NCBI GenBank assembly: GCA_937879955.1
Contig: CALFMK010000001.1
Coordinates: 5,461-69,460, forward strand
Reading direction: 5' to 3'
DNA from: an uncultured bacterium
Lineage (GTDB): Bacteria > Patescibacteriota > Minisyncoccia > Phycocordibacterales > Phycocordibacteraceae
DNA length: 64,000 bases
The position numbers were made by a program, and so were the translations under genes. This document shows, piece by piece, positions 1 to 64,000 of the stretch; position 1 is the first letter of the stretch, and each line of letters starts with the position of its first letter. The notes beneath the pieces are model-generated. The model ran no database searches and was not told the DNA's origin. It saw only the letters and a list, made by a program, of their open reading frames with translations.

Positions 1-377
1 TTCTTCTGGAACTGCAGGCTGTTGCGGGCCGGCCACAGCGCGAAGCGGGCGATGAGGAAGCCGAAGAGGACGTTGAGGAGCACGAGGCCGAGGAACGAGT
101 ACAGGTACGCCTCGTCCTTCACGGCGTCGATGGTGTCCGGCAGGCTGCTCGTGGTGGTCGCGTTCTCTGCGAGCGCCTGGGCTATCTGCGTCGTGATGGT
201 CTCCACGGTGCGCTCCTGGGCGTAGTGCACGCCCCACACGAACACCACGATCGAGATCAGGGCGAGCACGATCTGCAGCCCGACGACATGGATCGCCGTC
301 TTCACGAACAGGTTGTACCGGTACTTATCGATTAAGTCGGTAACCCACGCCGCGGACGGTTTCGAAGAGAGGGGCAT
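1..377 (-). CDS. sensor histidine kinase, N-terminal fragment (continues beyond window start)
   Basis: Minus-strand frame is open from the ATG at 377-375 to position 1. It is absent from the ORF track because no stop lies in the window. Translation MPLSSKPSAAWVTDLIDKYRYNLFVKTAIHVVGLQIVLALISIVVFVWG...LYSFLGLVLLNVLFGFLIARFALWPARNSL shows two hydrophobic helices flanking a short loop, as in OmpR-partner kinases. It lies directly downstream of the response regulator and overlaps its 3' end. Start codon uncertain. Confidence 0.5.
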   Translation of the reverse strand, partial: MPLSSKPSAAWVTDLIDKYRYNLFVKTAIHVVGLQIVLALISIVVFVWGVHYAQERTVETITTQIAQALAENATTTSSLPDTIDAVKDEAYLYSFLGLVLLNVLFGFLIARFALWPARNSLQFQK

Positions 378-999
378 CTGCATAGGTATCGAGCTTCTTG
401 CGAAGATTCTTCATGTGTACATCAAGCACGTTCGAGAAGCCAGGGAAGTCGAAGCTCCAGACATGGTCGAGGATGCTCTCGCGCGTGAGGGCCTCGTCCG
501 GGTGGCGCATGAAGTACTCGAGGAGCGAGTACTCCTTGAGCGTGAGGGAGAGCGGCTTGCCGCCCTTGGTCACGGTCCGCGCCCCGGAGTCGAGCTCGAT
601 GTCGCGGACGGAGAGCTTCGACGGGAGGCTCTGCTCAGGACGGCGGAGCACCGCGTTGATGCGGGCCACGAGCTCCTCGAACGAGAACGGCTTCGCGAGG
701 TAGTCGTCGGCGCCGGTGTTGAGGAGCTCCACCTTGTACTCGGTCTCGTCGCGGGCCGTGAGGATGATGATCGGGGTCTTCACGCCCTCCTTCCGAGCCT
801 CGCGCGTGATGGTGGCGCCGTCGACGCCCGGGAGCATGAGGTCGAGCAGGATGAGGTCGTACTCGTCCCGGTAGAGGAGGATGCGGGTCTTCGCCTTCTC
901 GCTCTCCGCGATCCAGTCCACGGCGAAGCCCTTCGACTCGAGGCCGCGCTTCAGGCCCTCGGCGAGCTTCGCTTCGTCTTCAACGATGAGTATGCGCAT
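325..999 (-). CDS. OmpR/PhoB-family response regulator
   Basis: Receiver motifs MRILIVEDE, LILLDLMLPGVDG, ILTARD and AKPF, followed by a winged-helix output domain (LTLKEYSLLEYFMRHPDEALTRESILDHVW...VDVHMKNLRKKL...TVRGVGYRL). Confidence 0.92.
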   Translation of the reverse strand: MRILIVEDEAKLAEGLKRGLESKGFAVDWIAESEKAKTRILLYRDEYDLILLDLMLPGVDGATITREARKEGVKTPIIILTARDETEYKVELLNTGADDYLAKPFSFEELVARINAVLRRPEQSLPSKLSVRDIELDSGARTVTKGGKPLSLTLKEYSLLEYFMRHPDEALTRESILDHVWSFDFPGFSNVLDVHMKNLRKKLDTYADAPLFETVRGVGYRLNR

Positions 1000-1050
1000 G
1001 GGTAGAGGATTTATGGCTAATCGCGTATGGGAAGACTCTATCTATTAGAG

Positions 1051-1070
1051 CATGAAGCCTTCATGAAGGA
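1051..1070. promoter_or_regulatory. direct-repeat box CATGAAGCCTTCATGAAGGA (two CATGAAG half-sites 11 bp apart) upstream of the response-regulator gene
   Basis: Lies 52-71 nt upstream of the RR start codon. A 17/20 match in the same orientation occurs at 14977-14996 at the 5' end of the hybrid kinase gene. An 11-bp repeat phase is typical of OmpR-family sites. Confidence 0.4.
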
Positions 1071-1080
1071 TGGTTCAGAA

Positions 1081-1108
1081 AGGAAAAAGACCCGCAGGAG
1101 CGCGGGTC
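1081..1108 (-). terminator. intrinsic terminator (minus strand)
   Basis: Minus strand reads GACCCGCG-CUCCU-GCGGGUC followed by UUUUUCCU. It ends a minus-strand transcript coming from the ORF-free region at 1.1-1.6 kb. Confidence 0.6.
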
Positions 1109-1599
1109 CTCTGAAGGATCAGGAGACGCAGGACGGGATCGCTGGGCGCGACCCCGTCCTGCCGATATTCCTGCGCGGAACGATGCGCACAGGAATCTAT
1201 CGAGGGTGCGAGCCACCTGCCAGAGGCAGACAGCGGTGCCGCTTCCGCTCGGGTGAGGGCACCATACCACATAAAGAAATCCGCCTCACTGATGAGGCGG
1301 ACTGGACAAGGAAAGAGCGGGGAAGCCGGGCGCAGAACGGAAGCTGCTCGCTAGAGGGAGGAACGAGCTTTCTCCATTCTGCGCCGGGCCCGCGCTTGTC
1401 GTCGCTGGCGGGGCTCATTTCGCCGGCGACTGGCGCGTCGTGCCGGAAGATACGAGGGGTACTCCCGGCACGTGCATCCTCCCATAGGCAGGGCGAGCGT
1501 CAAGCGATGCGGGAAGTCGTATCCATTCGCGCACCGCACCACGATTCCCGGGTCCGTCTATGGGTCAAAAAACGGCCTCACGAAAGGCTTTTTCGAAGT

Positions 1600-1780
1600 T
1601 GTGTCTTGCCTCTGTCCGGGAACGTTTCGTGCTGGTTTATGCACAAGGAAGATTGGGTGAAGAGCCCGTATCATACGTAGGTCAACGCAGCCGAATGCAG
1701 TCGGAAGGATGCGGCGGGACGCGCTACGGCGCCCCCGAACGCGGTCCGAAGTGGAGCGAAAACCCTGCCAGCGTCCGAAG
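1600..1780 (+). promoter_or_regulatory. candidate cobalamin (B12) riboswitch in the nrdA leader
   Basis: AAGGAAGAUUGGGUGAAGAGCCCG (1645-) resembles the conserved GGGAAnnnGGUGnnAAnCCnG core. CAGUCGGAAGG resembles the GGGAAGG element. AGCGAAAACCCUGCC (1755-1769) resembles the B12 box AGCCnGGAGACCUGCC. It sits directly upstream of nrdA. Matching was done by eye against the remembered consensus only. Confidence 0.45.
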
Positions 1781-1830
1781 CCAAGGCTGACTTATAAATG
1801 TGCCGTGTAACCTACGGGATTACCTACCAT

Positions 1831-4719
1831 ATGAAGCAGGTCAAGAAGCGGAACGGGAGCATCGTCGACTTCGAGGCGACGAAGATTACTGACGCATTGC
1901 GAAAATCCTTCGCGTATTGCGAGGTCGCGATAGACGAGGCGGGGCTCGAGACGCTCACCAAGGGCGTCCTTGAGGACCTCTCGGCGAAGTTCGGCGACGA
2001 GGCGACTCCCTCCGTGGAGCATGTACAGGACCTGGTAGAGCTCGCGCTCATGGAGGCGGGCTACCTCACCGTGGCGAAGCACTACATCGTGTACCGCTAC
2101 GAGCATGCGAAGGTCCGCGAGGAGAAGAAGCAGGAGACCCTCGAGAAGATCGAGGAGGAGGGTCTCCTCATCACCACCGCGTCCGGGAAGCAGGAGCGCT
2201 TCAACGAGACCAAGCTCCGCCAGACCCTCGAGCATCTCGCGAAGGAGGACCAGATGGCGGGCATCGACATCGACCACATCCTCTCCCAGCTCAAGTACGA
2301 GCTCTATGAGGGTATGACCACGGCCGAGGTGGGGAAGGCGCTCATCATGGTGGTCCGCTCGATGATCGAGCGCGACCCGGCGTACTCGCGCCTGGCCGCC
2401 CGTCTCCTCCTGAACCGTCTCTACGCCGAGGTCTTCGGCACGGAGTTCGACAGCAAGAACCCGTACGATTCCGTCGAGCGCGTGTTCGAGGCGAACATGA
2501 AGCGGCTTGTGGCGAACGGCGACCTCGACGAGCGCATGGCCGAGTTCGACCTGAAGAAGCTCGCGCGCGCGATGAAGCTCGAGAACGACCAGCTCTTCGA
2601 GTACATGGGCCTCGAGATCATGATCAGCCGCTACTGCATGGAGGACCCGAAGGCCAAGCGCACCCTCGAGATCCCGCAGATGCTCTGGATGCGCGTGGCC
2701 ATGGGCCTCGCCATCGCCGAGAAGCCGGAGGACCGCGAGCGCGTGGCGCTCGAGTTCTACGACGCGCTCTCGAACTTCTACTACACCCCGGGCGGCCGCA
2801 CCCTCTTCCAGGCAGGCGCGAAGAAGGCGCAGCTTTCCAACTGCTTCCTCAACACCGTGCCTGATTCCCTCGAGGGCATCTTCAAGTCCATCTCGGACAA
2901 CGCCCAGTACCTGAAGTGGTCGGGAGGCACCGGCACCGACTGGACCCCGGTCCGCGCGACGGGTTCCTTCATCAAGGGTACCGGCGTGCCTTCCCAGGGC
3001 ATCGTGCCGTTCCTCAAGATCGCGAACGACGTGAACCTCGCCATCAACCGCTCCGGCAAGCGCCGCGGCGCCGGCTGCGTGTACCTCGAGACCTGGCACC
3101 ACGACATCGAGGACTTCCTCGAGCTCCGCAAGAACACCGGAGACGAGCGCCGCCGCACGCACGACATCAACACCGCGAACTGGATCCCGGACCTGTTCAT
3201 GAAGCGGGTGCGCGACAACGGCATGTGGACCCTCTTCAGCCCGAGCGAGGTGCCTGACCTCCACGACCTCTACGGCGCAGCCTTCGAGAAGCGCTACATG
3301 GAGTACGAGGCTATGGCGGACGCGGGCGGCATGGAGCTCTGGAAGCGCATCCCGGCGACCGACCTCTGGAAGAAGATGATCGGCATGCTCTTCGAGACGG
3401 GTCATCCATGGATCACCTGGAAGGACCCGATCAACGTCCGCTCCCCGCAGGATCACGCGGGCGTCGTGCACAACTCGAACCTCTGCACCGAGATCACCCT
3501 CAATACGAACGAGGACGAGACCGCCGTCTGTACGATCGGCTCCCTCAACTTCGCGAAGTTCGTCGTTACCGGCGAGGACGGCGTGGCTCGCTTCGACCAC
3601 GAGCTCGTGGCGCGCTACACGCGCATCGCGATCCGCATGCTCGACAACGTCATCGACCTCAACTTCTATCCGACGGAGGACGCACGTCGCGGCAACACCC
3701 GCCACCGTCCGGTGGGCCTCGGCGTCCGCGGCTACCATGACGCGCTCTACGGCCTGAACATCCAGTTCGACTCGCCTGAGGCGCTCAACTTCGCCGACGA
3801 GAGCATGGAGGTCGTCGCGTACTACGCGATCCTCGGCTCGTCCGAGCTCGCGAAGGAGCGCGGCACCTACTCGACCTACAAGGGATCGAAGTGGGACCGG
3901 GACATCTTCCCGCAGGACACCCTCGACCTCCTCGAGAAGGAGCGCGGCGAGTCCGTGAAGCTGAAGCGCGGCGGCAAGCTCGACTGGACCCCGGTCCGCG
4001 AGCACGTGAAGAAGTACGGCATGCGCAACAGCAACACCATGGCGATCGCGCCGACCGCGTCGACCGCGAACCTCGTCGGCTGCATCCCGTGCGTCGAGCC
4101 GATCTACAAGAACATCTACGTGAAGTCGAACAAGGAAGGGGAGTTCGTCGTCGTGAACAAGTACCTCGTCGAGGACCTCAAGAAGGCGAACCTCTGGAGC
4201 GCCGGCATGCTCAACCGCATCAAGTACGCGGACGGCAGCATCCAGGGCATCATCGAGATTCCGCGCGCGCTCCGCGAGAAGTACAAGGAGGTCTTCGAGA
4301 TCGACGGCAAGTGGCTCGTCGAGGCGGCGGCTCGTCGCGGCAAGTGGATCGACCAGTCCCAATCCCTGAACATCTTCTATAACGGAACCTCCGGAAAGGA
4401 CCTCTCCGACATCTACTTCCTCGCGTGGGAGATGGGCCTCAAGACGACCTATTACCTCCGCACCCTCGGCGCGTCCCAGGTTGAGAAGGCGACCGTCTCG
4501 ACCGTTGAGTACGGCTCGACCCACATCCGCGGAGGATCGACCCTCGCTGAGGTCGCTGCTGCGACCGTCGTAGAGGAGGTGGCCGTCGCGGCCCCGGTTA
4601 TCGAGGAGGTGCCCGCGCTCAGCGTCCCGAGCGGATTCTCGGCTGCGGAATGGCAGGCCAAGATGGCTCGCGTCGCCGCAGGCGAGGAGGCGGGCGTGTG
4701 CGAATCGTGCGAAAGCTAA
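1831..4719 (+). CDS. nrdA: ribonucleotide-diphosphate reductase large subunit, class Ia
   Basis: N-terminal ATP-cone (KRNGSIVDFEATKITDAL), a class I catalytic core (NLCTEI region) and a C-terminal Cys pair (CESCES). Followed by nrdB. Start moved from track position 1798 to the ATG at 1831, where the ATP-cone begins. Confidence 0.93.
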   Translation: MKQVKKRNGSIVDFEATKITDALRKSFAYCEVAIDEAGLETLTKGVLEDLSAKFGDEATPSVEHVQDLVELALMEAGYLTVAKHYIVYRYEHAKVREEKKQETLEKIEEEGLLITTASGKQERFNETKLRQTLEHLAKEDQMAGIDIDHILSQLKYELYEGMTTAEVGKALIMVVRSMIERDPAYSRLAARLLLNRLYAEVFGTEFDSKNPYDSVERVFEANMKRLVANGDLDERMAEFDLKKLARAMKLENDQLFEYMGLEIMISRYCMEDPKAKRTLEIPQMLWMRVAMGLAIAEKPEDRERVALEFYDALSNFYYTPGGRTLFQAGAKKAQLSNCFLNTVPDSLEGIFKSISDNAQYLKWSGGTGTDWTPVRATGSFIKGTGVPSQGIVPFLKIANDVNLAINRSGKRRGAGCVYLETWHHDIEDFLELRKNTGDERRRTHDINTANWIPDLFMKRVRDNGMWTLFSPSEVPDLHDLYGAAFEKRYMEYEAMADAGGMELWKRIPATDLWKKMIGMLFETGHPWITWKDPINVRSPQDHAGVVHNSNLCTEITLNTNEDETAVCTIGSLNFAKFVVTGEDGVARFDHELVARYTRIAIRMLDNVIDLNFYPTEDARRGNTRHRPVGLGVRGYHDALYGLNIQFDSPEALNFADESMEVVAYYAILGSSELAKERGTYSTYKGSKWDRDIFPQDTLDLLEKERGESVKLKRGGKLDWTPVREHVKKYGMRNSNTMAIAPTASTANLVGCIPCVEPIYKNIYVKSNKEGEFVVVNKYLVEDLKKANLWSAGMLNRIKYADGSIQGIIEIPRALREKYKEVFEIDGKWLVEAAARRGKWIDQSQSLNIFYNGTSGKDLSDIYFLAWEMGLKTTYYLRTLGASQVEKATVSTVEYGSTHIRGGSTLAEVAAATVVEEVAVAAPVIEEVPALSVPSGFSAAEWQAKMARVAAGEEAGVCESCES

Positions 4720-4767
4720 TAGCTGGCACAAAGGCTGACTTACAAGAAGCGTTAACACTCGCGAACT

Positions 4768-5802
4768 ATGCCCATCAACAAAGGTGCTGCTCCCGTGAAC
4801 ATTAACAACCGCAGGATCATCAACGGCGGAGACGCCGACGTGATGCAGCTCTACCCGATGAAGCACACGTTCGCGTGGGACGCGTACATGGCGGGTAACA
4901 GCAACCACTGGCTTCCGACGGAGATCAGCATGCAGCGCGACATCGAGCAGTGGAAGTCGACGACCGTGCTCTCGGACGACGAGCGCAGGGCGTTCGAGAC
5001 CGTGCTCGGATTCTTCACCACGGCCGATTCGATCGCCGCGAACAACATCGTGCTCGCCATCTACAAGCACATCACGAGCCCGGAGTGCCGCATGTACCTC
5101 CTGCGCCAGGGATACGAGGAGGCGATCCATACGCACGCGTACCAGTACATCGTGGAGTCGCTCGGCATGGACGAGTCGAAAATCTTCAACATGTACCGCG
5201 AGGTGGAGGCGATCTACAACAAGGACAACATGGTGCTGCGCCTCAACGAGGGCATCTTCTCGCCGGACTTCAAGACCGGCACGCTCGAGAACGACCAGCT
5301 CTTCGTGGAGAACCTCTGCGTCTTCTCGCTCATCATGGAAGGCATCTTCTTCTACAGCTCGTTCGCCGTCATGTTCGGCTTCCAGCGCCAGAACAAGCTC
5401 ACGGGCGCCGCGGAGCAGATCCAGTACATCATGCGCGACGAGTCCCAGCACCTTAACTTCGGCGTGAACCTGATTAACACGATCAAGGAGGAGCAGCCTG
5501 AGGTGTGGACCCCTGAGTTCCAGGAGCGCATCATCGGCATGGTGAAGCGCGCGGTGCAGCTCGAGTACGAGTTCGCTACCACGGTCTTCCCGAAGGGCAT
5601 CTTCGGCATGAACGCAGCAGGCTTCAAGCAGTACATCGAGCATATCGCCGACCGCCGTCTCGCGTCGGTAGGCCTTCCGGCGCAGTACAACGTCGAGAAC
5701 CCGTTCCCGTGGATGGGCGAGGCGGTGGACCTGAACAAGGAGAAGAATTTCTTCGAGACCCGCGTGACCGAGTACAAGACGGGCGGGCAGTTGAGCTGGT
5801 AA
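4768..5802 (+). CDS. nrdB: ribonucleotide-diphosphate reductase small subunit, class Ia
   Basis: Di-iron and radical-site motifs FFTTADSI (Asp ligand), EEAIHTHAYQY (ExxH plus Tyr at +7) and MRDESQHLNF. Confidence 0.93.
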   Translation: MPINKGAAPVNINNRRIINGGDADVMQLYPMKHTFAWDAYMAGNSNHWLPTEISMQRDIEQWKSTTVLSDDERRAFETVLGFFTTADSIAANNIVLAIYKHITSPECRMYLLRQGYEEAIHTHAYQYIVESLGMDESKIFNMYREVEAIYNKDNMVLRLNEGIFSPDFKTGTLENDQLFVENLCVFSLIMEGIFFYSSFAVMFGFQRQNKLTGAAEQIQYIMRDESQHLNFGVNLINTIKEEQPEVWTPEFQERIIGMVKRAVQLEYEFATTVFPKGIFGMNAAGFKQYIEHIADRRLASVGLPAQYNVENPFPWMGEAVDLNKEKNFFETRVTEYKTGGQLSW

Positions 5803-5824
5803 TCCTTCTTCCCGTGTTCAAAAA

Positions 5825-5851
5825 AGCGCTCCTTTACGGGAGTGCTTTGTT
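5825..5851 (+). terminator. intrinsic terminator after nrdB
   Basis: AGCGCTCC-TTTAC-GGGAGTGCT hairpin followed by TTGTT. Confidence 0.55.
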
Positions 5852-5863
5852 ATACTAATTCCG

Positions 5864-8257
5864 ATGAAACACGTGGGAAGGCTTCTGGTACTGCTTTTTG
5901 GTGCTTTTATCTTTCCGGGGATGGTCTCTGCAGCCACCTACTACGTTGATGCGACTCTCGGTAATAATTCGAATAACGGCACTGCCGCTAGTACCTCGTG
6001 GCAGACGCTCGCCAAAGTAAACGGCACTACATTCTTGGCTGGCGATAATATCCTCTTTAAGAAGGGAGAGACGTTTACTGGTGTGCTCGTAGCAGGCCAG
6101 AGTGGCACTAATGGGAATCCAATCACGTACGGCTCATATGGGGAGGGTGCGCGCCCAATTATTAATGCCGCTGGAAATAATCATGGATTCGACATCCGGA
6201 CAGGTAAGTCTTATATCAATGTAGCTGGCCTCGAAGTTCGAAACGCGACCTTGAACCAGTTTCTTCTGTTCGCTAATAGTTCGAATATATCGCACGTGTC
6301 CATCCAGGACTCGATAGCTGTAGGGGGAACGAGCGGATTCAATTTACAGGGACCAGGAACGTTTCTAGACATAACAATAAGTAGCAGTACCGCAAGCGGG
6401 TACGCGGGAGGTTCTGCGGTTGGTGTTCGCCTTGGTTCAGGAACCACTTTTGATGGAATTACTCTCGATGGAGTATCGGCGGCTTCTGGAAGTGGGTATC
6501 AGGGCTTCAGTACTGGATCGGGAACCTATTCAAATATTTCGATACTGAACTCATCGTTCACTGGGCATCCATCAAACGGTATTGCGTTTCTGTCTGCAAC
6601 GACGACTAACGTGGTCATTAGGGATACTGTAGCGAGCTTGAATGGAGGAAGTGGGATTTATTTCTTTGGTGTGAAGAGTGGAGTTGAGATTGATAACGTA
6701 ACAGCAAACTCAAATACCCAAAACGGAATAGGATTTGAAGCTGGTGCCATGAATCACATATCAATCGAAGACTCCGAGTTCAACAATAATGGACTTAATG
6801 GAATCGCACTTCTCGGAAGCGGAACCGGAACGTCAACAATCGTTTCTCGGTCGATTGCGTCTGGTAATGATAATGACGGTTTTAATATCTCTGGAAACTG
6901 GCAGAATGTCGTATTCGAGGAAGCGATCGCAAGTGATAATGGTGTAGATGGTATTGGCTCGAACGGAGACGGCTTCAGCTTTCACAACTCGAGCACCGGT
7001 GTAATTAGGAATAGCCAGGCACATAATAATTGGAAGTCAGCCGTAACAAACGTGAATACATCGAGCACGACGGTATATAACAACCTCTTTTCGCATGACA
7101 CCAACGGAACGAATGCCCTCATCACATTCCTAGACAGCGGAAGCCATGCTGCTTACAACAATGTGCTCTATAGCCCTGCACAGGTGGGGTATGGATTGGT
7201 CGCGAATGGTACAACGACACTCATAGCGAGGAATAATATTATTCAAGGTTTTCAGTACGGCGTATCGAAGGGGACGAATGCCTTCTTGGTAGAAGATTAC
7301 AATGACGTTTATGGAGCCAGTACGGCCTCCTACATTGGGCTTACTGGAGGTGTACATTCTATCTCTGTGAATCCAAAGTTTGTCGACGCTGAGGATGATG
7401 ATTTCCGACTACTTCAGTCCTCTCTTGCTATAAATGCAGGTACTACGACGCCCTATGTAACCGATTACCTCGGAAATCCACGCGTCGGCATTCCGGATAT
7501 GGGTGCATATGAGTATCAGGGAATACCTGATATAACAGCACCTTCTATCTACATAATTGCACCAGTGGATCCGGCTACGATATCTGGAACTGTAATTATT
7601 ACCGCATCAGCGACGGATGCTATCGGCGTAGAAGAAGTCGAATTTTTTCTAGATGGAGTATCGCTCGGGGATGATGCATCTGATCCTTATTCATTTTCAT
7701 GGAACTCATCTGCAGTTCCCGATGGCGTATACTCACTTCTCGCAGTTGCACATGATGCTGAAGGGAATTATGCCACCTCCTCTCCTGTCTCCGTCACGGT
7801 CTCGAATGTAATTCAGGAAGCGAGCCATCGCTCTGGTAAGTCCGGTCAGAGTGTCGTACGCACTATCTCTCCGCTCGCAGATTCTGTATTAAATGAAGGA
7901 GAAGCAAAGATATCATCAATAAATCGGCTCATACTCGATAATCGCGCACTTTTTATGCTTGCGCAGGAAAAGGGAATAGTAGTTCCTGAATTCATACTCA
8001 ATATGCTCGATCTCCCTTCGGGCTCGACCATTTCGATATTCTTTAATCGTCCTCTTGCGCTTGGAGCAACTGGCCCAGATGTCACTGCACTCCAGCAGAT
8101 TCTTAAGGATAAGGGCTTCTATGTTTATCAGGAGATAACCGGCTACTACGGACAAGCCACACTACAAGCTGTTGCTGACTACCAGAAGTCACTTGGGCTC
8201 GAATCTCTCGGGTATGTAGGTCCAGCAACAAGGGAAGCCTTGAATGCTGGGATTTGA
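5864..8257 (+). CDS. secreted parallel beta-helix repeat protein with Ig-like module and C-terminal peptidoglycan-binding domain
   Basis: Signal peptide MKHVGRLLVLLFGAFIFPGMVSA. About 400 aa of G/N/S/T-rich repeats (..NGI.F..) typical of right-handed beta-helices. Ig-like segment VEEVEFFLDGVSLGDDASDPYSFSWNSSAVPDGVYSLLAVAHDAEGN. PG_binding_1-like tail GATGPDVTALQQILKDKGFY..GYYGQATLQAVADYQKSLGL. Lies in the low-GC island. Confidence 0.8.
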   Translation: MKHVGRLLVLLFGAFIFPGMVSAATYYVDATLGNNSNNGTAASTSWQTLAKVNGTTFLAGDNILFKKGETFTGVLVAGQSGTNGNPITYGSYGEGARPIINAAGNNHGFDIRTGKSYINVAGLEVRNATLNQFLLFANSSNISHVSIQDSIAVGGTSGFNLQGPGTFLDITISSSTASGYAGGSAVGVRLGSGTTFDGITLDGVSAASGSGYQGFSTGSGTYSNISILNSSFTGHPSNGIAFLSATTTNVVIRDTVASLNGGSGIYFFGVKSGVEIDNVTANSNTQNGIGFEAGAMNHISIEDSEFNNNGLNGIALLGSGTGTSTIVSRSIASGNDNDGFNISGNWQNVVFEEAIASDNGVDGIGSNGDGFSFHNSSTGVIRNSQAHNNWKSAVTNVNTSSTTVYNNLFSHDTNGTNALITFLDSGSHAAYNNVLYSPAQVGYGLVANGTTTLIARNNIIQGFQYGVSKGTNAFLVEDYNDVYGASTASYIGLTGGVHSISVNPKFVDAEDDDFRLLQSSLAINAGTTTPYVTDYLGNPRVGIPDMGAYEYQGIPDITAPSIYIIAPVDPATISGTVIITASATDAIGVEEVEFFLDGVSLGDDASDPYSFSWNSSAVPDGVYSLLAVAHDAEGNYATSSPVSVTVSNVIQEASHRSGKSGQSVVRTISPLADSVLNEGEAKISSINRLILDNRALFMLAQEKGIVVPEFILNMLDLPSGSTISIFFNRPLALGATGPDVTALQQILKDKGFYVYQEITGYYGQATLQAVADYQKSLGLESLGYVGPATREALNAGI

Positions 8258-8284
8258 ATTCTTCTAGAGGACGGCGATAATAAA

Positions 8285-8500
8285 CTATATATAACGTTTA
8301 ATTATCTCAACACTGCCCAAGGTCAGTATGTCTCTACCGACCACTCCGTTCTTACGGGTACTAATTACTTTAATAGCTTCTCGTTCGAGAAAGTACATTA
8401 CCGCAGTGTTCAGAATTAAATTCCTATCCCTCTCCTCTGTAACTAGTAAATCAATCGTTTCAAGGACATCCTCTGGAATATCAAGATTAATTTTAGACAC
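8285..8500 (-). CDS. ribbon-helix-helix (CopG-like) small DNA-binding protein
   Basis: KINLDIPEDVLETIDLLVTEERDRNLILNTAVMYFLERE follows the RHH strand-helix-helix pattern. GTG start, no obvious SD, 23 nt after the upstream ORF. Low GC. Confidence 0.55.
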   Translation of the reverse strand: MSKINLDIPEDVLETIDLLVTEERDRNLILNTAVMYFLEREAIKVISTRKNGVVGRDILTLGSVEIIKRYI

Positions 8501-8523
8501 TGTAAATTCTAAAAATTAAAGCT

Positions 8524-9003
8524 CTAGCTGAACTTCAGCATTTTCGTTTCTAAATTTTCCAGCAATATCTGATAACGCGCATCGAGAGGATTTAACTTGT
8601 AACGTATTTGACGTATAACGATTTTGTATAATTTCCCAACTTGCCCTCGCGTTTCTATACGAATACGGAAGGCTGCTGTCATTCCTGTTGGTATCTTGCA
8701 GTAAACTATCGTGCCTAGGGCAACTTGAGTTATGTTCTCTCCTCGGCATGAAATATCAGTTTTTAATATTGAACTCTGAGCCGTTCCTTCAATCTGATAT
8801 ACAAAACCGGTTGGCTTCTTGCCCGAGGCAACCGAAAGAGGAACGTATAGATCTTTCCGAGGAGCAGTTATGTTAATGATAAATATAAAATTCCCGATTA
8901 CGCGGTCAGGTCCATTAGGAATTCGCGTTCTCCTAAGATTCTCTTCAGTGTCTTTAATATCGACCAAGACATCTTTCTCCGGTGGAATGATTGGTTTATC
9001 CAT
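8524..9003 (-). CDS. hypothetical protein (low-GC island)
   Basis: 159-aa ORF co-oriented with and immediately upstream of the RHH gene. I recognise no motif. Confidence 0.5.
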   Translation of the reverse strand: MDKPIIPPEKDVLVDIKDTEENLRRTRIPNGPDRVIGNFIFIINITAPRKDLYVPLSVASGKKPTGFVYQIEGTAQSSILKTDISCRGENITQVALGTIVYCKIPTGMTAAFRIRIETRGQVGKLYKIVIRQIRYKLNPLDARYQILLENLETKMLKFS

Positions 9004-9116
9004 ATAATCAGATAGCTCTTTGTATAAGATCAGTATGGGTTTAGGAATATGAAAAATATCTCAAAATTGCATAAAGTAATTATGGAGACAGTGGCAGAAA
9101 GCTGATCTAGTCACTT

Positions 9117-9148
9117 CGAAAAGAAGCACCGGACCACATGTCCGGTGC
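9117..9148 (-). terminator. intrinsic terminator (minus strand) after the 9182-9484 gene
   Basis: GCACCGGAC-ATGTG-GTCCGGTGC on the minus strand, followed by TTCTTTTCG. Confidence 0.6.
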
Positions 9149-9181
9149 TAACTAATATGAATCCTATAAGAAAGAGGCAAA

Positions 9182-9484
9182 TTACTTCTTACCCCAGCGC
9201 CATGATGGCTCTTCGCCAAAGCGTAGGCAGATCCGGTAGAGGGAATAGGAAAGAAGGGCGATAACGCCTGTGAACTCTAAGACTCCGAAAATGATGTCCC
9301 GGGCCCCTACATGGCTCTCGACCGCGGCACCGACCCATCCGAAGAATATAAGGAAGGCGAAGGTGAAGAGGAGGGCATAGAAGACCGTCACGGCCCATCC
9401 CTGCCATGAGACAGGGAACCAGCCCCACCCGAATTCCTTCGCCCGGAACCACAGCTTCCGGGCCTTCCTTTTGTGTTCGCTCAT
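9182..9484 (-). CDS. small integral membrane protein
   Basis: 100 aa with two or three hydrophobic helices (WAVTVFYALLFTFAFLIFFGWVGAAV, IIFGVLEFTGVIALLSYSLY). Confidence 0.6.
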   Translation of the reverse strand: MSEHKRKARKLWFRAKEFGWGWFPVSWQGWAVTVFYALLFTFAFLIFFGWVGAAVESHVGARDIIFGVLEFTGVIALLSYSLYRICLRFGEEPSWRWGKK

Positions 9485-9643
9485 GGGCTTATAATACTGT
9501 AAATAGGCCGTTTTATCCAGGCTTGACTCCTAAAAATGAGGGTCTCCTGAACATGAAGAATTGGCTTTCCACGTCTTGACAGTGGTTGTCAACCCTGCTA
9601 CTATGGGCCTTGTCAGGCCGTCCGCAAGGGCGGTCTTTCATTT

Positions 9644-10258
9644 ATGCCAGTTATTGCAGTAGTAGCCCTTATGGGCTTCCTGTTTTTACCGGGTAGCGCA
9701 GGAGCGCCGGCACAAGCGGAGACGATTTCCGCGCCGGTCGCGATAGCGGGGGCGGCTGAAGAGCCTTCCAAACGCCTGGCCACCTCGAAAGAGGCGGCCC
9801 GGACCTACCAGGTAAGTATGACCGCTTACAATGCCGTTCCCGGCCAGACGGATGCCAACCCATTCGTCACCGCGAGCGGCATGGCCTCGAATCACGAGGT
9901 TGTGGCTGCGCGATCGCGCGATATGGCGGCTGAACTCCCGTTCGGCACCGTCATACGCTTCGAGCGCTCGACGAAGGACACGCCTTCGTGCCGTTTCGGC
10001 GAAGTCGAGCACTTGATGGGGTACCGCATCATCGCGGACACCATGCATGAGCGCTGGAGCCACAAGGTGGACGTGCTCTTCGACCAGACCGATACGGTCA
10101 TGGTCGAGGGACGCATCGTCAACCCGGCGCTCGCCCTCGGTATCTGCGACGACGTGACGATCACGGTCGTGGGAACTGTCGATATGACGGATCCGCCGAC
10201 CACGCAGGCCGAGCTCGCGGCGATGTTCGCCACGCCGACCTACGCGATAGCGAAATAA
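9644..10258 (+). CDS. secreted 3D-domain (RlpA/MltA-like double-psi beta-barrel) cell-wall protein
   Basis: Signal peptide, then YQVSMTAYNAVPGQTDANPFVTASG, the hallmark of 3D-domain proteins. TTGACA-N17-TACTAT promoter at about 9583-9611. Confidence 0.75.
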   Translation: MPVIAVVALMGFLFLPGSAGAPAQAETISAPVAIAGAAEEPSKRLATSKEAARTYQVSMTAYNAVPGQTDANPFVTASGMASNHEVVAARSRDMAAELPFGTVIRFERSTKDTPSCRFGEVEHLMGYRIIADTMHERWSHKVDVLFDQTDTVMVEGRIVNPALALGICDDVTITVVGTVDMTDPPTTQAELAAMFATPTYAIAK

Positions 10259-10330
10259 ATGAATCTCCTTCATGAAGAGTCCTGCTCGTAAGAGCCGGGC
10301 TCTTCTTACGTTTGGTATACTGAACCCAGT

Positions 10331-11578
10331 ATGAACATCACCCCGAAGATCCTCGTCGCAGCCGCGCTCATGGCGACGTTCGCGGTCGCAGGCGCTATGC
10401 CCGCTACCGCGCTCGCGGCAAGTAGCAGGTCCTCCTCAAAATCCTCGATAGAGATATCGGGATGGATCCCGTACTGGAGGACGGAGCTCGGCACGAAGGA
10501 CGCGAAGGCGCACATCTCGCAGATGGCAGAGGTGAACCCGTTCGGCTACACGGTGACGAGTACCGGGAATCTGAACGACGCCATGAAGATCGGCGGCGCC
10601 GACTGGCAGAGCCTCATCGCAGCCGCGAAGAAGAAGGGCGTGAAGGTCATCCCGACGGTCATGTGGAGCGATACGGCGTCCATCTATAGCGTCCTCTCGA
10701 ACCCGGTCACGCGCGCGTCGCACGTGAAGGCTATCGCGAAGGCCGTTAAGGACAACGGCTTCGACGGCATCGACATCGACTACGAAGGCAAGACCGCGGA
10801 GACCCGCGTCTACTTCTCTGCGTTCCTCGCCGAGCTCAAGGCCGAGCTCGGCCGCAGCAAGCAGCTCGACTGCACCATCGAGGCCCGCATGCCGCTCGAG
10901 GCGCGCTTCTCGGGAACTCCTCCGGCGAACATCGAGTACGCGAACGACCTCCCGGAGATCAACAAGAGCTGCGATCGCGTGCGCATCATGACCTACGACC
11001 AGCAGACCGCAGACCTGCAGCTGAACGCATCGGCACGCCGCGCAGGCGAGATCTATGCGCCTGTGGCGGACGTGAAGTGGGTGGAGAAGGTCGTTGAGTA
11101 CATGGGCAAGGATATCGACAAGAAGAAGATGGTCCTCGGCGTCCCGACGTACGGCTATATCTACCAGATCATGCCGAACTCGGATGGCAGCGGCTACGGC
11201 TACACGAAGCTCGAGGCCTTCAATCCGGCGTACGCGACGCAGCTCGCGAAGGAGCTCGGCATCACGCCGGAGCGCAACCGCGCGGGCGAGATGTCCTTCA
11301 GCTACGTGCCGAAGGACCAGCCGGCCTCGCTCCCGACGCAGAGCGCGCTCTCGCGGCTCGCGCCGCGGAGCACCTCGTCGGCGAGCCTCGCTGCCGCAGG
11401 TGCCCTCGCGCTTGCGAAGAGCAAGAAGCAGCAGGCCCCGTTCGAGTACATCACCTGGAGCGACGCGGGCGCGATCAAGCAGAAGGTGGACCTCGCGAAG
11501 AAGATGAAGCTCGCGGGCGTGGCGGTCTTCAAGATCGACGGAGGATCCGACCCGAAGATGTGGGACGTGCTGAAGTAG
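10331..11578 (+). CDS. secreted glycoside hydrolase family 18 protein
   Basis: Signal peptide and the GH18 catalytic motif FDGIDIDYEG. TATACT lies 9 nt upstream of the ATG. Confidence 0.85.
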   Translation: MNITPKILVAAALMATFAVAGAMPATALAASSRSSSKSSIEISGWIPYWRTELGTKDAKAHISQMAEVNPFGYTVTSTGNLNDAMKIGGADWQSLIAAAKKKGVKVIPTVMWSDTASIYSVLSNPVTRASHVKAIAKAVKDNGFDGIDIDYEGKTAETRVYFSAFLAELKAELGRSKQLDCTIEARMPLEARFSGTPPANIEYANDLPEINKSCDRVRIMTYDQQTADLQLNASARRAGEIYAPVADVKWVEKVVEYMGKDIDKKKMVLGVPTYGYIYQIMPNSDGSGYGYTKLEAFNPAYATQLAKELGITPERNRAGEMSFSYVPKDQPASLPTQSALSRLAPRSTSSASLAAAGALALAKSKKQQAPFEYITWSDAGAIKQKVDLAKKMKLAGVAVFKIDGGSDPKMWDVLK

Positions 11579-11622
11579 AACGTGAGACACGAGAAAAGCC
11601 CCTGCGCGAGCGGGGGCTTTTC

Positions 11623-11970
11623 CTATTCCGTCGTTTGCTGGATGTCCTGCGTCTGTTCGTCGAGCATGTCGATGAGTGCGGCGTAATAGGTCGGACGCGT
11701 AGCAACCTTCTCTTCCGTAGCTGCGTTAATCGCGCGTATCGCGTCCTCGAGCGTGAATCCGGCAATAGCGGCCCGCGTCTCTTCCTTGCGTGCATCGCTC
11801 CAGAGGGACATATCGGCGCCGGGCCCGTACGTCTCGCCGACCATTCGTCGCACGCTCGCTTCCTTCGCCATGTCCAGAGCGCCGGTCTCTGCGGCCGGAC
11901 TCTCGGAGAGGTTGTCATTCGCTGCGGCATTCGGGAACTGCAGGATCTTTCCGAACGGTCTTCCTTCCAT
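11623..11970 (-). CDS. hypothetical protein
   Basis: Track ORF 11623-12060 trimmed to the internal ATG (MEGRPFGKILQFPN...) because the upstream part overlaps the VanY gene. TAGGAT lies 10 nt upstream. Confidence 0.5.
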   Translation of the reverse strand: MEGRPFGKILQFPNAAANDNLSESPAAETGALDMAKEASVRRMVGETYGPGADMSLWSDARKEETRAAIAGFTLEDAIRAINAATEEKVATRPTYYAALIDMLDEQTQDIQQTTE

Positions 11971-11992
11971 GGGTATGTAAATCCTAGTAGTG

Positions 11993-12874
11993 CTAATCGA
12001 ACAGCTCCGCAAGGTACTCGTCGATGGTGCGCTGGTCGAGGTCGTAGAACCACGCGTCATCGTCGTGCAGCCGCTCGGCGAGGTCCCTGCCTACGAAGCG
12101 CCAGTGCCACGGCTCGTACTGGTAGTACGTGTTGCCCTTGGGGTAGGAGAGCACAAAGCCGTACTTCCAGGCGTTCTTCGTGAGCCATTCGTACTCCTCG
12201 GTCTTGTCGAAGCCAGCGAACGTTCCGCCCACCGTCGTCGTCGTGAAGTCGACGGCGGTGCCGAGCTGGTGCTCGGAGTAGCCCTGATCTGCGGAGAACG
12301 AATTGGCTCCGGACCCGTACTTCACGGTGTAGCCGGACTTGAGCGACGCCTGGTTCGCGAACGAGCGGTACGAGGACGCCACCTTGAGGTCGAGGCCGTC
12401 CTCCTTCGCGTCGTCGAGCAGGTCCTCGAGGAACGGGTCTACGTCGGCATGTATCTCGTACGCGCGTCCCTCCTGGAACGCGTACGCGGCATCGATAACG
12501 GTCAGTCTCGACGGGACGTAGTTCTCGTTCAGGAAGTAGACCTTCGAGTACTTCGCGAGCAGCTCGGGATCGGTCTTCGCGAGCTTCTCGAGGGTCCCTA
12601 CGGTCCCCGAGAGGTCCTTGAGCTGGCTCTCGAACTTACCGTTCTTCTGCTGCTCGCGCCGGAGCTCCCCGGCGAGGCTGATGCTCTCCTCGGTCTTCTC
12701 GCCGAGCTTTCCGGTAAGCTCGGCCTCCTTCGCCTCGGCCGTCGCACGGGCCTCGGTAAGCGCGCTCTTCGCCGCCGCCAGCTCTGACGAGAGGGAATAG
12801 AGGCCGTACATCGCGAACCCTGCGAGCGCGAGGACGACGAGGCCGATGAGTGCGAGAAGGGTGCTGCGGGACAT
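11993..12874 (-). CDS. D-alanyl-D-alanine carboxypeptidase, VanY/M15B family, membrane-anchored with coiled coil
   Basis: N-terminal TM helix, a coiled-coil segment, then M15B motifs SSYRSFANQ, SEHQLGTAVD and EPWHWRF. Confidence 0.85.
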   Translation of the reverse strand: MSRSTLLALIGLVVLALAGFAMYGLYSLSSELAAAKSALTEARATAEAKEAELTGKLGEKTEESISLAGELRREQQKNGKFESQLKDLSGTVGTLEKLAKTDPELLAKYSKVYFLNENYVPSRLTVIDAAYAFQEGRAYEIHADVDPFLEDLLDDAKEDGLDLKVASSYRSFANQASLKSGYTVKYGSGANSFSADQGYSEHQLGTAVDFTTTTVGGTFAGFDKTEEYEWLTKNAWKYGFVLSYPKGNTYYQYEPWHWRFVGRDLAERLHDDDAWFYDLDQRTIDEYLAELFD

Positions 12875-12897
12875 ATGGCTATTCTCTCACAGGTCCC

Positions 12898-14979
12898 CTA
12901 TGCGCGCTCGATAGTAGCGAGAATCTCCTCGATCTCAGCGAGCCCCGCCGGCTTCGTGAGATGGTGGTCGAACCCGGCCTTCCGGGCCTTCTGTATGTCG
13001 GATTCCTGGCCGTAGCCGGTGAGTGCGACGAGCGTCGCGGCGAACCCATCAGCGCGGAGCGCCGTCGCGACCTCGTAGCCCTCCATGTCCGGCAGGCCGA
13101 TGTCGAGCAGGATCACGTCAGGACGGAACGCGGGCGCGCGGGCGATAGCCTCCTCGCCGGTATATGCGGTTTCGGTACGGTTCCCGCGGAGCGTGAGGAG
13201 CTTCGCGAGCGCGTCGGCCGCGGCGCGGTTGTCGTCCACGACGAGGATGCGGAACCCGTCACGCGCCTTTGGCGCTGCTACGGCCCGTGCCCGCACCCCG
13301 ACGGCTCCCTCCTGCGGGAGCGGGATGCGGACGGTGAACCGGCTCCCGTGTCCGGGCCCGTCGCTCTCGGCCTCGATCGTGCCGTCGTGCATCTCCACCA
13401 GGTTCTTGGTAAGCGAGAGGCCGATGCCGAGACCTGCGTGCATCTTGCCGGGCTGCTCGATCTGGAAGAACGGTTCGAAGACGTGCGCAAGGAGCGCGGC
13501 GTCCATGCCGATGCCGGTGTCCGTCACCGTGACGACGGCCTCGGTCCCGTCCGTGCGTGCCACGAGCTCGATACGGCCTCCGGGCTCGGTGTACTTCGCC
13601 GCGTTGTTGAGGAGGTTCACGAACACCTGCTCGAGACGCACGGGATCGGCCTCGAGGCGGATCGCCTCGTCCGGCATGTCGATCGAGAGCTCGTGCTTGA
13701 GGGACGCCATGAGCGGCGCCACGGTACGCTGGCTCCTTGCGAGCACGGTCTGGAGGTCGATGTGCTCCTTCTGGAGGGAGAGCTTCTCGCGGGTGATGCG
13801 CGAGATGTCGAGCAGGTCGTCGAGGAGATGCCGCATGGTCTTCAGGTGGTCGGTCATGCCTTCGGCGAGCTCGCTCGAGCGAGCGGCATCCGGCCGCTCG
13901 AGCTTCATGATCTCGAGCGAGGACATGAGCGGGGCGAGCGGGTTGCGCAGCTCGTGCGCGAGGGTGGCGATGAAGCGGCTCTTCGCCTCGTCCTCACGGC
14001 GGATCCGCTCCACGGCGTCCTCGAGCCTGCGCACGTTGTCGCGCAGGACGTTCGCGGTGTCCTTGCGCTCCTCCGCGATGGAGACGAGCACGAGGAATAT
14101 GAGGGAGAGCACGATCACGAATATCTCGGTCTGCAGGAGGTCGTATCCGAGCGTCCCTGTACCGGACGCGAGGCTGAGGAACGCGGTGCCGCCGAGCGCG
14201 AGCGCGGCGTTCAGGAAGAGCGCGAGCGTCATGAAGCGCGGGCCGATGCGCAGCGCGATCCAGAGGAACGGGATGAGGATAAGGTATACGAGCGGCACCT
14301 GCGCGATCTCGCGGTATGGGGTCCAGTACAGGAGGAGGCCGGTCCCGACGACGGCCGCTATCGCGACCCAGGCCTCGACGAGCTCGCCCTTCGTGCGCTG
14401 GAACCTGAAGCGCGGCAGCCACTTGATGAGGAGCGGCGTCACGACGAGCATGGAGAGGATGTGCCCGATCCACCACGGGATGAAGGTACCCATGAGGCCG
14501 CGGGGCATGGCGCGCTCGGCCAGGGTGAAGGTGAGGGTTCCGAGCGCCGGGATGAGGATGGTGACGAAGAGCGCGACGAACACGAACATGAGGGTGTCGG
14601 GAGCCTTCGAGAAGGTGTTGCGGTATCCGAGCTTCCGGAGGAGCCAGGTGCCCACGCTTGCCTGTATGGCGTTCGCCGCCGCAAGCCCGAGCGCCACGAA
14701 CAGCACGCTCCCGTTCAGGAGCTGGTGCGCGAGAGCTGCCAGGAATACCGCAGGCCAGAGCGCGATGCCGCCGAGGAGGAGTCCGCCGAGCGCGATGCCG
14801 GATGCCGGCCAGATGAGGGCCGGGGCGGTCGGGACGGAGGAATAGATATGCGAGAAGACCTGGGCGCAGAACAGGTACGCGCAGAACAGCAGCGCCATGT
14901 AGAGGAGCGACCGTCCGGAATAGGGGAAGCGAGGCATAGACGGGTGGATGGCGTTCTCCCTAGGATACATTCTTTTCAT
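12898..14979 (-). CDS. hybrid sensor histidine kinase (multi-TM MASE1-like sensor, HisKA, HATPase, C-terminal receiver)
   Basis: About 300 aa of TM helices. H-box LAHELRNPLAPL. ATP-lid boxes NLLNNAAKYT, DTGIGM and GLGIGL. Receiver ILVVDDN..ILLDIGLPDMEG..LTKP. Start could be an internal Met (14970 or 14937). Confidence 0.85.
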   Translation of the reverse strand: MKRMYPRENAIHPSMPRFPYSGRSLLYMALLFCAYLFCAQVFSHIYSSVPTAPALIWPASGIALGGLLLGGIALWPAVFLAALAHQLLNGSVLFVALGLAAANAIQASVGTWLLRKLGYRNTFSKAPDTLMFVFVALFVTILIPALGTLTFTLAERAMPRGLMGTFIPWWIGHILSMLVVTPLLIKWLPRFRFQRTKGELVEAWVAIAAVVGTGLLLYWTPYREIAQVPLVYLILIPFLWIALRIGPRFMTLALFLNAALALGGTAFLSLASGTGTLGYDLLQTEIFVIVLSLIFLVLVSIAEERKDTANVLRDNVRRLEDAVERIRREDEAKSRFIATLAHELRNPLAPLMSSLEIMKLERPDAARSSELAEGMTDHLKTMRHLLDDLLDISRITREKLSLQKEHIDLQTVLARSQRTVAPLMASLKHELSIDMPDEAIRLEADPVRLEQVFVNLLNNAAKYTEPGGRIELVARTDGTEAVVTVTDTGIGMDAALLAHVFEPFFQIEQPGKMHAGLGIGLSLTKNLVEMHDGTIEAESDGPGHGSRFTVRIPLPQEGAVGVRARAVAAPKARDGFRILVVDDNRAAADALAKLLTLRGNRTETAYTGEEAIARAPAFRPDVILLDIGLPDMEGYEVATALRADGFAATLVALTGYGQESDIQKARKAGFDHHLTKPAGLAEIEEILATIERA

Positions 14980-14996
14980 GAAGCCTACATGAAAGG
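14977..14996. promoter_or_regulatory. second copy of the CATGAAG direct-repeat box (CATGAAGCCTACATGAAAGG)
   Basis: 17/20 identity and the same orientation as 1051-1070. Lies at the 5' end of the hybrid kinase gene, in the divergent region shared with the SET gene. Confidence 0.4.
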
Positions 14997-15044
14997 CCCG
15001 CGCCTTGCTACGGAGCCGTGCTTCGCCGTACTATGGGCTCCACT

Positions 15045-15455
15045 ATGACAGCAAAAGGAAAGTACGTACCCGGCGAGTGGACGCTCGCCGTGAAGCGGTC
15101 GAGCGCCGGCCTCGGCCTGTTCGCGGGCGAGCGCATCCCGAAGGGCGCCTGCGTCATCGAGTATGTCGGACGCACGGTATCGAAGGAGGAGAGCGAGACG
15201 AGCAAGAGCAAGTACCTCTTCGAGATCTCGAAGAACAAGACCATCGACGGGAAGCCGAAGATAAACAAGGCGGGGTACATCAACCATGCCTGCAATCCGA
15301 ACTGCGAGACGGAGATAGCGAAAGGCCGCATCTTCGTGATGGCGATCAAGGACATAAAGCCCGGAGACGAACTCACCTACGACTACGGGAAGGAGTACTG
15401 CCTCGAGCACTGCGTCCCGTGCCGCTGCAGCGCGAAGAAGCACCTGTACGGATAG
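15045..15455 (+). CDS. SET-domain protein (putative lysine methyltransferase)
   Basis: GLGLFAGERIPKGACVIEYVG, NHACNPNC, ELTYDY and a Cys-rich tail CLEHCVPCRC. Start set to the ATG at 15045, 10 nt after TACTAT. The track start at 15018 is in the same frame. Confidence 0.8.
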   Translation: MTAKGKYVPGEWTLAVKRSSAGLGLFAGERIPKGACVIEYVGRTVSKEESETSKSKYLFEISKNKTIDGKPKINKAGYINHACNPNCETEIAKGRIFVMAIKDIKPGDELTYDYGKEYCLEHCVPCRCSAKKHLYG

Positions 15456-15468
15456 GTGCCGCGCATGA

Positions 15469-15500
15469 GGAACCCGCGCTTCGCGTGAAGCGCGGGTTCC
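15469..15500 (+). terminator. perfect 14-bp hairpin after the SET gene
   Basis: GGAACCCGCGCTTC-GCGT-GAAGCGCGGGTTCC. No clear U-tract. Confidence 0.45.
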
Positions 15501-15516
15501 GTGCTAGCGTACTCCC

Positions 15517-15741
15517 ATGTACGTGAAAGCGAGAGTACAGGCCGGTGCGAAGGCCGAGTCCCTCCGGCAGGTCTCTGATACGCATTTCGCGATAGCGGTC
15601 AGGGAGAAGGCGGAGCGGAACGAGGCGAACCTGCGGGTGATCGCGCTTGTCGCCGGCCACTTCGGCGTTCCTGCGGGGAAGGTGCGGATCGTGAACGGGC
15701 ATCGAAGCCCGTCGAAGCTCCTCTCCGTCGATACGGACTAG
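15517..15741 (+). CDS. DUF167/YggU-family protein
   Basis: 74 aa. KARVQAGAKAESL...AERNEANLRVIALVAGHFGVPAGKVRIVNGHRSPSK matches the YggU pattern as I remember it. Confidence 0.75.
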   Translation: MYVKARVQAGAKAESLRQVSDTHFAIAVREKAERNEANLRVIALVAGHFGVPAGKVRIVNGHRSPSKLLSVDTD

Positions 15742-16346
15742 CGGATGCGGACGTTCTTCGCGATCGCGCGGACGGTCTCCTCGTCTGCCTCGTCCGCCGA
15801 GAGGTTGAGCGGCGCGCCGATAACGAGCATCTTCGTTGCGGAGGCGCCCGTCGAGAGGACGAACGCGTAGTACGGGCCCTTCTCGACCTCCGTGACGCTT
15901 CCGGTGGCGAGGTCCTTGAGTTCGCCCTTCAGGTAGAGCTCGTAGCCGCTCGCGCCCATGTCCGAGACGAAGGGCGACAGCCGGGTCACGCCCGTGCAGG
16001 AGAAGGAGGCGTCAGGACCGTCTGCGGCGCAGAGGTTCGCGAGCTCGCGCACGGCTGCGTCCGTGAAGGACTCGCCCTCCTTTCCTTCGATGACCTGCAC
16101 GCGCACGTCGGCGACGCTATCGATGCCGCCTTCGATGAGGTGTCCGATCGACGCGATGTCATCGGTGTACTCGAGGATGTCGAGGTCTGCCGGATAGGCG
16201 AGGGAGTATCCGTGATCCGCGTTCTCGTACGCGGTCTCAGGCACCTCCTCCGGCGCAGGCGCGTTCGCCTTCAGGTTGAAGATGAAGCCGCCGAGCGCGA
16301 TGACGAATACGATGCAGATGGCGACGGAGAGGATGCGGTTCAGCAT
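15738..16346 (-). CDS. membrane-anchored/secreted hypothetical protein
   Basis: N-terminal hydrophobic anchor MLNRILSVAICIVFVIALGGFIF. GC-rich codon third positions. Confidence 0.6.
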   Translation of the reverse strand: MLNRILSVAICIVFVIALGGFIFNLKANAPAPEEVPETAYENADHGYSLAYPADLDILEYTDDIASIGHLIEGGIDSVADVRVQVIEGKEGESFTDAAVRELANLCAADGPDASFSCTGVTRLSPFVSDMGASGYELYLKGELKDLATGSVTEVEKGPYYAFVLSTGASATKMLVIGAPLNLSADEADEETVRAIAKNVRIR

Positions 16347-16391
16347 GGATAGGGATTTAGTGCTATGCCGCGAGTATACCGCGGGGCTGTA

Positions 16392-16793
16392 TCAGCGTGC
16401 CACGACGGCGTAGCAGAGCTGCTTGTGCCCGCAGCTTGCCGTCGGCATGATAGAGCCGCTCCTCACGGCATCAGCGAGCTCCGTGCGCGTCGCAGGGATC
16501 GTGAGAGGGATCTGGCACGTGCCATCGTCCGTGCTGGACCAAGTGCCGTTCGCGAGGATGCAGTCGTACTCAGTCTTCGTTTCGCGGCTGAACTCGTAGT
16601 GTCCGGTACCGGACACCTGATCTCCCGTAACATCGAGGGTGCCGGCATAGGTCCGGCCTCCGCCTGAGCTCGTGAGGTCCGCGCTCAGGGTCATGACGAA
16701 CGAGCGGGGAAGGCCGTCGCCCCTGAGGACGACCGCGGCGAGCACGCCGAGCGCGAGGCAGGCGAGGACGATGAGCGGAATGAGTCTCTTCAT
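16392..16793 (-). CDS. secreted hypothetical protein
   Basis: Signal/anchor MKRLIPLIVLACLALGVLAAVVL. 133 aa. Confidence 0.6.
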   Translation of the reverse strand: MKRLIPLIVLACLALGVLAAVVLRGDGLPRSFVMTLSADLTSSGGGRTYAGTLDVTGDQVSGTGHYEFSRETKTEYDCILANGTWSSTDDGTCQIPLTIPATRTELADAVRSGSIMPTASCGHKQLCYAVVAR

Positions 16794-16822
16794 GGCGACA
16801 ATGGTACCGCGTATACGAAGAA

Positions 16823-16845
16823 AGCGCCCTCTGGGGGGCGCTTTT
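16823..16845. terminator. bidirectional hairpin terminator
   Basis: AGCGCCC-TCTGGG-GGGCGCT flanked by an A-run and a T-run. Confidence 0.55.
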
Positions 16846-16849
16846 CCTG

Positions 16850-16963
16850 CTAGCGGACCTTCCGGGCGTCCTTCGCTGCCTGCTTGATAGCGAGACGCTT
16901 CTTGGTCTTCGGAGGACTCTTCCTCGGTTTCTTCGGGCTCACCCCGTGACTGTTTGCTGCCAT
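16850..16963 (-). CDS. possible 37-aa highly basic small protein (below the ORF-track length cutoff)
   Basis: ATG..TAG translates to MAANSHGVSPKKPRKSPPKTKKRLAIKQAAKDARKVR. Has its own TAGTAT box upstream and the 16823-16845 hairpin downstream. No homolog recognised. Confidence 0.3.
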   Translation of the reverse strand: MAANSHGVSPKKPRKSPPKTKKRLAIKQAAKDARKVR

Positions 16964-17033
16964 AGATATGATTTAGGTGTGCTCACACGATACTACGAAA
17001 TAAGGGAAAAAGCTCGGTGGGGGATATGAAAAA

Positions 17034-17056
17034 GGCGAGGACGTTCTGTCCTCGCC
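17034..17056 (-). terminator. intrinsic terminator (minus strand) after 17068-17451
   Basis: GGCGAGGAC-AGAAC-GTCCTCGCC followed by TTTTTC on the minus strand. Confidence 0.6.
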
Positions 17057-17067
17057 CTCTGCCAGCG

Positions 17068-17451
17068 TCAGGTGCTGGGATACTGAACCACGATGCGGTC
17101 GGCGTAGATGTCGATGACGGTCGCCGCGCAGACATTCACGCCCATCTTGGTGAGCACCTTGCCGCCGTTGAACTCGACCTTGATGTCGTACCGGCAGGCG
17201 CCGGAGCCGTCGTCGATATTGGCGATCTTCTGCCGGCCAGCGAACAGGACCGTACCGCCGAGCATGTCTTCCTGCCAGCTGTCCACGCCGACCCGCGAGG
17301 CATAGAACCTCCAGACCGAGACCTGCGCGTGGTTATGCAGCGCCACCTCACGGTCCCTGGCGCCGTCGGATTGGGCCAGGGCGGGCTGGGCGGACAAGGC
17401 AACGGCCGCCAGGATGGCGGCAGCGGATACGAATCGTTGGAACGCTCGCAT
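17068..17451 (-). CDS. secreted hypothetical protein
   Basis: Signal peptide MRAFQRFVSAAAILAAVALSAQPALAQ. Confidence 0.6.
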   Translation of the reverse strand: MRAFQRFVSAAAILAAVALSAQPALAQSDGARDREVALHNHAQVSVWRFYASRVGVDSWQEDMLGGTVLFAGRQKIANIDDGSGACRYDIKVEFNGGKVLTKMGVNVCAATVIDIYADRIVVQYPST

Positions 17452-17533
17452 GATATTCCCTCCTTGGAATATGAAAGATCAATGAAACAACCGTGGGAAT
17501 GTAACACACGTTATAGTGCCTGTCATCAGAAAA

Positions 17534-17557
17534 CCGCCGGGTCCAGGGACCCGGCGG
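17534..17557 (-). terminator. intrinsic terminator (minus strand) after tdk
   Basis: CCGCCGGGTCC-CTG-GACCCGGCGG followed by TTTTCTG on the minus strand. Confidence 0.6.
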
Positions 17558-17564
17558 GGAAGTT

Positions 17565-18164
17565 CTAGAGGGATGGCGGCACGAAGCATCGGCGGCAGCG
17601 CGGCTCGTACTTGTCCGCGTCGCCGATGACGACCGTCGACGTGTCCTTGCTTAGTCGTTGCGAGAACTGTGCTTCGTCACCGCATTCGCAGATAGCCGTG
17701 ACCTTCAGTATGCGGTCCGCGATGGCGCAGAGCCCGGGCATGCCGTTGAACGGCTTCCCGTCCCAGGTCATGTCGAGGCCGGCGATGTAGGCATGCAGGT
17801 CGTCATTCCGTCGTAGGTAGAGGAGCGTTTCGATAGCGCGCCCGAACCAGCCGAGCTGGTCCCCGTCGAGCGGGAAGAACTGGGCTTCGTCGACGATGAG
17901 GACGTCGAAGTCCTCATTGGCGAAGAGCGCGAGAAGTTCTCGCTCGGTCCTGATCTCGTGCGCCGGGAGGAGTCCCGTGCGCGCGGTGGTGCCGTTCTCC
18001 TGGAGCCTTCGCGGCGCGATGCCGTTAGCGATGCGCGTGTCGGTGACCGGCTTCACGGCGAGCACCCTCTTCTTCGCGATGCGCGCGCGTTCCGCCCGCA
18101 GGAGCAGTACCCCGGACTTCCCGGAGAACATGGGCCCCACGATAACCTCGAGCGTTGCTGGCAT
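17565..18164 (-). CDS. tdk: thymidine kinase
   Basis: P-loop GPMFSGKS, DEAQFF and a C-terminal zinc ribbon CECG...CRRC. SD AAGGAGGG upstream. Confidence 0.9.
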   Translation of the reverse strand: MPATLEVIVGPMFSGKSGVLLLRAERARIAKKRVLAVKPVTDTRIANGIAPRRLQENGTTARTGLLPAHEIRTERELLALFANEDFDVLIVDEAQFFPLDGDQLGWFGRAIETLLYLRRNDDLHAYIAGLDMTWDGKPFNGMPGLCAIADRILKVTAICECGDEAQFSQRLSKDTSTVVIGDADKYEPRCRRCFVPPSL

Positions 18165-18227
18165 GGAGCCCTCCTTGTTGATGAACGTCTGGAGGCAATG
18201 ATACAGCTCGCGCCTGACAAAGGAAAA

Positions 18228-18248
18228 GACAGGCCGCGAGGGCCTGTC
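18228..18248 (-). terminator. intrinsic terminator (minus strand) after the VOC-family gene
   Basis: GACAGGCC-CTCGC-GGCCTGTC followed by TTTTCCTTT on the minus strand. Confidence 0.6.
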
Positions 18249-18269
18249 TTTCCGTGTGTGGTCGGGTTG

Positions 18270-18695
18270 CTAGGCAGCCGGTGCCTCTACCATCCACTCG
18301 ATGCCGTACTTGTCGCGGAACATGCCGAAATGCGTGCCCCACGGGCTCTCGCTCATCGGCGCCTCTACCCGTCCTCCTTGCGAGAGGCCGGAGAATATCC
18401 TATCCGCCTCCTCCTTGCTCTCCGCGCTCACCGCTATCTTGCTGCGGTTCTCGCTCTCGCTCACGGTGCCCATGAACGAGGGAACGTCATTCCCCATGAG
18501 CACGTTCCCTGGGCCGATAGGGAGGGCGATGAGGATGATCTTGTCCGCGTCCGCCTCCGATACCGGGAACTCCGGACTCACGAGCTCCTTGAGGCGGAGC
18601 TTCTTGGTGAACTCGCCGCCGAACACCGACTTATAGAACGTGAACGCTTCTTCGGCGTTGCCGTTGAAGTTTATCCAAGGGTTTATGGTTGCCAT
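18270..18695 (-). CDS. VOC/PhnB-like (glyoxalase-fold) protein
   Basis: MATINPWINFNGNAEEAFTFYKSVFGGEF...WGTHFGMFRDKYGIEWMV is the PhnB/3-demethylubiquinone-methyltransferase-like pattern. Start trimmed to the ATG at 18695, 6 nt after TATACT. Confidence 0.8.
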   Translation of the reverse strand: MATINPWINFNGNAEEAFTFYKSVFGGEFTKKLRLKELVSPEFPVSEADADKIILIALPIGPGNVLMGNDVPSFMGTVSESENRSKIAVSAESKEEADRIFSGLSQGGRVEAPMSESPWGTHFGMFRDKYGIEWMVEAPAA

Positions 18696-18769
18696 GCGAG
18701 GAGTATAGCAGGGAGGATTTCGCTCCTGCATGAAGGAAAAAGGACCCTCATGGATCCTTGCGTCCTATC

Positions 18770-18844
18770 TGGCTCCGCGGGCAGGATTCGAACCTGCGAC
18801 CAATCGATTAACAGTCGACCGCTCTACCACTGAGCTACCGCGGA
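18770..18844 (-). tRNA. tRNA-Asn (anticodon GTT), CCA encoded
   Basis: Cloverleaf folded by hand. Acceptor TCCGCGG/CCGCGGA, D-stem GCTC/GAGC, anticodon loop CTGTTAA, T-arm GCAGG-TTCGAAT-CCTGC, discriminator G plus CCA. Confidence 0.95.
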
Positions 18845-18954
18845 ATGCTATGAAGCCCTCCTGGGAGGGCTTTTTCCATACTAGCCGAATTCTCGGATTC
18901 GGCAACGGGTAGGGCCTGGTATGCTTGGTATATATCCCGCTAACCCCATACGCC

Positions 18955-19197
18955 ATGCCTATCCTCTACATACGCCTCGGCTGCCACTACTCCGAGAAGG
19001 TGCTCCATGCGGCAGCCGAGCTCGGCGTGGCCTTCGACCTGAAGACCATCGACAATCCGGAGAGCCTCGCCGAGCTCGTGGCTCGAGGCGGGAAGCAGCA
19101 GGTCCCGTACCTCGTGGACGCCGAGCACGGCGTCGAGATGTACGAGTCCGAGGATATCATCGCCCATCTTCACGCTACCTTTACGTCGGCAGCGTAG
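18955..19197 (+). CDS. glutaredoxin-like thioredoxin-fold protein (monothiol CHYS site)
   Basis: MPILYIRLGCHYSEKV...KQQVPYLVD...MYESEDII follows the Grx/GST-N pattern. Only one Cys at the active-site position. Start trimmed to the ATG at 18955. Confidence 0.65.
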   Translation: MPILYIRLGCHYSEKVLHAAAELGVAFDLKTIDNPESLAELVARGGKQQVPYLVDAEHGVEMYESEDIIAHLHATFTSAA

Positions 19198-19247
19198 GAT
19201 AGGGCGAGGTGCGCCGTCTTATGAGATTCCGTTAAGTACCAGACTCC

Positions 19248-19616
19248 ATGCAGATCCATTTCAAGGGCACGAATTATGAGCTTCCGGCGAACGTAAGCGC
19301 GCTCGCCAAGCGCAAGGTGGACGGCCTCGCGAAGTATCTCGGGAAGGGGAAGGAGAACGCGCGCGCGTACGTCGACCTCGGGAAGGAGACCGAGGCGCAT
19401 CAGAACGGCGCTATCTGGCGCGCGGACATCAACTTCGACATCGATGGCAGCCGCTTCTACGCGAAGGCCGTGGAGGACAGCATCGAGAAGGCCATAGACC
19501 GGTCCGTGAGCGAGCTCGCGAAGGAGCTGCAGACAGCAAGGAAGCGCGAGCAGAGCCTCGCGCGCAAGGGAGGCAGCCTCATCAAGTCACTGATGCGCCG
19601 CGGGCTCACGTCCTAG
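19248..19616 (+). CDS. hpf: ribosome hibernation promoting factor (short HPF/RaiA)
   Basis: MQIHFKGTNYELPANVSALAKRKVDGLAKY...AYVDLGKE...FYAKAVEDSIEKAID is the typical S30AE/HPF fold sequence. Confidence 0.85.
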   Translation: MQIHFKGTNYELPANVSALAKRKVDGLAKYLGKGKENARAYVDLGKETEAHQNGAIWRADINFDIDGSRFYAKAVEDSIEKAIDRSVSELAKELQTARKREQSLARKGGSLIKSLMRRGLTS

Positions 19617-20470
19617 AGCGCATTCCAGCCGGAGGATACGAGACCGCGGTATGCGGTCTCGCTCTTTCCTTCGGGCACCACGAGCTCGGGCGCGAAGACG
19701 CCGTCCTCGAATCGCGCGGTCCTTATCTTCACGCGCAGGCGCTTCCCGTCCTTCTCCATGAAGAAGTACGTGCCCGGGGACTCCGCGTACGCGCGGTATC
19801 GGTTCCAGTTCTCCGTAGCGTCACCCCTGAGCGAGAGCTCGCCCATCTCCTTCCGGATCTTCTTCGTGACGGTGGCCTTGGAATCGTCCTGCGGTACGGG
19901 CACCAGCGTACCCTCCTCGAAGGCTGGGAGGATGTCGGCGAGGAGCGCGGCGCCGATCTGCACGAGGCGCGGACGGAGCTCGCGCGTGGTCTCGTCGGAT
20001 TCTATGGCTACGGTCTTCGACGCGAGCACGTCGCCTGCGTCGAGCGCGTAGACCATCCGCTGAATGGCGACGCCGGTCTCGGTCTCGCCCGCGAGGAGCG
20101 CGCCCTCGACAGGAGAGGCGCCGCGGTACTTCGGGAGGAGGGAATAATGGATATTGAGGATGCCGAGCGGGAACGAGTCGATGAGCGCCTGCGGCAGGAT
20201 CTTGCCGTACGCGACCACGATCGCGTACTCGCAACCGTATCCCTTGAGCTCTTCGATGAGCGCATCGTCCGCCTTCTCGGGCGTGAGGACGGGAAGGTCG
20301 TGCTCGAGCGCCCAGGCCTTGGTCTCGCAGGGCGTGAGCGTCATGCCGCGCCCTCTCGGCGCGTCAGGCGAGGTGACCACGACCGCGGGCACGTAGCCCC
20401 GCTCGACGAGGATCGCGAGGGTATCGCGCGCGACGTAGGGAGTGCCGAAGAAGGCGAAGGGCTTAGGCAT
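19613..20470 (-). CDS. fmt: methionyl-tRNA formyltransferase
   Basis: FFGTPYVARDTLAILVERG..., ILNIHYSLLPKYRGASP, and a C-terminal beta-barrel domain. Overlaps def by 8 nt. Confidence 0.9.
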   Translation of the reverse strand: MPKPFAFFGTPYVARDTLAILVERGYVPAVVVTSPDAPRGRGMTLTPCETKAWALEHDLPVLTPEKADDALIEELKGYGCEYAIVVAYGKILPQALIDSFPLGILNIHYSLLPKYRGASPVEGALLAGETETGVAIQRMVYALDAGDVLASKTVAIESDETTRELRPRLVQIGAALLADILPAFEEGTLVPVPQDDSKATVTKKIRKEMGELSLRGDATENWNRYRAYAESPGTYFFMEKDGKRLRVKIRTARFEDGVFAPELVVPEGKSETAYRGLVSSGWNAL

Positions 20471-20984
20471 GGCGCGCAGGGTCGGTCTCTACTTTATCAG
20501 TGGCATGGTCGATGAAGAGGATGCCGTTCAGGTGGTCGGTCTCGTGCTGGAAGATCTGCGCGAGTAAGCCGCCGCCGCCGCGCTCGAAGGCCGCGCCCTG
20601 CTCGTCGCGGGCTCGTACCGTGGCGCGATTGTGGCGCATGGTCTTGCCGTAGATGCCGCGTACGGAGAGGCAGCCCTCGTCCATCTCGACCCTGCGCTTC
20701 GAGCTCTTCACGAAGACGGGGTTTATGTAGACGCCCACTTCCACCGGATGGTCCGGGTGCCCGTCAGGCGGGGGAGGCACGGTGCGGTCGTAACGCACGA
20801 TGAAGATGCGCAGGCTGATGCCGATCTGAGGCGCCGCGAGCGCGACGCCGTCCTTCTGAGCGTCGAGGGCCTCGGCCATGTCGGCGAGTATGCGGGCGAG
20901 CTCGGGCGTCCCGAAGAGCTCTTCGGGTACGGGTTCGGCTATCTTTCTGAGGACGGGCGCGCCGTCCTGGACGATCTCGGACAT
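20463..20984 (-). CDS. def: peptide deformylase
   Basis: Motifs GVALAAPQIG, EGCLSV and HETDHLNG. TATAGT lies 6 nt upstream of the ATG. Confidence 0.92.
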   Translation of the reverse strand: MSEIVQDGAPVLRKIAEPVPEELFGTPELARILADMAEALDAQKDGVALAAPQIGISLRIFIVRYDRTVPPPPDGHPDHPVEVGVYINPVFVKSSKRRVEMDEGCLSVRGIYGKTMRHNRATVRARDEQGAAFERGGGGLLAQIFQHETDHLNGILFIDHATDKVETDPARHA

Positions 20985-20997
20985 ACGGGGACTATAG

Positions 20998-21235
20998 CAA
21001 AAAAGAAAGCACCGGCCACGAGGGTCGGTGCGGGAAGGTGCGAAAGGGCAAGGGTGCGTCGTCGGAGGACGGTGCCAGGGTTGGTGCGCCAGGCGGGGAA
21101 GGCGTGCGAATCGTTCCCCAACGGTACGTAGCCTCTTCTGTGCGAGTCGCTACTCTCTGACGGTCGACTCCGACGACGCGATGATAGCCTCACATGAGAG
21201 GCGAGGTCCTTGGCAGGGATTATGTACCAACGACC
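20998..21235 (-). ncRNA. candidate structured small RNA or attenuating leader between the 21272-21568 gene and def
   Basis: TTGACT-N16-TATAGT promoter (plus coordinates 21241-21268) right after the upstream stop codon. A 9-bp GC hairpin plus TTTCTTTTTT terminator lies at 20998-21031. No plausible ORF. A perfect 12-bp long-range complement (21056-21067 with 21168-21179) crosses a second helix (21111-21127 with 21224-21233). Confidence 0.35.
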
Positions 21236-21271
21236 TTCTGACTATAGCACTAATATGAATCGAGTCAATGG

Positions 21272-21568
21272 CTAGAACGGCTTGTCCAGCGTCTTGTGCT
21301 TCTCCGGGTCTATCTCCCACCAGAACTTCTTGCTGAAGTTCTTCGCTCTCGAACAGACCGTCTTCAGGTAGTAGAGGTCGTCGGTCGGGATGCCTTCGAG
21401 GATCTTTCCCATGCGGCTCATGGTGAGCTTCGGGAGGCCGTCATGCGCGCGGCTGTGGTTCAGGTGCCGGACGAAGAAGCGCATGAGCTCGCCGCGCTCG
21501 GTCTTGGTGCTCGGCTTCTTGCCGTCCTTGCCGAAGTCCTTCGGGAGGAGGTCCGCGATGCTCTTCAT
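21272..21568 (-). CDS. conserved hypothetical small protein
   Basis: 98 aa, basic, ...DDLYYLKTVCSRAKNFSKKFWWEI. TACAAT lies 6 nt upstream of the ATG. Confidence 0.65.
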   Translation of the reverse strand: MKSIADLLPKDFGKDGKKPSTKTERGELMRFFVRHLNHSRAHDGLPKLTMSRMGKILEGIPTDDLYYLKTVCSRAKNFSKKFWWEIDPEKHKTLDKPF

Positions 21569-21595
21569 AAGGGAATTGTACCAATTCCCGGGACG

Positions 21596-22897
21596 CTACG
21601 CGTGCTCGATTTTCGCGCCGATCGACGTGAGCCTATTCACCAAATCCTCGTATCCGCGGTTGATGCTGTAGACGTTGCGGAGCGTGGAGCGGCCTTCTGC
21701 GGCGAGCATGCCGATGAGGAGGATGGTCGCAGGGCGCAGTGCTGGCGGCGCCACGATCTCGGCGCCGCGCAGGTGCACGGGGCCGTGTATCTGGATGCGG
21801 TGCGGGTCCATGAGGAGCGTGTTCGCGCCGAGGCGGTCGAGCTCGGTGTAGTAGATGGCGCGCTTCTCGTAGACCCAGTCGTGGATCATGGTCTCGCCCT
21901 CGGCCTTCAGCGCCATGACGGCGAAGAACGGGAGGTTGTCGATGTTGAGCCCTGGGTACGGACGCGCATGGATCTTCTCGGGGAAGGCCGTGAGGGTCGA
22001 CGGCTCGATATGGATGTCGGCGAGCTTCGTGATGCCGTTCGCAGATATCGCGTGGCTGTCGACGCTGAACTTCAGTCCCATCTTCTCGAGCACCTCGAGC
22101 TCCACCTCGAGGAACTCGATCGGCGCGTTGCGGATGGTGAGCGCGGAGTTCGTGGTAACGGCGCAGGCGATGAAGAACATGGCATCGATCGGGTCCTCGC
22201 CGATCGCGTAGGTGACGTCGGCGCGGATGTCCTTCTTGCCGGTGATGGTGAGGGTCGTGGTGCCGATGCCTTCAACGGAGACGCCGAGCGCCTTGAGGAA
22301 GCCGCAGACCTCCTGGACCTGGTAGTTCGCGGACGCGTACTTGATGACGCTCGTGCCCTCGATACCTGCGGCTGCCAGCATCGCGTTTATGGTCGCGGTG
22401 TCGCTCGACTCGTAGAGCACTACCTCGGCCGCTGAGAGCCCGTCGTTCGTGATCTGGAAGCTGTCGGTGAGCGCCTCGATCGTGATGCCGAACTTCTCGA
22501 GCGCCCAAAGATGCGAGCGCACGCTCCTGAGACCGAGCGTGCAGCCGCCGGACTGCGGGAGCTCGAACGAAGGGAAGTGATGCACGAGGGAGCCGATGAA
22601 CATGAGGATGCTCCGGGTGCGCACGGCCGCGGCACGGTCGATGCTGTCGAGGTCGATCGTCTCGGGCGGCGTGATGGTCACGTCCTTCCCGTTCCACTCG
22701 ACCGAGACGCCGATGGAGCGGAGCACCTCGATGAGGCGGTTCACCTCCTCGATCTTCGGCATGTTGCGGAGCGTCGTCGTGCCCTTGTTAAGGAGCGACG
22801 CGCCGAGCATGGCCACGGCGCCGTTCTTCGAGCTATTGGTAGTGATGGACCCTGAGAGCGGATGGCCTCCCTCGACGACGAAGTTGTTCTCTGACAT
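21596..22897 (-). CDS. murA: UDP-N-acetylglucosamine 1-carboxyvinyltransferase
   Basis: MSENNFVVEGGHPLSGSITTNSSKNGAVAMLGASLL..., an active-site loop region, and a length of about 433 aa. Start trimmed to the ATG at 22897, 7 nt after TACAAT. Confidence 0.92.
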   Translation of the reverse strand: MSENNFVVEGGHPLSGSITTNSSKNGAVAMLGASLLNKGTTTLRNMPKIEEVNRLIEVLRSIGVSVEWNGKDVTITPPETIDLDSIDRAAAVRTRSILMFIGSLVHHFPSFELPQSGGCTLGLRSVRSHLWALEKFGITIEALTDSFQITNDGLSAAEVVLYESSDTATINAMLAAAGIEGTSVIKYASANYQVQEVCGFLKALGVSVEGIGTTTLTITGKKDIRADVTYAIGEDPIDAMFFIACAVTTNSALTIRNAPIEFLEVELEVLEKMGLKFSVDSHAISANGITKLADIHIEPSTLTAFPEKIHARPYPGLNIDNLPFFAVMALKAEGETMIHDWVYEKRAIYYTELDRLGANTLLMDPHRIQIHGPVHLRGAEIVAPPALRPATILLIGMLAAEGRSTLRNVYSINRGYEDLVNRLTSIGAKIEHA

Positions 22898-22986
22898 GGG
22901 TGGCATTGTAGCAGGCCCCGGACGCGTCCAGCCACAGATTCCATCGGTTTTGCGCACCTCGCCTCACCCGCGGTATGATGGCGCCA

Positions 22987-23997
22987 ATGTCCCTCTTCTC
23001 ACCGCGCATCGGCATCGACCTCGGCACTACCAATGTCCTCGTGTTCGTGCCTGGGAAGGGCGTGGTCCTGAACGAGCCGTCGGTCGTGGCGGTCTCCACC
23101 GAGACGAACAAGGTGGTCGCCATCGGGGTGGAGGCCAAGGCGATGGTAGGCCGCACCCCGGACTCCATCCAGGCGTACCGCCCGATGAAGGATGGCGTCA
23201 TCGCGGACTATCGCGTGACCGAGGCGATGCTCCGCTATTTCATAAAGAAGGCACTCGGCCGGAACCTCTTCAAGCCCACCGTCCTCATCTCCGTGCCTGC
23301 GGGCGTTTCCTCCACCGAGAAGCGCGCCGTGATCGAGGCTGCCGTGAAGGCGGGCGCGGCAGACGCGTACGTCGTGAAGGAGCCGATCCTCGCCGCGATC
23401 GGTGCCGGAATCCCGATCCAGGAACCGATGGGGCGCATGGTGGCTGACATCGGCGGCGGCACCATCGACGTGGCCGTGATCTCGCTCGGCGGCATCGTGG
23501 CGTCCACCTCCGTGAAGGTGGCAGGGAACAAGCTCGACCGCGCGATCATCGACCATGTGAAGAAGCAGTACAACCTCTCCATCGGCGACAAGTCGGCCGA
23601 GGACATCAAGATCCAGATCGGCTCGGCCGTCCCGGTCACCGAGGAGCTCACGATGTCGGTGAAGGGACGCGACCTCCTCTCGGGCCTCCCGCGCACCATC
23701 GAGCTCAAGACCAACGAGGTGGTGCAGGCACTGAACCGCGAGCTGCGCGACATGATGAACGCGGTGCGCAAGGTGCTGCAGGACACGCCGCCTGAGCTCG
23801 CAAGCGACATCATCGACAACGGCATCATCCTTACGGGCGGCACGAGCCAGCTCCGCCATCTCCCCGAGCTCGTGTATAGGCGCACCGGCGTGCAGGCGAA
23901 GCTCGCCGACGACGCCTACTACTGCGTCGTGCGCGGCACGGGCATCGCGCTCAAGCATCTCGATACCTATAAGAAGAGCATCATCTCGAAGCGGTAA
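22987..23997 (+). CDS. mreB: rod-shape-determining protein MreB (copy 1)
   Basis: IGIDLGTTNVLV, actin-fold phosphate and adenosine motifs (DIGGGTIDVAV, ILTGGTSQL). Start set to the ATG at 22987, 7 nt after TATGAT. In-frame ATGs also lie at 22975 and 22978. Confidence 0.9.
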   Translation: MSLFSPRIGIDLGTTNVLVFVPGKGVVLNEPSVVAVSTETNKVVAIGVEAKAMVGRTPDSIQAYRPMKDGVIADYRVTEAMLRYFIKKALGRNLFKPTVLISVPAGVSSTEKRAVIEAAVKAGAADAYVVKEPILAAIGAGIPIQEPMGRMVADIGGGTIDVAVISLGGIVASTSVKVAGNKLDRAIIDHVKKQYNLSIGDKSAEDIKIQIGSAVPVTEELTMSVKGRDLLSGLPRTIELKTNEVVQALNRELRDMMNAVRKVLQDTPPELASDIIDNGIILTGGTSQLRHLPELVYRRTGVQAKLADDAYYCVVRGTGIALKHLDTYKKSIISKR

Positions 23998-24007
23998 CAG
24001 GGAAGAG

Positions 24008-24036
24008 CAAAAGGCCCCGCGCATGCGCGGGGCCTT
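24008..24036. repeat. 29-nt palindromic hairpin element, copy 1 (CAAAAGGCCCCGCGCATGCGCGGGGCCTT)
   Basis: Identical 29-mer recurs at 24403-24431. The core is a perfect 22-nt palindrome. Plausibly also a bidirectional terminator after mreB. Confidence 0.8.
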
Positions 24037-24043
24037 TCCTGAT

Positions 24044-24328
24044 TCAGGCGCCGGTGCCCGTAGCGGCCCGGTACTCCTTCTCGGTCATGACGACGAACCC
24101 GTCCTTCCCGAGCTCGTCCTTCATGCAGCGGACGTAGTAGCGGTCGCGGTCGTCCGGATCGGTCACGGCGGCGAGACAGGTCGCCTTCGCCTTCAGGTAG
24201 GCCGCGGTCGCGACGCTCTGGTCGGTGACGCCGGGCTTCGTGACGTAGACCGCGGGCGGGTCGTACGGCTCGTGCGCGAGCGCGGAGCCGGCCAGAAGGC
24301 AGGCGAGTGTCAAAAGAGCGATGCGCAT
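24044..24328 (-). CDS. small secreted hypothetical protein
   Basis: Signal peptide MRIALLTLACLLAGSALA. 94 aa. Bracketed by the two identical hairpin elements. Confidence 0.55.
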   Translation of the reverse strand: MRIALLTLACLLAGSALAHEPYDPPAVYVTKPGVTDQSVATAAYLKAKATCLAAVTDPDDRDRYYVRCMKDELGKDGFVVMTEKEYRAATGTGA

Positions 24329-24402
24329 TGGTTTCCTCCCTGTGTGCGCGGCCGATCATGTCGGCGTGGGATGCACTATATACCGTTCCGCGCCCGTGGC
24401 CA

Positions 24403-24431
24403 CAAAAGGCCCCGCGCATGCGCGGGGCCTT
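24403..24431. repeat. 29-nt palindromic hairpin element, copy 2
   Basis: Identical to 24008-24036. Confidence 0.8.
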
Positions 24432-24438
24432 CAGTCTT

Positions 24439-24906
24439 TCATCGCCTCTTCCATGAGGTCTTCCGGGTGATGCTGATCCCGTAGCTCAGGTCCTTCTCCA
24501 TCCGCGGCATGAACCGCTCGGAGTACTTCGTGAGCCAGGCGCCGGCGTAGAGGGTGGTCCGGTCGTCGATGACTCGGGTGGCGTAGACGCCCTCGAACCG
24601 CTGCTTGGTCCCTTCGCGGAGGTAGTAGGACTTGCTGCGGGTCGTGAGGTCGACGTTCAGGACCGGGATGCGGACCGTGAACCGGCCGTCGTCGATGCGG
24701 TCGCGGAGCGAGTGCTCCGCGAAGCGGTCGAGGAAGAGCGGATCGGAGGCCGTGTCCGTATACCTCGCGGCGAACCGGTCAGCGAGGCCGGTGTCGAACG
24801 TCTTGGCGCTATAGGCGCGCGGCTCGGGCGTGAGCTTGAGCTGCGCGTGCGCTATGCCGCCACCGATCGTGGCGAGGGCGATGATGCTGAAAAGAGCTGC
24901 GCGCAT
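24439..24906 (-). CDS. secreted hypothetical protein
   Basis: Signal peptide MRAALFSIIALATIGGGIAHA. 155 aa. Confidence 0.55.
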   Translation of the reverse strand: MRAALFSIIALATIGGGIAHAQLKLTPEPRAYSAKTFDTGLADRFAARYTDTASDPLFLDRFAEHSLRDRIDDGRFTVRIPVLNVDLTTRSKSYYLREGTKQRFEGVYATRVIDDRTTLYAGAWLTKYSERFMPRMEKDLSYGISITRKTSWKRR

Positions 24907-24995
24907 TCGAACGTCCTTTCATGCTGGGTGATACGCACTACTTCCATCATAAGACTCCCGAACAGGGTTGGCGTCAATGCGGCCGGGGTGCAAAA

Positions 24996-25023
24996 GGAGT
25001 AGCCCGTTAATACGGGCTACTCC
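24996..25023. terminator. bidirectional hairpin terminator
   Basis: GGAGTAGCCCG-TTAATA-CGGGCTACTCC (11 bp), flanked by AAAA and TTACTTCTT. Confidence 0.6.
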
Positions 25024-25044
25024 TTACTTCTTGCGAGGTGGGCG

Positions 25045-25509
25045 CTACTTCACGCGCGTGAACTCGAGCGAGCCGTTGCCCGAGAGGTAGATCATGGAGA
25101 GGTCGGTCTCCGAGAGGTTCGTGAGCGCGAAGTACATGACCTCCTCGGGGAACTGGAGCTTCAGGACCTTCGCGTCCTTCACGACGGGAAGCTCCGCCTG
25201 CTCCTTCGTCGGGTCCGCCACGAAGCTCCAGGTGCCGCTCACGGTCGCGCTGTCATCGCCCTCGTAGCGGTCGGTGACGGTGCCGTCGGCCGTGAAGCTG
25301 CGGACGAAGCGCGCGTCGTCCGTGCTCTTCCAGGTGCCCTCGATCTTCGCGGCCGTCTCCTCGTTCGGCGTCGCGACATCATTCACGCTCCCGGATGCGG
25401 GGACGTCCTCGCCCATGTCGGCAGGCTTCTGCATGAAGAAGTAATACGCGCCGCCGACCACGATGAGCGCGAGCGCGATGACGATCCCTATAACGACGTT
25501 CCTGTTCAT
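25045..25509 (-). CDS. membrane-anchored hypothetical protein
   Basis: N-terminal TM MNRNVVIGIVIALALIVVGGAYYFF. 154 aa. Confidence 0.6.
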   Translation of the reverse strand: MNRNVVIGIVIALALIVVGGAYYFFMQKPADMGEDVPASGSVNDVATPNEETAAKIEGTWKSTDDARFVRSFTADGTVTDRYEGDDSATVSGTWSFVADPTKEQAELPVVKDAKVLKLQFPEEVMYFALTNLSETDLSMIYLSGNGSLEFTRVK

Positions 25510-25567
25510 ATGCGCGTTCAGGTTAGTTCCTATGGAGACAAGTCTAGCACCGGGGTAGACTGCCTGT

Positions 25568-26260
25568 ATGGCGCACCATGCGTATGTCTACATAGGGGAC
25601 CGCGAGGCAGGGCTCGCTGCCGCGCGCGCGTACGCGGCGGACGCGCTCGGCCTCCATGGGAGCGACAACCCGAACGTCGCCGTGTTCGAGTTCGGGCTCT
25701 TCTCGGTCGACGACGCGAGACGGGTCGCGAGCTTCGCGTCCCAGTCCCAGGCGACCGGCGACCGGAAGCTCATCGTCATCGCGACAGGACGCCTCTTCCA
25801 CGAGGCGCAGAACGCGCTCCTGAAGCTCTTCGAGGAGCCGACCGAGGGTACGACGCTCGTGCTCGTGGTCCCTGCCGAAGGCATCCTCCTGCCGACGCTC
25901 CGCTCGCGGCTCATCAGGCTTCCGGACGCGTCGGGCGGCGCGAACGCGATAGGGGACGTCGCGCAGGAATTCCTCTCCATGGCGAAGGCCGAGCGCGAGA
26001 AGTACGTCGTGAAGCTCGTCGCGCGCTCAAAGTCAGATAAGGACGCGGAGAAGCAGGCGGCCCGCCTCGAGGCGGCGTCCGTGATCGCGGGCGTCATGCG
26101 CGCGGCACATGCGAAGAACATGAAGACGCCCACAAGAGAGCTTGGCCTCCTCCTGCGCGACCTCGACCGGTTCGCACCCATCGTGCACGAGCGCTCCGCT
26201 CCGCTGAAGCTCATCTTCGAGCATCTCGTCCTCGTGATGCCCGAAGGACTGGGGAAGTGA
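25568..26260 (+). CDS. holB: DNA polymerase III delta-prime-like subunit (short form)
   Basis: NALLKLFEEP and LPTLRSRL motifs. Only 230 aa. TAGACT lies 6 nt upstream of the ATG. Confidence 0.7.
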   Translation: MAHHAYVYIGDREAGLAAARAYAADALGLHGSDNPNVAVFEFGLFSVDDARRVASFASQSQATGDRKLIVIATGRLFHEAQNALLKLFEEPTEGTTLVLVVPAEGILLPTLRSRLIRLPDASGGANAIGDVAQEFLSMAKAEREKYVVKLVARSKSDKDAEKQAARLEAASVIAGVMRAAHAKNMKTPTRELGLLLRDLDRFAPIVHERSAPLKLIFEHLVLVMPEGLGK

Positions 26261-26274
26261 TACACTCTCCGCAT

Positions 26275-26829
26275 ATGGCCTCATTCGATTTCAAGACCCT
26301 AGACACCAGCATCAAGGAGACCGAGGAGTGGCTCGTCCGCGAGCTCTCGACGGTGCGCACCGGCCGCGCCACCCCGGCGATCCTCGACACGATAAAGCCC
26401 GAGGTGTACGGCAGCCGCACCCCGATCAACCAGGTCGCGGCCGTCACCATCGAGGACGCGCGCACGCTGCGCATCGTCCCGTGGGACAAGTCCCTCACGA
26501 AGGTGATCGAGCGCGCGATCCAGGACGCCGACCTCGGCATGGGCGTGGGCAGCGACGACCAGGGGCTCCGCGTCTCGTTCCCTGAGCTCACGGCGGAGCG
26601 CCGCACCATGCTCCTCAAGGTAGCCAACGACAAGCTCGAGCAGGCGCGCATCACGCTGCGCGGCCATCGCACCGATACGCTCAAGGCGCTCGACGCTGCG
26701 GAGAAGGAGGGCGGCATGGGAAAGGACGAGCTCGCGCGCCTGAAGGACGAGGTCCAGAAGAAGGTGGATGCCGCCACCGAGGCGCTCGGCGCGCTCGCGA
26801 AGAAGAAGGAAGCAGAGATCGCTGCCTAG
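26275..26829 (+). CDS. frr: ribosome recycling factor
   Basis: LSTVRTGRATPAILD...IPWDKSL...AIQDADLG...RVSFPELTAERR. Start set to the ATG at 26275, 8 nt after TACACT. The track GTG at 26257 overlaps the holB stop. Confidence 0.92.
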   Translation: MASFDFKTLDTSIKETEEWLVRELSTVRTGRATPAILDTIKPEVYGSRTPINQVAAVTIEDARTLRIVPWDKSLTKVIERAIQDADLGMGVGSDDQGLRVSFPELTAERRTMLLKVANDKLEQARITLRGHRTDTLKALDAAEKEGGMGKDELARLKDEVQKKVDAATEALGALAKKKEAEIAA

Positions 26830-26832
26830 GCC

Positions 26833-27915
26833 ATGACGATTCTTATCTTCGTACTCGTTCTCGTCGCGCTCATCGTGGTGCACGAGTTCGGGCATTTCCT
26901 CGTCGCGAAGTGGTCCGGGATGCGCGTGGACGAGTTCGGCCTCGGCTATCCGCCGAAGGCCTGGGGCAAGAAGATCGGCGAGACCGAGTACACCCTCAAC
27001 TGGCTGCCGTTCGGCGGCTTCGTGAAGATATTCGGCGAGGACCCGGAGCCAGGGGAGAAGCCCGCGCCGCGCTCGTTCGGCTCGCGCCCGCGCGTCCTGC
27101 AGGCCGCGGTGCTCGTCGCAGGCATCGCCATGAACCTGTTGTTCGCGTACGTCCTTCTCACGGCGACCCTTTTCGGCGGCACGACCCGCGCGCTCACCGA
27201 CGAGGAGGCGAAGACCGCGCCTGACGCCGTGCTTGCCGTGGCGAGCGTGCTGCCCGAGTCTCCGGCCGCGGACGCTGGCCTCAGGCCTGGCGACTTCATC
27301 CTCTCTGCGACCGCGGGCGAGGACACCTACGAAGGCGCCGACGCGAAGGCGTTCACGTCCTTCGTCGCGGAGCACGGTGCCGAGGAGATCGTCCTCGACG
27401 TGAAGGGAGAGGAGGTCGTCGTGCGTCCTGAGGCGGGCGTCATCGCGGCGGATCCGGAACGCCTCGCGCTCGGCGTCGGGCTCACTGCCGTGGGCACGGC
27501 ATCGATGCCGTGGTATAGGGCGCCTATCGAGGGCGCGGTGCTCACCTGGGAGCTCACGAAGGAGACCGCCGTCGCGCTCGTGCATTTCTTCACCGGCATA
27601 TTCACGCTCTCCGCGGACCTCTCGCAGGTAGCGGGCCCGGTGGGCATCGCGGGTGCGGTCGGCGACGCGTCGAACAACGGCCTCGCGTCCCTCGCCACCA
27701 TCACGGCACTCATCTCCATCAACCTCGCGCTCATCAACCTGCTGCCAATCCCGGCGCTCGACGGCGGACGCCTCCTCTTCGTGATCATCGAGGCGATAAC
27801 CCGCAGGCCTATCAAGCCGTCCTTCGCGAACGCGGTGAACGGCATCGGGTTCTTCCTCCTCGTCGCGCTCATGCTCGTCGTGACCGCGAGCGACATCTTC
27901 AAGATCGTCGGGTAA
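26833..27915 (+). CDS. rseP: RIP metalloprotease RseP (M50 site-2 protease)
   Basis: HEFGHFLVAK (HExxH), a PDZ-like segment with SPAADAGLRPGD, and C-terminal NLLPIPALDGG. Confidence 0.88.
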   Translation: MTILIFVLVLVALIVVHEFGHFLVAKWSGMRVDEFGLGYPPKAWGKKIGETEYTLNWLPFGGFVKIFGEDPEPGEKPAPRSFGSRPRVLQAAVLVAGIAMNLLFAYVLLTATLFGGTTRALTDEEAKTAPDAVLAVASVLPESPAADAGLRPGDFILSATAGEDTYEGADAKAFTSFVAEHGAEEIVLDVKGEEVVVRPEAGVIAADPERLALGVGLTAVGTASMPWYRAPIEGAVLTWELTKETAVALVHFFTGIFTLSADLSQVAGPVGIAGAVGDASNNGLASLATITALISINLALINLLPIPALDGGRLLFVIIEAITRRPIKPSFANAVNGIGFFLLVALMLVVTASDIFKIVG

Positions 27916-27931
27916 AGGAAATGGCCGCTGG

Positions 27932-28174
27932 TTAGGCGGCCATGGGGAGTTCGTGATGCGCTTCGTCGATGCGCTCTTCTCCGTCAAAATCTGGGTCCTC
28001 GAACGGGCAGTACGGATTCAGGTGCTTCTTCCGTACGAGCACGTACCCGTAGCGTCCGTTCTTGCGAATCGTTACGGTGCGCTCATACCTATCCAGGGGA
28101 AAGATCGGATGGTTGCAGCGATCGCAGCGGTGCGTCAGTCTGGCGACGTGCGTGCTGCACGTGGGCTTCGGCAT
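27932..28174 (-). CDS. small Cys-rich (zinc-ribbon-like) hypothetical protein
   Basis: Track ORF trimmed to MPKPTCSTHVARLTHRCDRCNHPIF... (80 aa) with SD GGAAAGGAAG upstream. C-x10-CxxC plus a distal Cys. Confidence 0.5.
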   Translation of the reverse strand: MPKPTCSTHVARLTHRCDRCNHPIFPLDRYERTVTIRKNGRYGYVLVRKKHLNPYCPFEDPDFDGEERIDEAHHELPMAA

Positions 28175-28224
28175 GTGAGCTTCCTTTCCGAGGACGTTGT
28201 AGCACATGGGGAAGTAAAAAGAAG

Positions 28225-28250
28225 GACGCTCTCCTGAAAGGGAGAGCGTC
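28225..28250. terminator. bidirectional hairpin terminator
   Basis: GACGCTCTCC-TGAAAG-GGAGAGCGTC flanked by an A-run and a T-run. Confidence 0.6.
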
Positions 28251-28263
28251 TGTCTTTTTCCGG

Positions 28264-28569
28264 TCACGCGCGCTTCTTCGCTCCCGAGGGAGCGCGGAAC
28301 GGATTCCGGTCGGGGACGAAGAGCAGGACGAGCGCGATGGCGAGGCCTTCGCCGAAGACGATGCCGGCGGTGAACTGGACGAGCTCCGCGAGCGGGAAGT
28401 CGCCGCGGAGCGTCGGGAGGGCCATCCCGACGAACGGGATGAAGAACCCGGCGAGCACGTTCAGGACGAAGGCCGATTTCTTCGCGCGCCGCGGCGTGAC
28501 GGTCGGCGTGCCGAGCGCTGCGCACGAGAGCCCATGCTGCCTTCTGGGCAGCGCTGCATACGAGGTCAT
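28264..28569 (-). CDS. small membrane protein, hypothetical
   Basis: Two hydrophobic helices (FVLNVLAGFFIPFVGMAL, FTAGIVFGEGLAIALVLLFV). Confidence 0.5.
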   Translation of the reverse strand: MTSYAALPRRQHGLSCAALGTPTVTPRRAKKSAFVLNVLAGFFIPFVGMALPTLRGDFPLAELVQFTAGIVFGEGLAIALVLLFVPDRNPFRAPSGAKKRA

Positions 28570-28684
28570 AGCTATTTCTCCCTAGGCTGAAGAGGACGGA
28601 CTGGGACCACTATACTCCTGCCCTGTCCAGTAGGGAACAGCCACTTTTGCGGTGCGCGGGACAGGGCCGTATACTGGACGCACT

Positions 28685-29929
28685 ATGCGCCAGAGTCAGC
28701 TATTCACGAGGACCAGGAAAGACAATCCGTCCGACGAGGAATCGAAGAACGCGCAGCTCCTCATCCGTGCCGGATTCGTCTACAAGGAGATGGCGGGCGC
28801 CTACACGTACCTGCCGCTCGGTCTCCGCACGCTCAACAACCTGAACCGCATCATCCGCGAGGAGATGAACGCGATCGGCGGCCAGGAGCTCGCCATGACC
28901 GCGCTCCAGGACAAGTCGTTGTGGGAGAAGACCGACCGCTGGGACGACGCGAAGGTGGACAACTGGTTCAAGACCGAATTCAAGTCGGGCGGCGAGACCG
29001 GCCTCGGCATCACGCACGAGGAGCCGATCACGCGCATCATGACGGAGCACATCGCCTCGTATCGCGACCTGCCGGTGTACGCGTACCAGTTCCAGAACAA
29101 GTTCCGCAACGAGCTGCGCGCGAAGTCCGGCATCATGCGCGGGAAGGAGTTCCTCATGAAGGACCTCTACTCGTTCTCGAAGGACACGGAGGAGCACGAC
29201 GCCTTCTTCGCGAAGGCGCGCGAGGCGTACCTGAACGTCTTCCGTCGCGCCGGCATCGGAGACCGCACCTACGTCACGTTCGCGTCCGGCGGCATCTTCA
29301 GCGAGTTCTCGGAGGAGTTCCAGACCGAGTCCGAGGCGGGCGAGGACCTCATCTACGTGGACGAGGCGAAGGGCATCGCGGTTAACAAGGAGGTGCTCGA
29401 CGACGCGACCCTCGCGAAGCTCGGCCTTTCTAAGGACGCGCTCGTGGAGAAGAAGGCGATAGAGGCGGGCAACATCTTCAATCTCGGCACCCGCTTCTCG
29501 GAGCCGCTCGGCCTTACCTACACGGCCGAGGACGGCAGCAAGCAGCCCGTCGTGATGGGAAGCTACGGCATCGGTCCGACGCGCCTCATGGGCATCATCG
29601 CGGAGACCCTCTCCGACGATAAGGGGCTCGTGTGGCCGGAGGAGGTCGCGCCGTTCACGTACCATCTCGTCTCGCTCGCCGGCAACGATGATGAACTTGC
29701 TGCGGTCGCGGACGAGCTCTATGCGGACATGGAGAAGAAGGGCATGTCCGTCCTCTATGACGACCGCATTGCTCGCGCCGGCGAGAAGTTCGCGGACGCC
29801 GACCTCATCGGCATCCCGTACCGGATCGTGGTCGGGAAGGAGACGAAGGCGTCAGGACGCGTCGAGCTAGTCTCCCGGGCGACCGGCGAGGTCTCGACGC
29901 TCTCGCGCGAGGAATTACTCAACCGATAG
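28685..29929 (+). CDS. proS: prolyl-tRNA synthetase, bacterial type without INS editing domain
   Basis: MRQSQLFTRTRKDNPSDEESKNAQLLIRAGF..., class II motifs, and a C-terminal anticodon-binding domain. Only 414 aa. TATACT lies 9 nt upstream of the ATG at 28685. Confidence 0.92.
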   Translation: MRQSQLFTRTRKDNPSDEESKNAQLLIRAGFVYKEMAGAYTYLPLGLRTLNNLNRIIREEMNAIGGQELAMTALQDKSLWEKTDRWDDAKVDNWFKTEFKSGGETGLGITHEEPITRIMTEHIASYRDLPVYAYQFQNKFRNELRAKSGIMRGKEFLMKDLYSFSKDTEEHDAFFAKAREAYLNVFRRAGIGDRTYVTFASGGIFSEFSEEFQTESEAGEDLIYVDEAKGIAVNKEVLDDATLAKLGLSKDALVEKKAIEAGNIFNLGTRFSEPLGLTYTAEDGSKQPVVMGSYGIGPTRLMGIIAETLSDDKGLVWPEEVAPFTYHLVSLAGNDDELAAVADELYADMEKKGMSVLYDDRIARAGEKFADADLIGIPYRIVVGKETKASGRVELVSRATGEVSTLSREELLNR

Positions 29930-29933
29930 ACAT

Positions 29934-30995
29934 ATGGCAAAAGGAAACCGCTTCTCGAAGAGCTCGCTCTTCTCCACCGACATCGGCATCGACCTCGGCA
30001 CCGGCAATACGCTCGTGTACGTGCGCGGCCGCGGCATCGTGATATCGGAGCCGTCGGTGGTGACGCTCAACGAGAAGACCGGCCAGATGGTGGCGGTCGG
30101 GAAGGAGGCGAAGGCCATGCTCGGCAAGACGCCGCCGCACATCCGCGCGGTGCGTCCCTTGTCGCACGGCGTCATCTCCGACTTCGAGGTGACGGAGGAG
30201 CTGCTCGCGTATTTCATAAACAAGGCGCAGGGCGGACGCTCCAGGCTCTTCGGGCCAAGAGTGGTGGTGGGCGTGCCGACCGGCGTGACGAACGTCGAGT
30301 CGAGAGCGGTGCGCGACGCGGCGATGACGGCGGGCGCGCGCGAGGTGTTCATCCTCGAGGAGCCGATGGCGGGCGCGATCGGCGCGAAGCTCCCGGTCAT
30401 GGAGGCGGTGGGCACCATGGTGCTCGACATCGGCGCAGGCACTACCGACATCGCGGTCATCGCGCTCGGCGGATCGGTAGCAGGGAAGAGCTCGCAGGTC
30501 GCGGGCGACCGGTTCAACGAGAACATCATCGATTTCGTGCGCAGCGAGTTCCAGCTCGCCATCGGCGAGAAGACCGCCGAGGACACCAAGATCGCCATCG
30601 GCGCGGTGCTCCCGCTCGCGACGCCGCTCGAGAAGGCGATCCGCGGACGCGACCTCGCCACCGGCCTCCCGCGCGAGATCACCCTCAACGACTCACACAT
30701 GCGCGACGCGCTCGCGCCGTCCATGGAAGCGCTCATGGAGGCGATGAAAGAGGTCATCGAGAAGACGCCGCCCGAGCTCCTCTCGGACGTGCTCGAGCGC
30801 GGCGTCACCGTGTTCGGCGGCGGCGCCTTGCTCCGCGGCCTGCCTGAGCTCCTCGCGAAGATGCTCGGCGTGCCGGTGCACGTGGCCTCTGATCCTCTCA
30901 CGGCCGTGGTGCGTGGCACCGGCGTCGTGACGGAGGACCCGCGCCCGTGGAATGACGCATTCATGCATGAAGAAGCGATTCTCCCGAAGGCATAA
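29934..30995 (+). CDS. mreB: rod-shape-determining protein MreB (copy 2)
   Basis: IGIDLGTGNTLV, DIGAGTTDIAV and VFGGGALLRGL. Starts 4 nt after the proS stop and is followed by mreC, mreD and mrdA. Confidence 0.9.
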   Translation: MAKGNRFSKSSLFSTDIGIDLGTGNTLVYVRGRGIVISEPSVVTLNEKTGQMVAVGKEAKAMLGKTPPHIRAVRPLSHGVISDFEVTEELLAYFINKAQGGRSRLFGPRVVVGVPTGVTNVESRAVRDAAMTAGAREVFILEEPMAGAIGAKLPVMEAVGTMVLDIGAGTTDIAVIALGGSVAGKSSQVAGDRFNENIIDFVRSEFQLAIGEKTAEDTKIAIGAVLPLATPLEKAIRGRDLATGLPREITLNDSHMRDALAPSMEALMEAMKEVIEKTPPELLSDVLERGVTVFGGGALLRGLPELLAKMLGVPVHVASDPLTAVVRGTGVVTEDPRPWNDAFMHEEAILPKA

Positions 30996-31755
30996 CTCGT
31001 TCGTCGGCGCGTATCCGTGGGTCGGTCCCGCGCTCATAAGCCTCGTGGCGCTCGTGCTCGTCATGGGCCTCTTCCGCTTCCTCCTCCCGGGCGCGCTTGT
31101 CGCGGTGTCGAAGCCGTTCTGGTCCGCAGGCACCTCGCTCTCCGCGGGCGTCGGGAATGTCGGCTCGTTCTTCACGGACAAGACGAAGCTCGCGAACGAG
31201 CGCGATGCGCTCGCAAGCGAGAACGCCGCGCTGAAGGCTGCCGGCGCGACGAGCGCGGCCCGCATCACGGACCTCGAGCGCCTGCTCGGAGACCGCACGG
31301 AGGCGGGTAACGGCGTCCTTGCGGGTGTCCTCGCGCGTCCGCCCGTATCCCCGTACGACGTGCTCGTCATCGACCAGGGAAGCGATGCGGGCATCAAGGA
31401 GGGCAGCCGCGTGCAGGGGCCGGGCGGCATGCCGCTCGGCGTTATCGAGAGCGTGACGAAGTCGTCCGCGCGCGTCCTCCTGTACTCGGCGCCTGCCAAC
31501 GAGACGGAGAGCTGGATCGGCGAGGCGCGCATCCCCGTGACCGTGGTCGGCGAGGGCGCCGGCAGCCTGAGCGCGGAGGTTGCGCGCGAGGCGGGCGTCG
31601 CCGTGGGCGATCTCGTCTACATGATGGGTCCGGGCGCACGGGCGGTGGGCACGGTCATCGAGGTCGGCAACGACCCGTCCTCGCCGCGCTCGAGGGTCGA
31701 CATCCACCCGCTCCAGAACCCGTTCTCCATCACCTGGGTGACCGTGACGCCATGA
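30967..31755 (+). CDS. mreC: rod-shape-determining protein MreC
   Basis: N-terminal TM, coiled-coil segment ANERDALASENAALKAAG, then beta-rich domains. Its position lies between mreB and mreD. Confidence 0.78.
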   Translation: MKKRFSRRHNSFVGAYPWVGPALISLVALVLVMGLFRFLLPGALVAVSKPFWSAGTSLSAGVGNVGSFFTDKTKLANERDALASENAALKAAGATSAARITDLERLLGDRTEAGNGVLAGVLARPPVSPYDVLVIDQGSDAGIKEGSRVQGPGGMPLGVIESVTKSSARVLLYSAPANETESWIGEARIPVTVVGEGAGSLSAEVAREAGVAVGDLVYMMGPGARAVGTVIEVGNDPSSPRSRVDIHPLQNPFSITWVTVTP

Positions 31756-32006
31756 TCCGCTTCGCAGCCGTAGCCGCCGCCTTCGTCTCGCTCTTCGTAT
31801 TCCCATGGCCGGTCTCGGCCGCCTTCATGCTCGCGGCGAGCCTCTTCCTGCCGCCGGCAGGCATCGCGCTCGGCCTCGTCGCCGACCTTTCGTACTTTGT
31901 CCCGGGTGCGGCCCTCTTTCCGTACCTCTCCGTCTGGGGCGTCGCCTGCACGCTCGCGAGCCTGCTCGTGCATCGTTTCGTGAAGACGCGTATCATCAAC
32001 GGATGA
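31752..32006 (+). CDS. mreD: small polytopic membrane protein, probable MreD
   Basis: 84 aa and entirely hydrophobic. 4-nt overlaps with both mreC and mrdA. Called by position only. Confidence 0.5.
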   Translation: MIRFAAVAAAFVSLFVFPWPVSAAFMLAASLFLPPAGIALGLVADLSYFVPGAALFPYLSVWGVACTLASLLVHRFVKTRIING

Positions 32007-33673
32007 TCCTCAGGCGGCGCAGGCGAAGACGGGGGCTCGAGCTCGATCCGGACGAGATCTTCCTCGATTCCTCGAACACCTCGGGCTTCGACAGGAGCCA
32101 GCTGGAAGGGAGGCTCGAGAAGCCCATCGACCGCACCACGTTCGCGGGCATCGGCATCGTGATAGCGCTCATGTTCACGACCCTGCTCACGCAGGCCGCG
32201 AACCTCCAGATACACCAAGGAGACGAGTACGCGGCGCGCTCGGAGCGCAACCGCCTCCGCCCCCAGGTGCTCTTCGCCGAGCGCGGCGCCATCGTGGACC
32301 GCAACGGCGAGCCGCTCGTCTACAACGAGGAAGGCGAGGACGGGTTCGTGAAGCGCGTGTACGCGTACCCGGGATTCTCGCACCTCCTCGGCTACGTGTC
32401 GTACCCGAAGAAGGACTCCTCGGGCAATTTCTACGAGACGAAGATCGAGGGACTGAACGGCGTGGAGGAGGCGTTCGACCTGGCGCTCTCGGGCGAGAAC
32501 GGCACGCTGCTCGTGGAAGAGGATGCGCACGGCGACATCCAGTCGTCAGGCACCGTGAAGCCTGCCACGAAGGGGCAGACCGTGACGCTCTCGATAGACG
32601 CGCGGGCGCAGCGGGCCTTCGCGCACTCCATCAGCGAGCTCGCCGACCGCATCCCGTTCATGGGCGGCTCCGCCATCCTCATGGACGTGAACACGGGCGA
32701 GGTGCGCGCGCTCGTCTCCTATCCCGAGTACGACCCGAACGTGCTCTCGTCCGGCGGGCCGTCGAACGTGATCGCGGGATACCAGACCAACCCGCGCCGC
32801 GTCTATCTCGACCGCGCGGTCTCCGGCATCTATACGCCAGGCTCGATCGTGAAGCCGATGGAGGCGGCGGGCGCGATCAGTGACGGCGTGGTGACGCCTG
32901 AGTGGGGCATCGTCTCGACGGGTTCCATCTCCATCCCGAACCCGTACAACCCGGACAAGCCGAGCATCTTCAAGGACTGGAAGGCGCACGGCTGGGTGGA
33001 CGCGCGCCGCGCCATCGCGGTCTCCTCCGACGTGTACTTCTACGCCGTGGGCGGCGGGTACGGCGACGTGAAGGGCCTCGGCATCGAGCGCCTCAAGTAC
33101 TGGTTCGAGGCATTCGGCTTCACGAGCCCGACGGGCATCGAGCTCTCGGGCGAGGCCTCGGGCTTCGTGCCGGATCCGGCCTGGAAGGAGGCGAAGTACG
33201 ACGAGCCATGGCGCCTCGGCGACACGTACAACACCTCGATCGGGCAGTACGCGATGCAGATAACGCCGCTCGAGGCCGCGCGCGCGGTGGCGGCGGTCGC
33301 CAACGGCGGGAAGCTCGTTAAGCCCACCCTCATCAAGGACGCGCCGCTCCAGGGGCAGACCATTCCGATCAGCCAGGACGCGCTTAAGGTCGCGCGCGAG
33401 GGCATGCGCCTCGGCGCGGTCGAAGGCACGTCGGTGGGCCTCGCGCCGCTCTCGTTCGTGAAGCTCGCCGGAAAGACCGGCACGGCGCAGCTCGGCGTGA
33501 ACAACGAGTTCTACAACTCGTGGGCGGTGGGGTACTTCCCGTACGACAACCCGAAGTACGTGTACGTGGTGGTGATGGAGCGCGGTCCCTCCACCAACGC
33601 GATCGGCGGCATCTACGCGACGTATCAGGCGCTCGCGGAGCTGCATCGGACGGCGCCGGAGTACTTCGAGTAG
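32003..33673 (+). CDS. mrdA: penicillin-binding protein 2 (elongation transpeptidase)
   Basis: SxxK (GSIVKP), SxD/N (SSDVY) and KTG (KTGTAQ). Start trimmed to the ATG at 32003 (ATGA overlap with the mreD stop). Confidence 0.88.
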   Translation: MILRRRRRRRGLELDPDEIFLDSSNTSGFDRSQLEGRLEKPIDRTTFAGIGIVIALMFTTLLTQAANLQIHQGDEYAARSERNRLRPQVLFAERGAIVDRNGEPLVYNEEGEDGFVKRVYAYPGFSHLLGYVSYPKKDSSGNFYETKIEGLNGVEEAFDLALSGENGTLLVEEDAHGDIQSSGTVKPATKGQTVTLSIDARAQRAFAHSISELADRIPFMGGSAILMDVNTGEVRALVSYPEYDPNVLSSGGPSNVIAGYQTNPRRVYLDRAVSGIYTPGSIVKPMEAAGAISDGVVTPEWGIVSTGSISIPNPYNPDKPSIFKDWKAHGWVDARRAIAVSSDVYFYAVGGGYGDVKGLGIERLKYWFEAFGFTSPTGIELSGEASGFVPDPAWKEAKYDEPWRLGDTYNTSIGQYAMQITPLEAARAVAAVANGGKLVKPTLIKDAPLQGQTIPISQDALKVAREGMRLGAVEGTSVGLAPLSFVKLAGKTGTAQLGVNNEFYNSWAVGYFPYDNPKYVYVVVMERGPSTNAIGGIYATYQALAELHRTAPEYFE

Positions 33674-33764
33674 CCAATTACGACCCGAAACAGGGAAGAT
33701 TGACGCCAGGGTGGCACCCCGTACAATACTCATACCAAACAGCGTTCATTACTGATTCATACCC

Positions 33765-34235
33765 ATGACCGAACAGGATACTGTCGTAAGCCAGGAGAAA
33801 TTCGACGAGATGATAAAGGAGCTCGAGAACCTCAAGACCGTCCGCCGCACCGAGATCGCGGAGAATCTTGAGTATGCTCGCTCTCTCGGCGACCTGTCGG
33901 AGAACGCGGAGTACCAGGAGGCGCGCGAGCTCCAGGCCGCTACCGAGGAGCGCATCCGCAAGCTCGAGGAGCTCGTGAAGCGCGCGAAGATCGTCACGGA
34001 CGGCAAGAAGAAGGACGTCGTGGGATTCAGCTCCACCGTCACGATAAAGAAGGAGGGAAGCAGCGAGTCGCACGAGTACACCATCGTCGGCAGCGAGGAG
34101 GCGGACATGCGCGTGCACAAGCTCTCGCACGTGTCGCCGCTCGGCGCCGCGCTCATGGGCAAGAAGAAGGGGGACGTCTTCACGTTCGAGACGCCGAACG
34201 GGAAGCAGACGTACTCCGTCGAGAAGGTCTCCTAG
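33765..34235 (+). CDS. greA: transcription elongation factor GreA
   Basis: N-terminal coiled coil with ARSLGDLSENAEYQEA, and a C-terminal FKBP-like domain ending ...SHVSPLGAALMGKKKGD. Confidence 0.92.
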   Translation: MTEQDTVVSQEKFDEMIKELENLKTVRRTEIAENLEYARSLGDLSENAEYQEARELQAATEERIRKLEELVKRAKIVTDGKKKDVVGFSSTVTIKKEGSSESHEYTIVGSEEADMRVHKLSHVSPLGAALMGKKKGDVFTFETPNGKQTYSVEKVS

Positions 34236-34255
34236 GCATCCTCGGAGATAAGGGA

Positions 34256-34281
34256 AAGGGCGGTCCTTCGGGACCGCCCTT
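34256..34281. terminator. bidirectional hairpin terminator between greA and the convergent gene
   Basis: AAGGGCGGTCC-TTCG-GGACCGCCCTT. Confidence 0.65.
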
Positions 34282-34290
34282 CGACGTATC

Positions 34291-34671
34291 TCATGCGACG
34301 TTCTTTTTCGCCGTATCGAACCATGTCAGGACCAGGTTCGCGGCGTGCTTGAAGCGCTCGTCCCGCAGGCGGACCAGCGGACGATCGAGGTTCCTCGCCT
34401 CCTCGAGGTCCCGCACGCAGACGTAGCACGGGGCCTGCGGGCACCAGGGCTTCGGAGCGAGGCCGAGGGCCGGGAGTCCGGCGCGTTCGAGCCGCTGGAA
34501 CGGGTGCTTGAGGCCCTTCTTCGCGTACAGGATGGGAATCTCGCCGTCTCTGGGGCCTGCGGCTTCCTTCGCCGTGAGCACGCGGACCTCTAGCTGCGTA
34601 CGCAGGATGAGCTTCAGGATCTCATCGGGCAGCTCATCCTGGTGAGTGACGAACCTGATACTGGCGCACAT
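34291..34671 (-). CDS. hypothetical protein
   Basis: 126 aa. Strong SD GAAGGAGG upstream of the ATG. No motif recognised. Confidence 0.55.
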   Translation of the reverse strand: MCASIRFVTHQDELPDEILKLILRTQLEVRVLTAKEAAGPRDGEIPILYAKKGLKHPFQRLERAGLPALGLAPKPWCPQAPCYVCVRDLEEARNLDRPLVRLRDERFKHAANLVLTWFDTAKKNVA

Positions 34672-34933
34672 GGCGTCCTCCTTCTGTTTCTGGTTGAAAG
34701 AACAAACGAAATCGAGCCCCTGCCGTTTCCGGTCAGAGGCTCGTTTCAGGTTTCTCTCTGCTAGCTCTTGGCTGGGGAAACCTCAAATGAACCTCCGACC
34801 TTCGTAAGAAGGACGTAGGTAATCGTAAAGAGGATTCCCGCGAGCATGCTTATCATGTAGCCCGAGTATAGCGGGACAGGCATGCCTGTCAAAGGAAGGT
34901 TATACACAACTTTCTGTAGGGCGGATGAACCGA

Positions 34934-34979
34934 GTGGGGCAAAGTGTCATATACTGACCTATACGTGGGATGAAGTGGG
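34934..34979 (+). promoter_or_regulatory. phased GTGGG-type repeat array upstream of mraZ (candidate MraZ operator)
   Basis: GTGGG at 34934, 34965 and 34975, with degenerate GTGTC at 34944 and CTGAC at 34954, giving 10-11 bp phasing. MraZ is known to bind TGGGN repeats with about 10-bp spacing in its own promoter. Confidence 0.5.
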
Positions 34980-35025
34980 AACACGTTCCCTTCATCTTTC
35001 TCCCGCCAAAACCCTTCGTATCACT

Positions 35026-35460
35026 ATGTTCATCGGAGAATACCGCCACACTCTGGACGCGAAGAACCGCCTCTCGCTCCCGGCGAAGTTCCGCAAGGAG
35101 CTCGGCTCTTCGGTGATCGTGACGCGTGGTCTCGACCACTGCCTCTTCGTGTACCCGAAGGCGGCATGGAAGAAGGAGGCGCAGAAGTTCGCGGAGCACT
35201 CCTCGGGCGGACAGGCCGGCCGCGCGTTCGCGCGCCTCATGCTCGCGGGCGCGAACGAGGTCGACGTCGATACGGCCGGCCGCGTGCTCGTGCCTGACTA
35301 CCTCAAGACCTACGGCGCCCTCACGGGGAAGTGCGTGGTCGCGGGCGTCTCGGACCGCATCGAGATCTGGGACGAGGCGGCATGGGAGACCTACACGAAG
35401 GAGATCGAGCGCGATGCCGATTCCTTCGCGGAGACCCTCGGGGCCAAGGCGCTCGCATAA
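35026..35460 (+). CDS. mraZ: division/cell wall cluster transcriptional regulator MraZ
   Basis: Two SpoVT/AbrB-like halves, DAKNRLSLPAKFR and DTAGRVLVPDYLK. Start trimmed to MFIGEYRH at 35026. Confidence 0.9.
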   Translation: MFIGEYRHTLDAKNRLSLPAKFRKELGSSVIVTRGLDHCLFVYPKAAWKKEAQKFAEHSSGGQAGRAFARLMLAGANEVDVDTAGRVLVPDYLKTYGALTGKCVVAGVSDRIEIWDEAAWETYTKEIERDADSFAETLGAKALA

Positions 35461-35464
35461 CGGT

Positions 35465-36427
35465 ATGGATATGGCACCGGTACAGCGTCACGACACCGTC
35501 CTCCTCAAGGAGGCGGTCGACGCGCTCGAGGTCACGGCCGGCGACGTCGTCGTCGACGCGACGCTCGGCGGGGCAGGGCACTTCGGGGCGCTCCTCGCGC
35601 TGCTTGGCAAGGAGGGCACGCTCGTCGGCATCGACGCGGACAAGGATGCGCTCGTGCGCGCCCAGGCGGTCGTGGATGCGGTTCCGGAGGACGTCCGTCC
35701 GACGGTGCACCTCGTGAACGGGAACTTCCGCGACCTCGCGGTGATCCTCGACGAGCTCGAGCTCACGCCGACGAAGGTCCTCTTCGACCTCGGCTGGAGC
35801 GCCTTCCACCTCACGAGCGGGCGCGGCTTCTCGTTCCGTACGGACGAGCCGCTCCTCATGACCTACGGCGATCCTGAGGGCGTAACGACGGCAGCCGACC
35901 TCGTGAATCATCTCTCGGAGTCCTCGCTCGCCGATCTGCTCTGGTCGCTCGGCGAGGAGCGCTTCGCCCGGTCCATCGCGAAGTCCATCGTCGCCGTGCG
36001 CGAGGAGAAGCCGATCGAGACCACCGCGGACCTCGTCGCCGCGATCGGCGAGGGCGCGCCGTCCTGGTACCAGCATCGCAAGATCCATCCCGCCACGAAG
36101 ACCTTCCAGGCGCTCCGCATCGCCGTGAACGACGAGCTCGGCGCGCTGCGCGAGGGCCTTTCGGTGGCGCTAGAGCGGGTGCCTGCGGGCGGCCGCGTCG
36201 CCGTCATAACCTTCCACAGCACCGAGGACCGCATCGTGAAGACGATGCTCCGCGAGGCGGTGGACGAGGGGAGAGGGACGCTCGCGTCCCGGAAGCCGGT
36301 GGCGCCGTCGGCTGCCGAGCTCGAGAAGAACCCTCGGGCCCGCAGCGCGAAGCTCCGGACGTTCGTCGCCGGTGCGCCTGCCGTTAAGAACCGTATCAAC
36401 CTGACCTCATTTCCAGCCTATGCCTAA
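35465..36427 (+). CDS. rsmH: 16S rRNA (cytosine1402-N4)-methyltransferase
   Basis: VVDATLGGAGH, FDLGWSAFHL and ITFHSTEDRIVK. Start at the ATG at 35465 within the longer track ORF. Confidence 0.92.
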   Translation: MDMAPVQRHDTVLLKEAVDALEVTAGDVVVDATLGGAGHFGALLALLGKEGTLVGIDADKDALVRAQAVVDAVPEDVRPTVHLVNGNFRDLAVILDELELTPTKVLFDLGWSAFHLTSGRGFSFRTDEPLLMTYGDPEGVTTAADLVNHLSESSLADLLWSLGEERFARSIAKSIVAVREEKPIETTADLVAAIGEGAPSWYQHRKIHPATKTFQALRIAVNDELGALREGLSVALERVPAGGRVAVITFHSTEDRIVKTMLREAVDEGRGTLASRKPVAPSAAELEKNPRARSAKLRTFVAGAPAVKNRINLTSFPAYA

Positions 36428-36698
36428 GCTCGCCATCCCCGTCCTCGGATACTCCATCGCCGCCCTCGTCGCGACGTACCTCGTCCTGATCGTGGCCACG
36501 GTCTCGATGGCGGCATGGCAGACGAACCTCGCCATGGAGGTGCATGAGACCGAGTCGGACATCGCACGCCTCGAGTCCCGCTACTACGACATGGTGGCGC
36601 AGATCGACCGCCGGGACCCGGCGAGCATGGGCTTAGTCGCGCCGAAGGCCGTCTCCTACGCGCCGACGAAGGCCGCGCCGACATTCTCGCTCCGCTAG
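36420..36698 (+). CDS. ftsL: FtsL-like small bitopic division protein
   Basis: 92 aa with a single TM followed by a short coiled-coil-like segment. Its position lies between rsmH and ftsI. Confidence 0.55.
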   Translation: MPKLAIPVLGYSIAALVATYLVLIVATVSMAAWQTNLAMEVHETESDIARLESRYYDMVAQIDRRDPASMGLVAPKAVSYAPTKAAPTFSLR

Positions 36699-36702
36699 TC
36701 CT

Positions 36703-38430
36703 ATGCGCCGGGCGATACGAGGACGGCTCCGCATACTGACCATCGGTCTCGCTGCGGTCGCATTGCTGCTCGTCGTGCGGCTCTATTTCGTACAGGTGGT
36801 GCATGGCAGCGAGTTCGCGCTGCGCGCCGAGCGGCAGTACGTCTCGGCGAGCCAGGAGCTCTACGACCGCGGGACGATCTATTTCACCAGGAAGGACGGG
36901 ACGGTGCTCTCGGCCGCCACGCTCGCGAACGGCTTCACGGTCTCGATGAGCCCGAAGCTCGTGAAGGATCCGGAGGCGGCGTACCTGGCCATCTCCGCGC
37001 TCACGCCGATCGACCGCGACGCGTTCATGGCGTCCGCCGCACGGAAGGAGGATCCGTACGAGGTGGTGGCACGCCGTGTCGACGACGATGCGGGCCGCGC
37101 CATCGAGGCGCTCGAGATTCCAGGCATCTCGGTCTCGCGCGAGCGGTGGCGCTCTTATCCGGGAGAGACGCGCGCCGCGCAGTCCATCGGGTTCGTGGCG
37201 TTCGACGACGACGATACGCTCGCCGGCCGCTTCGGCCTCGAGCGCTACTATAACGACGTCCTGTCCCGGGATTCCGTCGGCGTGTTCGGCAACTTCTTCG
37301 CAGAGCTCTTCGCGAACGTGGACAACGCGACGTCCGAGGCGCGCGAGACCCGCGAAGGCGACCTCATAACCTCCATCGAGCCCGTGGTGCAGGAGAAGCT
37401 CGACCAGGTGCTCGCCTCCGTGAACGCGCAGTACGGCTCCCTCGAGACCGGCGGCATCGTCATGGATCCTGCCACCGGCGAGATCATCGCGCTCGACACG
37501 GCGCCCTCATTCGACGCGAACGACTTCGCGAACGGGGACTCGTCGCATTTCGGAAACCCGCTCGTGGAGCACCGCTACGAGTTCGGGTCGATCGTGAAGG
37601 CGCTCACCATGACCGCGGGGCTCGACTCGGGCGTCGTGACCGCGGACTCGACCTATAACGACACCGGCTGCACGACGCTCAACAACAAGACGTTCTGCAA
37701 CTACGACCTCAAGGCGCGCGGCATAACGCCGATGCAGGAGGTGCTCTCGCAGTCCCTGAACATGGGCGCGTCCTACATCGCGCTCAAGGTCGGGCACGAG
37801 AAGCTGCGGACGTACTTCAAGGACCTCGGCATGGCTACCGAGACCGGCGTCGACCTGCCGAGCGAGATCCGTGGCGACCTCGCGAACATCGAGACGTCCC
37901 CGCGCGACATCGAGTACGCCACGGCCTCCTACGGGCAGGGCATCGCGCAGACCCCGATGCAGATGGTGCGGGCGCTGGGCGCCTTGGCCAACGGCGGACA
38001 GGTGGTGACACCGCACCTCGTCTCGAAGATCCGCCTCGAGTCCGGCATCGAGAAGCAGCTCTCCTGGGGCACGCCCGAGCGCGTCTTCAGCGCGAAGGCT
38101 ACCGAAGAGACCACGCGCATGCTCGTGAAGGTGGTGGACACGAAGCTCGCGAACGGGACCGTGAAGATCCCGGAGATGAGCGTGGCCGCGAAGACCGGCA
38201 CCGCCCAGATCGCGGGCCCGGGCGGCAAGTACGCGGAGGGGAAGTACTTCCACTCCTTCTTCGGGTACTTCCCGGCGTACGACCCGAAGTTCATCATCGT
38301 CCTTTACACGCGCGAGCCGCAGGGCGTACAGTACGCCTCTGAGACGCTGACGCTGCCCTTCATGGATCTGACACACTTCCTCATCAATTATTACGAGATC
38401 CCGCCCGACCGGGCCGACTATCCCGCCTAG
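36703..38430 (+). CDS. ftsI: penicillin-binding protein 3-like (division transpeptidase)
   Basis: N-terminal TM, PBP dimerisation domain, SxxK (GSIVKA), SxN (SLN) and KTG (KTGTAQ). Confidence 0.88.
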   Translation: MRRAIRGRLRILTIGLAAVALLLVVRLYFVQVVHGSEFALRAERQYVSASQELYDRGTIYFTRKDGTVLSAATLANGFTVSMSPKLVKDPEAAYLAISALTPIDRDAFMASAARKEDPYEVVARRVDDDAGRAIEALEIPGISVSRERWRSYPGETRAAQSIGFVAFDDDDTLAGRFGLERYYNDVLSRDSVGVFGNFFAELFANVDNATSEARETREGDLITSIEPVVQEKLDQVLASVNAQYGSLETGGIVMDPATGEIIALDTAPSFDANDFANGDSSHFGNPLVEHRYEFGSIVKALTMTAGLDSGVVTADSTYNDTGCTTLNNKTFCNYDLKARGITPMQEVLSQSLNMGASYIALKVGHEKLRTYFKDLGMATETGVDLPSEIRGDLANIETSPRDIEYATASYGQGIAQTPMQMVRALGALANGGQVVTPHLVSKIRLESGIEKQLSWGTPERVFSAKATEETTRMLVKVVDTKLANGTVKIPEMSVAAKTGTAQIAGPGGKYAEGKYFHSFFGYFPAYDPKFIIVLYTREPQGVQYASETLTLPFMDLTHFLINYYEIPPDRADYPA

Positions 38431-38433
38431 ACC

Positions 38434-39717
38434 ATGAAAACCTTCCTGAAGTCCGTCGTCGCCATGCTCCTCGCGGTCCTCGCGAAAGCGGTTGTGCGCA
38501 AGTACCGCCCGCTCGTCGTGATGGTGACCGGAAGCGTCGGGAAGACCTCCACGAAGGATGCGCTCGCGTCCGTGCTCGCCGCCCGCTACCACCTGCGCGC
38601 GAGCGAGAAGAGCTATAACAGCGAGTTCGGCGTCCCGCTCACGATCCTCGGCAGCAAGAACCCGTGGGAGAAGCCGGCGGCATGGCTGCGTGTGGTCGAG
38701 GAGGCGTTCGCGCTCCTCCTCCTTCCGAACCATTACCCGAAGCTCCTCGTGCTCGAGGTGGGTGCGGACCGTCCCGGCGATCTCGCGCGCATCCTGCGCA
38801 TCGTGCGCCCTGACGCGGTGGTGGTCACGCGCCTGCCGGACGTGCCGGTGCACGTGGAGGCGTACGCGAGTCCGCAGGCCGTGCGCGACGAGGAGTTCAC
38901 GCCTGCCTATGCGCTCATCGCGGGCAGCCCGCTCGTGGTCTCCGCCGACGATCCGAACGCCATGACCATGGCGAGCCTGCTGCCGCTCTCCATTAGCACC
39001 TTCGGCTTCTCGGACGGCAGCGACGTCAGGCTCGAGGGGTACTCGTTCTTCGAGGACGGGGAGGTCTGCGGCATGGAGGCCACGCTCAACGTGCGCGGCA
39101 CCTCCTGCACGCTGCGGGTGCCGGGCGCGCTCGGGAAGAGCCAGCTGTACGCGCCTGCCGCCGCCATCGCCTGCGCGCTCACCCTCGACCTCACGCTCGA
39201 AGAGGCACTCAAGGGTGCGGAGAGCTACGTGCCGCCGGCCGGCCGCGGCCGCATCCTGGCCGGCAAGAACGGCTCGCTCCTCATAGACGATTCCTATAAC
39301 GCCTCCCCGGCCGCGGTCGAGGAGGCGCTTTCCGCGCTCCAGCTCCTGACGGGCCGCAAGCGCCGCATCGCGGTGCTCGGCGACATGCTCGAGCTCGGCC
39401 GGTACTCGGCGGAAGAGCACGAGCGCGTGGGAGCGCTCGCGGCAGGGAAGGTGGACGTGGTGGCCGCGGTAGGGACCCGCTCCCGCGCTACCGCCGCCGC
39501 CGCGATCAGCGCCGGGATGAAGGAAGAGGCCGTGTTCTCGTTCGATACCGCGAAGGACGCGGCAGACATGCTCGAGGGCTTTCTCGAGGAGGGGGACGCG
39601 GTGCTCGTGAAGGGCTCGCAGGGCATCCGTACGGAGCGGGTCGTGGAGCGCCTCCTCAAGGACCCGGCTGACTTGCCGAAACTGGTGCGTCAGGAGCGGG
39701 AGTGGAAGAGGCGATAG
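38434..39717 (+). CDS. murF: UDP-N-acetylmuramoyl-tripeptide--D-alanyl-D-alanine ligase
   Basis: Mur ligase P-loop TGSVGKTSTKD. C-terminal domain DDSYNASP...VLGDMLELG. Confidence 0.88.
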   Translation: MKTFLKSVVAMLLAVLAKAVVRKYRPLVVMVTGSVGKTSTKDALASVLAARYHLRASEKSYNSEFGVPLTILGSKNPWEKPAAWLRVVEEAFALLLLPNHYPKLLVLEVGADRPGDLARILRIVRPDAVVVTRLPDVPVHVEAYASPQAVRDEEFTPAYALIAGSPLVVSADDPNAMTMASLLPLSISTFGFSDGSDVRLEGYSFFEDGEVCGMEATLNVRGTSCTLRVPGALGKSQLYAPAAAIACALTLDLTLEEALKGAESYVPPAGRGRILAGKNGSLLIDDSYNASPAAVEEALSALQLLTGRKRRIAVLGDMLELGRYSAEEHERVGALAAGKVDVVAAVGTRSRATAAAAISAGMKEEAVFSFDTAKDAADMLEGFLEEGDAVLVKGSQGIRTERVVERLLKDPADLPKLVRQEREWKRR

Positions 39718-39771
39718 ATTGACTTTCTATTTTAGATACGTATAGTTCAGGCAGAAGAAAAGGAGCATCAG

Positions 39772-40137
39772 ATGCTTTCAGAAGAAGTGCGCGTACGTCT
39801 GCGCGAGATGGGAGTCTTCCCGACTGACGAGGACATGCATCGGCGAAAGGACGCCAACCCCTTCTTCGAGATCCGGCCTGACAGCGAATCTCCGACCGAG
39901 ACAGAACTGAATCGTCTGACCGCTCTGACCGAGGCCTATCGGGAATGCTTCGGCGACGCCGCGACGATCAGGACGTTCTGGGGCGTGATGGCGAATACCA
40001 TTACGCTTTGGAAGTGTAAGGGTACCTGGCGCATGCGTCGCATGACGTGGACCGACAAGGGAGAGTGGACACCAGCACCGAATGGCGTCAGTATCGAAGA
40101 ACTGTTCCTAAAGGTTGCCCGCGGCACGACCGCCTGA
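39772..40137 (+). CDS. hypothetical protein
   Basis: TTGACT-N16-TATAGT promoter and AAGGAG SD upstream. A long hairpin plus T-run follows at 40130-40179. Confidence 0.55.
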   Translation: MLSEEVRVRLREMGVFPTDEDMHRRKDANPFFEIRPDSESPTETELNRLTALTEAYRECFGDAATIRTFWGVMANTITLWKCKGTWRMRRMTWTDKGEWTPAPNGVSIEELFLKVARGTTA

Positions 40138-40179
40138 CCAGAGAGACCGCACGGCTCTCGGGTCGGGCGGTTTTCTTTT
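40130..40179 (+). terminator. intrinsic terminator after 39772-40137
   Basis: CCGCCTGACCAGAGAG...CTCTCGGGTCGGGCGG imperfect long hairpin followed by TTTTCTTTT. Confidence 0.6.
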
Positions 40180-40189
40180 ATGGAAACGA

Positions 40190-40217
40190 GCAAAGCCGCC
40201 CTTTCGGACGGCTTTGC
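40190..40217. terminator. hairpin just downstream of tRNA-Glu
   Basis: GCAAAGCCG-(10 nt)-CGGCTTTGC. Confidence 0.45.
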
Positions 40218-40221
40218 TGCT

Positions 40222-40296
40222 TGGTGACCTCACGGGGAATCGAACCCCGATTTGATCCGTGAGAGGGATCTGTCCTAGCCGTTAGACGATGAGGCC
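40222..40296 (-). tRNA. tRNA-Glu (anticodon CTC), CCA encoded
   Basis: Cloverleaf folded by hand. Acceptor GGCCTCA/TGAGGTC, D-arm GTCT-AACGGCTA-GGAC, anticodon stem GATCC/GGATC with loop CTCTCAC, T-arm CGGGG-TTCGATT-CCCCG, then A plus CCA. Confidence 0.93.
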
Positions 40297-40409
40297 GTGC
40301 AAGATTTATACCAGATTCCTCTGGGGAATTCAAACCAGTCCAGCACCCTCAGGAGATTGATTTACCCTCGTCGGAGGGTATAGTCCTCGAGGAGAGAGAA
40401 GGAGGAGAG

Positions 40410-40817
40410 ATGCACGATTATTTCGAGATCGTCGTCCCGCGCCAGACGCAGGATCCGATCGCATATATCGAGTTAGCGGAATGGGGAACGGCCACGGTCC
40501 TCTGTGCCCGAAAACGGGTCCGCATCACGTTCGAGATGACCTTCCCGTCGCAGGAGCACATGGACTCGTTCCTCGAAGCGCGTCGCACGCACCGATACGC
40601 GCAGTATGGCGGCCGCATCACGGCGCTCACGCCGACGCACCTGAGCGAGCAAATCCCGTCATCTGAGAGCGAAGATGGGGACAGTCTGGTACTCGGGATA
40701 CGGCAGCTGGCCGAGGTGTTCGGCGTAACGGAGAAGGAGTTCAAGGCGGCGAGGACGCTCGCGGAGTCCGCCATCCTCTCGAAGTACCGTTTCGGAAGAA
40801 GGAGAGCGTCTACCTAA
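40410..40817 (+). CDS. hypothetical protein with possible C-terminal HTH
   Basis: TTGATT-N16-TATAGT promoter and GAAGGAGGAG SD. The C-terminal LGIRQLAEVFGVTEKEFKAAR is HTH-like. Confidence 0.55.
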   Translation: MHDYFEIVVPRQTQDPIAYIELAEWGTATVLCARKRVRITFEMTFPSQEHMDSFLEARRTHRYAQYGGRITALTPTHLSEQIPSSESEDGDSLVLGIRQLAEVFGVTEKEFKAARTLAESAILSKYRFGRRRAST

Positions 40818-40858
40818 TCGACCCCTGCCGCATGGCACGGGGTCGATTTCTTCATGGC

Positions 40859-41686
40859 TCAGCGGTATTCCCGGATCCAGCATCCCATGCCGAGGATCTG
40901 CCGGTAGGTGCCGATCCTCGTCCTCCGGATGGAGAGCGCCATGCCTCGGGTGCCGAGCGCGCGGCCGATGCGCTCGGCAAGCGAGCGCATGTAGGTTCCT
41001 GACGCGCAGGTCACGCGGAGCCGCATGCTAGCGAAGCTGCGATCAGCCATGTCGTCGAACGTGTCCTTCCATGCGGCGCGTATCTCGTCCTGCCTGAAGT
41101 CCCGTCCGAGCGCTTTCGACTCATCGTCGGTGCGTGGTGCCAGATCGAGCATCGCCATGACGCGCTTCTCGAGGTCCTTCGCATCGATCTTCAGGATGTC
41201 GAGATCCGCTATGCGATAGATGGTCTCGGTGTGCGTCGGCATATCGACGGCATCGAGCGTGCCCTCGAGCGCGTGCAGGAAGAGCGGCCTGCCGCCTACG
41301 GTCTTCGACGAGTAGGGCGGGTACGGGATATCCTTCGCGCCCGTTTCCGCCTTGAGCGCCTTCCGGACCGTCCTGCCATCGGGATGGGACGCAGTTCCTG
41401 CGTAGGACGGCATGCCGAGCACGTCCCCCGTGTCAGTCGCCAGATCGAGCAGGACCTCAACCTCGTATTCCTTGTCGAGCCCGAGATATGCCTCCTTGCG
41501 CTTGCACTCGTCGCCGAGCAGCACGAGGAGCGCTCCTTCGGCCATCGGATCGAGCCTGCCGGCGTAGGTGGCCGGGAGGTGCGCGTATCGGGGATTTTCC
41601 CGCTTCCAGTCCTGAAGCGCTTGGAGCGGCGTCTGGCCGATTTTCTTATGGAGTACGATCGGGCCGGTCGGCTGGATGCTCTGCAT
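40859..41686 (-). CDS. truB: tRNA pseudouridine(55) synthase
   Basis: HKKIGQTPLQAL and catalytic YAGRLDPMAEGALLVLLG. Start trimmed to MQSIQPTG at 41686. Confidence 0.88.
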   Translation of the reverse strand: MQSIQPTGPIVLHKKIGQTPLQALQDWKRENPRYAHLPATYAGRLDPMAEGALLVLLGDECKRKEAYLGLDKEYEVEVLLDLATDTGDVLGMPSYAGTASHPDGRTVRKALKAETGAKDIPYPPYSSKTVGGRPLFLHALEGTLDAVDMPTHTETIYRIADLDILKIDAKDLEKRVMAMLDLAPRTDDESKALGRDFRQDEIRAAWKDTFDDMADRSFASMRLRVTCASGTYMRSLAERIGRALGTRGMALSIRRTRIGTYRQILGMGCWIREYR

Positions 41687-41758
41687 GGTGGGTTGATGAT
41701 ACCGGCAACAGCCAGGAAAAGAAAAAGGCCCCGACATGATGTCGGGGCCAATGCTGCC

Positions 41759-42766
41759 TCATATAGGGGCGGAAAGTGCGTAGTCTCCGGTCCTCGTGGT
41801 GCGAAGCGCGCTGAGGCCGTGGCTGTGATAGAGCGCCCTCCATTCGGCATACTCCGCCGCGCTCAGTCCCGGATACTTTGCCAGGACGTAGGGAAGCGGG
41901 ATGCCGCCCTTCTCGACGAGCAGGACGATCACCGCCTTGCGGCGTATGACCCATCGCGTGTCCTGCGCTTCGGACGGGAGGTCCTCGGCGCAGATCTTCA
42001 TTCCCAGGGGGCCCGTGATCGTCTTCTTCGGGTCGAAGCAGACCGTCGGGTTCGCGCTCGGATCGAGCCTGAGCTCGCCGAAGTAGTAGCCGCGGCCCCA
42101 GACGGTCCTGAGCGGAGGGTTACCCGGGAAGAACGCCCCGAGAGCCTTCCGCATCCTGCACGCATGCACGTCGATTATCTTCGGATCGACATGCGTGCCT
42201 TCCTCGTGCCTCGCATCCAGCAGCATCTGCCGCGTATGGATGATCCCGGACTTCGAGATGAGGGTCGTGAGCAGGCGGGCCTCGTCAGGGGTGATGCGCG
42301 CGCGCTGGCCCCCGATGAAGACCTCGTCGAGCCCGTTGATGACGATCGGAACGCCTTCGTGCACGGACTCGAGCTTGGTCGCGACGGATTGCAGCTCGGC
42401 TCCGTCTTCAAGCGCGAGCATGTAGCCCCTCCTGGGATGCGTGCTGATGACCTGCCTTGCGGCGGGGTGGCACGCGGCGAGCCGCATGCGGATATGGTGG
42501 ATATGGGTGTCGATCACCTTATCGAGCGGAGGATGCTCCTTGTTGCCGTCGATGACGCGCTTGAGGCTCGCCTTCGACTGCAGATGGCCACGCCGATCCA
42601 TCATGTAGAGGAAGAGCTTCTGCTCCGAAGGCGTGAACTTGGCGGAGATCTCGTTTACTGAGACCTGGCCGCTCGAGGCGATCTTGAACACCAGCTCTCC
42701 GTACGTAAGCTGGATAGGGTCTCGCTGGGGAGCCGCGTGGGTTCCCGTACGTTCGACGACGCTCAT
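41759..42766 (-). CDS. receiverless regulator with two tandem OmpR/PhoB-type winged-helix domains and a C-terminal DUF1153-like HTH
   Basis: Domain 1: FTPSEQKLFLYMMDRRGHLQSKASLKRVI...VIDTHIHHIRMRL...ISTHPRRGYML. Domain 2: ITPDEARLLTTLISKSGIIHTRQMLLDA...IIDVHACRMRKAL...LRTVWGRGYYF. Tail: RWVIRRKAVIVLLVEKGGIPLPYVLAKYPGLSAAEYAEWRALYHSHGLSALRTTR. Start set to the ATG at 42766 with an AGGAG SD; the track start is 42820. Confidence 0.75.
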   Translation of the reverse strand: MSVVERTGTHAAPQRDPIQLTYGELVFKIASSGQVSVNEISAKFTPSEQKLFLYMMDRRGHLQSKASLKRVIDGNKEHPPLDKVIDTHIHHIRMRLAACHPAARQVISTHPRRGYMLALEDGAELQSVATKLESVHEGVPIVINGLDEVFIGGQRARITPDEARLLTTLISKSGIIHTRQMLLDARHEEGTHVDPKIIDVHACRMRKALGAFFPGNPPLRTVWGRGYYFGELRLDPSANPTVCFDPKKTITGPLGMKICAEDLPSEAQDTRWVIRRKAVIVLLVEKGGIPLPYVLAKYPGLSAAEYAEWRALYHSHGLSALRTTRTGDYALSAPI

Positions 42767-42854
42767 GTACTTGCTCCTAGATACCTTGGTTTCAACGAAT
42801 CCAGAGCCAGTAAATGACAAGAAGGAGGCCGTGTCAATAAATAGGACAATGGAA

Positions 42855-42883
42855 AGAGCCGCCCTTCATGGAAGGGCGGCTCT
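42855..42883 (-). terminator. 13-bp hairpin after the CtrA-like copy 1 gene
   Basis: AGAGCCGCCCTTC-ATG-GAAGGGCGGCTCT. Confidence 0.55.
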
Positions 42884-42912
42884 GCTTGAAGCACGCACTG
42901 CTGATACTGCTC

Positions 42913-43683
42913 TCAGGCCATCGGCGCCGGACTCGGGGCGCCGGAGCCGTTCGTGAAGGCCGGTCTCGCGGCCTCGGCGATCGGAAGATCTTCTGCCATC
43001 ACGCGCTCGTTCGGGTCGCGCAGCACGTAGCCGCGGCCCCAGACGGTCTCGATGTGGTGCCTGCCGCTGTTACCGGAAGCGAGCTTCCTGCGCAGCTTGC
43101 AGACGAACACGTCCACGATCTTGAGTTCCGGCTCGTCCATGCCGCCGTACAGGTGGTTCAGGAACATCTCCTTGGTGAGGGTGGTGCCCTTGCGCAAGGA
43201 GAGGAGCTCCAGTATCTGGTACTCCTTGCCGGTCAGGTGCACGTGCTTCCCGCCGATCTCGACGGTCTTCGCGTCGAGGTTCACGACGATCTCGCCGGTC
43301 TTGATGACCGACTGGGCATGACCCCGCGAGCGCCGCACGATCGCGTGGATGCGCGCGATCATCTCGTCCTTGTGGAACGGCTTGGTCATGTAGTCGTCGG
43401 CGCCGCCCGCGAAGGTCTTCACCTTCATGTCGATCTCGGCGGATCGCGCCAGGATCATGATCGGCGTGTTGACCTTCGCGACCCTGATGGTGCGAAGCAC
43501 GTCGATCGCTGACATGTCGAGCAGGTCGAGACTGAGTACGATCATGTCGTAGTCATATATCTTTGCCAGATCGACGCCCTCCTCGCCCAGGTCGGTCACG
43601 TAGACGTTGAAGCCTTCCGACTTCAGCATCAGCTCGATCGTCTGGGCGGTAGCGCTGTCGTCTTCGATCAGGAGAATACGCAC
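42913..43683 (-). CDS. CtrA-like response regulator paralog with degenerate receiver (Ser at the phospho-acceptor position) and a C-terminal Pro/Ala-rich extension
   Basis: GTG start with a [47 protein letters not shown]... The expected [11 protein letters not shown] reads [12 protein letters not shown], and the conserved T/S reads A ([10 protein letters not shown]). The output domain [52 protein letters not shown]...[11 protein letters not shown] is near-identical to copy 2. Confidence 0.85.
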
Positions 43684-43736
43684 GCTTAGCTCTCCTCTGT
43701 GTCTGTTTGATTATCGGGAACGCATGTCTGGGATTG

Positions 43737-43764
43737 ATGATAGTGATTATCCGGGCATTGTCAA
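43737..43764 (-). promoter_or_regulatory. sigma70-type promoter of CtrA-like copy 1 (TTGACA-N16-TATCAT)
   Basis: -35 at 43764-43759 and -10 at 43742-43737 on the minus strand. Paralogous in sequence to the promoter at 44597-44624. Confidence 0.6.
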
Positions 43765-43800
43765 AAGTAGCGAATGCTCCTGTCCCTCAGGTAAGAAATT

Positions 43801-43826
43801 GGCCGCCCTTCGTGAGAAGGACGGCC
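43801..43826 (-). terminator. hairpin after the canonical ctrA-like gene
   Basis: GGCCGTCCTTC-TCAC-GAAGGGCGGCC on the minus strand, followed by AATTTCTT. Confidence 0.5.
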
Positions 43827-43851
43827 AGGTATCTTCGGATGGGTGATGCTA

Positions 43852-44547
43852 CTACGCCGCGGATACCATCTCGTTCTCGTCGCGCAGCACGTAGCCGCGG
43901 CCCCAGACGGTATCGATGTGATGCTTGCCGCCGTTGCCCGAGCCGAGCTTCTTGCGAAGCTTGCAGATAAAGACGTCCACGATCTTGATCTCGGGAACAT
44001 CGATGCCGCCGTACAGGTGATTCAAGAACATCTCCTTGGAAAGGGCGGTGCCCTTGCGTAGCGACAGGAGCTCGAGCATCTGGTACTCCTTGCCGGTCAG
44101 GTGCACGCGCGTGCCGCCGACCTCGACGGTCTTCATGTCGAGGTTCACGACGATCTCGCCGGTCTTGATGACCGAATGAACGAGACCCTTCGAGCGCCGT
44201 ACGATCGCATAGATGCGAGCCACGAGCTCGTCCTTATGGAACGGCTTGGTCATGTAGTCGTCGGCGCCGAGGTTCAGCGCCTTCACCTTCGTCTCGATGC
44301 GGGTGTCGCCGGTCGAGATCATGACGAGCGTCTCGATCTTCTCGGCGCGGAGCGTCCGGAGAACGTCGAGGCCGTACATGTCAGGCAGGTTAAGGTCGAG
44401 CAGGATCAGGTCGTAGTCGTAGGACCTCGCGAGATCGAGACCCTCCTCGCCCAGGTCGGTCGTCTGGACGCTGAAACCTTCCGACATCAGCATCAGCTCC
44501 ACCGTTTGGGCAGTGGCGCCGTCATCTTCGATCTGGAGAACGCGCAT
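43852..44547 (-). CDS. ctrA: CtrA-type OmpR-family response regulator (canonical receiver)
   Basis: [67 protein letters not shown]...[28 protein letters not shown]...[32 protein letters not shown]...[11 protein letters not shown], ending in ..SAA. It reads along its whole length like alphaproteobacterial CtrA as I remember it. Track ORF trimmed to the ATG at 44547 with an AGGAGG SD. Confidence 0.85.
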
Positions 44548-44596
44548 TATGAAATCCTCCTGTTTCCGTTGTCTGGATGGAACGTGTCTGATTTTG

Positions 44597-44624
44597 ATAC
44601 TACGACTACTCCATGGATTGTCAA
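44597..44624 (-). promoter_or_regulatory. sigma70-type promoter of the canonical ctrA-like gene (TTGACA-N16-TAGTAT)
   Basis: -35 at 44624-44619 and -10 at 44602-44597 on the minus strand. Confidence 0.6.
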
Positions 44625-44647
44625 ACGAGCGCACGTGAGGAATAGGG

Positions 44648-44673
44648 AAAGGCGGCCATGCGTGGCCGCCTTT
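44648..44673 (-). terminator. hairpin terminator after the 44675-44974 ORF
   Basis: AAAGGCGGCC-ACGCAT-GGCCGCCTTT. Confidence 0.6.
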
Positions 44674-44674
44674 G

Positions 44675-44974
44675 CTAGGGAGGTGGGAAGAGCGGCAGCT
44701 GTCGTGCATCCTGCGCCGCTCGCGCTTCGGCGCGCTCACGCTTCTTGCTGTTTCTCGAACGCGTCGCGCCCGCTTTCTTGCCGTACCGCTGACGGAGTCT
44801 CGCGACGAGGCCTTCGGGCGTATCGGCATCGGGCCAGCAGGTGCTGTTCAGGAACTCGTTCGCCTTTTGTACGAGCTCCTTATTCGTGAATCGGTTAAGG
44901 TCCTTCGGGCCGTGCCGCCTCCGGAAGCGCAGGTTCCGCTCGAATGCGTCGAGACGCTCTTCAGGGGACAGCAT
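44675..44974 (-). CDS. hypothetical basic small protein ending in QLPLFPPP
   Basis: 99 aa with GC-rich third positions. Overlaps the upstream ORF by 14 nt. A terminator follows directly. Confidence 0.5.
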
Positions 44975-45176
44975 GCCGTCTCCTTTTCGGGGCGCGTATG
45001 ATGCCGCGATTCCGGAGTTCGGCGAGGACTTCCGCCACGCGTCTCCTTATATCGGGAGCATGGCGGATATTCTTCCCTTCGATTGCCTTGATCGCCGCGA
45101 GCGGCCACCCGACGCTCTTGTCGGAACGCTGCTTCACGCGGATAGTCGCCTCGGTAAGCTCTGCAATGCTTAACAT
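44961..45176 (-). CDS. hypothetical small protein
   Basis: 71 aa. TTGACA-N18-TATAGT promoter and GAGAGGTG SD upstream. Confidence 0.5.
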   Translation of the reverse strand: MLSIAELTEATIRVKQRSDKSVGWPLAAIKAIEGKNIRHAPDIRRRVAEVLAELRNRGIIRAPKRRRHAVP

Positions 45177-45250
45177 CTGACACCTCTCAAAGATCCAGAT
45201 ATCGTGCTGGAAAAACTATACCGAACGGAGAAAGGGCATGTCAAACCTCT

Positions 45251-45706
45251 CTAGGAAAGGAGGGAATCGATCACCGCCTTCACGGCAGCGCCGTCCGCGC
45301 GTCCCTTAATCTCCTGCATGACGGCGCCCGTGAACTTGCCGGCGTCCTTCTTCTCGGAGATCCCGAGCTCTGCCATCTTCGCCTTCACCACGGCCTCGAT
45401 CTCCTCGGTGCTCATCTGCGCAGGGAGGAACGACTCGATCACGGCGAGCTCCTCCTTCTCGGGCGCGGCGAGCTCGTCACGCCCTGCGGCCGTGAACTGC
45501 TCGATGGAGTCCTTGCGCTGGTTCGCTGCGCGCTTCACAACCGCGAGCGCCTCATCGTCCGTGAGGAACTCGTCAGGCTTGCGCTTCTTCGCGACGACCT
45601 CGTTGGTCATCATGGTAGCGAGCGAACGGAGGGTGCGGAGGCGGATTTCGTCCTTTGCGCGCAGCGCATCAGGGATGCCGGCCTTTATGGTCTGATGTAG
45701 GGTCAT
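45251..45706 (-). CDS. yqeY: GatB/YqeY domain protein
   Basis: LRAKDEIRLRTLRSL...AANQRKDSIEQFTAAGRDELAAPEKEELAVIESFLP...MSTEEIEAVVKA is the typical YqeY pattern. Confidence 0.85.
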   Translation of the reverse strand: MTLHQTIKAGIPDALRAKDEIRLRTLRSLATMMTNEVVAKKRKPDEFLTDDEALAVVKRAANQRKDSIEQFTAAGRDELAAPEKEELAVIESFLPAQMSTEEIEAVVKAKMAELGISEKKDAGKFTGAVMQEIKGRADGAAVKAVIDSLLS

Positions 45707-45733
45707 GCGGAAATCGTACCATCCCCGGGCGCG

Positions 45734-46546
45734 TCAGGCACTCCGGTGCGCATAGGACGCGGGTACGCTCGCGTACGCGTCCCTGGTCACGATGACATGG
45801 TCGACGAGCTCGATGCCGAGCAGGCGCCCGGCCTCGATGACCTGTTCCGTGACCCTGAGGTCGGCCACAGAGGGAGCCACTTCTCCGGAGGGATGGTTGT
45901 GGACCAGGATTACGGCTGCGGCCAGGTGTTCAACCGCCGGACGGAACACCTCGCGCGGATGCACGAGGTTCGCGTCGATAGTGCCCATGGAGAGTATCTC
46001 GTCATGGACGACCTTGTAATGCGCGTTCAGGTAGAGGCCGCGCAGGTGCTCCTTCGGCAGCATGCGCATGTCCGCGACATGCTCGAAGACGTCGCGTGCG
46101 GTCCGTACGACCGGCAGCGCCTTGTCGTTGCGCGCGTAGAAGCGGCGCCCGAGCTCGGCGGCAGCGACCACCTGCATGGCCTTGCCGATAGGGAGGCCGA
46201 TCTCCCGTGCGAGGCGCTCCGGATCGGCTTCGTGCATCATGGCGCGCTCGCCATACTCCCGCGTGATGCGGGATGCCATCGAGAGCACATTCTCCTTCTT
46301 GGTGCCGGACGAGAGGAGCACTGCTACGAGCTCGGCGGTGCTGAGCGCCTTGGGCCCGTGCTCGAGCAATCGCTCGCGCGGACGGTCCTCGTCCGGCAGG
46401 TCGTGGATAGTAAGGACATAGGTGCGCTCGGCATCGGACACGAGGGCATCCATCGGCGCGATGGCATAGGGCGTGAGCGTCTCCATGAGGACATCGTACT
46501 GCGCTTCGTGCGGAGCGCCTGAAAAGAAATCCCCAAAAGATTTCAT
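45734..46546 (-). CDS. radC: RadC-family JAMM/MPN protein
   Basis: DRPRERLLEHGPKALSTAELVAVLLSSG (HhH) and the JAMM motif ILVHNHPSGEVAPSVAD. Start trimmed to MKSFGDFF at 46546. Confidence 0.85.
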   Translation of the reverse strand: MKSFGDFFSGAPHEAQYDVLMETLTPYAIAPMDALVSDAERTYVLTIHDLPDEDRPRERLLEHGPKALSTAELVAVLLSSGTKKENVLSMASRITREYGERAMMHEADPERLAREIGLPIGKAMQVVAAAELGRRFYARNDKALPVVRTARDVFEHVADMRMLPKEHLRGLYLNAHYKVVHDEILSMGTIDANLVHPREVFRPAVEHLAAAVILVHNHPSGEVAPSVADLRVTEQVIEAGRLLGIELVDHVIVTRDAYASVPASYAHRSA

Positions 46547-46676
46547 ATTCTCGTTATCTTTTAGACGTCCGATGTCACTGAAATCGGAAACGGACCAACG
46601 GATACAATAAGGAATGCATTCCCGAACGAGGCCCCTGTCCTCAGGGCTCGATTTCTTCGTCGGGTATACTGGCAGC

Positions 46677-49343
46677 ATGAAAGACACGGCAACGTGGCAC
46701 GCCCTTGCGCTATCGGATGCGGCCGAGTACCTGGAGACTGATCATGTGAGAGGGCTCTCGCGTGACGAAGCGGCGAAGCGCCTCCTTCAGGGTGCGAATC
46801 GCATGCCCGAGCCCGAACGGGATGGCTTTCTCATGCGGCTCCTAAAGCAGTTCGCGAGCCCCATAACGCTCGTGCTCGTGGCGGCGAGCATCGCGACCCT
46901 GCTGCTCTCGCACGTGACCGACTCGCTCGTCATCCTCGCTGCGCTCCTCGTGAACGTCGTCATGGGGCTCGTACAGGAGGGGAGGGCCTCCCGCGCGTTC
47001 GAAGCGCTCAAGGAAGGCGAGGCGCGCTTCGCGATGGTGATCCGCGGCGGCGAGCCGCTGCGCATCCCCGCCGAGGAGCTCGTGCCAGGCGATCTCGTCA
47101 TGCTCTCGACCGGGAACGCGGTCCCTGCCGACCTGCGCCTCGTGGAGACGCACGGGCTCTCCGTCAACGAGTCCGCGCTCTCGGGCGAATGGATGGCGGT
47201 CGAGAAGGATACTGAAGGAACGCATGAGGAAGCCCCGCTCGTGGAGCGCACCGGCATGGCGTACGCGGGGACGCTCATCGCAGCGGGCGCGGGTAAGGGC
47301 ATCGTCGTCGCGACCGGAAGCAAGACCGAGCTCGGCAAGATCGCGCTCGAGCTCGGGAAGAAGGACGAGTCCGTCACGCCGCTCATGCGCGACATACGGC
47401 AGGTGGCCCGCCTTATCCTGATCGTCGTCTCCTTCGTTATCGTGGGAATCGTCGCGCTCGGCCTGTTGCGCGGGCTCCCGCTCGACGAGTCCCTGTTCAC
47501 GGCTATCGCGCTCGCGGTGGCGTCCGTCCCCGAGGGGCTCCCGGCCGCGGTGACGGTCGTGCTCGCGCTCGGCATGGAGCGCATCCTCACGTCCGGCGGC
47601 CTCGTCCGCAACCTGCTCGCGGCCGAGACGCTCGGGACGACGAGCATCATCCTCACCGACAAGACCGGTACGCTCACCGAAGGCCGCATGACGCTCGAGC
47701 GGTACGTCGGGAAGTCAGGATCGGCGGGAGCGGCAGACGACACCGAGCCCGCCATGCTCCTCACGGGCGCGGTCCTGGCATCGAACGCGTACGTGGAGGA
47801 GGTCCAGGGCGCCCCGGAGAGCGAGCGGCTCGTGGTGCACGGCAGGCCCATCGAGGCGGCCATCGTCACGGCGGGCCTCGCGTACGGCGTCGAGCAGCAC
47901 GTGCTCCTTTTGGAGCGTCCGCGCATCGACGAGCTGCACTTCGATTCCTCCCGCCGCTTCGGCGGCATGATCGTACGGGAAGGAGGCGTGCCTGTCGCGT
48001 ACGTGACCGGCGCGCCTGAGCTCTTCCTCGCCTCCGTGAAGACGGTGCGGGACGGGGACGGTACGGACCATCCGATCGCGGGCGCGGCCCTTTCGCACTT
48101 CGAGGACGCGCTCTCCGAAGCTGCCGCGAGCGGAAAGCGCGTGATCGCGGTGGCGCGCATCCCTGCGGGAGACGCGTTCCCGTCTGAGGATGCGCTCCCG
48201 GCGTTCCTCGCGACAGGCTCTTTGCTCGGGCTCCTCGTCTTCTCGGACGTCATACGCCCTGAGGCGGCGCGCGCGATACAGGACATGCGCGCGGCAGGCG
48301 CGCGCGTGATCATGCTCACGGGGGACAATCCGGAGACTGCGCTCTCCATCGCGCGCACGGTCGGCATCGCCACGGACGCCGAGGAGCGCGCCTATACGGG
48401 TGCCGAGCTCTCCGGTCTCTCGGATGCCGAGCTCCTCTCTGTGCTGCGCGAGCATGTCGTCTTCGCGCGCGTGGCGCCTGCCGAGAAGCTCCGCATCGCA
48501 ACCGTGCTCAAGGACGCGGGCGAGGTCGTCGCCATGACGGGCGACGGCGTGAACGACGCGCCCGCGCTGCGCTCCGCCGCCATCGGCATCGCGCTCGGCT
48601 CCGGCACCGACGTCGCGAAGGAGGCTTCGGACCTCGTACTCCTCGACAACGGCTTCTCCGTGATAACGGCGGCGATACGCGAAGGGCGCCGCCTGCGTGA
48701 CAATTTCAAGAAGATATTCGCGTACATGCTCTCGACGAACTTCAGCGAGGTCTCGCTCATCGCGTTCTCGCTCATCGTCGGACTGCCGCTCCCGATCCTG
48801 CCGACGCAGATCCTCTGGTCCAACCTCGTGGAGGGCGGGCTCATGAACTTCGCGTTCGCGTTCGAGCCCCTGTATCCGGACGCCATGAAGCGCGGCCCGA
48901 AGGACCCGGAGACCGCGCGCGTGCTCTCGCCGAAGCTCCTCCGGCTCATCGGCGTGGTGGGTACCATAACCTCGGTCACGCTCATCGGCGTCTATACGTA
49001 TCTCATCTATCTCACGGACCTCGCCCTGCCTGAGATCCAGACGCTCATGTTCGTCGCGGTCTCCGTGAACTGCATCTTCATGGCGTTCTCGATGAAGAGC
49101 TTCGGCACGCCGCTCTGGAAGCTCCCGCTCTTCTCGAACATGTTCCTCCTCGTCTCGCTGCTCGGCAGCGCAGCGCTCCTCTTCGCCGCGCTCTACGTCC
49201 CGATGCTCCAGATGCTCGTGCACGTGTCTCCGCCGACCGTGCTTCAGATTCTGATGCTCGTTGGATTCGGCTTCGTGAACCTCGCCACCATCGAGCTCGC
49301 GAAATGGATCGTGTTCATACGCCCGCAGCGGAATCCGGTATAA
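46677..49343 (+). CDS. P-type cation-transporting ATPase (P2-like, Ca2+/Mg2+ type)
   Basis: DKTGTLT, MLTGDN and GDGVNDAPAL. N-terminal cation-ATPase-N segment and 10 predicted TM regions. Start at the ATG at 46677, 6 nt after TATACT. Confidence 0.9.
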   Translation: MKDTATWHALALSDAAEYLETDHVRGLSRDEAAKRLLQGANRMPEPERDGFLMRLLKQFASPITLVLVAASIATLLLSHVTDSLVILAALLVNVVMGLVQEGRASRAFEALKEGEARFAMVIRGGEPLRIPAEELVPGDLVMLSTGNAVPADLRLVETHGLSVNESALSGEWMAVEKDTEGTHEEAPLVERTGMAYAGTLIAAGAGKGIVVATGSKTELGKIALELGKKDESVTPLMRDIRQVARLILIVVSFVIVGIVALGLLRGLPLDESLFTAIALAVASVPEGLPAAVTVVLALGMERILTSGGLVRNLLAAETLGTTSIILTDKTGTLTEGRMTLERYVGKSGSAGAADDTEPAMLLTGAVLASNAYVEEVQGAPESERLVVHGRPIEAAIVTAGLAYGVEQHVLLLERPRIDELHFDSSRRFGGMIVREGGVPVAYVTGAPELFLASVKTVRDGDGTDHPIAGAALSHFEDALSEAAASGKRVIAVARIPAGDAFPSEDALPAFLATGSLLGLLVFSDVIRPEAARAIQDMRAAGARVIMLTGDNPETALSIARTVGIATDAEERAYTGAELSGLSDAELLSVLREHVVFARVAPAEKLRIATVLKDAGEVVAMTGDGVNDAPALRSAAIGIALGSGTDVAKEASDLVLLDNGFSVITAAIREGRRLRDNFKKIFAYMLSTNFSEVSLIAFSLIVGLPLPILPTQILWSNLVEGGLMNFAFAFEPLYPDAMKRGPKDPETARVLSPKLLRLIGVVGTITSVTLIGVYTYLIYLTDLALPEIQTLMFVAVSVNCIFMAFSMKSFGTPLWKLPLFSNMFLLVSLLGSAALLFAALYVPMLQMLVHVSPPTVLQILMLVGFGFVNLATIELAKWIVFIRPQRNPV

Positions 49344-49350
49344 TCAGGGC

Positions 49351-50427
49351 ATGGACGTCATAACCGTAGTCATCATCGTCGCCGTCGTCATGGTCCTGCA
49401 GGGGGTCGGGCTGTACCTGGTCCTGCGGCGCCGGGAGAACGACGCGCCCAAGGAGGACAACGGCGGCCTGCTTCTGATCCAGAACCAGATGGAGAAGCTC
49501 GAGCGCGCGCTCGACACCCGCATGGCCGAGAGCCAGCGCGCCGCGCACGAAGCGATGCGTTCGCAGAACGAGACGATGCGCAGCGCGAACTCCGAGACCG
49601 CGCAGCTCATCAAGGAGATCACGGCGGAGATCACCTCGGTGAAGGAGATCGGCCGCGAGACGGGAAAGTTCGCCGAGCAGCTAAAGTCCCTCCAGGACAT
49701 CCTGAAGAACCCGAAGCAGCGCGGCATCCTCGGCGAGTACTACCTCGAGACCGTGCTCAAGAACGTGCTGCCGCCTGGCATGTTCCAGATGCAGTACCCG
49801 TTCCCGAACGGGGAGATCGTGGACGCGGCGGTGTTCGTGAACGAGAAGGTGGTGCCGATCGATTCGAAGTTCTCGCTCGACAACTACAACCGGTTCATCC
49901 ATGCGGAGGGCGCCGAGCGCACGGCCCTCGAGAAGGCGTTCGTGAACGACCTCAAGCTCCGCATCACGGAGACGGCGAAGTACATCCGCCCGGAGGAGGG
50001 GACCATGGACTTCGCGTTCATGTTCATCCCGTCCGAGGGCATCTACTACGACCTCCTCACGAATCAGGTGGGCGCGGGCGAGGACGAGAACCTCATCCAG
50101 CGCGCGGCCGGGAAGTACAAGGTGATCATCGTGTCGCCGACCTCCTTCCTCGCGTACCTCCAGACCGTCATGCAGGGCCTGAAGGCCCTCCAGATCGAGA
50201 AGCGGGCCGAGGAGATCCAGAAGCGCGTGGGGGAGCTCGGGAAGCATCTCGGCGCCTACGAGACCTACTATCAGAAGCTCGGCGCTTCGCTCGGGACCGC
50301 CGTCTCCCATTACAACGCCGGCTACAAGGAGCTCGGGAAGGTGGAGAAGGACGTGTACCGCATCGCCGAGGAGAAGATCGGGCTCGAGGTGACCTTGCTC
50401 GACAAGCCGTCCGCGGGGGACGAGTAA
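49351..50427 (+). CDS. rmuC: DNA recombination protein RmuC
   Basis: N-terminal TM, a long coiled coil, and the RmuC nuclease-like C-terminal domain (MFIPSEGIYYDLL...). TATAAT lies 6 nt upstream of the ATG. Confidence 0.85.
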   Translation: MDVITVVIIVAVVMVLQGVGLYLVLRRRENDAPKEDNGGLLLIQNQMEKLERALDTRMAESQRAAHEAMRSQNETMRSANSETAQLIKEITAEITSVKEIGRETGKFAEQLKSLQDILKNPKQRGILGEYYLETVLKNVLPPGMFQMQYPFPNGEIVDAAVFVNEKVVPIDSKFSLDNYNRFIHAEGAERTALEKAFVNDLKLRITETAKYIRPEEGTMDFAFMFIPSEGIYYDLLTNQVGAGEDENLIQRAAGKYKVIIVSPTSFLAYLQTVMQGLKALQIEKRAEEIQKRVGELGKHLGAYETYYQKLGASLGTAVSHYNAGYKELGKVEKDVYRIAEEKIGLEVTLLDKPSAGDE

Positions 50428-50491
50428 TTGACGCTTCTCCGCGCCAGTCGCATAGTGCTCCCGGAATGACCGCTTCGGGGGAGGAATAGCC

Positions 50492-50698
50492 ATGAAGCCC
50501 TTACGTGAGGACAGGCAGGAAGCCATACGGGACAAGGGGATCGCCATAGGCTCGATCGTGAGCTTCGCCGCGGGACCCGGGCTTCCGGCGGGCCGCGGGG
50601 AGGTCCTCGGCATCGACGAGGACGATCTCGGGCTCTATATCGAAGGCCGGAAGGACCCGCTCTGTCCGCTCGAGGTCCAGAAGGTCCTCAGTACCTAG
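50492..50698 (+). CDS. hypothetical small protein
   Basis: 68 aa with SD GGGGGAGGAA upstream. A hairpin terminator at 50726-50750 follows. Confidence 0.5.
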   Translation: MKPLREDRQEAIRDKGIAIGSIVSFAAGPGLPAGRGEVLGIDEDDLGLYIEGRKDPLCPLEVQKVLST

Positions 50699-50725
50699 GC
50701 GCCTATTCGCCGAGATGCGCCCCAC

Positions 50726-50750
50726 AGGCCGCCGCTAACCCCGGCGGCCT
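50726..50750 (+). terminator. intrinsic terminator
   Basis: AGGCCGCCG-CTAACCC-CGGCGGCCT followed by TGCTTTCT. Confidence 0.55.
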
Positions 50751-50787
50751 TGCTTTCTAGGGCCTATTTCGGTACTATACGGGGACT

Positions 50788-51117
50788 ATGGAACTCGCAG
50801 TAATCAAGACCGGAGGCAAGCAGTACGTCGTCTCCCCAGGCGCTCTCGTAACCATCGAGAAGCTCGGCCGCGGCATCAACACCGTGGCGCTCAAGAAGGG
50901 AGATACCGTCACCTTCGACGAGGTGCTCATGAAGGATAACGGCACCCTCAGCCTCGGCACTCCGGTGCTCGCGGGCGCGAAGGTAACCGGTACTGTCCAG
51001 TCGGTAGGCCGCAACAAGAAGGTGGAGGTGGTGAAGTACAAGGCGAAGAGCAACTACCTCAAGCGCCGCGGACACCGCCAGCCGCACATCAAGGTCAAGA
51101 TCGACGCGATCGCGTAA
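50788..51117 (+). CDS. rplU: 50S ribosomal protein L21
   Basis: MELAVIKTGGKQYVVSPG...KVEVVKYKAKSNYLKRRGHRQPH. Confidence 0.93.
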   Translation: MELAVIKTGGKQYVVSPGALVTIEKLGRGINTVALKKGDTVTFDEVLMKDNGTLSLGTPVLAGAKVTGTVQSVGRNKKVEVVKYKAKSNYLKRRGHRQPHIKVKIDAIA

Positions 51118-51123
51118 GCACGA

Positions 51124-51145
51124 GCCGCCCGGAAGGGCGGTTTTG
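51124..51145 (+). terminator. intrinsic terminator after rplU
   Basis: GCCGCCC-GGAA-GGGCGGT followed by TTTTG. Confidence 0.65.
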
Positions 51146-51204
51146 CGTTACGCAGGCCTCGTGGCATATTAGGGAAAGCATTTTGTACAACAGGGAGGAA
51201 TACC

Positions 51205-51447
51205 ATGCGTAGCGAGCGGCTCATGAAAGTCATCGCGATCAGGGGGACCGGGGAGGTGAATATGCCCCTCGGTGAGCACAGCCTGCCGGACGATCTCGTG
51301 CCGGGCGTCACGTTCACGCTCACCGACTATCCCGACGTGCAGTTCACGACCATGAACATCGTTCACGGCGTGGTCCGCGGCCGTGTCGCGGTCGACGTCT
51401 ATGATCGCACATTCGCCGGCAAGGGAGCGCAGGGCGTCGCAGCCTGA
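51205..51447 (+). CDS. hypothetical small protein
   Basis: 80 aa with SD GGGAGGAA upstream. A bidirectional terminator lies downstream. Confidence 0.5.
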   Translation: MRSERLMKVIAIRGTGEVNMPLGEHSLPDDLVPGVTFTLTDYPDVQFTTMNIVHGVVRGRVAVDVYDRTFAGKGAQGVAA

Positions 51448-51451
51448 CATC

Positions 51452-51487
51452 AAAACCCCGCTCGGACATCTGTCCGGGCGGGGTTTT
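51452..51487. terminator. bidirectional terminator between 51205-51447 and recR
   Basis: AAAACCCCGC..GGACA-TC-TGTCC..GCGGGGTTTT. Confidence 0.65.
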
Positions 51488-51489
51488 CT

Positions 51490-52095
51490 CTATGTCTCCT
51501 TCCGGTTCTGGAGCGCCGCCGAGAGGGTAGCGGAATCGGCGTACTCGAGCTCGGAGCCCGTGGCGAGCCCGCGGCCGAGCTCGGAGATGAGGATGGGGCC
51601 GCGCAGGGGCGCGAGCAGCTCGCGGACACGGTCCGCGGTGTGCTCGCCCTCAGAAGTCGCCGAGAGCGCGAGGACGATCTCCGAGAGGCCGTTGCGGGAT
51701 CGCTCCTCCACGACGCGCACGAGGTCGCGCTCGCGGATGGCGCCCTTGCCGGAGAGCGTGAGGACGCCGCCGAGGACGAAGTACCGTCCGCGATAGGTGC
51801 CTGCGCGCTCCACGGCTACCAGGTCCTGGTCCTTCTCGAGGATCATGAGGATAGCGTCTTCCCGGCCCTGGTCCGCGCAGTAGTTGCAGAGGGCGTCCGC
51901 GTTCACGGGCGCAAAGCGCATGCACATGCGGCACTGCGCGACGTCCTGCCCGAGGTTCGCGATGAGGTCGGCGAGGCGGTTCCGGTCGCCCTGCGAGACG
52001 GCGAGAAGGTGATAGACGAAGCGCTTCGCCTGGCGGGGTCCGATGCCCGGGAAGCGGTTGAACGCTGCGGAGAGGTCTTCAATCCGGTCGCGCAT
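51490..52095 (-). CDS. recR: recombination protein RecR
   Basis: FPGIGPRQAKRFVYHLL (HhH), Cys4 finger CRMC..CNYC, and a Toprim domain. Confidence 0.92.
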   Translation of the reverse strand: MRDRIEDLSAAFNRFPGIGPRQAKRFVYHLLAVSQGDRNRLADLIANLGQDVAQCRMCMRFAPVNADALCNYCADQGREDAILMILEKDQDLVAVERAGTYRGRYFVLGGVLTLSGKGAIRERDLVRVVEERSRNGLSEIVLALSATSEGEHTADRVRELLAPLRGPILISELGRGLATGSELEYADSATLSAALQNRKET

Positions 52096-52097
52096 GG

Positions 52098-53468
52098 CTA
52101 GAATTCGTCAGCGAGCTCGCCGTAGCCGGTCTTGTCCATCGGCATGAAGCTCGTGCGCTTCTCGTCGAAGTAGAGCTCCACCGAGCCTGTCGGGCCGTTA
52201 CGGTGCTTCTCGATGAGGATCTCGGCGATGTTCGGGCGGTCGCTGTCCTTGTTTATCTTGTCCTCGCGATGGATGAACATAACCACGTCCGCGTCCTGCT
52301 CGATCGATCCCGAGTCGCGGAGGTCGGAGAGGCGGGGCTTGCCGCCGCGCTGCTCCACGGCGCGCGAGAGCTGCGAGAGCGCGATGACAGGCACCTCGAT
52401 CTCGCGGGCGAGCTGCTTCAGGGAGCGGGAGATCTCCGTGACCTGCTGCACCATGGAATCCGACGCCTTCGTGTTGGTCGGCGCCATGAGCTGGAGGTAG
52501 TCCACGACGATGAGGCCGATGCCGCGCTCGCGCTTCAGGCGGCGCGCCACGGCGCGCATGGAAAGGATGTTCTGGGCCGGCTTGTCGTCGATGTAGATCG
52601 GCGCCTTCGAGAGGGTCTCGAGCGCGTCGCGGATCTTCGCGAAGTCGTCCTCGCTGCTGATGGCGCCCGTGCGCATCTTCCAGGAATTCACGAAGGACTC
52701 CGCGGAGAGCATGCGGTCCACGAGCTGCTCCGAGCTCATCTCGAGCGAGAAGATGCCCACCGGCGTGTCGTGCCGCACGGCGACGTTGCGCGCGATGTCG
52801 AGCGCGAACGACGTCTTACCCATGGACGGACGGGCGGCGAGGATGATGAGGTCGGACTTATGGAGTCCGGACATGAGGTTGTCGAGGTCCGGGAAGCCGG
52901 TCGGCACGCCCCGGACGGCGCCCTTGTTCTTCGAGAGCTGCTCGATGCGGTCCCAGGCGTCGTCCACCTTGTCCTTGATGGCTACGAACTTGTGAACGGC
53001 CGACGAGTTGCCGATGGCATAGATCGCTTTCTCGGCCGCGTCGAGCGCTACCGCCGTGTCCACGGAATCGTCATAGGCGGACTCGGTGATCTCGCTCGCG
53101 GTCTCGATGAGGGAGCGCATGATGTGCTTCCGGACCACGAGCTCCGCGTAGTGGTTGAAGTTGCCCGGAGTAGGCGAGGAGCCCGCGAGCTCGGCGAGGT
53201 ACGCGCGTCCGCCGGCGCGCTCGAGCAGCCCCTTCGCGTTCAGGCGCTCGCCCAAGGAGAGCATGTCGATCGGCTCGCCGCGCTCGACGAGCTCGCGCAT
53301 GGTGTCGAAGATGTGGCGGTGCTTGTCCGCGTAGAAGGACTCCGGACGGATGAGGTCCGAGACGTCGTGGATGGCGTCAGGCTTGAGCAGGAGCGAGCCC
53401 AGGAGCGCGCGTTCAGACTCGAGGCTCTGCGGAGGTACGCGGTGGGTGGGGTCGGTAGGGGTGGCCAT
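52098..53468 (-). CDS. dnaB: replicative DNA helicase DnaB
   Basis: PPQSLESERALLGSLLL, Walker A ARPSMGKTSF and the RecA-like core ...LIVVDYLQLM... Confidence 0.93.
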   Translation of the reverse strand: MATPTDPTHRVPPQSLESERALLGSLLLKPDAIHDVSDLIRPESFYADKHRHIFDTMRELVERGEPIDMLSLGERLNAKGLLERAGGRAYLAELAGSSPTPGNFNHYAELVVRKHIMRSLIETASEITESAYDDSVDTAVALDAAEKAIYAIGNSSAVHKFVAIKDKVDDAWDRIEQLSKNKGAVRGVPTGFPDLDNLMSGLHKSDLIILAARPSMGKTSFALDIARNVAVRHDTPVGIFSLEMSSEQLVDRMLSAESFVNSWKMRTGAISSEDDFAKIRDALETLSKAPIYIDDKPAQNILSMRAVARRLKRERGIGLIVVDYLQLMAPTNTKASDSMVQQVTEISRSLKQLAREIEVPVIALSQLSRAVEQRGGKPRLSDLRDSGSIEQDADVVMFIHREDKINKDSDRPNIAEILIEKHRNGPTGSVELYFDEKRTSFMPMDKTGYGELADEF

Positions 53469-53480
53469 GCCCCCATTCTA

Positions 53481-54941
53481 TCAACCGCGCCTCCTGGTGA
53501 CTACGGTCCCGGAAGGGCCGTCTTCAACATGATATCCACTCTCCTCTATGTGGATACGGAGCGCGTCTGACTTCGCGAAATCCCGGGAAATGCGCGCGAT
53601 ATCGCGCTCCTTGAGGAGCGCCTCGATATGGGCAGGGATAGCGGCCTCCTTGGCAAGGAGCGAGAGGCCGAACACGGCGTCCGCGGCCTCGATGACGGCG
53701 AGCTGCTCCTCGCGTCCCATGTCCTCGTCCTTCACGGCCTCCCAGAGGAGCGCGAGCGCGGCGGGGGTGGCGAGGTCATCCCGCAGGAGGGCGATAACGC
53801 GGCGGCTCGCGTCGGACTGCCGGGCCACGCCCTTCGCTTCCGCATGGATGGTGCGTGCGATGCGCTGCAGGCGCTCGAGCGCCGCATCCGCGGCCGCGAG
53901 CGACTCCCAGGTGAACGAGAGCGGGGAGCGGTAATGAGCCTGGAGGAACAGGTAGCGGAGCGCGAGGGGGCTGTAGCCGCGCTCGACGACGTCGGAGACG
54001 TAGTAGGTATTCCCGAGGGACTTCGCGATCTTCTCGCCGTCTATCGTGAGGAACCCGCCGTGCATCCAGAAGCGCGCGAGCGGCTTGTCGAAGGCGGCCT
54101 CGGACTGCGCGATCTCGTTGGTGTGATGGACCGGGATGTGATCGATGCCGCCGGTATGGATGTCGAGCGGCTGGCCGAGGAGGCTGCGTGCCATCGCGGA
54201 GCACTCGATGTGCCAGCCCGGGAACCCGACGCCCCACGGACTCTTCCATTCCTGTTCGCGCCGCGCGCCGCGGGGCGAGAACTTCCAGAGCGCGAAGTCC
54301 GCAGGATGCCTCTTCTCGTCGTTGCCGGCGATGCGGCGGCCGATCTCCGCGAACGCCTCTTCGCGCATCTTCGCGCCCGAGTGGTCCAGCACGCCGTAGG
54401 CAGGGAACTGCTTCGTATCGAAATAGATGCCGTCGGAGGTGCGATAGGTATAGCCGCGCTGCTCGAGCCGCTTCACGATGTCGATCTGCTCCTCGATGTA
54501 GTCGGTGGCCTTCGGGAAGCTGATGTCGTCGACGTCCACGCCGAGCATGCGGACGTCGTCGAGGTACATCTTCGTGTAGCGCGCGGCGATGTCCTGCGCG
54601 CGGAGCCCCTCCTTCTTCGCGCCCATCTCCATCTTGTCCTCGCCGTCGTCCGCGTCCGAAACGAGGTGGCCGACGTCCGTGATGTTTATCACGCGGCGCA
54701 CGTGATAGTCCGCGCTCTTGAGCGTGCGGGCGAGGAGGTCGGAGAACACGACGGCCCGCATGTTCCCGATGTGCTGCTTGCTGTAGACGGTGGGTCCGCA
54801 GGAGTAGAGCGTCACGGACCCGGCGCGTATCGGGGAGAAGATCTCCTTCTTCCCGGAAAGGGTATTCGTGAGGAGGACGGGCGCGTCGCTCCGGGCAGGC
54901 TCGCTCGCACGAGGACGGAAGAGGGAGGCGAGCCAGTTCAT
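53481..54941 (-). CDS. cysS: cysteinyl-tRNA synthetase
   Basis: CGPTVYSKQHIGNMR (HIGH-type), WHIECSAM, and the KMSKS-equivalent GEKIAKSLGN. Confidence 0.93.
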   Translation of the reverse strand: MNWLASLFRPRASEPARSDAPVLLTNTLSGKKEIFSPIRAGSVTLYSCGPTVYSKQHIGNMRAVVFSDLLARTLKSADYHVRRVINITDVGHLVSDADDGEDKMEMGAKKEGLRAQDIAARYTKMYLDDVRMLGVDVDDISFPKATDYIEEQIDIVKRLEQRGYTYRTSDGIYFDTKQFPAYGVLDHSGAKMREEAFAEIGRRIAGNDEKRHPADFALWKFSPRGARREQEWKSPWGVGFPGWHIECSAMARSLLGQPLDIHTGGIDHIPVHHTNEIAQSEAAFDKPLARFWMHGGFLTIDGEKIAKSLGNTYYVSDVVERGYSPLALRYLFLQAHYRSPLSFTWESLAAADAALERLQRIARTIHAEAKGVARQSDASRRVIALLRDDLATPAALALLWEAVKDEDMGREEQLAVIEAADAVFGLSLLAKEAAIPAHIEALLKERDIARISRDFAKSDALRIHIEESGYHVEDGPSGTVVTRRRG

Positions 54942-55043
54942 GCCCGTATTCTACCCTAGAGTCCCTGGCGTTTGACAGGCCTCCTTGGCAGGAGCACTCT
55001 ACGGAAAGCACCTTGTCCTTACGTAGTTTCTGAGGAGGTAGAG

Positions 55044-55589
55044 ATGAATACGCTTGTCGAAGAGCGGCCCGTCGCGGCCGCCGAGCCCATCCAGGTCCTC
55101 GAGCGCGTCGGTCCGGTCGTCACGCTCCCTGAGGTCCAGAACTCTCACATGTCCGGCCTCTTCTCCGTGAGCGGCGTCGAGCCCGTCCCGTTCTCTGAGA
55201 TCTGCAAGGCGTTCAAGAGGTTGATGCCGAGCCAGTCGAGCGCCCCGTCGATAACGGTCAGCGCGCGGCGCCTCACCGGCGGGTGGACCGACGAGGAGGT
55301 CATCGCGGCGCTCAGGAGCGCAGGCTCCTCGCCGTATGTCGCGCTGATTCACGTGTACGAGTACCTGAAGCATGCCGAGCGCCGGCCGGCCGATCTCGAG
55401 GTCGACCGCCGTCCCCACTGGCATATCTTCTACTACAGGACGGACCATCCTGACCCGAAGAAACGGGAAGACTGGGTGATCCGCGCGCTCTGGCAGGAAG
55501 GCGGCTGGTCCATGGCCGCGGGCCGTACGGACGCGGAGAGGCCCTGGGACGAGGACGAGGAGATACTCGTCATCGCTCCTGACTCCTGA
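55044..55589 (+). CDS. hypothetical protein
   Basis: Start at the ATG at 55044 with SD GAGGAGG. 181 aa. No motif recognised. Confidence 0.55.
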   Translation: MNTLVEERPVAAAEPIQVLERVGPVVTLPEVQNSHMSGLFSVSGVEPVPFSEICKAFKRLMPSQSSAPSITVSARRLTGGWTDEEVIAALRSAGSSPYVALIHVYEYLKHAERRPADLEVDRRPHWHIFYYRTDHPDPKKREDWVIRALWQEGGWSMAAGRTDAERPWDEDEEILVIAPDS

Positions 55590-55645
55590 ACGAAAGAAGG
55601 CCCGCATCTCTCCGGAGAGATGCGGGCCTTTTCCTTATTCTTTAG

Positions 55646-56563
55646 CTACAGCCACTTCTTCAGCTTGAAGAACGCGAGGAGCGCGAGGCCCGTGAGCGTC
55701 ATGATGCCGAGGATGATCCAGAAGCCGTTCTGTCCGTGCACGACAGGCATGTACTCCGCGTTCATGCCGAATACGGACGCGATGAGGGTGAGCGGCACCC
55801 CGACGAACGCCATCACCGTGAGGGTCTTGGTCACCTGGTTCTGGCTCGCCGAGAGGAGGGAGTCGTTGGTGATGCGGAGCTCCTGCGCCACGGCGCGATA
55901 CGAGGACACGAGCCCTGCGGCGTGGGTGCGCCTCGCCTCGATATGCGCGGCATGCTCCTCGAAGGCGGTGCCGAAGAAGACCGGCGTTGAGAGCGCCGCG
56001 AGGAAGTCCGCGAGCGGCTCCTTGTGACGCGAGAGGGAGGTCTCGAACCGCAGGAGGATGCGGCCGGTCTCGGAGATCGGACGGACCGTCTCCTGTTCCT
56101 TGCCGGAGAAGATGTCGCGCTCGATGCGCTCGAGCCGGTATCCGGCCTGCTCGATGTCCTCGCTGATGGAGGCGTAGAGGCGGCTCATGACGCGCTCGAG
56201 CAGCTCGCCGGTGCGCAGCAGGCCGCCGCGCAGCTCGAGCATCTCCTCGGCCTCGAGCACCTTATGCAGGTTATGGAGCGACTCGATGCTCTCGTACCTG
56301 GCGGTTATGAGGAAGTGCTTGCCGACGATGAAGTCGATCTCCTGGGAGCGGGTGCCGTCCTCGGAGCCCGCGATCGGGAAGTGCAGGATGAGATAGGTGT
56401 AGCCCGGGAAGGAGATGGAGAGCGGGTAGGCGGTCGGCGTCGAGATCTCCTGGTGGATGCGCTCGTCGATGTCGAACTCCCGCATCACCTCGCTCACTTC
56501 CTCGTCGGTCGGGCACTCAAGGTCGACCCAGACGGTCTTGCCGCGCGTATGCCTGGTTATCAT
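55646..56563 (-). CDS. corA: CorA-family magnesium/cobalt transporter
   Basis: C-terminal two TM helices with the GMN motif (ASVFGMNAEYMP). Confidence 0.88.
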   Translation of the reverse strand: MITRHTRGKTVWVDLECPTDEEVSEVMREFDIDERIHQEISTPTAYPLSISFPGYTYLILHFPIAGSEDGTRSQEIDFIVGKHFLITARYESIESLHNLHKVLEAEEMLELRGGLLRTGELLERVMSRLYASISEDIEQAGYRLERIERDIFSGKEQETVRPISETGRILLRFETSLSRHKEPLADFLAALSTPVFFGTAFEEHAAHIEARRTHAAGLVSSYRAVAQELRITNDSLLSASQNQVTKTLTVMAFVGVPLTLIASVFGMNAEYMPVVHGQNGFWIILGIMTLTGLALLAFFKLKKWL

Positions 56564-56650
56564 GCCAGTAAGTATACGCGCTCCGCGTACGTCTTAAGCG
56601 GCATAGCCTCTCGCATCAGTGGATATGCGCGGCATGATAGAATTTCTCCC

Positions 56651-57922
56651 ATGAACCCATTCGAAGAATCCGAGGCGCCGATCCGCTCCTCCAGCCCGTT
56701 ACCGAAGATCGCGAAGCTCGGCATCGCGTCCGCGCTCATGCTCGCCGTCGGATTCATCGGCGGCATCTCGGTAGGCGCCGCGAACGCGAGCAACCTGATC
56801 GCGAACGTGCCGCTGCTCGGCGACGGGCTCGACGCGACCCCGGACGCCGATGCCGACCTCACGGACTTCTGGAAGGCATGGAACACGCTCGACTCGCGGT
56901 TCGTCGAGACGCACTCGACCTCGAGCCTTCCGACATCGGAGAACAAGATCTGGGGCGCTATCCAGGGTCTCGCCGCATCGTACGGCGACCCGTACACGAT
57001 ATTCATGCCGCCGTCGGAAGCGAAGCAGTTCCAGGACGATATCCGGGGCGACTTCTCGGGCGTAGGCATGGAGCTCGGCGTGAAGGACGGCGTCCTCACC
57101 GTCATCGCACCCTTGAAGGGTACGCCGGCAGAGCGCGCAGGCCTCCGCTCCGGCGACATGATCATCGCGATCGACAAGGCCTCCACCGACGGCCTCTCGA
57201 CCGACGAGGCGGTGAAGCTCATCCGCGGCGAGAAGGGCACGACCGTCACCTTCACCATCATCCGGGACGGCAAGTCGTCCGAGATACCTGTCGTGCGCGA
57301 CACCATCGTCGTGCCGACCATCGAGACGGAGACCAAGGACGGCGTGTTCGTCATCTCCTTCTACAGCTTCACGGCTAACTCGAGCCAGCTCTTCGCGAAG
57401 GCTATCGCCGAGTTCCGCGCTTCCGGCTCTAAGAAGCTCGTCATCGACCTGCGCAGCAATCCGGGCGGCTACCTCGAGTCCGCGGTGGCTATAGCGGGCC
57501 ACTTCCTCCCGAAGGGAGCTAGCGTCGTCACCGAGGACTATAAGGGGAAGGGGAATCAGGAGAACGTCGTGCATCGCAGCCGCGGCATCGGCGGCTTGCC
57601 TGAGGGCGCGAAGGTCGCGATCCTCATCGATCAGGGCTCCGCGTCAGCGTCCGAGATCCTCGCGGGAGCGCTGCAGGACGCGCACGTAGCGACGCTCATC
57701 GGCACTCGCTCGTTCGGAAAGGGCTCGGTCCAGGAGCTCGTCGATATCAACGGCGGCGCGCTCAAGGTCACGATCGCGCGCTGGCTCACCCCGAGCGGCC
57801 GTTCCATCTCCGACGGCGGCCTCACGCCTGACATCGAGGTCGAGTACACCGCGAAGGACCGCGATGCGGACGCCGATCCGCAGATGGACCGCGCGATACG
57901 GTTCCTGAACACGGGGAAGTAG
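56651..57922 (+). CDS. carboxy-terminal processing protease (S41)
   Basis: N-terminal TM, PDZ (GTPAERAGLRSGDMIIAID), S41 core (DLRSNPGGYL, GSASASEILAGAL, GKGSVQ). Start at the ATG at 56651, 7 nt after TAGAAT. The upstream part of the track ORF is antisense to corA. Confidence 0.88.
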   Translation: MNPFEESEAPIRSSSPLPKIAKLGIASALMLAVGFIGGISVGAANASNLIANVPLLGDGLDATPDADADLTDFWKAWNTLDSRFVETHSTSSLPTSENKIWGAIQGLAASYGDPYTIFMPPSEAKQFQDDIRGDFSGVGMELGVKDGVLTVIAPLKGTPAERAGLRSGDMIIAIDKASTDGLSTDEAVKLIRGEKGTTVTFTIIRDGKSSEIPVVRDTIVVPTIETETKDGVFVISFYSFTANSSQLFAKAIAEFRASGSKKLVIDLRSNPGGYLESAVAIAGHFLPKGASVVTEDYKGKGNQENVVHRSRGIGGLPEGAKVAILIDQGSASASEILAGALQDAHVATLIGTRSFGKGSVQELVDINGGALKVTIARWLTPSGRSISDGGLTPDIEVEYTAKDRDADADPQMDRAIRFLNTGK

Positions 57923-57938
57923 GTTCTGCATCGCAGTA

Positions 57939-57962
57939 ACAGCCCCGCATACGCGGGGCTGT
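57939..57962 (+). terminator. hairpin after the S41 protease gene
   Basis: ACAGCCCCGC-ATAC-GCGGGGCTGT. Confidence 0.5.
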
Positions 57963-58052
57963 TCTATTGACGTTATCTAGATATAGAGGTATAACCATCC
58001 CAGACGTTCTCTCCATGAATGGTCATGAGAGACAGATCGATGGGAGGAATAC

Positions 58053-58412
58053 ATGCTCCGTTCGCTTCAAGACCTGGAAACCGGGATCATCATCCCCGAT
58101 ACGGTCGCGTACCACGTCCGCGCGTTCGACATCGTCGGCCGCTGGACGGGCCGCGACATCGACGGCGCGATGCACGCCCGGTCCCTGATTCGGATCACGG
58201 ATCCGGACATCATCGCGCTGATCCGCGACGACGACCTGCTCGATCGCAGCGGCATGCCGAACCTGATCCCGCAGGACGATATCCTGGCCCTGAGCCTGGT
58301 CTACTCGCGCAACGACCGCGGCATCACGACCGATCGCGCGAGCATGACCTCGCGGATCCCGTGGACGGGCGGCCGCCTGTTCGTGCTCGCCGCCGGCGCC
58401 TGTCCGAACTGA
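58053..58412 (+). CDS. hypothetical protein
   Basis: TTGACG-N16-GTATAA promoter-like boxes and SD GGGAGGAA. 119 aa. Confidence 0.5.
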   Translation: MLRSLQDLETGIIIPDTVAYHVRAFDIVGRWTGRDIDGAMHARSLIRITDPDIIALIRDDDLLDRSGMPNLIPQDDILALSLVYSRNDRGITTDRASMTSRIPWTGGRLFVLAAGACPN

Positions 58413-58508
58413 CGGCGTCCTGACCCGCATACAAACCCCGGCTACCAAGGTAGCCGGGGTTTTCTCTGTCGTTGCGCGGCCCTATCTTTGCCGGTAGGAT
58501 GGTCCTAT

Positions 58509-58934
58509 ATGAAAGTCGTACTACTCAAAGACGTGAAGAATACGGGCCGTGCGGGAGCGGTCATCGAGTGCTCTGACGGGCACGCGCAGAACTTCCTCAT
58601 ACCGCGCGGCATGGCCGCGCTCGCGACGCCCGCGAACCTCAAGCAGGCCGAGCTCCGCCTCAAGCAGGAAGGCGAGCGCAAGGCGCTCGACGTGAAGCTC
58701 ATCCAGGACCGCCTCGCCGCGCTCGCGGAGGAGCGCATCGTCATCCTGAAGAAGACGAACGAGAAGGGTCACCTCTACGACGCGGTCGACGCGGCGGATA
58801 TCGCGAAGGCGACGCAGCTTCCGGTAGAGGCCATCAAGCTCGAGAAGCCGTTCAAGGAGGTCGGCACGTTCGACGTCCCGGTAGCGCTCGGAGAGAGTTT
58901 CGGGAAGCTCTCCATCACGGTCGAGGCCGAGTAA
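58509..58934 (+). CDS. rplI: 50S ribosomal protein L9
   Basis: MKVVLLKDVKNTGRAGAVIECSDGHAQNFLIPRGMA. Start at the ATG at 58509, 9 nt after TAGGAT. Confidence 0.92.
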   Translation: MKVVLLKDVKNTGRAGAVIECSDGHAQNFLIPRGMAALATPANLKQAELRLKQEGERKALDVKLIQDRLAALAEERIVILKKTNEKGHLYDAVDAADIAKATQLPVEAIKLEKPFKEVGTFDVPVALGESFGKLSITVEAE

Positions 58935-58996
58935 GAGAAGGGAGATAAAAGATAACGGCGTCCCATGCGGGACGCCGTTCTTTTGTGCCTGCGCGG

Positions 58997-59419
58997 CTAC
59001 CGCCTGCGGCCCATCCTTCCGGCGACGAAGCCGAGAAGCAGGGAGAGCAGGATGACGAACGCGCACCAGCCAACCCACCCGAGATTGTAGTGCCGCTTGA
59101 AGTAGTTCGTGTCGCCGACCCGCAGCTTCAGCTGGTCGACCTCGGCGCTCAGTGCGCTGATCCGGGCCTTCTGGTCCCTGATCATCGCATCCTTCGCGTC
59201 CATGGCCGACTTCGCCTTGTCGGCTTTCGCGCAGATGCTCTGCGCGCTTTCGCCGGGCCTGACGAAGTACTCGGCGTTCTCGAACAGGATCGCCGTGTTC
59301 GCGACGAGTCCCGTCGGCGAGAGCCCCTGCGCGGCGAACCGTTCCTCGCAGGTCTTCGCATTCGCGGCGGATGCCGCGAATGCCATGATCGCTACTGCGA
59401 CCACCATCCTGTACTTCAT
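58997..59419 (-). CDS. secreted coiled-coil protein with C-terminal membrane anchor
   Basis: Signal peptide MKYRMVVAVAIMAFAASAANA, coiled coil (ARISALSAEVDQLKLR), C-terminal TM WVGWCAFVILLSLLLGFVAG. SD GGGAGGGG and a TTGAAC-N16-CATAAT promoter. Confidence 0.55.
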   Translation of the reverse strand: MKYRMVVAVAIMAFAASAANAKTCEERFAAQGLSPTGLVANTAILFENAEYFVRPGESAQSICAKADKAKSAMDAKDAMIRDQKARISALSAEVDQLKLRVGDTNYFKRHYNLGWVGWCAFVILLSLLLGFVAGRMGRRR

Positions 59420-59518
59420 GGAACCCCTCCCTAGAGAAAACAATGATCCGGTGCAGCCGGATGTCTGGGAGCATTATGCATTAAAATTCAATATGTTCAA
59501 TGCTTGGCATAGAAAGAG

Positions 59519-59544
59519 AAAAACCGCCCAGAGAGGCGGTTTTT
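59519..59544. terminator. bidirectional terminator downstream of rpmA
   Basis: AAAAACCGCC-CAGAGA-GGCGGTTTTT. Confidence 0.7.
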
Positions 59545-59558
59545 CGGAGGAGGATGGC

Positions 59559-59837
59559 TTATGCCGGCACGACGTCCACGACCTTCTTCTGGACGACGCG
59601 TCCGTCGAAGTTGGTCTTGCGGCGGCTGCGAAAGAGGACCTTGCCCGCGATCATCGAGTAGAGGGTGTGGTCATGGCCGACCTTCACGTTGTGGCCTGCC
59701 TCGATCTTGGTGCCGCGCTGGCGCACGATAACCATGCCCGGGCGCGCTGCCTGGCCGTCATAGAGCTTAACGCCCAGGAACTTTGGTCCTGAGTCGCGCC
59801 CGTTCTTAGTCGATCCTCCGGCTTTTGTGTGTGCCAT
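59559..59837 (-). CDS. rpmA: 50S ribosomal protein L27
   Basis: [24 protein letters not shown]...RQRGTK...G.D.TL. Confidence 0.93.
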
Positions 59838-59860
59838 ACTGCTATACTTTTTAGGTTGCT

Positions 59861-60289
59861 ATGACTATATCAGAGGAGCAGGTACAGGGCAAGGCGTATA
59901 TAGGCCGTATACCCCCGGATATCCTCATCCTCCTGGTGCTCGTGCTCTCCTCGACCCTGGCGTTCGGGCTCGGGATCCTGGCAGGGAAGGATATGGCAAA
60001 GACGGACGGGAAGGACGGATTCTGGATAGAACAGCTCCCGGAACAGCCCGGAAGTGCTGCGGGAGGGCCTGCCGCGGCCATCGAGGCCGTTACGCCCGCG
60101 AAGGCTGCCGAGCCGGCACCGGCTCCTGGGCCCCAGGTCTACATGGCCTCGAAGAACGGCACTAAGTACTACCTGCCGTCCTGCGGGTCCGCGAAGCGCA
60201 TTAAGGAGGAGAACCGGATCTGGTTCGCTACCAAGGACGAGGCGGAGGCGGCAGGGTACGGCCCGGCGGCGAACTGCCCGGGGCTCTAG
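59861..60289 (+). CDS. membrane-anchored protein with small C-terminal Cys-containing domain
   Basis: TM ILILLVLVLSSTLAFGLGILAG, a Pro/Ala linker, then YMASKNGTKYYLPSCGSAKRIKEENRIWFATKDEAEAAGYGPAANC. This resembles the small metal-binding module often found at the C-terminus of CPR ComEA-like proteins. Confidence 0.6.
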   Translation: MTISEEQVQGKAYIGRIPPDILILLVLVLSSTLAFGLGILAGKDMAKTDGKDGFWIEQLPEQPGSAAGGPAAAIEAVTPAKAAEPAPAPGPQVYMASKNGTKYYLPSCGSAKRIKEENRIWFATKDEAEAAGYGPAANCPGL

Positions 60290-60303
60290 GGTAGAATAGG
60301 CGC

Positions 60304-60909
60304 ATGATAGTCCTCGACGTCGAAGGGACCGGGCTCGACCCGCAGAAGCATTCCATCGTATCCATCGGCGCGCTCGACCTCGACGATCCCACGAACCAGT
60401 TCTACGAGGAGTGCCAGGTGTGGGACGGCGCGGAGATCGAGGATGCGGCGCTCATGGTTAACGGCTTTGCGCGCGAGGAGATAACCGGACAGGGAACCCG
60501 AAAGCAGACCGAGGCTGAGCTCATCGCGTCCTTCGTCACGTGGGCCATGGATCGCCCGAAGGACCGCACGCTCGCGGCGCAGAACGTCACGTTCGACCGG
60601 TTGTTCGTCGAGGCGGCGTGCAGGCGCGCCGGGATCGAGTGCCCGTTCGCGCACCGGACGCTCGACGTGCACAGCCTCGTGTGGCTGCACATGGTCTCGA
60701 ACGGGAAGGTGCCGCCGACGAAGAACGCGCACTCGGGCATCGATCTCGGGTTCGCGCTCAACTACGCCGGGCTCCCTGAAGAGCCCCGGCCGCACAATGC
60801 ACTCACAGGCGCCTTCTGCCATGCCGAAGTGATATCGCGCATAGCGTATACTAAGAAACTACTACCAGACTTCAGCGACTTCGACATTCCATGGGAGACG
60901 AACCGATAA
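60304..60909 (+). CDS. DEDD-family 3'-5' exonuclease (DnaQ-like)
   Basis: Exo I VLDVEGTGL, Exo II AQNVTFDRLF, Exo III PHNALTGAFCHAE. TAGAAT lies 6 nt upstream of the ATG. Confidence 0.8.
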   Translation: MIVLDVEGTGLDPQKHSIVSIGALDLDDPTNQFYEECQVWDGAEIEDAALMVNGFAREEITGQGTRKQTEAELIASFVTWAMDRPKDRTLAAQNVTFDRLFVEAACRRAGIECPFAHRTLDVHSLVWLHMVSNGKVPPTKNAHSGIDLGFALNYAGLPEEPRPHNALTGAFCHAEVISRIAYTKKLLPDFSDFDIPWETNR

Positions 60910-61685
60910 TCACGACGCCGACGACGAGCCTCTATACCCCTGACGAAGGGGAGCCGAAGGCCGAGCGCAACCGCGAGATGGGCAACGTGCTCACGCGCGC
61001 CATCGAGGAAGGGAAGCATGTGGTCCCGGAGAATCCGGCGCCCTTGGTGTGCAAGCCGGCGCAGCTCGAGAGCTGGCGGGTGTTCAAGATCATGGCAGAG
61101 TTCGTGGACGGCTTCGAGATCCTCAAGAAGTACGGACTCGCCGCGACCTTCTTCGGCAGCGTCCGCCTCACGCCCGAGGACCGCTACTACCAGGAAGCAT
61201 CCGCGCTCGCGGGCCTCATGGCGAAGGCAGGCTACGCGATCATCACGGGCGGGTCGGCCGGCATCATGGAGGCGGGGAACAAGGGCGCGCACGACGCGGG
61301 CGGCTCCTCGGTCGGCCTCAACATCCGTCTCTCGGACAGCCAGGCGTACAACGGCTACCTCACCGATTCCTTCACCTTCGACCACTTCTTCGTGCGCAAG
61401 GTGATGCTCGCGTTCGCGTCCGAGGTATACGTGTACTTCCCGGGTGGCTTCGGTACGCTCGACGAGTTCTCGGAGATCGTCACGCTCGTACAGACGAAGA
61501 AGATAAAGCCGGTGCCGATCGTCCTCTACGGGAAGGAGTTCTGGGACCCGATCGTCGAGCTCTTCAAGACGCATCTCCTCGGGAAGTACAAGACCATCAG
61601 CGAGGAGGACATGGACCTCTTCCATGTCGTGGACTCGGTGGACGAGGCGTTCGCGTATATCCAGAAGAACGTCACGGCCTGCTAG
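60891..61685 (+). CDS. LOG-family (TIGR00730) nucleotide phosphoribohydrolase-like protein
   Basis: ITGGSAGIMEAGNKGA and YFPGGFGTLDEF motifs. Confidence 0.85.
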   Translation: MGDEPIITTPTTSLYTPDEGEPKAERNREMGNVLTRAIEEGKHVVPENPAPLVCKPAQLESWRVFKIMAEFVDGFEILKKYGLAATFFGSVRLTPEDRYYQEASALAGLMAKAGYAIITGGSAGIMEAGNKGAHDAGGSSVGLNIRLSDSQAYNGYLTDSFTFDHFFVRKVMLAFASEVYVYFPGGFGTLDEFSEIVTLVQTKKIKPVPIVLYGKEFWDPIVELFKTHLLGKYKTISEEDMDLFHVVDSVDEAFAYIQKNVTAC

Positions 61686-61694
61686 CGCATCACC

Positions 61695-61856
61695 ATGGGA
61701 CTCGACTATAGCCAGAAGCGCCTCGTCTCCGCGCCGCTCCATCACCGGGGGCGCGAGAGCGCGCACACCAAGCGCCTTAAGCTCTACGCGTTCCTCACGG
61801 GCCTCATGAGCACCTGCATATCGCTCGCGCAGCTGGTTATCACGGCGATGAAATAG
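61695..61856 (+). CDS. possible 53-aa tail-anchored small protein (below the ORF-track cutoff)
   Basis: MGLDYSQKRLVSAPLHHRGRESAHTKRLKLYAFLTGLMSTCISLAQLVITAMK. Codon third positions are almost all G/C. Paralogous C-terminus to the next ORF. Confidence 0.35.
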   Translation: MGLDYSQKRLVSAPLHHRGRESAHTKRLKLYAFLTGLMSTCISLAQLVITAMK

Positions 61857-61886
61857 GCGTGCTATCCTAGTACCCATACATTCCTT

Positions 61887-62006
61887 ATGGCACGCCGAGC
61901 AAAGAAACATTCCAAGGGACCGGGGCTCGAGGTCTACGCGTTCTGGACCGGGTTCGCGAGCACTATCATCAGCCTCCTGCACGTGCTCATCGTGGCGAGC
62001 AAGTAG
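61887..62006 (+). CDS. possible 39-aa tail-anchored small protein
   Basis: MARRAKKHSKGPGLEVYAFWTGFASTIISLLHVLIVASK. Shares the (L/V)YAF.TG..ST.ISL...(L/V)I.A.K pattern with the previous ORF. Confidence 0.35.
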   Translation: MARRAKKHSKGPGLEVYAFWTGFASTIISLLHVLIVASK

Positions 62007-62010
62007 CGCC

Positions 62011-62130
62011 ATGGCAGAGAATAAGCCTGCACCATCGTTCCGTGACCCGAAGCGCGGCATGAGCGCGTTCTCGAGCAAGGGCGTGAAGAAGCCTGTACGC
62101 GCGTCGTATTTCGGAAAGAAGGCGCGATAG
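62011..62130 (+). CDS. possible 39-aa basic small protein
   Basis: MAENKPAPSFRDPKRGMSAFSSKGVKKPVRASYFGKKAR. Followed 8 nt later by a strong terminator. Confidence 0.3.
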   Translation: MAENKPAPSFRDPKRGMSAFSSKGVKKPVRASYFGKKAR

Positions 62131-62138
62131 GGAAGGGA

Positions 62139-62166
62139 AAAGCCGGAGTAGGGATGCTCCGGCTTT
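62139..62166 (+). terminator. intrinsic terminator closing the LOG / tiny-ORF transcription unit
   Basis: AAAGCCGGAG-TAGGGATG-CTCCGGCTTT followed by T. Confidence 0.65.
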
Positions 62167-62182
62167 TACGTAGGTGGATGCG

Positions 62183-62368
62183 TCATCGGGTGCGGCCGCT
62201 GTAGGTGAGCACGCCGGCGATTATGATCGCGACGGTGACAGTCCGTCCGGCGATCTGTACGACAGGGTCCGGATGGAGATTCGCCGCGAGCGAGCAGAGC
62301 AGCATCACGAGAGCGACGGTGTACAGAATGATCGAGATACCCCTACTTTCAGGACTATGACGCGACAT
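62183..62368 (-). CDS. small membrane protein, hypothetical
   Basis: 61 aa with two hydrophobic helices (ISIILYTVALVMLLCSLAA, VTVAIIIAGVLTY). Confidence 0.4.
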   Translation of the reverse strand: MSRHSPESRGISIILYTVALVMLLCSLAANLHPDPVVQIAGRTVTVAIIIAGVLTYSGRTR

Positions 62369-62554
62369 GGCACGGACCTTTCCTAAAGAGCGATACCGAG
62401 CTCTTCCGCTAGTATGCGCTCCGCCGGGGATTTGTTAAGCAGAAAGGCACTCGACTTTATCTTTTCTTTATCTCTCGTACATACACTGAGCCGGGTAGTT
62501 CTTTCATCCTGCAAGGTCGCCCGTAGCGACTGCGCATGAATACCCGCATAGGGG

Positions 62555-62586
62555 AGAGCGAACCGTCCGTCAGGGCGGTTCGCTCT
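62555..62586 (+). terminator. 13-bp hairpin in the 62.4-62.6 kb ORF-free region
   Basis: AGAGCGAACCGTC-CGTCAG-GGCGGTTCGCTCT followed by TT. Confidence 0.45.
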
Positions 62587-62648
62587 TTAGTGGTGTAATA
62601 TTTTAGCCCTAAACACGGTACGCGCACGGTGCTATAGTCGAGGTATCT

Positions 62649-63014
62649 ATGCCTTGGCCACGAGTGGGGGACTGGTTGGAGAGGATCAGTAAATCGAACG
62701 CGCTCTATCCGCTCCTCATAGCGCTATGCCTCTCCGTCGCGTTCGCCGGTACGGTCATAGCATTCGTACCGAACGTTCTCATCCAGGTCATCGTCTGTAT
62801 ACCAGTGCTGATGATCGTATTCCAGATCGTCCGGAGCTTCGAGTACTTCTCCAAGAACAACCCGGACATGCTCCGGACCGAGACGCATGTGATCCAGCAG
62901 CGCGTCCTCGAGATGATGGGGGACGAGTCCGGCGTCGTGCACGCGACTGCGGCCGACCTGGTAGCCATAACGAATCCTGCGAATACCCAGGATAGAATCG
63001 AAAACCATGGCTAA
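62649..63014 (+). CDS. membrane protein, hypothetical
   Basis: 121 aa with two TM helices (LYPLLIALCLSVAFAGTVIAFV, IQVIVCIPVLMIVFQIV). TATAGT box upstream. Confidence 0.5.
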   Translation: MPWPRVGDWLERISKSNALYPLLIALCLSVAFAGTVIAFVPNVLIQVIVCIPVLMIVFQIVRSFEYFSKNNPDMLRTETHVIQQRVLEMMGDESGVVHATAADLVAITNPANTQDRIENHG

Positions 63015-63294
63015 CATCTATCTTATCGCCGTAAAGAATGATGATTCCTTCAATGTTAAGGAATTCCATAAATTTGTTAAGGAAAAACTCTATCCTGAGC
63101 ATGTGGGCGGTTGGTGGCATTACGTTTCTGGACCAACCTATCTCGTTAAGTCGGAAACACTTGATGCTAAGGGAATATCCGAAATCATCACCCAGTTCAC
63201 TGGCAAGCAGAGTCATCTTGTTACCAAGATCGATCTAGAAGATATCGAAGGAATGTTGCCGGCTCGCGCATGGGACTGGCTCGGACTCTACTAA
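63007..63294 (+). CDS. hypothetical protein (low-GC island)
   Basis: 95 aa. Overlaps the previous gene by 8 nt. AT-rich codon usage. Confidence 0.5.
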   Translation: MANIYLIAVKNDDSFNVKEFHKFVKEKLYPEHVGGWWHYVSGPTYLVKSETLDAKGISEIITQFTGKQSHLVTKIDLEDIEGMLPARAWDWLGLY

Positions 63295-63512
63295 TGGAGC
63301 ACATCACACTTCAAGAGTATGAAGATACTGATGGAACGAGGATGGAGCTCGGTATCCAGTATGACGAAGCTACCTACCAGTTCATCGTTTCCGGAACGCC
63401 AATTAATGGCAATGGGGCGTATGAGGCAGGGAAGACGCCCATTTTCGCATCCTTCCCGACCCTCGAAGAAGCAAGGATGTTCGTAGAAAAGAGTTTCACT
63501 AAGATCTCCTAG
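63294..63512 (+). CDS. hypothetical protein (low-GC island)
   Basis: TAATG stop/start overlap with the previous gene. MEHITLQEYEDTDG... (72 aa). The track start at 63270 is in the same frame. Confidence 0.45.
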   Translation: MEHITLQEYEDTDGTRMELGIQYDEATYQFIVSGTPINGNGAYEAGKTPIFASFPTLEEARMFVEKSFTKIS

Positions 63513-63571
63513 GAATCTTCGGTTTATTTTTTCTCCAGGATTCCTTTATCCGGGGCTGGTAGGGTTCGGAT

Positions 63572-64000
63572 ATGGCAATGGTAGAAGAAAATCTGATACT
63601 TTCCCTCTTGAAGAAAGAGTTTCCGAAGGCGCCCGAACAGGTATTGAGACAATGGCTTGCTCCAGCTGTTAAGAAGGACGGTTGGCCACCGACCGGACTT
63701 CATTGGATCGGTGTATTGGGGAAAAGGGATCTGGATTTCTGGAAAAAGAAGGAATGGTCCCTTAAGGACGTTAACCTCGAAGAAGCTTCCTGGGATTACG
63801 ATACTAGGTACGCGGCAGAAAAGGTGCTCGAAGGGTTTGTTGCATCTCAAGAATCTGAAGTCCTCTTCTCTGATTCTCATGAGAAGCAGAAGGTCATACG
63901 AGCACTTAAGCACCTTTCAGTCGAAGGAAGCTTCTTCGAGCCGATAACCGCATTTCTCGTAGAAAACGAATCTGGTGGCTACTCGCTCGTAGACGGATTC
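63572..64000 (+). CDS. hypothetical protein, N-terminal fragment (runs off window end); possibly ParB/Srx-like
   Basis: Open frame from the ATG at 63572 to the window end (143 codons), so it is absent from the track. It ends ...GGYSLVDGF, reminiscent of the ..LIDG(H/F)HR motif of ParB-like nuclease domains, but the motif is cut by the window edge. Confidence 0.4.
   Translation, partial: MAMVEENLILSLLKKEFPKAPEQVLRQWLAPAVKKDGWPPTGLHWIGVLGKRDLDFWKKKEWSLKDVNLEEASWDYDTRYAAEKVLEGFVASQESEVLFSDSHEKQKVIRALKHLSVEGSFFEPITAFLVENESGGYSLVDGF

Follow-up and report, generated by a model that had tools for sequence, protein, structure and literature searches.

Tandem operators of OmpR/PhoB-family regulators and a box at two promoters

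Regulators of the OmpR/PhoB family bind tandem repeats with a period of 10–11 bp and commonly autoregulate. The pho box of E. coli PhoB (CTGTCAT-N4-CTGTCAY) consists of two 7-bp direct repeats with an 11-bp period; it stands in place of the −35 element, with its end some 10 bp before the −10. Besides its own phoBR operon, PhoB activates a few other promoters. PhoP also binds tandem direct repeats and activates from near −35. The CopR regulator of C. glutamicum binds a perfect tandem repeat, TGAAGATTTnnTGAAGATTT, with an 11-bp period; the site lies in a divergent intergenic region by its own gene, controls both divergent operons, is a long way upstream of one target promoter and is possibly unique in the genome (PMC3140484). 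Our literature search found no structure or binding site for any Patescibacteria regulator.

We analysed a stretch of 64,000 nucleotides (hereafter the window) from the genome of an uncultivated member of the Patescibacteria. An earlier note on this DNA had pointed to two similar 20-mers, CATGAAGCCTTCATGAAGGA at 1051–1070 and CATGAAGCCTACATGAAAGG at 14977–14996, each at the 5′ end of a minus-strand signalling gene. Read directly from the sequence, the letters, the coordinates and the 11-bp period of the half-sites (starting at 1051 and 1062, and at 14977 and 14988) all proved exact. Pfam identifies the genes that the boxes face as those of an OmpR-family response regulator (RR) and a MASE1 hybrid kinase. 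The note had also described two CATGAA(G/A) half-sites. The 11-bp pair stands, and its best form is given by the gene strand (cTTCATGAAGGCTTCATG) as TTCATG-N5-TTCA(T/G)G, the unit conserved in orthologues. The box is therefore described here as a 17-bp tandem repeat, TTCATG-N5-TTCATG, in the −35 place of the promoters of the RR operon and the hybrid sensor-kinase operon. The features of both loci are as follows:

1–383, minus strand: cognate histidine kinase gene, 5′ part, cut by the window edge (frame translation)
325–999, minus strand: OmpR/PhoB-family RR gene, 224 aa (Pfam, translation)
1035–1040, minus strand: predicted −10 of the RR promoter, TAGAGT, 10 nt downstream of the box (sequence and aligned orthologues)
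1051–1068, minus strand: box of the RR operon, CTTCATGAAGGCTTCATG when read on the gene strand, with two TTCATG half-sites 11 bp apart (read directly; weight matrix; orthologues)
1085–1112, minus strand: terminator-like hairpin and T-run just upstream of the RR box (sequence)
11993–12874, minus strand: gene for a VanY-type D-Ala-D-Ala carboxypeptidase (PF02557, 8e-33)
12898–14937, minus strand: MASE1-HisKA-HATPase_c-REC hybrid histidine kinase, 679 aa from ATG 14937 (Pfam, orthologue N-termini)
14962–14967, minus strand: predicted −10 of the hybrid-kinase promoter, TATCCT, 9 nt downstream of the box (sequence and orthologues)
14977–14994, minus strand: hybrid-kinase box, TTTCATGTAGGCTTCATG on the gene strand (sequence; weight matrix; orthologues)
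15005–15034, plus strand: divergent SET-gene promoter, TTGCTA, 18 nt, TACTAT (sequence, alignment A1)
15045–15455, plus strand: gene for a SET-domain protein of 136 aa (counted from ATG 15045), divergent from the hybrid kinase (PF00856, 2e-24)

In geometry alone, both sites correspond to a tandem operator: the repeats are about one helical turn apart, and the box takes the −35 place some 10 bp from a TAnnnT −10. Neither boxed promoter has a TTGACA-like −35, and a sigma-70 consensus scan found no canonical promoter in the RR upstream region. The two paralogous RR genes of the window have canonical promoters (TTGACA-17-TAnnAT); because these and the SET promoter are canonical, the missing −35 is specific to the boxed promoters.

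The likeness to E. coli PhoB extends to the 11-bp direct repeats, the replaced −35, the distance to the −10 and a core, nTCAT, common to both boxes, as well as to the proposed autoregulation with few other target promoters. However, the half-site is cTTCATG instead of CTGTCAT, and the predicted targets are others, namely a hybrid kinase with VanY and a YggT-like gene. Neither pst nor pho genes were seen beside the boxes. CopR–CopS shares with this locus an OmpR-family RR and an 11-bp tandem repeat, and on the opposite strand our box contains TGAAG-N6-TGAAG, a likeness to the CopR site that may be chance. Unlike the CopR site, the box abuts the −10, and no copper- or other metal-resistance genes were seen near the boxes.

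Since CATG is self-complementary, the box can also be read as a 7-bp inverted repeat. Across orthologues, the direct-repeat reading is kept and the inverted one is not. An RNA hairpin was considered as well and rejected, as its arms would be only 1 nt apart and the predicted −10 comes downstream of the box.

Occurrence in the window and at orthologous RR promoters

A consensus 19-mer, with up to 3 mismatches allowed, occurs at only two places in the 64 kb against 0.01 expected (100 shuffles), and a search for the spaced half-site pair returned the same two places against 0.03 expected. We also ran the weight-matrix scan that had been proposed, using a matrix built from orthologous sites; it covered the 64-kb window, about 11% of an apparent ~591-kb contig. 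The RR box scored 32.9 bits and the hybrid-kinase box 28.9, with 11.5 for the best unrelated position. A third match listed for the 19-mer is the opposite-strand echo of the hybrid-kinase site.

At orthologous RR genes (64–96% amino acid identity, different species), we counted a box when it matched TTCATGAAnnnTTCATG in at least 12 of 14 positions on the gene strand, no more than 140 bp upstream of the ATG. Such a box was present in 70 out of 76 Paceibacteria species, against 0.15 expected. The background of 914,010 other positions in related genomes yielded 15 matches of this quality, at least 7 of them inside RR coding sequence, and none that reached 13 of 14. Six of the 76 promoters have no good tandem box, and some of these carry just a single CTTCATGAAG palindrome.

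Among 71 aligned RR-promoter sites, the TTCA-N7-TTCA core is almost invariant. Columns that did not enter the scoring are conserved too, namely a C at −1, a C/G at +10 and an nAtAcT hexamer exactly 10 nt after the box (A in 55/71, T in 60/71). The flanks of the box have zero information content across the aligned orthologues. In the window, the hairpin at 1085–1112 confines the RR promoter to about 85 bp, and similar hairpins precede the RR box in four relatives (L002, L004, L005 and L007).

These counts bear on the idea that the two sites resemble each other by chance, as fragments of a mobile-element repeat or as an alternative-sigma promoter. The window does hold only two copies, each short (17–20 bp), but the chance expectation is 0.01–0.03, and the site is kept in dozens of species while its flanks diverge. 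Beyond the box, the RR and hybrid-kinase loci have no sequence similarity, and plasmid records gave no match to the RR-promoter region. As for a sigma factor, the half-sites stand 10 and 21 nt from the −10, neither of them at 16–18 nt, and the −10, TAnnnT, belongs to the sigma-70 and not to the ECF type. We therefore regard this explanation as extremely improbable and effectively refuted.

The hybrid kinase operon and a third boxed promoter

The earlier note had placed the kinase start at either 14979 or 14937. Two earlier ATGs, at 14979 and 14970, fall within or upstream of the box and the −10; the one at 14979 is inside the box itself and upstream of the predicted −10. Hybrid-kinase orthologues are mostly 666–684 aa long, and the four that have a full-length N-terminus align from ATG 14937. 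Judging by these alignments, the start is 14937 and not 14979. The VanY gene begins 23 nt after the stop codon of the kinase and probably belongs to the same operon; the two genes are also adjacent in L081–L085, with gaps of 6–24 nt.

A box precedes the kinase in all seven distinct close orthologues that have the SET/kinase/VanY gene order (60–83% identity). It is kept as TTCATG(T/G)AGGCTTCAT(G/A/T) in L081, L082/L089, L083, L084/L085, L090 and L091; the version in L092 has diverged further. The arrangement of box, 9 nt and TAnnnT is found in the window and in 5 of the 7 loci, where the −10 reads TACTCT, TAGTGT, TATGGT, TACCCT or TAGATT (five genomes); L092 has the box, with TCATGC in place of the hexamer. 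In two relatives, L090 and L091, a single contig carries both the RR box and the box of the kinase. More distant homologues of the kinase (43–49% identity), which have another gene order, have no box; as far as the compared sequences go, the hybrid-kinase box is confined to one subclade.

It had been reckoned that a motif scattered over unrelated positions, or one absent from orthologous promoters, would speak against a regulon. Neither was found: the window holds no other strong site, related genomes have no background match of 13 or more, and the box stands upstream of the RR gene in 70 of 76 species and of the kinase in all seven close orthologues. The sequence comparisons thus support the proposals that the RR-kinase operon is autoregulated, with the 11-bp geometry beside a −10, and that the hybrid kinase is part of a small regulon.

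Four blocks are conserved in alignment A1: the SET −10 (ATAcTA), the SET −35 (GCAAG on the kinase strand), the box and the kinase −10. The last begins with a mostly conserved GTA (G and T in 8/8, A in 7/8). SET orthologues occupy the same divergent position in L081–L085, and in 7/8 loci the SET −35 begins 11 nt beyond the box, though those 11 nt vary.

In relatives, a box of the same architecture stands before a gene for a YggT-like membrane protein. We found it in five distinct genomes (L081, L082/L089, L083, L084/L085 and L090); the gene is absent from the 64-kb window. Spacing to the −10 differs by promoter, being 10 nt at the YggT-like and RR genes and 9 nt at the kinase. By sequence, then, the regulon in relatives would have at least one further member. 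There the YggT box also overlaps with the −35 region of a promoter for an M23 peptidase in the divergent direction; this promoter appears to yield a leaderless transcript.

The binding protein and the proposed circuit

The RR encoded at 325–999 consists of a receiver domain (PF00072, E 9e-28, residues 3–115) and a Trans_reg_C winged helix (PF00486, E 5e-26, residues 147–222, full profile length). Its translation contains E7/D8, the phospho-acceptor D53, T81 and K103. Together with an adjacent histidine kinase in the operon, the domains mark it as a member of the OmpR/PhoB family. The closest solved structures by sequence all belong to this family: Thermotoga maritima DrrD (PDB 1kgs) and Mycobacterium tuberculosis PhoP (PDB 5ed4, 9ji3), with E values of 4e-54 and 2e-47. 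They share the REC and winged-helix architecture but are relatives only at the family level, and their recognition sequences differ from the box.

The RR reaches no NCBIfam equivalog cut-off. The identities tried and rejected were PhoB (TIGR02154, 197.1 against a cut-off of 296.2; NF007546, 152.6 against 471), the heavy-metal CopR/CusR/CzcR subfamily (TIGR01387, 202.6 bits against 279.2) and the VanR type (127–134 bits against cut-offs of 350–480). VanR–VanS, like the present system, pairs an OmpR-family RR with a small membrane kinase, and the target operon predicted here has a VanY-family D-Ala-D-Ala carboxypeptidase. However, no vanH, vanA or vanX genes are present here, and the link is drawn by analogy only.

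The cognate kinase starts at ATG 383 and so overlaps the RR gene at its 3′ end; its 5′ part codes for two transmembrane segments with a loop of about 45 aa between them. A full-length orthologue in L005 has 377 aa with HisKA (127–189) and HATPase_c, and no further sensor domain.

We consider it likely, on the strength of sequence conservation, that the box is the operator of this RR, serving positive autoregulation and activation of the kinase-VanY operon. Since related species keep the box at both promoters, it is very probably the binding site of the RR. All 80 RR orthologues have an identical recognition helix (SNVLDVHMKNLRKKL), which matches the invariance of the TTCA-N7-TTCA core. The identity of the binding protein, activation rather than repression and the positions of transcription starts are what we infer; for the binding protein this is so because the window encodes two more OmpR-family RRs (43021–43683 and 43885–44547).

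One of these paralogues, or an unrelated dimeric repressor of the TTCATGAA palindrome, might bind a genuinely conserved operator and control the RR operon and the hybrid kinase from outside the circuit. Consistent with the latter, most RR promoters have a perfect 8-bp palindrome, TTCATGAA, at the distal half-site. Yet kinase sites (TTCATGTA, TTCATGGA) and YggT sites (TTCATGAG) do not preserve the palindrome but do keep the 11-bp TTCA direct repeat, and abutting 4-bp half-sites leave too little distance for a typical helix-turn-helix dimer. The paralogues, for their part, differ in the recognition helix, and their own promoters do not contain the box, whereas the box stays with the promoter of the 325–999 RR in 70 species. 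We find another binder unlikely.

In the favoured circuit, the two-transmembrane kinase encoded just downstream would phosphorylate the RR on D53. The RR would then dimerise, and its two winged-helix domains would bind head-to-tail on the TTCATG half-sites 11 bp, or one helical turn, apart. The box would lie at roughly −39 to −23, ending 9–10 bp upstream of a weak TAnnnT −10. Because it occupies the usual −35 position, the bound RR would recruit RNA polymerase as PhoB does at pho boxes. The predicted outcome is a positively autoregulated RR-kinase operon and an activated operon of the MASE1 hybrid kinase and VanY.

A protein bound at this position can also block polymerase, so the RR might instead repress: by covering the −35 region it would regulate its own operon negatively, and the promoters would fire from weak intrinsic elements when it is unphosphorylated. 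ATGAAG within the box does agree with TTGACA in 3 of its 6 letters and is separated from the −10 by 18 nt. On the other hand, the boxed promoters have no recognisable −35 and weak −10s (TAGAGT, TATCCT), as is typical of activator-dependent promoters, while neighbouring promoters are near consensus. Additionally, the fixed 9–10 nt to the −10 across three promoter families is the activation geometry of pho boxes, and a repressor does not need such exact phasing. Repression thus seems improbable to us.

Autoregulation by the RR and its control of the hybrid kinase are well supported, since the 11-bp tandem geometry and the position beside the −10 fit OmpR/PhoB-type activation. The regulon would be small, because in related genomes the box also precedes the YggT-like gene, and it appears to concern the cell envelope. 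Such a circuit is of an ordinary kind, though well supported, in the genome of an uncultivated member of the Patescibacteria.

The 11-nt distance between box and SET −35, kept in 7/8 genomes, and the overlap of the YggT box with the −35 of the M23 promoter, raise the rather doubtful possibility of a bidirectional operator. One phosphorylated RR dimer might then co-ordinate, in opposite directions, the SET-domain lysine methyltransferase, the enzymes VanY and M23 that remodel peptidoglycan, and the second sensor kinase. If so, it would form a compact switch for the envelope and for protein methylation in a CPR bacterium that is ultra-small and probably attached to a host.

Two copies of the box in the window

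The two 20-mers reported in the earlier note were found on the plus strand exactly where it had placed them (CATGAAGCCTTCATGAAGGA at 1051-1070 and CATGAAGCCTACATGAAAGG at 14977-14996), and in both of them the half-site starts lie 11 bp apart, as it had stated. On the gene strand they contain a 17-bp tandem repeat, TTCATG-N5-TTCATG, hereafter called the box. The sites and the genes around them are listed below.

1051-1068, minus strand: box upstream of the response regulator (RR) gene
325-999, minus strand: RR gene (224 aa; Response_reg and Trans_reg_C domains, with D53, T81 and K103 present)
from ATG 383, minus strand: gene of the cognate histidine kinase (HK), overlapping the end of the RR gene and continuing past the left window edge
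14977-14994, minus strand: box upstream of the hybrid-kinase gene
12898-14979, start probably 14937, minus strand: hybrid-kinase gene (MASE1-HisKA-HATPase_c-REC)
23 nt past the hybrid-kinase stop codon, minus strand: VanY-type carboxypeptidase gene
divergent from the hybrid kinase: SET-domain gene (SET; 136 aa)

When the window was searched with a 19-nt consensus, allowing up to 3 mismatches, these two places were the sole matches in 64 kb apart from an opposite-strand echo of the second site (expectation 0.01, from 100 dinucleotide-preserving shuffles). The pair CATGAA-N5-CATGAA with one mismatch allowed returned the same two places, against 0.03 expected. A weight matrix built from orthologous sites scored them at 32.9 and 28.9 bits, and the best unrelated position in the window reached 11.5. 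Looser searches added three TTCA-N7-TTCA occurrences in the window (33745+, 17486- and 10335-), none with the -10 geometry and all with low matrix scores. Comparison of the two loci beyond the box found no likeness, so that the box is not a piece of a longer repeat. The RR promoter region (1000-1100) had no counterpart in a plasmid collection, and Rfam recognized no family in 1000-1850, where the sole entry was far under threshold (E 0.28, 15 bits vs 123). The initial observation is confirmed and the interpretation put on it is supported.

The regulator reached none of the NCBIfam equivalog cut-offs, its best scores being 213 of the required 250 for RppA, 203 of 279 for the heavy-metal subfamily and 197 of 296 for PhoB. 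As its scores stay below the curated cut-offs, we rejected its naming as PhoB, CopR (heavy-metal) or VanR and class it solely as a regulator of the OmpR/PhoB family whose operator resembles a pho box. The nearest solved structures are those of T. maritima DrrD and M. tuberculosis PhoP. A full-length orthologue of the HK (locus L005 of a related genome) has 377 aa and two transmembrane segments separated by a loop of ~45 residues, with HisKA and HATPase_c straight after the second segment.

Promoter geometry and the start of the hybrid-kinase gene

Read along the gene (minus) strand, the promoter of the RR gene runs CTTCATGAAGGCTTCATG, 10 nt, TAGAGT, 35 nt, ATG, and that of the hybrid kinase runs TTTCATGTAGGCTTCATG, 9 nt, TATCCT, 24 nt, ATG 14937. 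No TTGACA-like -35 was found at either promoter, and a consensus scanner called no canonical sigma-70 promoter at either; such promoters do occur elsewhere in the same genome, at the paralogous RR genes (TTGACA-17-TAGTAT and TTGACA-17-TATCAT) and at SET. We rejected an alternative-sigma promoter because of the spacing. Directly upstream of the RR box lies a terminator-like hairpin (1085-1112), which confines the RR promoter to ~85 bp.

The RR box can also be read as an inverted repeat, CATGAAG-G-CTTCATG, because CATG is self-complementary. We rejected a hairpin or RNA element on this reading, since the arms have 1 nt between them and the -10 comes downstream of the box. At the kinase sites and at those of a third target in relatives, a YggT-like gene, the TTCATGAA palindrome is broken and the 11-bp TTCA repeat is retained. 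In the distal half-site the outer TT is invariant, and the proximal half-site has no AA after it. As judged from these sites, it is the direct repeat, and not the symmetric reading, that is conserved. This favours head-to-tail binding by two winged-helix domains, in line with the tandem-dimer geometry suggested at the outset.

The earlier note left the kinase start at either 14979 or an internal ATG at 14937. ATG 14979 and ATG 14970 fall within the box or a little before the -10; most orthologous hybrid kinases are 666-684 aa long, and in the four that were retrieved with a complete N-terminus the alignment starts at the Met of 14937. For these reasons the true start is very probably 14937. 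The database protein P0001 (690 aa, 100% identical to the hybrid kinase of the window) begins at ATG 14970. Since this codon (14968-14970) immediately precedes the predicted -10 and orthologues have nothing that corresponds to it, the start of P0001 was probably set 11 codons too far upstream.

Conservation in related genomes and the proposed circuit

One genome per species was scanned, which yielded 80 loci with RR orthologues (64-96% identity), labelled Paceibacterota, Parcubacteria, Kaiserbacteria, Adlerbacteria and similar. Upstream sequence was readable in 76 loci, and 70 of them had a match of at least 12/14 to TTCATGAAnnnTTCATG on the gene strand, no more than 140 bp upstream of the ATG, where chance would give 0.15 upstream windows with a match; 13/14 was reached in 43 loci and 14/14 in 21. 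Elsewhere in these loci, 914,010 positions held 15 matches at 12/14, at least 7 of them within the RR coding sequence (LEYFM codons), and zero at 13/14. Neither of the refuting outcomes named in the earlier note, scatter of the motif over unrelated positions and absence from orthologous promoters, was observed in the window and these loci.

In the box-anchored alignment, unscored columns are conserved as well, namely C at -1 and C/G at +10. Exactly 10 nt after the box stands a hexamer nAtAcT (A in 55/71 and T in 60/71, in unscored columns), and the flanks on both sides carry essentially zero information. In distant lineages the RR box drifts to TTCATGAATnnTTCAGG or TTCATTAAnnnTTCAGG with TTCA-N7-TTCA retained. 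The recognition helix of the regulator, SNVLDVHMKNLRKKL, and its wing, FET(V/I)RG(V/I)GY(R/K), vary little or not at all across 80/80 orthologues, as would be expected if regulator and operator had stayed together throughout.

Orthologues of the hybrid kinase with flanking sequence (60-83% identity) came from loci L081, L082 (same organism as L089), L083, L084/L085 and L090-L092. A metagenome scan with the kinase returned four close orthologues (L089-L092), the remaining matches being generic kinase or REC. All close orthologues share the gene order SET, kinase, VanY, GH18, and the box is present at every one of them: five genomes have TTCATGTAGGCTTCAT(G/A), L084/L085 have TTCATGGAGGCTTCATT and L092 has TTCATCTGCGCTTCATT. 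A TAnnnT follows 9 nt past the kinase box in the window and five orthologous genomes; L092 has TCATGC instead. Two contigs (L090 and L091) carry the RR box and the kinase box together. No box was found at MASE1 hybrid kinases of 43-49% identity with other gene order and neighbours (L086-L088). These are probably paralogues or outside the regulon, and they were counted neither for nor against conservation. Membership of the hybrid kinase in the regulon, proposed at the outset, is therefore confined to one subclade.

Multiple alignment of the intergenic region (A1) revealed four conserved blocks, namely the -10 and -35 of SET, the box, and the -10 of the kinase. SET has a good promoter of its own (TTGCTA-18-TACTAT), whose -35 begins exactly 11 nt past the box in 7/8 loci; the 11-nt stretch itself is unconserved in sequence. 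Counted from the predicted transcription start of SET, the box centre would be at about -55, a position compatible with co-regulation of SET.

In several relatives a third box lies upstream of a YggT-like membrane-protein gene, at the following positions, all on the minus strand.

L081: 1337-1354
L082: 1359
L083: 1420-1437
L084/L085: 2426-2443
L089: 8398-8415
L090: 8405-8422

It reads TTCATGAGG(C/T)CTTCAC(G/A), or ATCATGAACGCTTCATA in L084/L085, and has an nAnnnT hexamer 10 nt further on. On its other side a divergent M23-peptidase gene begins, with its -10 (TATGAT or TATCAT) 6-7 nt before the ATG and its -35 region overlapped by the box. The window lacks the YggT-like gene, the M23 gene and the second SET gene; in it, a DUF167-like ORF comes directly after SET.

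The best-supported reading, on comparative and geometric grounds, takes the box as a class II activator site of the pho-box type. It would occupy about -39 to -23, in place of a -35 element and phased 9-10 bp from a weak -10, and would be bound by a dimer of the phosphorylated RR. Written out, the pattern is cTTCATGAAgnSTTCAKG, 9-10 nt, nAnnnT. Predicted transcription starts fall near 1028 and 14955 on the minus strand and, for SET, near 15041 on the plus strand. The RR-HK operon would thereby be autoregulated positively and the kinase-VanY operon activated. Binding, direction of regulation, transcription starts and signal are all what we infer from sequence. There is a hint, admittedly speculative, of an envelope-related signal, because the HK has a small sensor without extra domains and because neighbour or target genes include VanY, YggT-like, GH18 and a peptidoglycan-binding-domain protein.

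The architecture matches the established one of E. coli PhoB and its pho box. It also matches C. glutamicum CopR, with a site, TGAAGATTTnnTGAAGATTT, within the divergent intergenic region of CopR itself (PMC3140484). The mechanism is that of a textbook autoregulated two-component circuit, a well-supported new example without a new principle, and the box is a new, well-conserved but unsurprising element of a very familiar regulatory class. Patescibacteria (CPR) are mostly uncultivated and have very small genomes with few regulators. Our literature searches found no regulator binding site described for them; searching with the motif string returned primer sequences alone, and searching for CPR regulons nothing relevant. 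The box provides concrete, testable regulatory wiring for a large Paceibacteria clade, that is, a 17-bp operator, a promoter architecture (box, 9-10 nt, TAnnnT) and two or three target operons (RR-HK itself, the MASE1 hybrid kinase with VanY and, in relatives, the YggT-like gene). The box further leads to a corrected hybrid-kinase start and can be used for regulon prediction in metagenome-assembled genomes and for CPR genome annotation.

Other features of the window

Several further features were observed.

10259-10320: conserved element between the stop of ORF 9644-10258 and the GH18 gene (10331-11578)
1113-1797: stretch of ~690 bp in which no ORF is convincing, from the RR promoter to the ribonucleotide reductase gene
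1798-4719, plus strand: ribonucleotide reductase gene (ATP-cone and RNR barrel domains)
43021-43683 and 43885-44547, minus strand: two tandem OmpR-family RR paralogues, 36-38% identical to the RR

The element at 10259-10320 is also found upstream of the GH18 gene in L082-L085. It reads ATGAAyCTCCTTCATGAAGA, which includes the CTTCATGAAG palindrome of the box, and leads into a GTAA-loop hairpin with compensatory stem changes from genome to genome; past the hairpin there is an extended -10 (TGGTATACT). We rejected it as a canonical box, because its repeats that resemble half-sites lie at a distance of 13 bp rather than 11, and ~37 nt away from the -10. Alternatively, it can be read as a 10-codon mini-ORF (MNLLHEESCS).

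A good -10 lies just 6-11 nt before the start codon, with no Shine-Dalgarno, at SET (TACTAT, 10 nt, ATG; 15029-15047), GH18 (TATACT, 9 nt, ATG; 10312-10333) and M23 (L081-L083). Such short distances point to mRNAs with little or no leader in the lineage.

The region 1113-1797 matches no Rfam family. Besides the hairpin 1085-1112 at its edge, it holds two more minus-strand terminator-like hairpins (1278-1303 and 1575-1588), and it may encode small RNAs or small proteins or form a long leader of the ribonucleotide reductase gene. A 1283-aa ORF antisense to the latter (1792-5643, minus strand) has no Pfam match and was rejected as spurious, an ORF of the type that high G+C sequence produces.

Each of the two RR paralogues has its own near-consensus TTGACA-17-TAnnAT promoter and Shine-Dalgarno, and a hairpin but no obvious kinase gene lies between them.

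The G+C content dips to 0.47-0.48 at ~6000-10000 and to 0.52 at 62000-64000, against 0.61-0.69 elsewhere. The first of these regions carries a 797-aa protein (5864-8257; beta-helix, Big_7 and peptidoglycan-binding domains) along with ORFs without family, and may have been horizontally acquired.

Follow-up and report, generated by a model that had tools for sequence, protein, structure and literature searches.

The intergenic region between a response regulator (RR) gene and nrdA probably comprises two parts: an independent small RNA (sRNA) gene on the minus strand, at about 1269–1079, and a lineage-specific structured spacer at 1270–1598. We favor this reading with modest confidence, on the basis of sequence comparison among relatives. 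Positions are those of the window, the whole 64-kb stretch of DNA that was analysed, which comes from a high-GC Paceibacterota (Paceibacteria, CPR) genome.

A non-coding, hairpin-dense spacer

The RR gene (999..325, minus strand) and nrdA (start at 1831, plus strand) form a divergent pair, and the region between them, put at about 800 bp in the preliminary description, measures 831 nt (1000–1830). In the relatives that share the RR/nrdA synteny, ~75 nt of RR promoter and ~230 nt of nrdA leader are conserved as flanks, and the block between them ranges from ~60 to >500 nt, with no alignment obtainable by BLAST. In other lineages, small ORFs occupy this intergenic site. On the RR side, the variable block is bounded by a direct repeat, TTCATGAA-N3-TTCATGAA, which is unchanged across all of the close relatives (alignment A1) and occurs twice in the window (the second copy at 14975–14993) against 0.08 matches expected; this box is probably the RR binding site. 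On the nrdA side, the block is bounded by the nrdA leader, which has consensus helices, gave no Rfam match, and differs at one position in 232 nt (0.4%) from that of a near-identical strain, L161. This strain was reached through a one-residue variant of the RR protein (P0134); no identical record of the window's exact RR protein was found. The features of the locus are as follows.

1049..1067, no strand assigned: direct repeat TTCATGAA-N3-TTCATGAA, putative OmpR-type RR box and promoter region of the RR/HK operon
1079..1254, minus strand: predicted ~176-nt sRNA, termed unit B, with promoter, 5′ end, hairpin and terminator positionally conserved across lineages
1085..1112, minus strand: intrinsic terminator T1, stem GGACCCGC/GCGGGTC(T) with a 6-nt loop, from the terminator scan, with U5 at 1088→1084
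1128..1162, minus strand: long hairpin of 15 bp with a 5-nt loop (inverted repeat I2), whose helix covaries and belongs to the conserved 3′ module
1163..1168, minus strand: AWAUCG motif (AUAUCG here), single-stranded or at a junction, directly 5′ of the long hairpin
1167..1196, minus strand: hairpin with an 11-bp stem (inverted repeat I8)
1220..1254, minus strand: 5′-terminal stem-loop of the predicted sRNA, beginning at nt 2 of the predicted transcript
1261..1269, minus strand: extended −10 element TGGTATGGT, with the predicted transcription start at the A at 1254
1278..1303, minus strand: intrinsic terminator T2, a 9-bp perfect stem with a tetraloop and a UUUCUUUAU tail, from the terminator scan and inverted repeat
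1304..1598, minus strand (transcribed strand uncertain): strain-specific hairpin cluster, termed unit A, with a counterpart in L161 alone; nested hairpin 1325–1389, hairpins 1403–1432 and 1439–1472, looser pairing 1484–1561 and weak hairpin 1575–1588
1599..1830, plus strand: conserved nrdA 5′ leader, 70–85% identity across relatives

The block 1081–1598 is non-coding and is more stably folded than shuffled sequences on both strands. Over 1060–1620, the minus strand has a folding z-score of −8.84 and the plus strand one of −5.60, none of 100 shuffles being equally stable, and in a sliding scan 1051–1200 was the top-ranked 150-nt stretch of the whole 64 kb (minus-strand z = −9.5). The hairpin-dense, ORF-free character noted in the preliminary description is real, with far more structure than expected by chance, and every helix named there was recovered as an inverted repeat: 1128–1142/1148–1162 (15 nt, 93% complementary), 1280–1288/1293–1301 (nine perfect base pairs and a tetraloop), 1325–1350/1364–1389 (26 nt, 77% complementary, enclosing an inner hairpin) and 1439–1449/1462–1472 (11 nt, 91% complementary). 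A terminator scan detected three terminator-like sites, all on the minus strand, as compared to 0.9 ± 1.0 in shuffles. The site at 1112..1085 matches the clean minus-strand intrinsic terminator described at 1081–1108 and looks genuine; the other two are at 1303..1278 and 1588..1575, the last being weak. The weak bidirectional hairpin described at 1567–1595 held up in part: it is weak, with just 4–5 bp and three L161 substitutions inside it (1577, 1578 and 1581), and the scan site within it (1588..1575) is on the minus strand.

The 217-aa ORF at 1027–1680 had been regarded as nonsense, and the indels in L161 (three of 1 nt and one of 22 nt) break every long ORF of the region, including this one. 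None of the six ORFs of the region matched Pfam, and tblastx against the relatives, as a test for a decayed gene, revealed no similarity. The Rfam search proposed in the preliminary description placed the region in no classified RNA family: at the gathering score, there was no match in the region when the whole window and the loci of 12 relatives were searched, and a permissive scan of 950–1900 returned noise only. Strong folding was also observed at 58.2–59.6 kb; there, several small ORFs appear to follow one another, each with a terminator-like hairpin behind it, so this is a different phenomenon from the RR/nrdA spacer.

A predicted sRNA gene next to the RR box

In unit B, the extended −10 element TGGTATGGT (1269→1261) would start transcription near A1254, and the predicted ends of the RNA are 1254 and 1079. 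The resulting ~176-nt RNA would begin with ACCCGAG and the 5′-terminal stem-loop, continue through internal hairpins, the AUAUCG junction, the 15-bp covarying hairpin (1162→1128) and an unpaired C/U-rich spacer, and end where transcription is predicted to stop, at the canonical intrinsic terminator T1 (1112→1085 plus U5). Since T1 lies ~20 nt upstream of the RR box, it may also shield the autoregulated RR/HK promoter from upstream transcription.

The promoter motif TGnTAnnnT lies 202–238 nt upstream of the RR box in the window and in L161, L001, L162, L005, L170, L083 and L081, with near-matches in L006 and L007. It occurs once per lineage, in six independent lineages; in total, there are seven matches on the RR-sense strand (2.35 expected) and none on the opposite strand (1.7 expected). 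The motif is missing or different in L181–184, L003/L004 and L006/L007, and lies at −333 in L010. A scan of 900–1900 on both strands with the sigma-70 consensus found no promoter, not even that of nrdA or of the RR gene, so the standard consensus is uninformative here. Six nucleotides downstream of the −10 box, a conserved ACC(C)GAG opens the 5′-terminal stem-loop, and the stem opens within the first 2 nt in eight of 11 predicted transcripts of full length (for L001, the fold is truncated). In L161, an extra 22-nt hairpin is inserted in this stem-loop at about 1242, and a substitution at 1174 turns a minus-strand G·U pair of the 1167..1196 hairpin into A-U.

At the other end of unit B, the CCCGC/GCGGG core and U-run of T1 are kept in 10 of 10 aligned homologues, and its stem carries no L161 substitution. 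In every lineage, all of the terminator U-runs lie on the RR-sense strand, and the terminator helix has six G·U pairs on that strand and none on the other. The long hairpin, with pair types of three G·U against five A·C, does not settle the strand. Directly 5′ of this hairpin, the 'ATC' of AWATCG is invariant in alignments A3 and A4.

For the 3′ module, a covariance model (R1) was trained on eight sequences (the window, L161, L001, L162, L005, L006, L007 and L083). R1 recovered the held-out L170 (28 bits, E = 5e-5) and the held-out L181, L182 and L184 (23–24 bits, E = 3e-5), in all four cases at the corresponding place immediately 5′ of the RR box. Its other matches reached at most 28 bits, including L087 (27.9 bits, the best) and L008 (22.5 bits), both several kb away from the RR locus, and at most 18 bits elsewhere in the window. 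In the alignment fitted to R1, which represents ~7 independent lineages, 11 of the 18 pairs of the structure are changed on both sides, 83.9% of the cells pair as compared to 35–44% in slid controls, and the covariation score is 0.40 as compared to 0.07–0.13 in the controls; none of 500 shuffles reached the observed values. In helix 1 of alignment A6 (1128–1162), eight of the 10 pairs are changed on both sides. Covariation among the relatives supports this one helix; the other helices were not alignable across lineages. In a full-length MAFFT/RNAalifold alignment of ten predicted sRNAs, the terminator alone aligned, so that there is no global consensus structure and just one internal helix has comparative support.

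The RR-proximal ~190 nt (1079–1269) are the sole part of the block with a counterpart in sister species, in which the units span 190–350 nt. No feature is retained more widely than the terminator that immediately precedes the RR box; L003/L004, L010, L081 and L187 have it as well. The block is missing from the locus in L002, L084, L085, L183 and L185, the middles in such relatives being 60–82 nt long; L183 lacks the unit even though its RR protein is identical to that of L181. Given that some close relatives lack the unit, the unit B gene is accessory.

Unit B shows the features of an sRNA class member in being non-coding, with a same-strand promoter motif at a conserved distance, a conserved terminator and one covarying helix. 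Sister species appear to carry homologous units at the same spot, with the same layout but almost no common sequence, and beyond AWATCG and the terminator core no conserved sequence was found among the homologues. The retention of the ends and architecture while the internal sequence turns over suggests that the RNA would act through its shape or through transcription/termination, for instance by binding a protein or serving as a decoy. Unit B is unlikely to contain a long conserved antisense seed; as no conserved unpaired seed is visible, we propose no target.

The distal hairpin cluster and its evolution

The distal sequence, 1270–1598, is confined to the window strain and L161. The two differ by ~6% there, roughly the synonymous rate, as compared to 6.9% at the third codon positions of nrdA. 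Unit B carries three substitutions in 176 nt, which is not significantly low against the local RR synonymous rate (2.7%). Unit A ends at T2, immediately before the sRNA promoter, and the T2 stem has no L161 substitution. One pair in unit A, 1346/1368, is compensatory between the two strains, and the folding energy of the unit is kept better than in random mutants (p about 0.03–0.04, on either strand). Hairpin-sized indels and clustered substitutions were seen in the block.

Four close pairs, independent of one another, were compared with random mutants, and the minimum free energy is better preserved under the substitutions actually seen, with single-pair fractions of 0.005 to 0.12, except for L001/L162 on the RR-sense strand (0.77). 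Taken alone, 1079–1269, with four substitutions, gives no structure-retention signal (fractions of 0.81 RR-sense and 0.18 nrdA-sense). Throughout these mutation tests, the RR-sense strand does no better than the nrdA-sense strand at keeping the energy.

With the nrdA promoter on one side and the sRNA promoter on the other, and with T2 as a terminator of its own, the distal sequence may be a second sRNA unit, perhaps decaying, or simply a set of insulating hairpins, changing at a near-neutral rate and by hairpin-sized indels with the overall folding energy kept. Because the putative −10 element of unit A (CATAGA) is altered in L161 (1561 T>C), we claim no promoter for it. As to an origin by tandem duplication, the local alignment of unit A with unit B scored 18, as compared to 19 ± 2.7 in shuffles, and R1 scored unit A at 13.7 bits (E = 0.4).

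Alternative readings and known RNA classes

A rather unlikely alternative is that the block is a stack of terminators without a functional RNA, insulating the RR/HK promoter from divergent or antisense transcription that arises in the strong nrdA promoter region, with any short transcripts as by-products. This would suit the wide retention of the terminator that precedes the RR box, also in loci that are otherwise different, as well as the three tandem minus-strand terminator-like sites, the nearly free variation of the internal sequence and the dispensability of the unit. However, one terminator would suffice for such a role, the relatives with 60–82-nt middles have none, and the positioned extended −10 element, the ACC(C)GAG 5′ end and the covarying hairpin, which is not a terminator, are left unexplained.

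We regard it as a long shot that the locus represents a new class of hypervariable structured CPR RNA, in which selection acts on fold stability. Its ends (promoter, ACCCGAG 5′ stem, AWAUCG junction and terminator) would be fixed, while the internal hairpins would be rebuilt rapidly through hairpin-sized indels and clustered substitutions. Such an RNA might take part in an arms race, as a decoy, an antitoxin or a defence-related RNA, or might tune the two-component system or nrdA; the extra 330-nt unit of the window strain would then be a second, recently diverged copy.

It is quite improbable that the hairpins act on the nrdA-sense strand, either as a variable structured 5′ extension of nrdA or as a plus-strand RNA starting near the RR box. 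On that strand, random mutants are as stable as the observed sequences in fractions of only 0.005 (window/L161), 0.065 (L001/L162) and 0.055 (L003/L004), L161 folds better (−278 as compared to −265 kcal/mol on the minus strand), and all three mismatches of the L162 hairpin become G·U. However, a transition in a stem always gives a wobble on exactly one strand, so three of three is weak (p about 0.25). Moreover, all U-runs that come after hairpins are those of the minus strand, whereas on the plus strand A-runs precede T1 and T2, and TGnTAnnnT is found on the plus strand in no lineage. Block-less relatives keep the conserved nrdA leader and the upstream anchor, which implies that the nrdA promoter needs no block.

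A mobile or repeat remnant (REP/BIME-like palindromes, a MITE/PATE, or a fragment of an integrated element in a recombination hot spot) is very improbable. The highly variable content between conserved flanks, its presence or absence in genomes with identical RR proteins, the small ORFs at the same site in other lineages, and the hairpin-sized indels and clustered substitutions would all fit such an origin. Yet BLAST of 1071–1610 against the 64-kb window and the relatives' loci (~0.75 Mb) yielded chance 11–19-mers only, so the suggested cluster of REP-like elements has no other copy there. Furthermore, blastn in distant mode found no similarity in phage and plasmid collections, TRF reported no tandem repeat at score ≥ 30 in 900–1900, no flanking or terminal inverted repeats or target-site duplication were visible, no transposase or integrase adjoins the block, and a filled site (L181) aligned with an empty one (L183) showed a diverged block without clean junctions. 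TIGR and CRISPR-like arrays, which were considered after PMC12045711, were rejected on the same lack of tandem repeats.

A single novel ribozyme-like RNA of ~0.5 kb spanning 1081–1598 deserves next to no credence: although the overall z-score is −8.8 over 560 nt and stability is kept despite 24 substitutions in L161, those substitutions break the predicted long-range pairs, the distal 330 nt have no counterpart outside the same species, T2 and the promoter-like box split the region internally, and the sister-species units are just 190–350 nt. The earlier suggestion of an unclassified large structured RNA thus stands as regards an unclassified and structured region, but not as one conserved RNA of ~0.5 kb.

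The size of the block had also been thought to fit RNase P RNA or tmRNA, which proved untenable. No RNase P model, including the core (P4, CR-I to CR-V; RF00010/RF00011), matched the window at the gathering score, the only match of that clan in the permissive scan of 950–1900 being archaeal RNase P (9.5 bits over 36 nt, E = 3.2). The tmRNA models of Rfam gave no match, and ARAGORN found no tRNA or tmRNA in 900–1900, nor a tRNA-like domain or tag reading frame. The block resembles these RNAs only in its whole size (~0.5 kb) and helix density; its sequence is not conserved beyond the species, and its absence from five close relatives rules out an essential RNase P RNA or tmRNA. With REP/BIME elements it shares several imperfect GC-rich palindromes packed in one intergenic region, but its hairpins are mutually unrelated and unrepeated in the window or the relatives' loci, and it sits between divergent promoters rather than at gene 3′ ends. 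As in attenuator or riboswitch leaders, a structured RNA and an intrinsic terminator lie co-oriented and directly upstream of the RR/HK operon. A leader of that operon was rejected: there is no conserved sensing or ligand-binding core, the RR box and promoter are 3′ of the terminator, and some close relatives have the operon but lack the unit.

The closest likeness of the predicted sRNA is to the Rho-independently terminated trans-encoded sRNAs (such as the Rsa-type of Firmicutes). Both are stand-alone intergenic units of about 150–210 nt, with their own sigma-70-like extended −10 element, a 5′-terminal stem-loop, an unpaired C/U-rich stretch, a GC-rich terminator with a U-tail, and a clade-restricted, accessory distribution. 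Unit B differs from them in having no sequence or Rfam kinship to any described family and no visible unpaired seed, in the replacement of nearly all of its internal sequence between sister species, in its Patescibacteria/CPR host, and in being a prediction from sequence.

Patescibacteria/CPR have tiny genomes and are mostly uncultured, and to our knowledge their regulatory RNAs are almost uncharted. Searching the literature for ncRNAs of CPR/Patescibacteria, we found nothing relevant and no description of an sRNA for the group. Should the transcript not be confirmed, the locus would merely be an unusually hairpin-rich, fast-evolving spacer of limited interest. As predicted, it would be a clade-specific sRNA gene located between a two-component system and ribonucleotide reductase, which one genome may have and another lack although the neighbouring proteins are identical, and whose architecture and folding energy are kept at near-neutral sequence turnover. 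The comparative gene model, consisting of a promoter, a 5′ end, a covarying helix and a terminator, provides a concrete target for metatranscriptome mapping.

The RR/nrdA locus and its non-coding block

Judged by its NrdA and response regulator (RR) homologues, the window lineage is a high-GC Candidatus Paceibacterota (Patescibacteria/CPR), with an NrdA that is 80-89% identical to those of the MAGs L001-L018. The RR and nrdA genes diverge from an intergenic region of 831 nt (1000-1830), and this RR(-)/nrdA(+) layout is kept in more than 40 related loci.

Features of the locus in the window
999..325, minus: RR gene, with a histidine kinase (HK) gene next after it
~75 nt adjoining the RR gene: conserved RR-side flank, including an invariant direct repeat, TTCATGAA-N3-TTCATGAA, at 1049-1067 (the RR box)
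1599-1830, plus: conserved nrdA-side flank, the ~230-nt nrdA leader
1831, plus: start of nrdA

A second copy of the direct repeat, with one mismatch, lies at 14975-14993, between a hybrid histidine kinase ORF (12898-14979, minus) and a 145-aa ORF (15018-15455, plus). The window thus has two such sites, as compared to 0.08 expected, and the repeat is a putative binding box of the adjacent OmpR-type regulator. The nrdA leader is 70-85% identical across the clade and has no Rfam match. It contains nested helices predicted by RNAalifold (CAGCC/GGCTG, GCAG/CTGC and GCGC-UACG-GCGC) with a few compensatory changes, as well as an invariant GTAACCTACGGGATTACCT immediately upstream of the nrdA start codon, and looks like an unclassified riboswitch or leader.

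The block between these flanks (1081-1598) is non-coding. Its ORFs have no Pfam match, tblastx revealed no similarity to relatives, and a near-identical strain carries indels that shift the reading frames, bearing out the ORF-free character noted in the preliminary description. All of the helices listed there were recovered, several being longer than described, and its minus-strand intrinsic terminator was found by a terminator scan at 1112..1085 (T1). The scan returned three sites, all on the minus strand, including 1303..1278 (T2) and a weak one at 1588..1575, as compared to 0.9 +/- 1.0 in shuffled sequences. Folding of 1060-1620 gave a minus-strand z of -8.84 and a plus-strand z of -5.60, and 1051-1200 is the most over-structured stretch of all 64 kb in a 150-nt sliding scan (minus-strand z = -9.5).

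Other strongly over-structured 150-nt stretches occur at 40126-40275, 55501-55650 and 58200-59550 (z between -6 and -8.6); one overlaps a tRNA (40225-40296), and the 58.2-59.6 kb cluster resembles a series of small ORFs with a terminator-like hairpin after each one. At 5.8 kb, the GC content falls from ~0.63 to ~0.45-0.50 (5800-8300), coinciding with a 797-aa ORF (5864-8257) with a signal-peptide-like N-terminus; this segment may be foreign DNA or a gene of different composition.

Accessory distribution and known RNA families

The variable middle of the intergenic region ranges from ~60 nt (L002, L084, L085, L183 and L185) to more than 500 nt among the related loci, and BLAST could not align it between species. 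The RR protein of L183 is identical to that of L181, L182 and L184 (P0122), yet L183 lacks the block, which is thus accessory. Between L181/L182/L184 and L183 (and L185, L085), the nrdA-side DNA is 97% and the RR/HK-side DNA 92% identical, while the whole sRNA-like unit is present in the former and absent from the latter. The diverged block starts in the 5' part of the nrdA leader and reaches the RR box, with no clean insertion junction.

RNase P RNA and tmRNA, considered for their size in the preliminary description, are therefore excluded by the accessory distribution alone, and also lack any Rfam or ARAGORN match. Rfam searches of the window and 12 related loci assigned no known family at the gathering score and yielded only noise in a permissive scan; ARAGORN and TRF found nothing, and phage and plasmid collections contained no match to the block. 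A cluster of REP-like elements is rejected, since no second copy of the 540 nt exists in the window or the relatives' loci searched (~0.75 Mb).

In more distant relatives (L008/L009/L011, with a ~375-nt middle; L093-L096; L012), small hydrophobic ORFs replace the hairpins. The ORF is nrdA-sense in L008/L009/L011 and RR-sense in L093-L096, where it ends ~55 nt short of the RR box. Small accessory genes have a general hot spot in the RR/nrdA spacer.

A predicted sRNA adjacent to the RR box

Despite the absence of BLAST matches, the RR-proximal ~100 nt share a common layout in window/L161, L001/L162, L005, L006, L007 and L083. In the RR-sense direction (minus strand), an AWATCG motif is followed by a long hairpin, wholly different in sequence between lineages, a 16-30-nt spacer, often C/U-rich, and a terminator that has a U-run and a conserved core (CCCGC/GCGGG) and stops 10-25 nt short of the RR box. 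A covariance model built from these loci (R1) recovered the held-out L170 (28 bits, E = 5e-5) and L181, L182 and L184 (23-24 bits, E = 3e-5) at the same position. Matches elsewhere were no stronger; the top two scored 27.9 bits (L087) and 22.5 bits (L008) and lie several kb away from the RR locus, and those inside the window reached at most 18 bits. In an alignment fitted to R1 and covering only ~7 independent lineages, 11 of the 18 pairs change on both sides, paired cells amount to 83.9% as compared to 35-44% with partners slid by 1-3 columns, and the covariation score is 0.40 as compared to 0.07-0.13; none of 500 shuffles reached the observed values.

Upstream of this module, each of the lineages below has a single extended -10 box (TGnTAnnnT) on the RR-sense strand, placed 202-238 nt upstream of the RR box.

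Extended -10 boxes
Window (1269->1261) and L161: TGGTATGGT
L001 and L162: TGCTACATT
L005: TGCTATTTT
L170: TGGTATATT
L083: TGCTATATT
L081: TGATAAAGT

At this position, L006 and L007 carry boxes resembling TAGAAT and GAGAAT, and the L010 box lies at -333. Across ten lineages, the motif was found 7 times on the RR-sense strand (2.35 expected) and never on the other (1.7 expected). A conserved ACC(C)GAG lies 6 nt downstream of the box and starts a stem-loop within the first 2 nt in 8 of 11 predicted transcripts of full length, the fold of L001 being truncated. Taken together, these features predict a 176-nt sRNA in the window (1254->1079, minus) and sRNAs of 145-211 nt in the relatives.

Drift of the block and interpretation

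L161, a Logan assembly whose RR differs from that of the window by one residue, shares the whole block.

Divergence between the window and L161
nrdA leader: 1/232 nt (0.4%)
nrdA third codon positions: 6.9%
RR third codon positions: 2.7%
Predicted sRNA, 1079-1254: 3 substitutions/176 nt, a 1-nt U-tail deletion and a 22-nt indel, itself a hairpin
1270-1598: ~6%

The substitutions concentrate in the loosely paired 1494-1561 and leave untouched the stems of T1 and T2 and those of the hairpins 1403-1432 and 1439-1472; one pair is compensatory (1346G>A with 1368C>T). Among random mutants of the whole block, a fraction of 0.03 (plus) or 0.09 (minus) was as stable as the observed sequence; a second test gave 0.005 and 0.12, and 1270-1598 alone gave 0.03-0.04 on either strand. 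L001/L162, L003/L004 and L173/L171 showed similar retention of minimum free energy in these strand-neutral tests. Fold stability is thus maintained while the sequence drifts, as minimum free energy is better preserved under the observed substitutions than in random mutants.

The 22-nt insertion of L161 (window ~1242; L161 ~3737-3758) forms TTCGCTC-ATC-GAGCGAA, flanked by a direct repeat, GAGCG(G)AA. Within the L010 group, the RR upstream regions of L171 and L173 differ in clusters, each of 5-7 substitutions within 12-20 nt, which rebuild or destroy one helix arm and adjoin ~175 nt of perfect identity. Such hairpin-shaped, clustered differences suggest an origin by template switching or recombination rather than by point mutation.

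In L005 and L007, which have short middles, the sRNA promoter adjoins the nrdA upstream anchor, while the window has an extra ~330 nt in between. The hairpins of this distal part form a chain that ends with T2, whose U-tail leads directly into the sRNA promoter. The distal part loosely resembles the predicted sRNA unit in layout (ACCCGGG at the start; long hairpin, C/U-rich spacer and terminator at the end), with sequence similarity no better than chance and an R1 score of only 13.7 bits; its candidate -10 element is altered in L161. We read 1270-1598 as either a structured spacer specific to this lineage or a second unit in decay.

The best-supported reading is that the block encodes an accessory structured sRNA, which would be independently transcribed and whose terminator may also insulate the RR/HK promoter. 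A pure terminator/insulator stack, a plus-strand 5' extension of nrdA, a mobile-element remnant and a single large RNA would each leave unexplained why a promoter in the same orientation occurs together with a 5' end, a covarying hairpin and a terminator. The preliminary observation of a hairpin-dense region is confirmed, and its description as unclassified and structured holds; of its other suggestions, RNase P RNA, tmRNA and REP elements fall, as does one large RNA, the block instead reading as a candidate sRNA plus a lineage-specific spacer. Because nothing but the ends, the helices and one junction motif is retained, we favour a role that would depend on shape or transcription (protein binding, insulation or acting as a decoy) rather than one based on a conserved antisense seed. 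The locus offers a new candidate for a terminator-bearing bacterial sRNA, an ordinary kind, in a phylum that has been little explored, and alongside it a hairpin spacer that evolves fast.

Follow-up and report, generated by a model that had tools for sequence, protein, structure and literature searches.

CPR/Patescibacteria are organisms of very small genome size, presumed to be dependent on other cells. In a groundwater survey of 125 Patescibacteria genomes, genomic islands, transferred genes and prophages combined numbered in the hundreds, and most of the individual gene-transfer events were between Patescibacteria (PMC12455944). The replacement flexible genomic islands of aquatic prokaryotes occupy a fixed site between conserved genes and have strain-divergent content (Lopez-Perez, Martin-Cuadrado and Rodriguez-Valera 2014, PMC4033161); the boundaries of such islands have been described as sites of elevated, mainly synonymous, substitution (Lopez-Perez et al. 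2014, PMC4033161). Classical integrase-mediated islands, by comparison, are associated with tRNA genes or gene 3' ends. Here we describe an islet of ~3.4 kb in the genome of a high-GC, Paceibacteria-like member of the Patescibacteria, located within a 64-kb stretch of DNA (the window). The islet is a compositionally foreign region in a high-GC genome, and we posit that it is probably a strain-variable flexible genomic islet of the replacement type, swapped via homologous recombination in its conserved flanks.

The GC content of the islet (positions 5803-9181) is 44.7%, versus 63.7% across the remaining window, a contrast of ~19 points. Outside the islet, 500-bp windows have a mean GC of 0.638 (sd 0.033) and a minimum of 0.528, whereas the highest 500-bp window inside the islet is 0.496. 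GC3 is 0.92 for nrdA and nrdB and 0.89-0.90 for the GH18 and VanY genes, compared with only 0.43, 0.36, and 0.38 for the three islet genes (a difference of ~0.5), which locates the GC difference at synonymous sites. The tetranucleotide distance between the islet and the window average is 0.65, against 0.18 +/- 0.025 for background windows of the same size. GC drops within ~100 nt of the nrdB stop at 5802 and is regained across the 3' part of the gene for a 100-aa membrane protein (mem100; stop at 9182). The islet edges coincide exactly with the stop codons of these two convergent genes. The GC profile, GC3, and tetranucleotide distance all confirm the first-pass annotation of this DNA, which had proposed a low-GC island with sharp transitions; the islet also contains exactly the three ORFs that it described (Table 1).

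Table 1. Features of the islet and of its flanking genes, with positions in the window.
Feature	Position	Strand	Description
nrdB, ribonucleotide reductase small subunit	4768..5802	+	Pfam Ribonuc_red_sm, E=2.7e-88
Left junction	5803..5863	+	Hairpin at ~5825-5846 after nrdB, then -10-like TATACT at 5851-5856; read from sequence
797-aa beta-helix protein	5864..8257	+	Pfam Beta_helix 1e-13, Big_7 1.6e-18, C-terminal PG_binding_1 1e-13
71-aa ORF, GTG start	8285..8500	-	Downstream of 159-aa gene, 23 nt apart, co-oriented
159-aa protein	8524..9003	-	Uncharacterised family; predicted Ig-like beta-sandwich, no signal peptide
Non-coding block, 55 nt	9032..9086	-	Upstream of 159-aa gene, conserved
Intrinsic terminator of mem100	9125..9149	-	Scan: 10-bp stem, 7 GC pairs, T tail
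mem100, 100-aa predicted membrane protein	9182..9484	-	Syntenic with p204, GH18, and VanY genes in L002, L003, and L091

The near-clade comparison set comprised one contig that is probably of the same species (L081, 17.8 kb) and two short fragments (1.25 and 3.1 kb). The L081 backbone is 2-3% diverged from the window over ~10 kb and has the islet at the same site, where the beta-helix gene is 30-45% diverged and the small genes 12-24%. Identity to L081 breaks exactly at the nrdB stop, then recovers to 98-100% exactly from the mem100 stop onward. NrdB is 99.4% identical to L081 at the amino acid level, and mem100 is 100% identical (98% at the nucleotide level); these two genes are the conserved left and right flanks, respectively, and the probable homology arms. 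The final 400 bp of nrdB are 6-8% diverged from L081, compared with 0.5-3.5% farther upstream, with nearly all changes synonymous. Divergence to the right of the mem100 stop is 0.5-2%, and the substitution peak is thus present at the left boundary only; there are also peaks elsewhere in the backbone (e.g., 15.8% at 11601-11800).

Synonymous divergence (dS) from L081 is 0.72-0.84 for the two small islet genes (dN/dS 0.11-0.13) and 0.09-0.19 for flanking genes, a ratio of 4-8 that may be inflated by the strong GC3 bias depressing backbone dS. Such an effect cannot account for the discordant pairwise distances of the 159-aa gene and mem100. For mem100, pS is 0.088 between the window and L081, versus 0.44-0.49 between the window and two other clade members, L089 (0.485) and L094; for the 159-aa gene, pS is 0.463 between the window and L081, but only 0.255 between the window and L089. 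The 159-aa allele of the window is therefore nearer to that of the more distant L089 than to that of L081, the opposite of mem100, and the islet genealogy is incongruent with that of the backbone. The adjacency of mem100 and the 159-aa gene is nonetheless kept in four clade genomes (the window, L081, L089, and L094).

The 797-aa protein is the main and most variable cargo of the islet (gene GC 47%). As read from the sequence, its N-terminus is signal-peptide-like, and the beta-helix repeats are identified by a Pfam match that exceeds the cut-off of the family. We infer that the protein is probably secreted and held on the cell's own wall via the PG_binding_1 domain. Over its first 95 aa, the protein is similar to beta-helix glycosidases (PDB 7v6m, 6e-12; LnbX lacto-N-biosidase model, 1.7e-10), and chains of lacto-N-biosidase and alginate lyase are matched in part, with the similarity to GH136 spanning only these ~95 residues; the domain content suggests a surface protein that probably binds or cleaves glycans. 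When compared with the syntenic L081 allele, it has an identity of 45% (BLAST), or 55% over MAFFT-aligned columns, and the Big_7 domain of the window's allele is absent from that of L081. The window's allele is closer to P0002 (62% by BLAST, 64% over aligned columns), which is encoded at another locus in a 50%-GC genome and has native composition there. We found no genome with a near-identical cassette that could be the donor; among full-length matches to the beta-helix protein, the best has 62% identity. The variability of this protein is consistent with an exposed structure being selected on via its interactions with phage or host cells. In L083, another high-GC lineage, the beta-helix homologue is likewise held within a low-GC block.

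The 159-aa protein has no match in Pfam, PADLOC, NCBIfam, or PHROG, and the named members of its family are from Parcubacteria/Paceibacterota MAGs. The 71-aa ORF is probably co-transcribed with the 159-aa gene, and its dN/dS of 0.13 versus L081 indicates a real gene under purifying selection. Its homologues are limited to P0221 and P0222, each adjoining a 159-aa gene (three genomes in total), and a profile search of 1.84 billion representatives gave no others. The first-pass annotation had labeled this ORF as a CopG-like ribbon-helix-helix (RHH) protein, a label that we could not confirm: Pfam gave nothing significant, and the best PDB match, to a CopG-family regulator over residues 1-41, is weak (E=0.79). 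The AF2 model (pLDDT 57) has helices at residues 10-22 and 26-49, which is compatible with, but not diagnostic of, an RHH fold, and the ORF is a possible RHH protein. The two small genes are located where related genomes have toxin-antitoxin pairs, and possibly constitute a regulatory or addiction-type pair. A reading as a type II toxin-antitoxin module is weakened in that the 159-aa protein has no match to a toxin family and its homologues in L086 and L087 stand without a partner.

In the left junction, the hairpin failed the T-run rule of the terminator scan. The -10-like motif is 7 nt ahead of the ATG of the beta-helix gene, and the same motif is present just ahead of the gene start in L081 and L088. 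The non-coding block upstream of the 159-aa gene is almost invariant among the window, L081, and L089, whereas the neighbouring gene differs at 25-46% of its synonymous sites; the conservation of the block suggests a probable promoter or operator. The terminator previously assigned to 9117-9148 is a real hairpin with slightly shifted coordinates, but it belongs to mem100 on the minus strand and serves no islet gene. It falls within the diverged block, in a region that is 61% identical to L081.

The first-pass annotation stated that its proposal would be refuted by an islet that is syntenic and equally AT-rich in all relatives. This pattern is confined to the immediate clade, in which L081, L089, and L094 carry all or part of the islet. 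The interval between nrdB and mem100 is nearly empty in L002, and in L003 and L091 is filled by a type IV pilus operon plus HicA, Fic/DOC+HTH, and DUF4258/DUF2283 modules. In L088, the interval has a beta-helix gene plus HigB-like/RHH_1 genes; here, the nrdB 3' end recurs beyond the beta-helix gene as a 55-bp direct repeat (39 nt perfect), with one copy on either side of that gene, which shows the nrdB tail in the role of a recombination anchor. In the closest NrdB relatives, nrdB GC3 is 0.59-0.63, versus 0.92 in the window, indicative of a marked GC rise in this lineage.

The ORF list and tRNA scan bear out the reported absence of integrase, transposase, and tRNA genes from the islet. None of the three ORFs encodes an integrase, transposase, or recombinase, and none was identified in L081 or L088; the closest genes for tRNAs lie at 18.8 and 40.2 kb. 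A search for target-site duplications, as recommended in the first-pass annotation, detected none in the window: alignment of the nrdB tail to the islet scored 20 (16 in L081), compared with shuffle means of ~19.5, and no repeat family spans the islet edges; the 55-bp repeat is confined to L088. The 159-aa family is absent from IMG/VR, and GenBank phages yielded one match (13% coverage) for the beta-helix protein and zero for the 159-aa protein. Two further candidates were rejected. For a diversity-generating retroelement target, self-BLAST of the islet against the window gave only the self-match, with no template/variable repeat pair; for a prophage or phage remnant, PHROG matches were confined to the PG-binding domain, as in the cell-wall-binding modules of endolysins.

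In the replacement-type islet that we favor, divergent versions of the cassette would circulate among related lineages, and the conserved flanks would serve as homology arms for swapping one version for another. With the flanks acting as arms, an integrase, a tRNA, or target duplication would not be needed. The cargo would retain the ~45-50% GC that is usual for most relatives, while the genes native to the host lineage have risen to GC3 ~0.9; this cargo probably comes from lower-GC relatives. The earlier proposal of an old or unconventional acquisition can be upheld for the second term, given the foreign composition and the absence of integrase, transposase, tRNA, and target-site duplication, but not for the first: GC3 has not drifted toward that of the host, the L081 islet is divergent at the same site, and the distances are discordant. 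GC3, the comparison with L081, and the discordance between the 159-aa gene and the backbone together point to recurrent allele replacement at a fixed hotspot rather than a single ancient insertion.

A single old insertion in the clade ancestor could nevertheless have been followed by unusually fast evolution in situ, with the surface protein under diversifying selection and the synonymous sites of the AT-rich genes evolving in a relaxed or unbiased manner. The mem100/159-aa adjacency common to the window, L081, L089, and L094 is compatible with this scenario, and extreme GC3 bias could have exaggerated the dS contrast by depressing backbone values. We nevertheless consider it unlikely: the 159-aa gene places the window nearer to L089 than to L081, in contradiction to the backbone, and the dS of the small genes is 4-8 times that of the backbone even though purifying selection acts on them. 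In addition, the two alleles of probable same-species origin encode beta-helix proteins with different sets of domains, and an islet GC3 of ~0.4 has remained undrifted in a genome with GC3 0.92. It is still less probable that the islet is the remnant of a site-specific element that targeted the nrdB 3' end, with its recombinase lost or acting in trans. The direct repeat in L088 does resemble an attL/attR pair or the product of a Campbell-type single crossover; however, no ORF for an integrase, recombinase, or transposase is present in the islet of the window, L081, or L088, the nrdB-tail repeat is at chance level in the window and L081, and the right edge is a stop codon instead of an att-like sequence.

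Similarly improbable is a native region with ancestral low GC, in which balanced, divergent alleles that do not recombine with each other have escaped a recombination-linked rise in GC. The rise of nrdB GC3 in this lineage is strong, the islet GC is similar to that of the closest NrdB relatives, the alleles are deeply divergent with sharp edges, and the low-GC block of L083 would also be accommodated; yet lower-GC relatives do not have these genes at this site (L002, L003, and L091), and the discordant distances indicate that lineages have exchanged these sequences. An assembly or binning chimera, in which the fragment of a low-GC organism was joined into a high-GC contig, would explain the abrupt compositional break, and the sources are metagenomic CPR assemblies. 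We give this very little credence, since L081, an independent assembly from another run, has the same order nrdB/beta-helix/71-aa/159-aa/mem100, the mem100/159-aa junction recurs in two further runs, and the junctions are at gene ends with ORFs intact. We also consider unlikely, though no more so than a single old insertion, a broader model of cross-species polymorphism at this locus. Here, the surface protein of an episymbiotic CPR bacterium would mediate host or phage interaction, the Ig-like 159-aa protein and its lineage-specific 71-aa DNA-binding partner would form a new addiction, immunity, or regulatory pair stabilising each cassette, and the islet would be AT-rich because divergent alleles escape the recombination-linked GC rise.

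As a replacement-type islet, the locus would provide a clean, base-pair-resolved case of integrase-free cassette replacement in CPR/Patescibacteria, and the swapped beta-helix protein could plausibly determine how the cell attaches, forages for glycans, or succumbs to phages. Such cassettes are easily spotted in this lineage owing to the extreme GC contrast, which also flags a marked recent rise in host GC. The family of the 159-aa protein occurs widely in this group and is wholly uncharacterised.

Compared with known systems, the small islet genes are similar to type II toxin-antitoxin pairs (HigB/RHH, HicAB, Fic/DOC+HTH, DUF4258/DUF2283) in being co-oriented, AT-rich, closely spaced, and at the same location, and in the weak N-terminal match of the 71-aa ORF to a CopG-family regulator. 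They differ in that the 159-aa protein has no match among toxin or defence families, is predicted to fold as an Ig-like sandwich, and has partnerless homologues. Like classical integrase-mediated islands, this locus is a block of foreign composition that adjoins a conserved gene at its 3' end, and in L088 the insert is flanked by a repeat of the target end; unlike them, the islet of the window is without integrase, tRNA, or direct repeats, and both edges are convergent stop codons. As in the groundwater survey (PMC12455944), in which gene transfer was largely within Patescibacteria, the closest homologues of the cargo are in CPR-type genome contexts; that survey dealt with composition-predicted islands across many MAGs, and described neither this locus nor allele replacement at the same site.

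The closest correspondence is with the replacement flexible genomic islands (PMC4033161), with which the islet shares the fixed site between conserved genes, strain-divergent content, lack of integrase and tRNA, and inferred homologous recombination in the flanks. The domains of the 797-aa protein would fit a cargo tied to exposed cell structures, as in those islands, whereas the 159-aa protein has no signal peptide. A boundary rise in synonymous substitutions is seen here on the left side only, with comparable peaks elsewhere in the backbone. The differences are of size (3.4 kb and three genes, versus a glycosylation cluster of tens of kb), cargo (one beta-helix protein and a two-gene module, versus polysaccharide biosynthesis genes), the CPR/Patescibacteria host, and the extreme GC contrast. 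Islands of this type have been described before in other bacteria, and the islet described here extends the type to a new group and a smaller scale while leaving current concepts unchanged.

The low-GC island that the first-pass annotation placed between nrdB (ribonucleotide reductase small subunit) and mem100 (encoding a predicted 100-aa membrane protein) proved to be real and large: positions 5803-9150 have a GC content of 44.7%, versus 63.7% in the remainder of the window. The sliding-window GC and tetranucleotide checks proposed in that annotation agree: 500-bp windows beyond the island have a mean GC of 0.638 (sd 0.033, minimum 0.528), whereas those of the island reach a maximum of 0.496, and the tetranucleotide distance to the window average is 0.65 for the island versus 0.18 ± 0.025 for background windows of the same size. 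The compositional contrast is at synonymous sites: within the island, GC3 is 0.43 for the 797-aa gene, 0.36 for the 71-aa gene, and 0.38 for the 159-aa gene, compared with 0.92 for the backbone genes nrdA and nrdB and 0.89-0.90 for GH18 and VanY. The edges of the island are the stop codons of nrdB (5802) and of the minus-strand mem100 (9182). The terminator hairpin claimed at the right edge is present, on the minus strand, and it terminates mem100.

Coordinates of features in the window and in contigs of relatives
Feature	Contig	Position	Strand
nrdB	window	4768-5802	+
Low-GC island	window	5803-9181	
-10-like element	window	5851-5856	
797-aa beta-helix gene	window	5864-8257	+
71-aa ORF	window	8285-8500	-
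159-aa gene	window	8524-9003	-
55-nt non-coding block	window	9032-9086	-
Terminator hairpin	window	9125-9149	-
mem100	window	9182-9484	-
Site of the extra L081 islet	window	~10268-10270	
Local divergence peak	window	11601-11800	
Second low-GC stretch	window	63001-64000	
Extra islet	L081	3983-4790	
Direct repeat of nrdB 3' end	L088	21-65 and 2473-2526	
Pilus operon and toxin-antitoxin genes	L003	7182-13947	
Pilus operon and toxin-antitoxin genes	L091	8387-15384	
Low-GC block	L083	5183-13416	

The same gene order (nrdA, nrdB, beta-helix, 71-aa ORF, 159-aa, mem100, p204, GH18, VanY) is found in L081, a 17.8-kb contig of probably the same species from an independent sequencing run. Over ~10 kb of backbone the two differ by 2-3% at the nucleotide level, and NrdA, NrdB, and mem100 have amino acid identities of 99.5%, 99.4%, and 100%, respectively. 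Divergence jumps directly 3' of the nrdB stop codon, to 30-45% in the beta-helix gene and 12-24% in the 159-aa and 71-aa genes, and falls back to 0.5-2% precisely where mem100 ends, at its stop codon. dS is 0.72-0.84 in the two small island genes versus 0.09-0.19 in flanking genes. The L081 island is likewise AT-rich (38-51% GC), and its beta-helix allele lacks the Big_7 domain of the window allele, with 55% identity over aligned columns.

Distances for the island and the backbone are discordant. Pairwise proportions of synonymous differences (pS) were compared between mem100 and the 159-aa gene, with the further inclusion of L089 and L094, short contigs assembled from other runs in which these genes adjoin. 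From the window, mem100 pS is 0.088 to L081, 0.485 to L089, and 0.439 to L094, and pS of the 159-aa gene is 0.463, 0.255, and 0.578, respectively. Thus, the 159-aa alleles of the window and L081 are as unlike as those of other species of the clade, and, among the three contigs, the allele closest to that of the window comes from the more distant genome L089. A difference in substitution rate cannot yield such a pattern, which therefore indicates that the cassette has been exchanged between lineages. The acquisition had been described as old or unconventional; of these terms, only the second holds.

Other readings of the region were also considered. Hypervariation of the diversity-generating retroelement (DGR) type was rejected, there being no repeat of the island within the window, and a prophage remnant was discounted through searches of PHROGs and GenBank phages; no phage link of the island cargo was found in PHROGs, the IMG/VR scan, or GenBank phages. 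The 159-aa/71-aa pair occupies the same position as toxin-antitoxin modules of relatives; however, it has no match to a toxin family, and homologs of the 159-aa protein are solitary in two other loci (L086 and L087), so that it was not accepted as such a module. ORF and RNA scans bear out an island of three genes with no integrase, transposase, or nearby tRNA, and no flanking repeats were found. The check for a target-site duplication, extended to a remnant of the nrdB tail, gave nothing above chance in the window or L081. In a 3.5-kb contig without the mem100 side (L088), nrdB is followed by a beta-helix gene and a HigB-like/RHH_1 pair, and a 55-bp direct repeat of the nrdB 3' end (39 nt perfect) lies on either side of the beta-helix gene; the nrdB tail is therefore a recombination anchor there.

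Relatives of NrdB are almost all from Patescibacteria/CPR MAGs (labelled Parcubacteria, Paceibacterota, or Kaiserbacteria), and the content of the nrdB-mem100 interval varies among them. It comprises ~400 bp with a terminator and one small ORF in L002 (NrdB 91%, 47% GC), a HicA toxin and a type IV pilus operon in L003, and Fic/DOC+HTH, a type IV pilus operon, and a DUF4258/DUF2283 pair in L091 (NrdB 94%); both pilus operons encode a PilB-like ATPase, a PilC-like platform protein, and several pseudopilins. The three island genes were found at none of 80 species-representative nrdB loci. Exact-sequence look-ups with NrdB, the beta-helix protein, and the 159-aa protein of the window matched no record.

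The GC3 of nrdB is 0.92 here versus 0.59-0.63 in its closest relatives (L001, L002, and L091; 91-94% amino acid identity); thus, the host lineage has turned GC-rich while the cassette retains the composition typical of relatives, which implies that GC rose strongly, and fairly recently, in this lineage of Patescibacteria. We infer that the cassette donors were lower-GC relatives. P0002, the closest full-length homolog of the 797-aa protein (62% BLAST identity), is encoded at a different locus in a CPR genome of ~50% GC, where its gene has native composition (48.9% GC versus 50.1% in its surroundings). For the genome with the closest beta-helix homolog (L082), the 64 kb of the window contain no orthologous housekeeping genes, precluding a backbone comparison. 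In L083, a high-GC CPR genome (~62% GC; ddl GC3 0.81), a beta-helix homolog (GC3 0.44) lies in a low-GC block. This 8-kb block (36-53% GC), located between ddl and yceG, carries zinc-ribbon, TPR, and Trypsin_2 genes along with the 904-aa homolog.

The 797-aa protein contains Beta_helix, Big_7, and PG_binding_1 domains (Pfam) after an N-terminal sequence, MKHVGRLLVLLFGAFIFPGMVSA/AT, that looks like a signal peptide. Over the initial ~95 residues of the mature chain, it is similar to beta-helix glycosidases such as lacto-N-biosidase, and a surface or glycan role is inferred for the protein. In the window and L088, the ATG of the beta-helix gene follows a -10-like TATACT at a distance of only ~7-10 nt and lacks a Shine-Dalgarno sequence, which suggests a leaderless transcript or a very short leader; TATACT is also present upstream of the gene in L081.

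The family of the 159-aa protein comprises at least 176 unnamed proteins and has a near-invariant SIASGKKPTGFVYQIEGT motif; the few members with a named source are from Parcubacteria, Paceibacterota, or Minisyncoccia MAGs. No model matched the 159-aa protein in Pfam, PADLOC, PHROG, or NCBIfam, and no relatives were found in the IMG/VR scan or GenBank phages. Its AlphaFold model is a confidently predicted all-beta Ig-like sandwich (pLDDT 88), with no meaningful Foldseek match among viral structures. The 71-aa ORF has a dN/dS of 0.13 versus L081 and is therefore a real gene. Two homologs are known in all; when 1.84 billion representatives were searched exhaustively with a profile, one of those already known was recovered and no others. 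Its labelling as a CopG-like RHH protein is unproven: the best match in a PDB profile search is indeed a CopG-family regulator, at a non-significant E=0.79, Pfam gives no significant match, and the AF2 model (pLDDT 57) is too poor to justify a fold search. Any role for the pair would be conjectural. A non-coding block of 55 nt that precedes the 159-aa gene is almost unchanged between the window, L081, and L089, although adjacent synonymous sites differ by 25-46%, and probably serves as a promoter or operator. It has no Rfam match, and no RNA families occur inside or adjoining the island.

Further variation was observed elsewhere. Between p204 and GH18, L081 carries an extra 1.2-kb low-GC islet (41-45% GC) absent from the window. 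It is a second insertion/deletion polymorphism, no more than 1.3 kb away from the main island, and contains 97-aa and 153-aa genes; the contig table assigns the latter product to PF27709 UCP014422, but our Pfam scan gave no match at E<=0.01. Between the GH18 and VanY genes, divergence from L081 peaks locally at 15.8%, compared with 2-5% in the backbone otherwise. A second stretch of low GC (~46%, with a trough of 34% at 63001-63100) begins sharply past a 121-aa ORF and continues beyond the end of the window; its small ORFs (95 and 80 aa) match nothing in Pfam, and the stretch may represent an additional flexible islet.

The region is best supported as a miniature replacement-type flexible genomic island. 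Its site lies between two convergent stop codons, where an insertion would break no promoter, and divergent cassettes are most likely swapped through homologous recombination that uses the conserved flanks. Flexible islands of this type are an already known kind, and the main interest here lies in the clean breakpoints in a CPR genome and in the uncharacterized, conserved 159-aa family. The region corresponds to the replacement islands of Lopez-Perez et al. (2014; PMC4033161), and the raised, mostly synonymous substitutions relative to L081 over the 3'-terminal 400 bp of nrdB may fit such islands, on the nrdB (left) side only.
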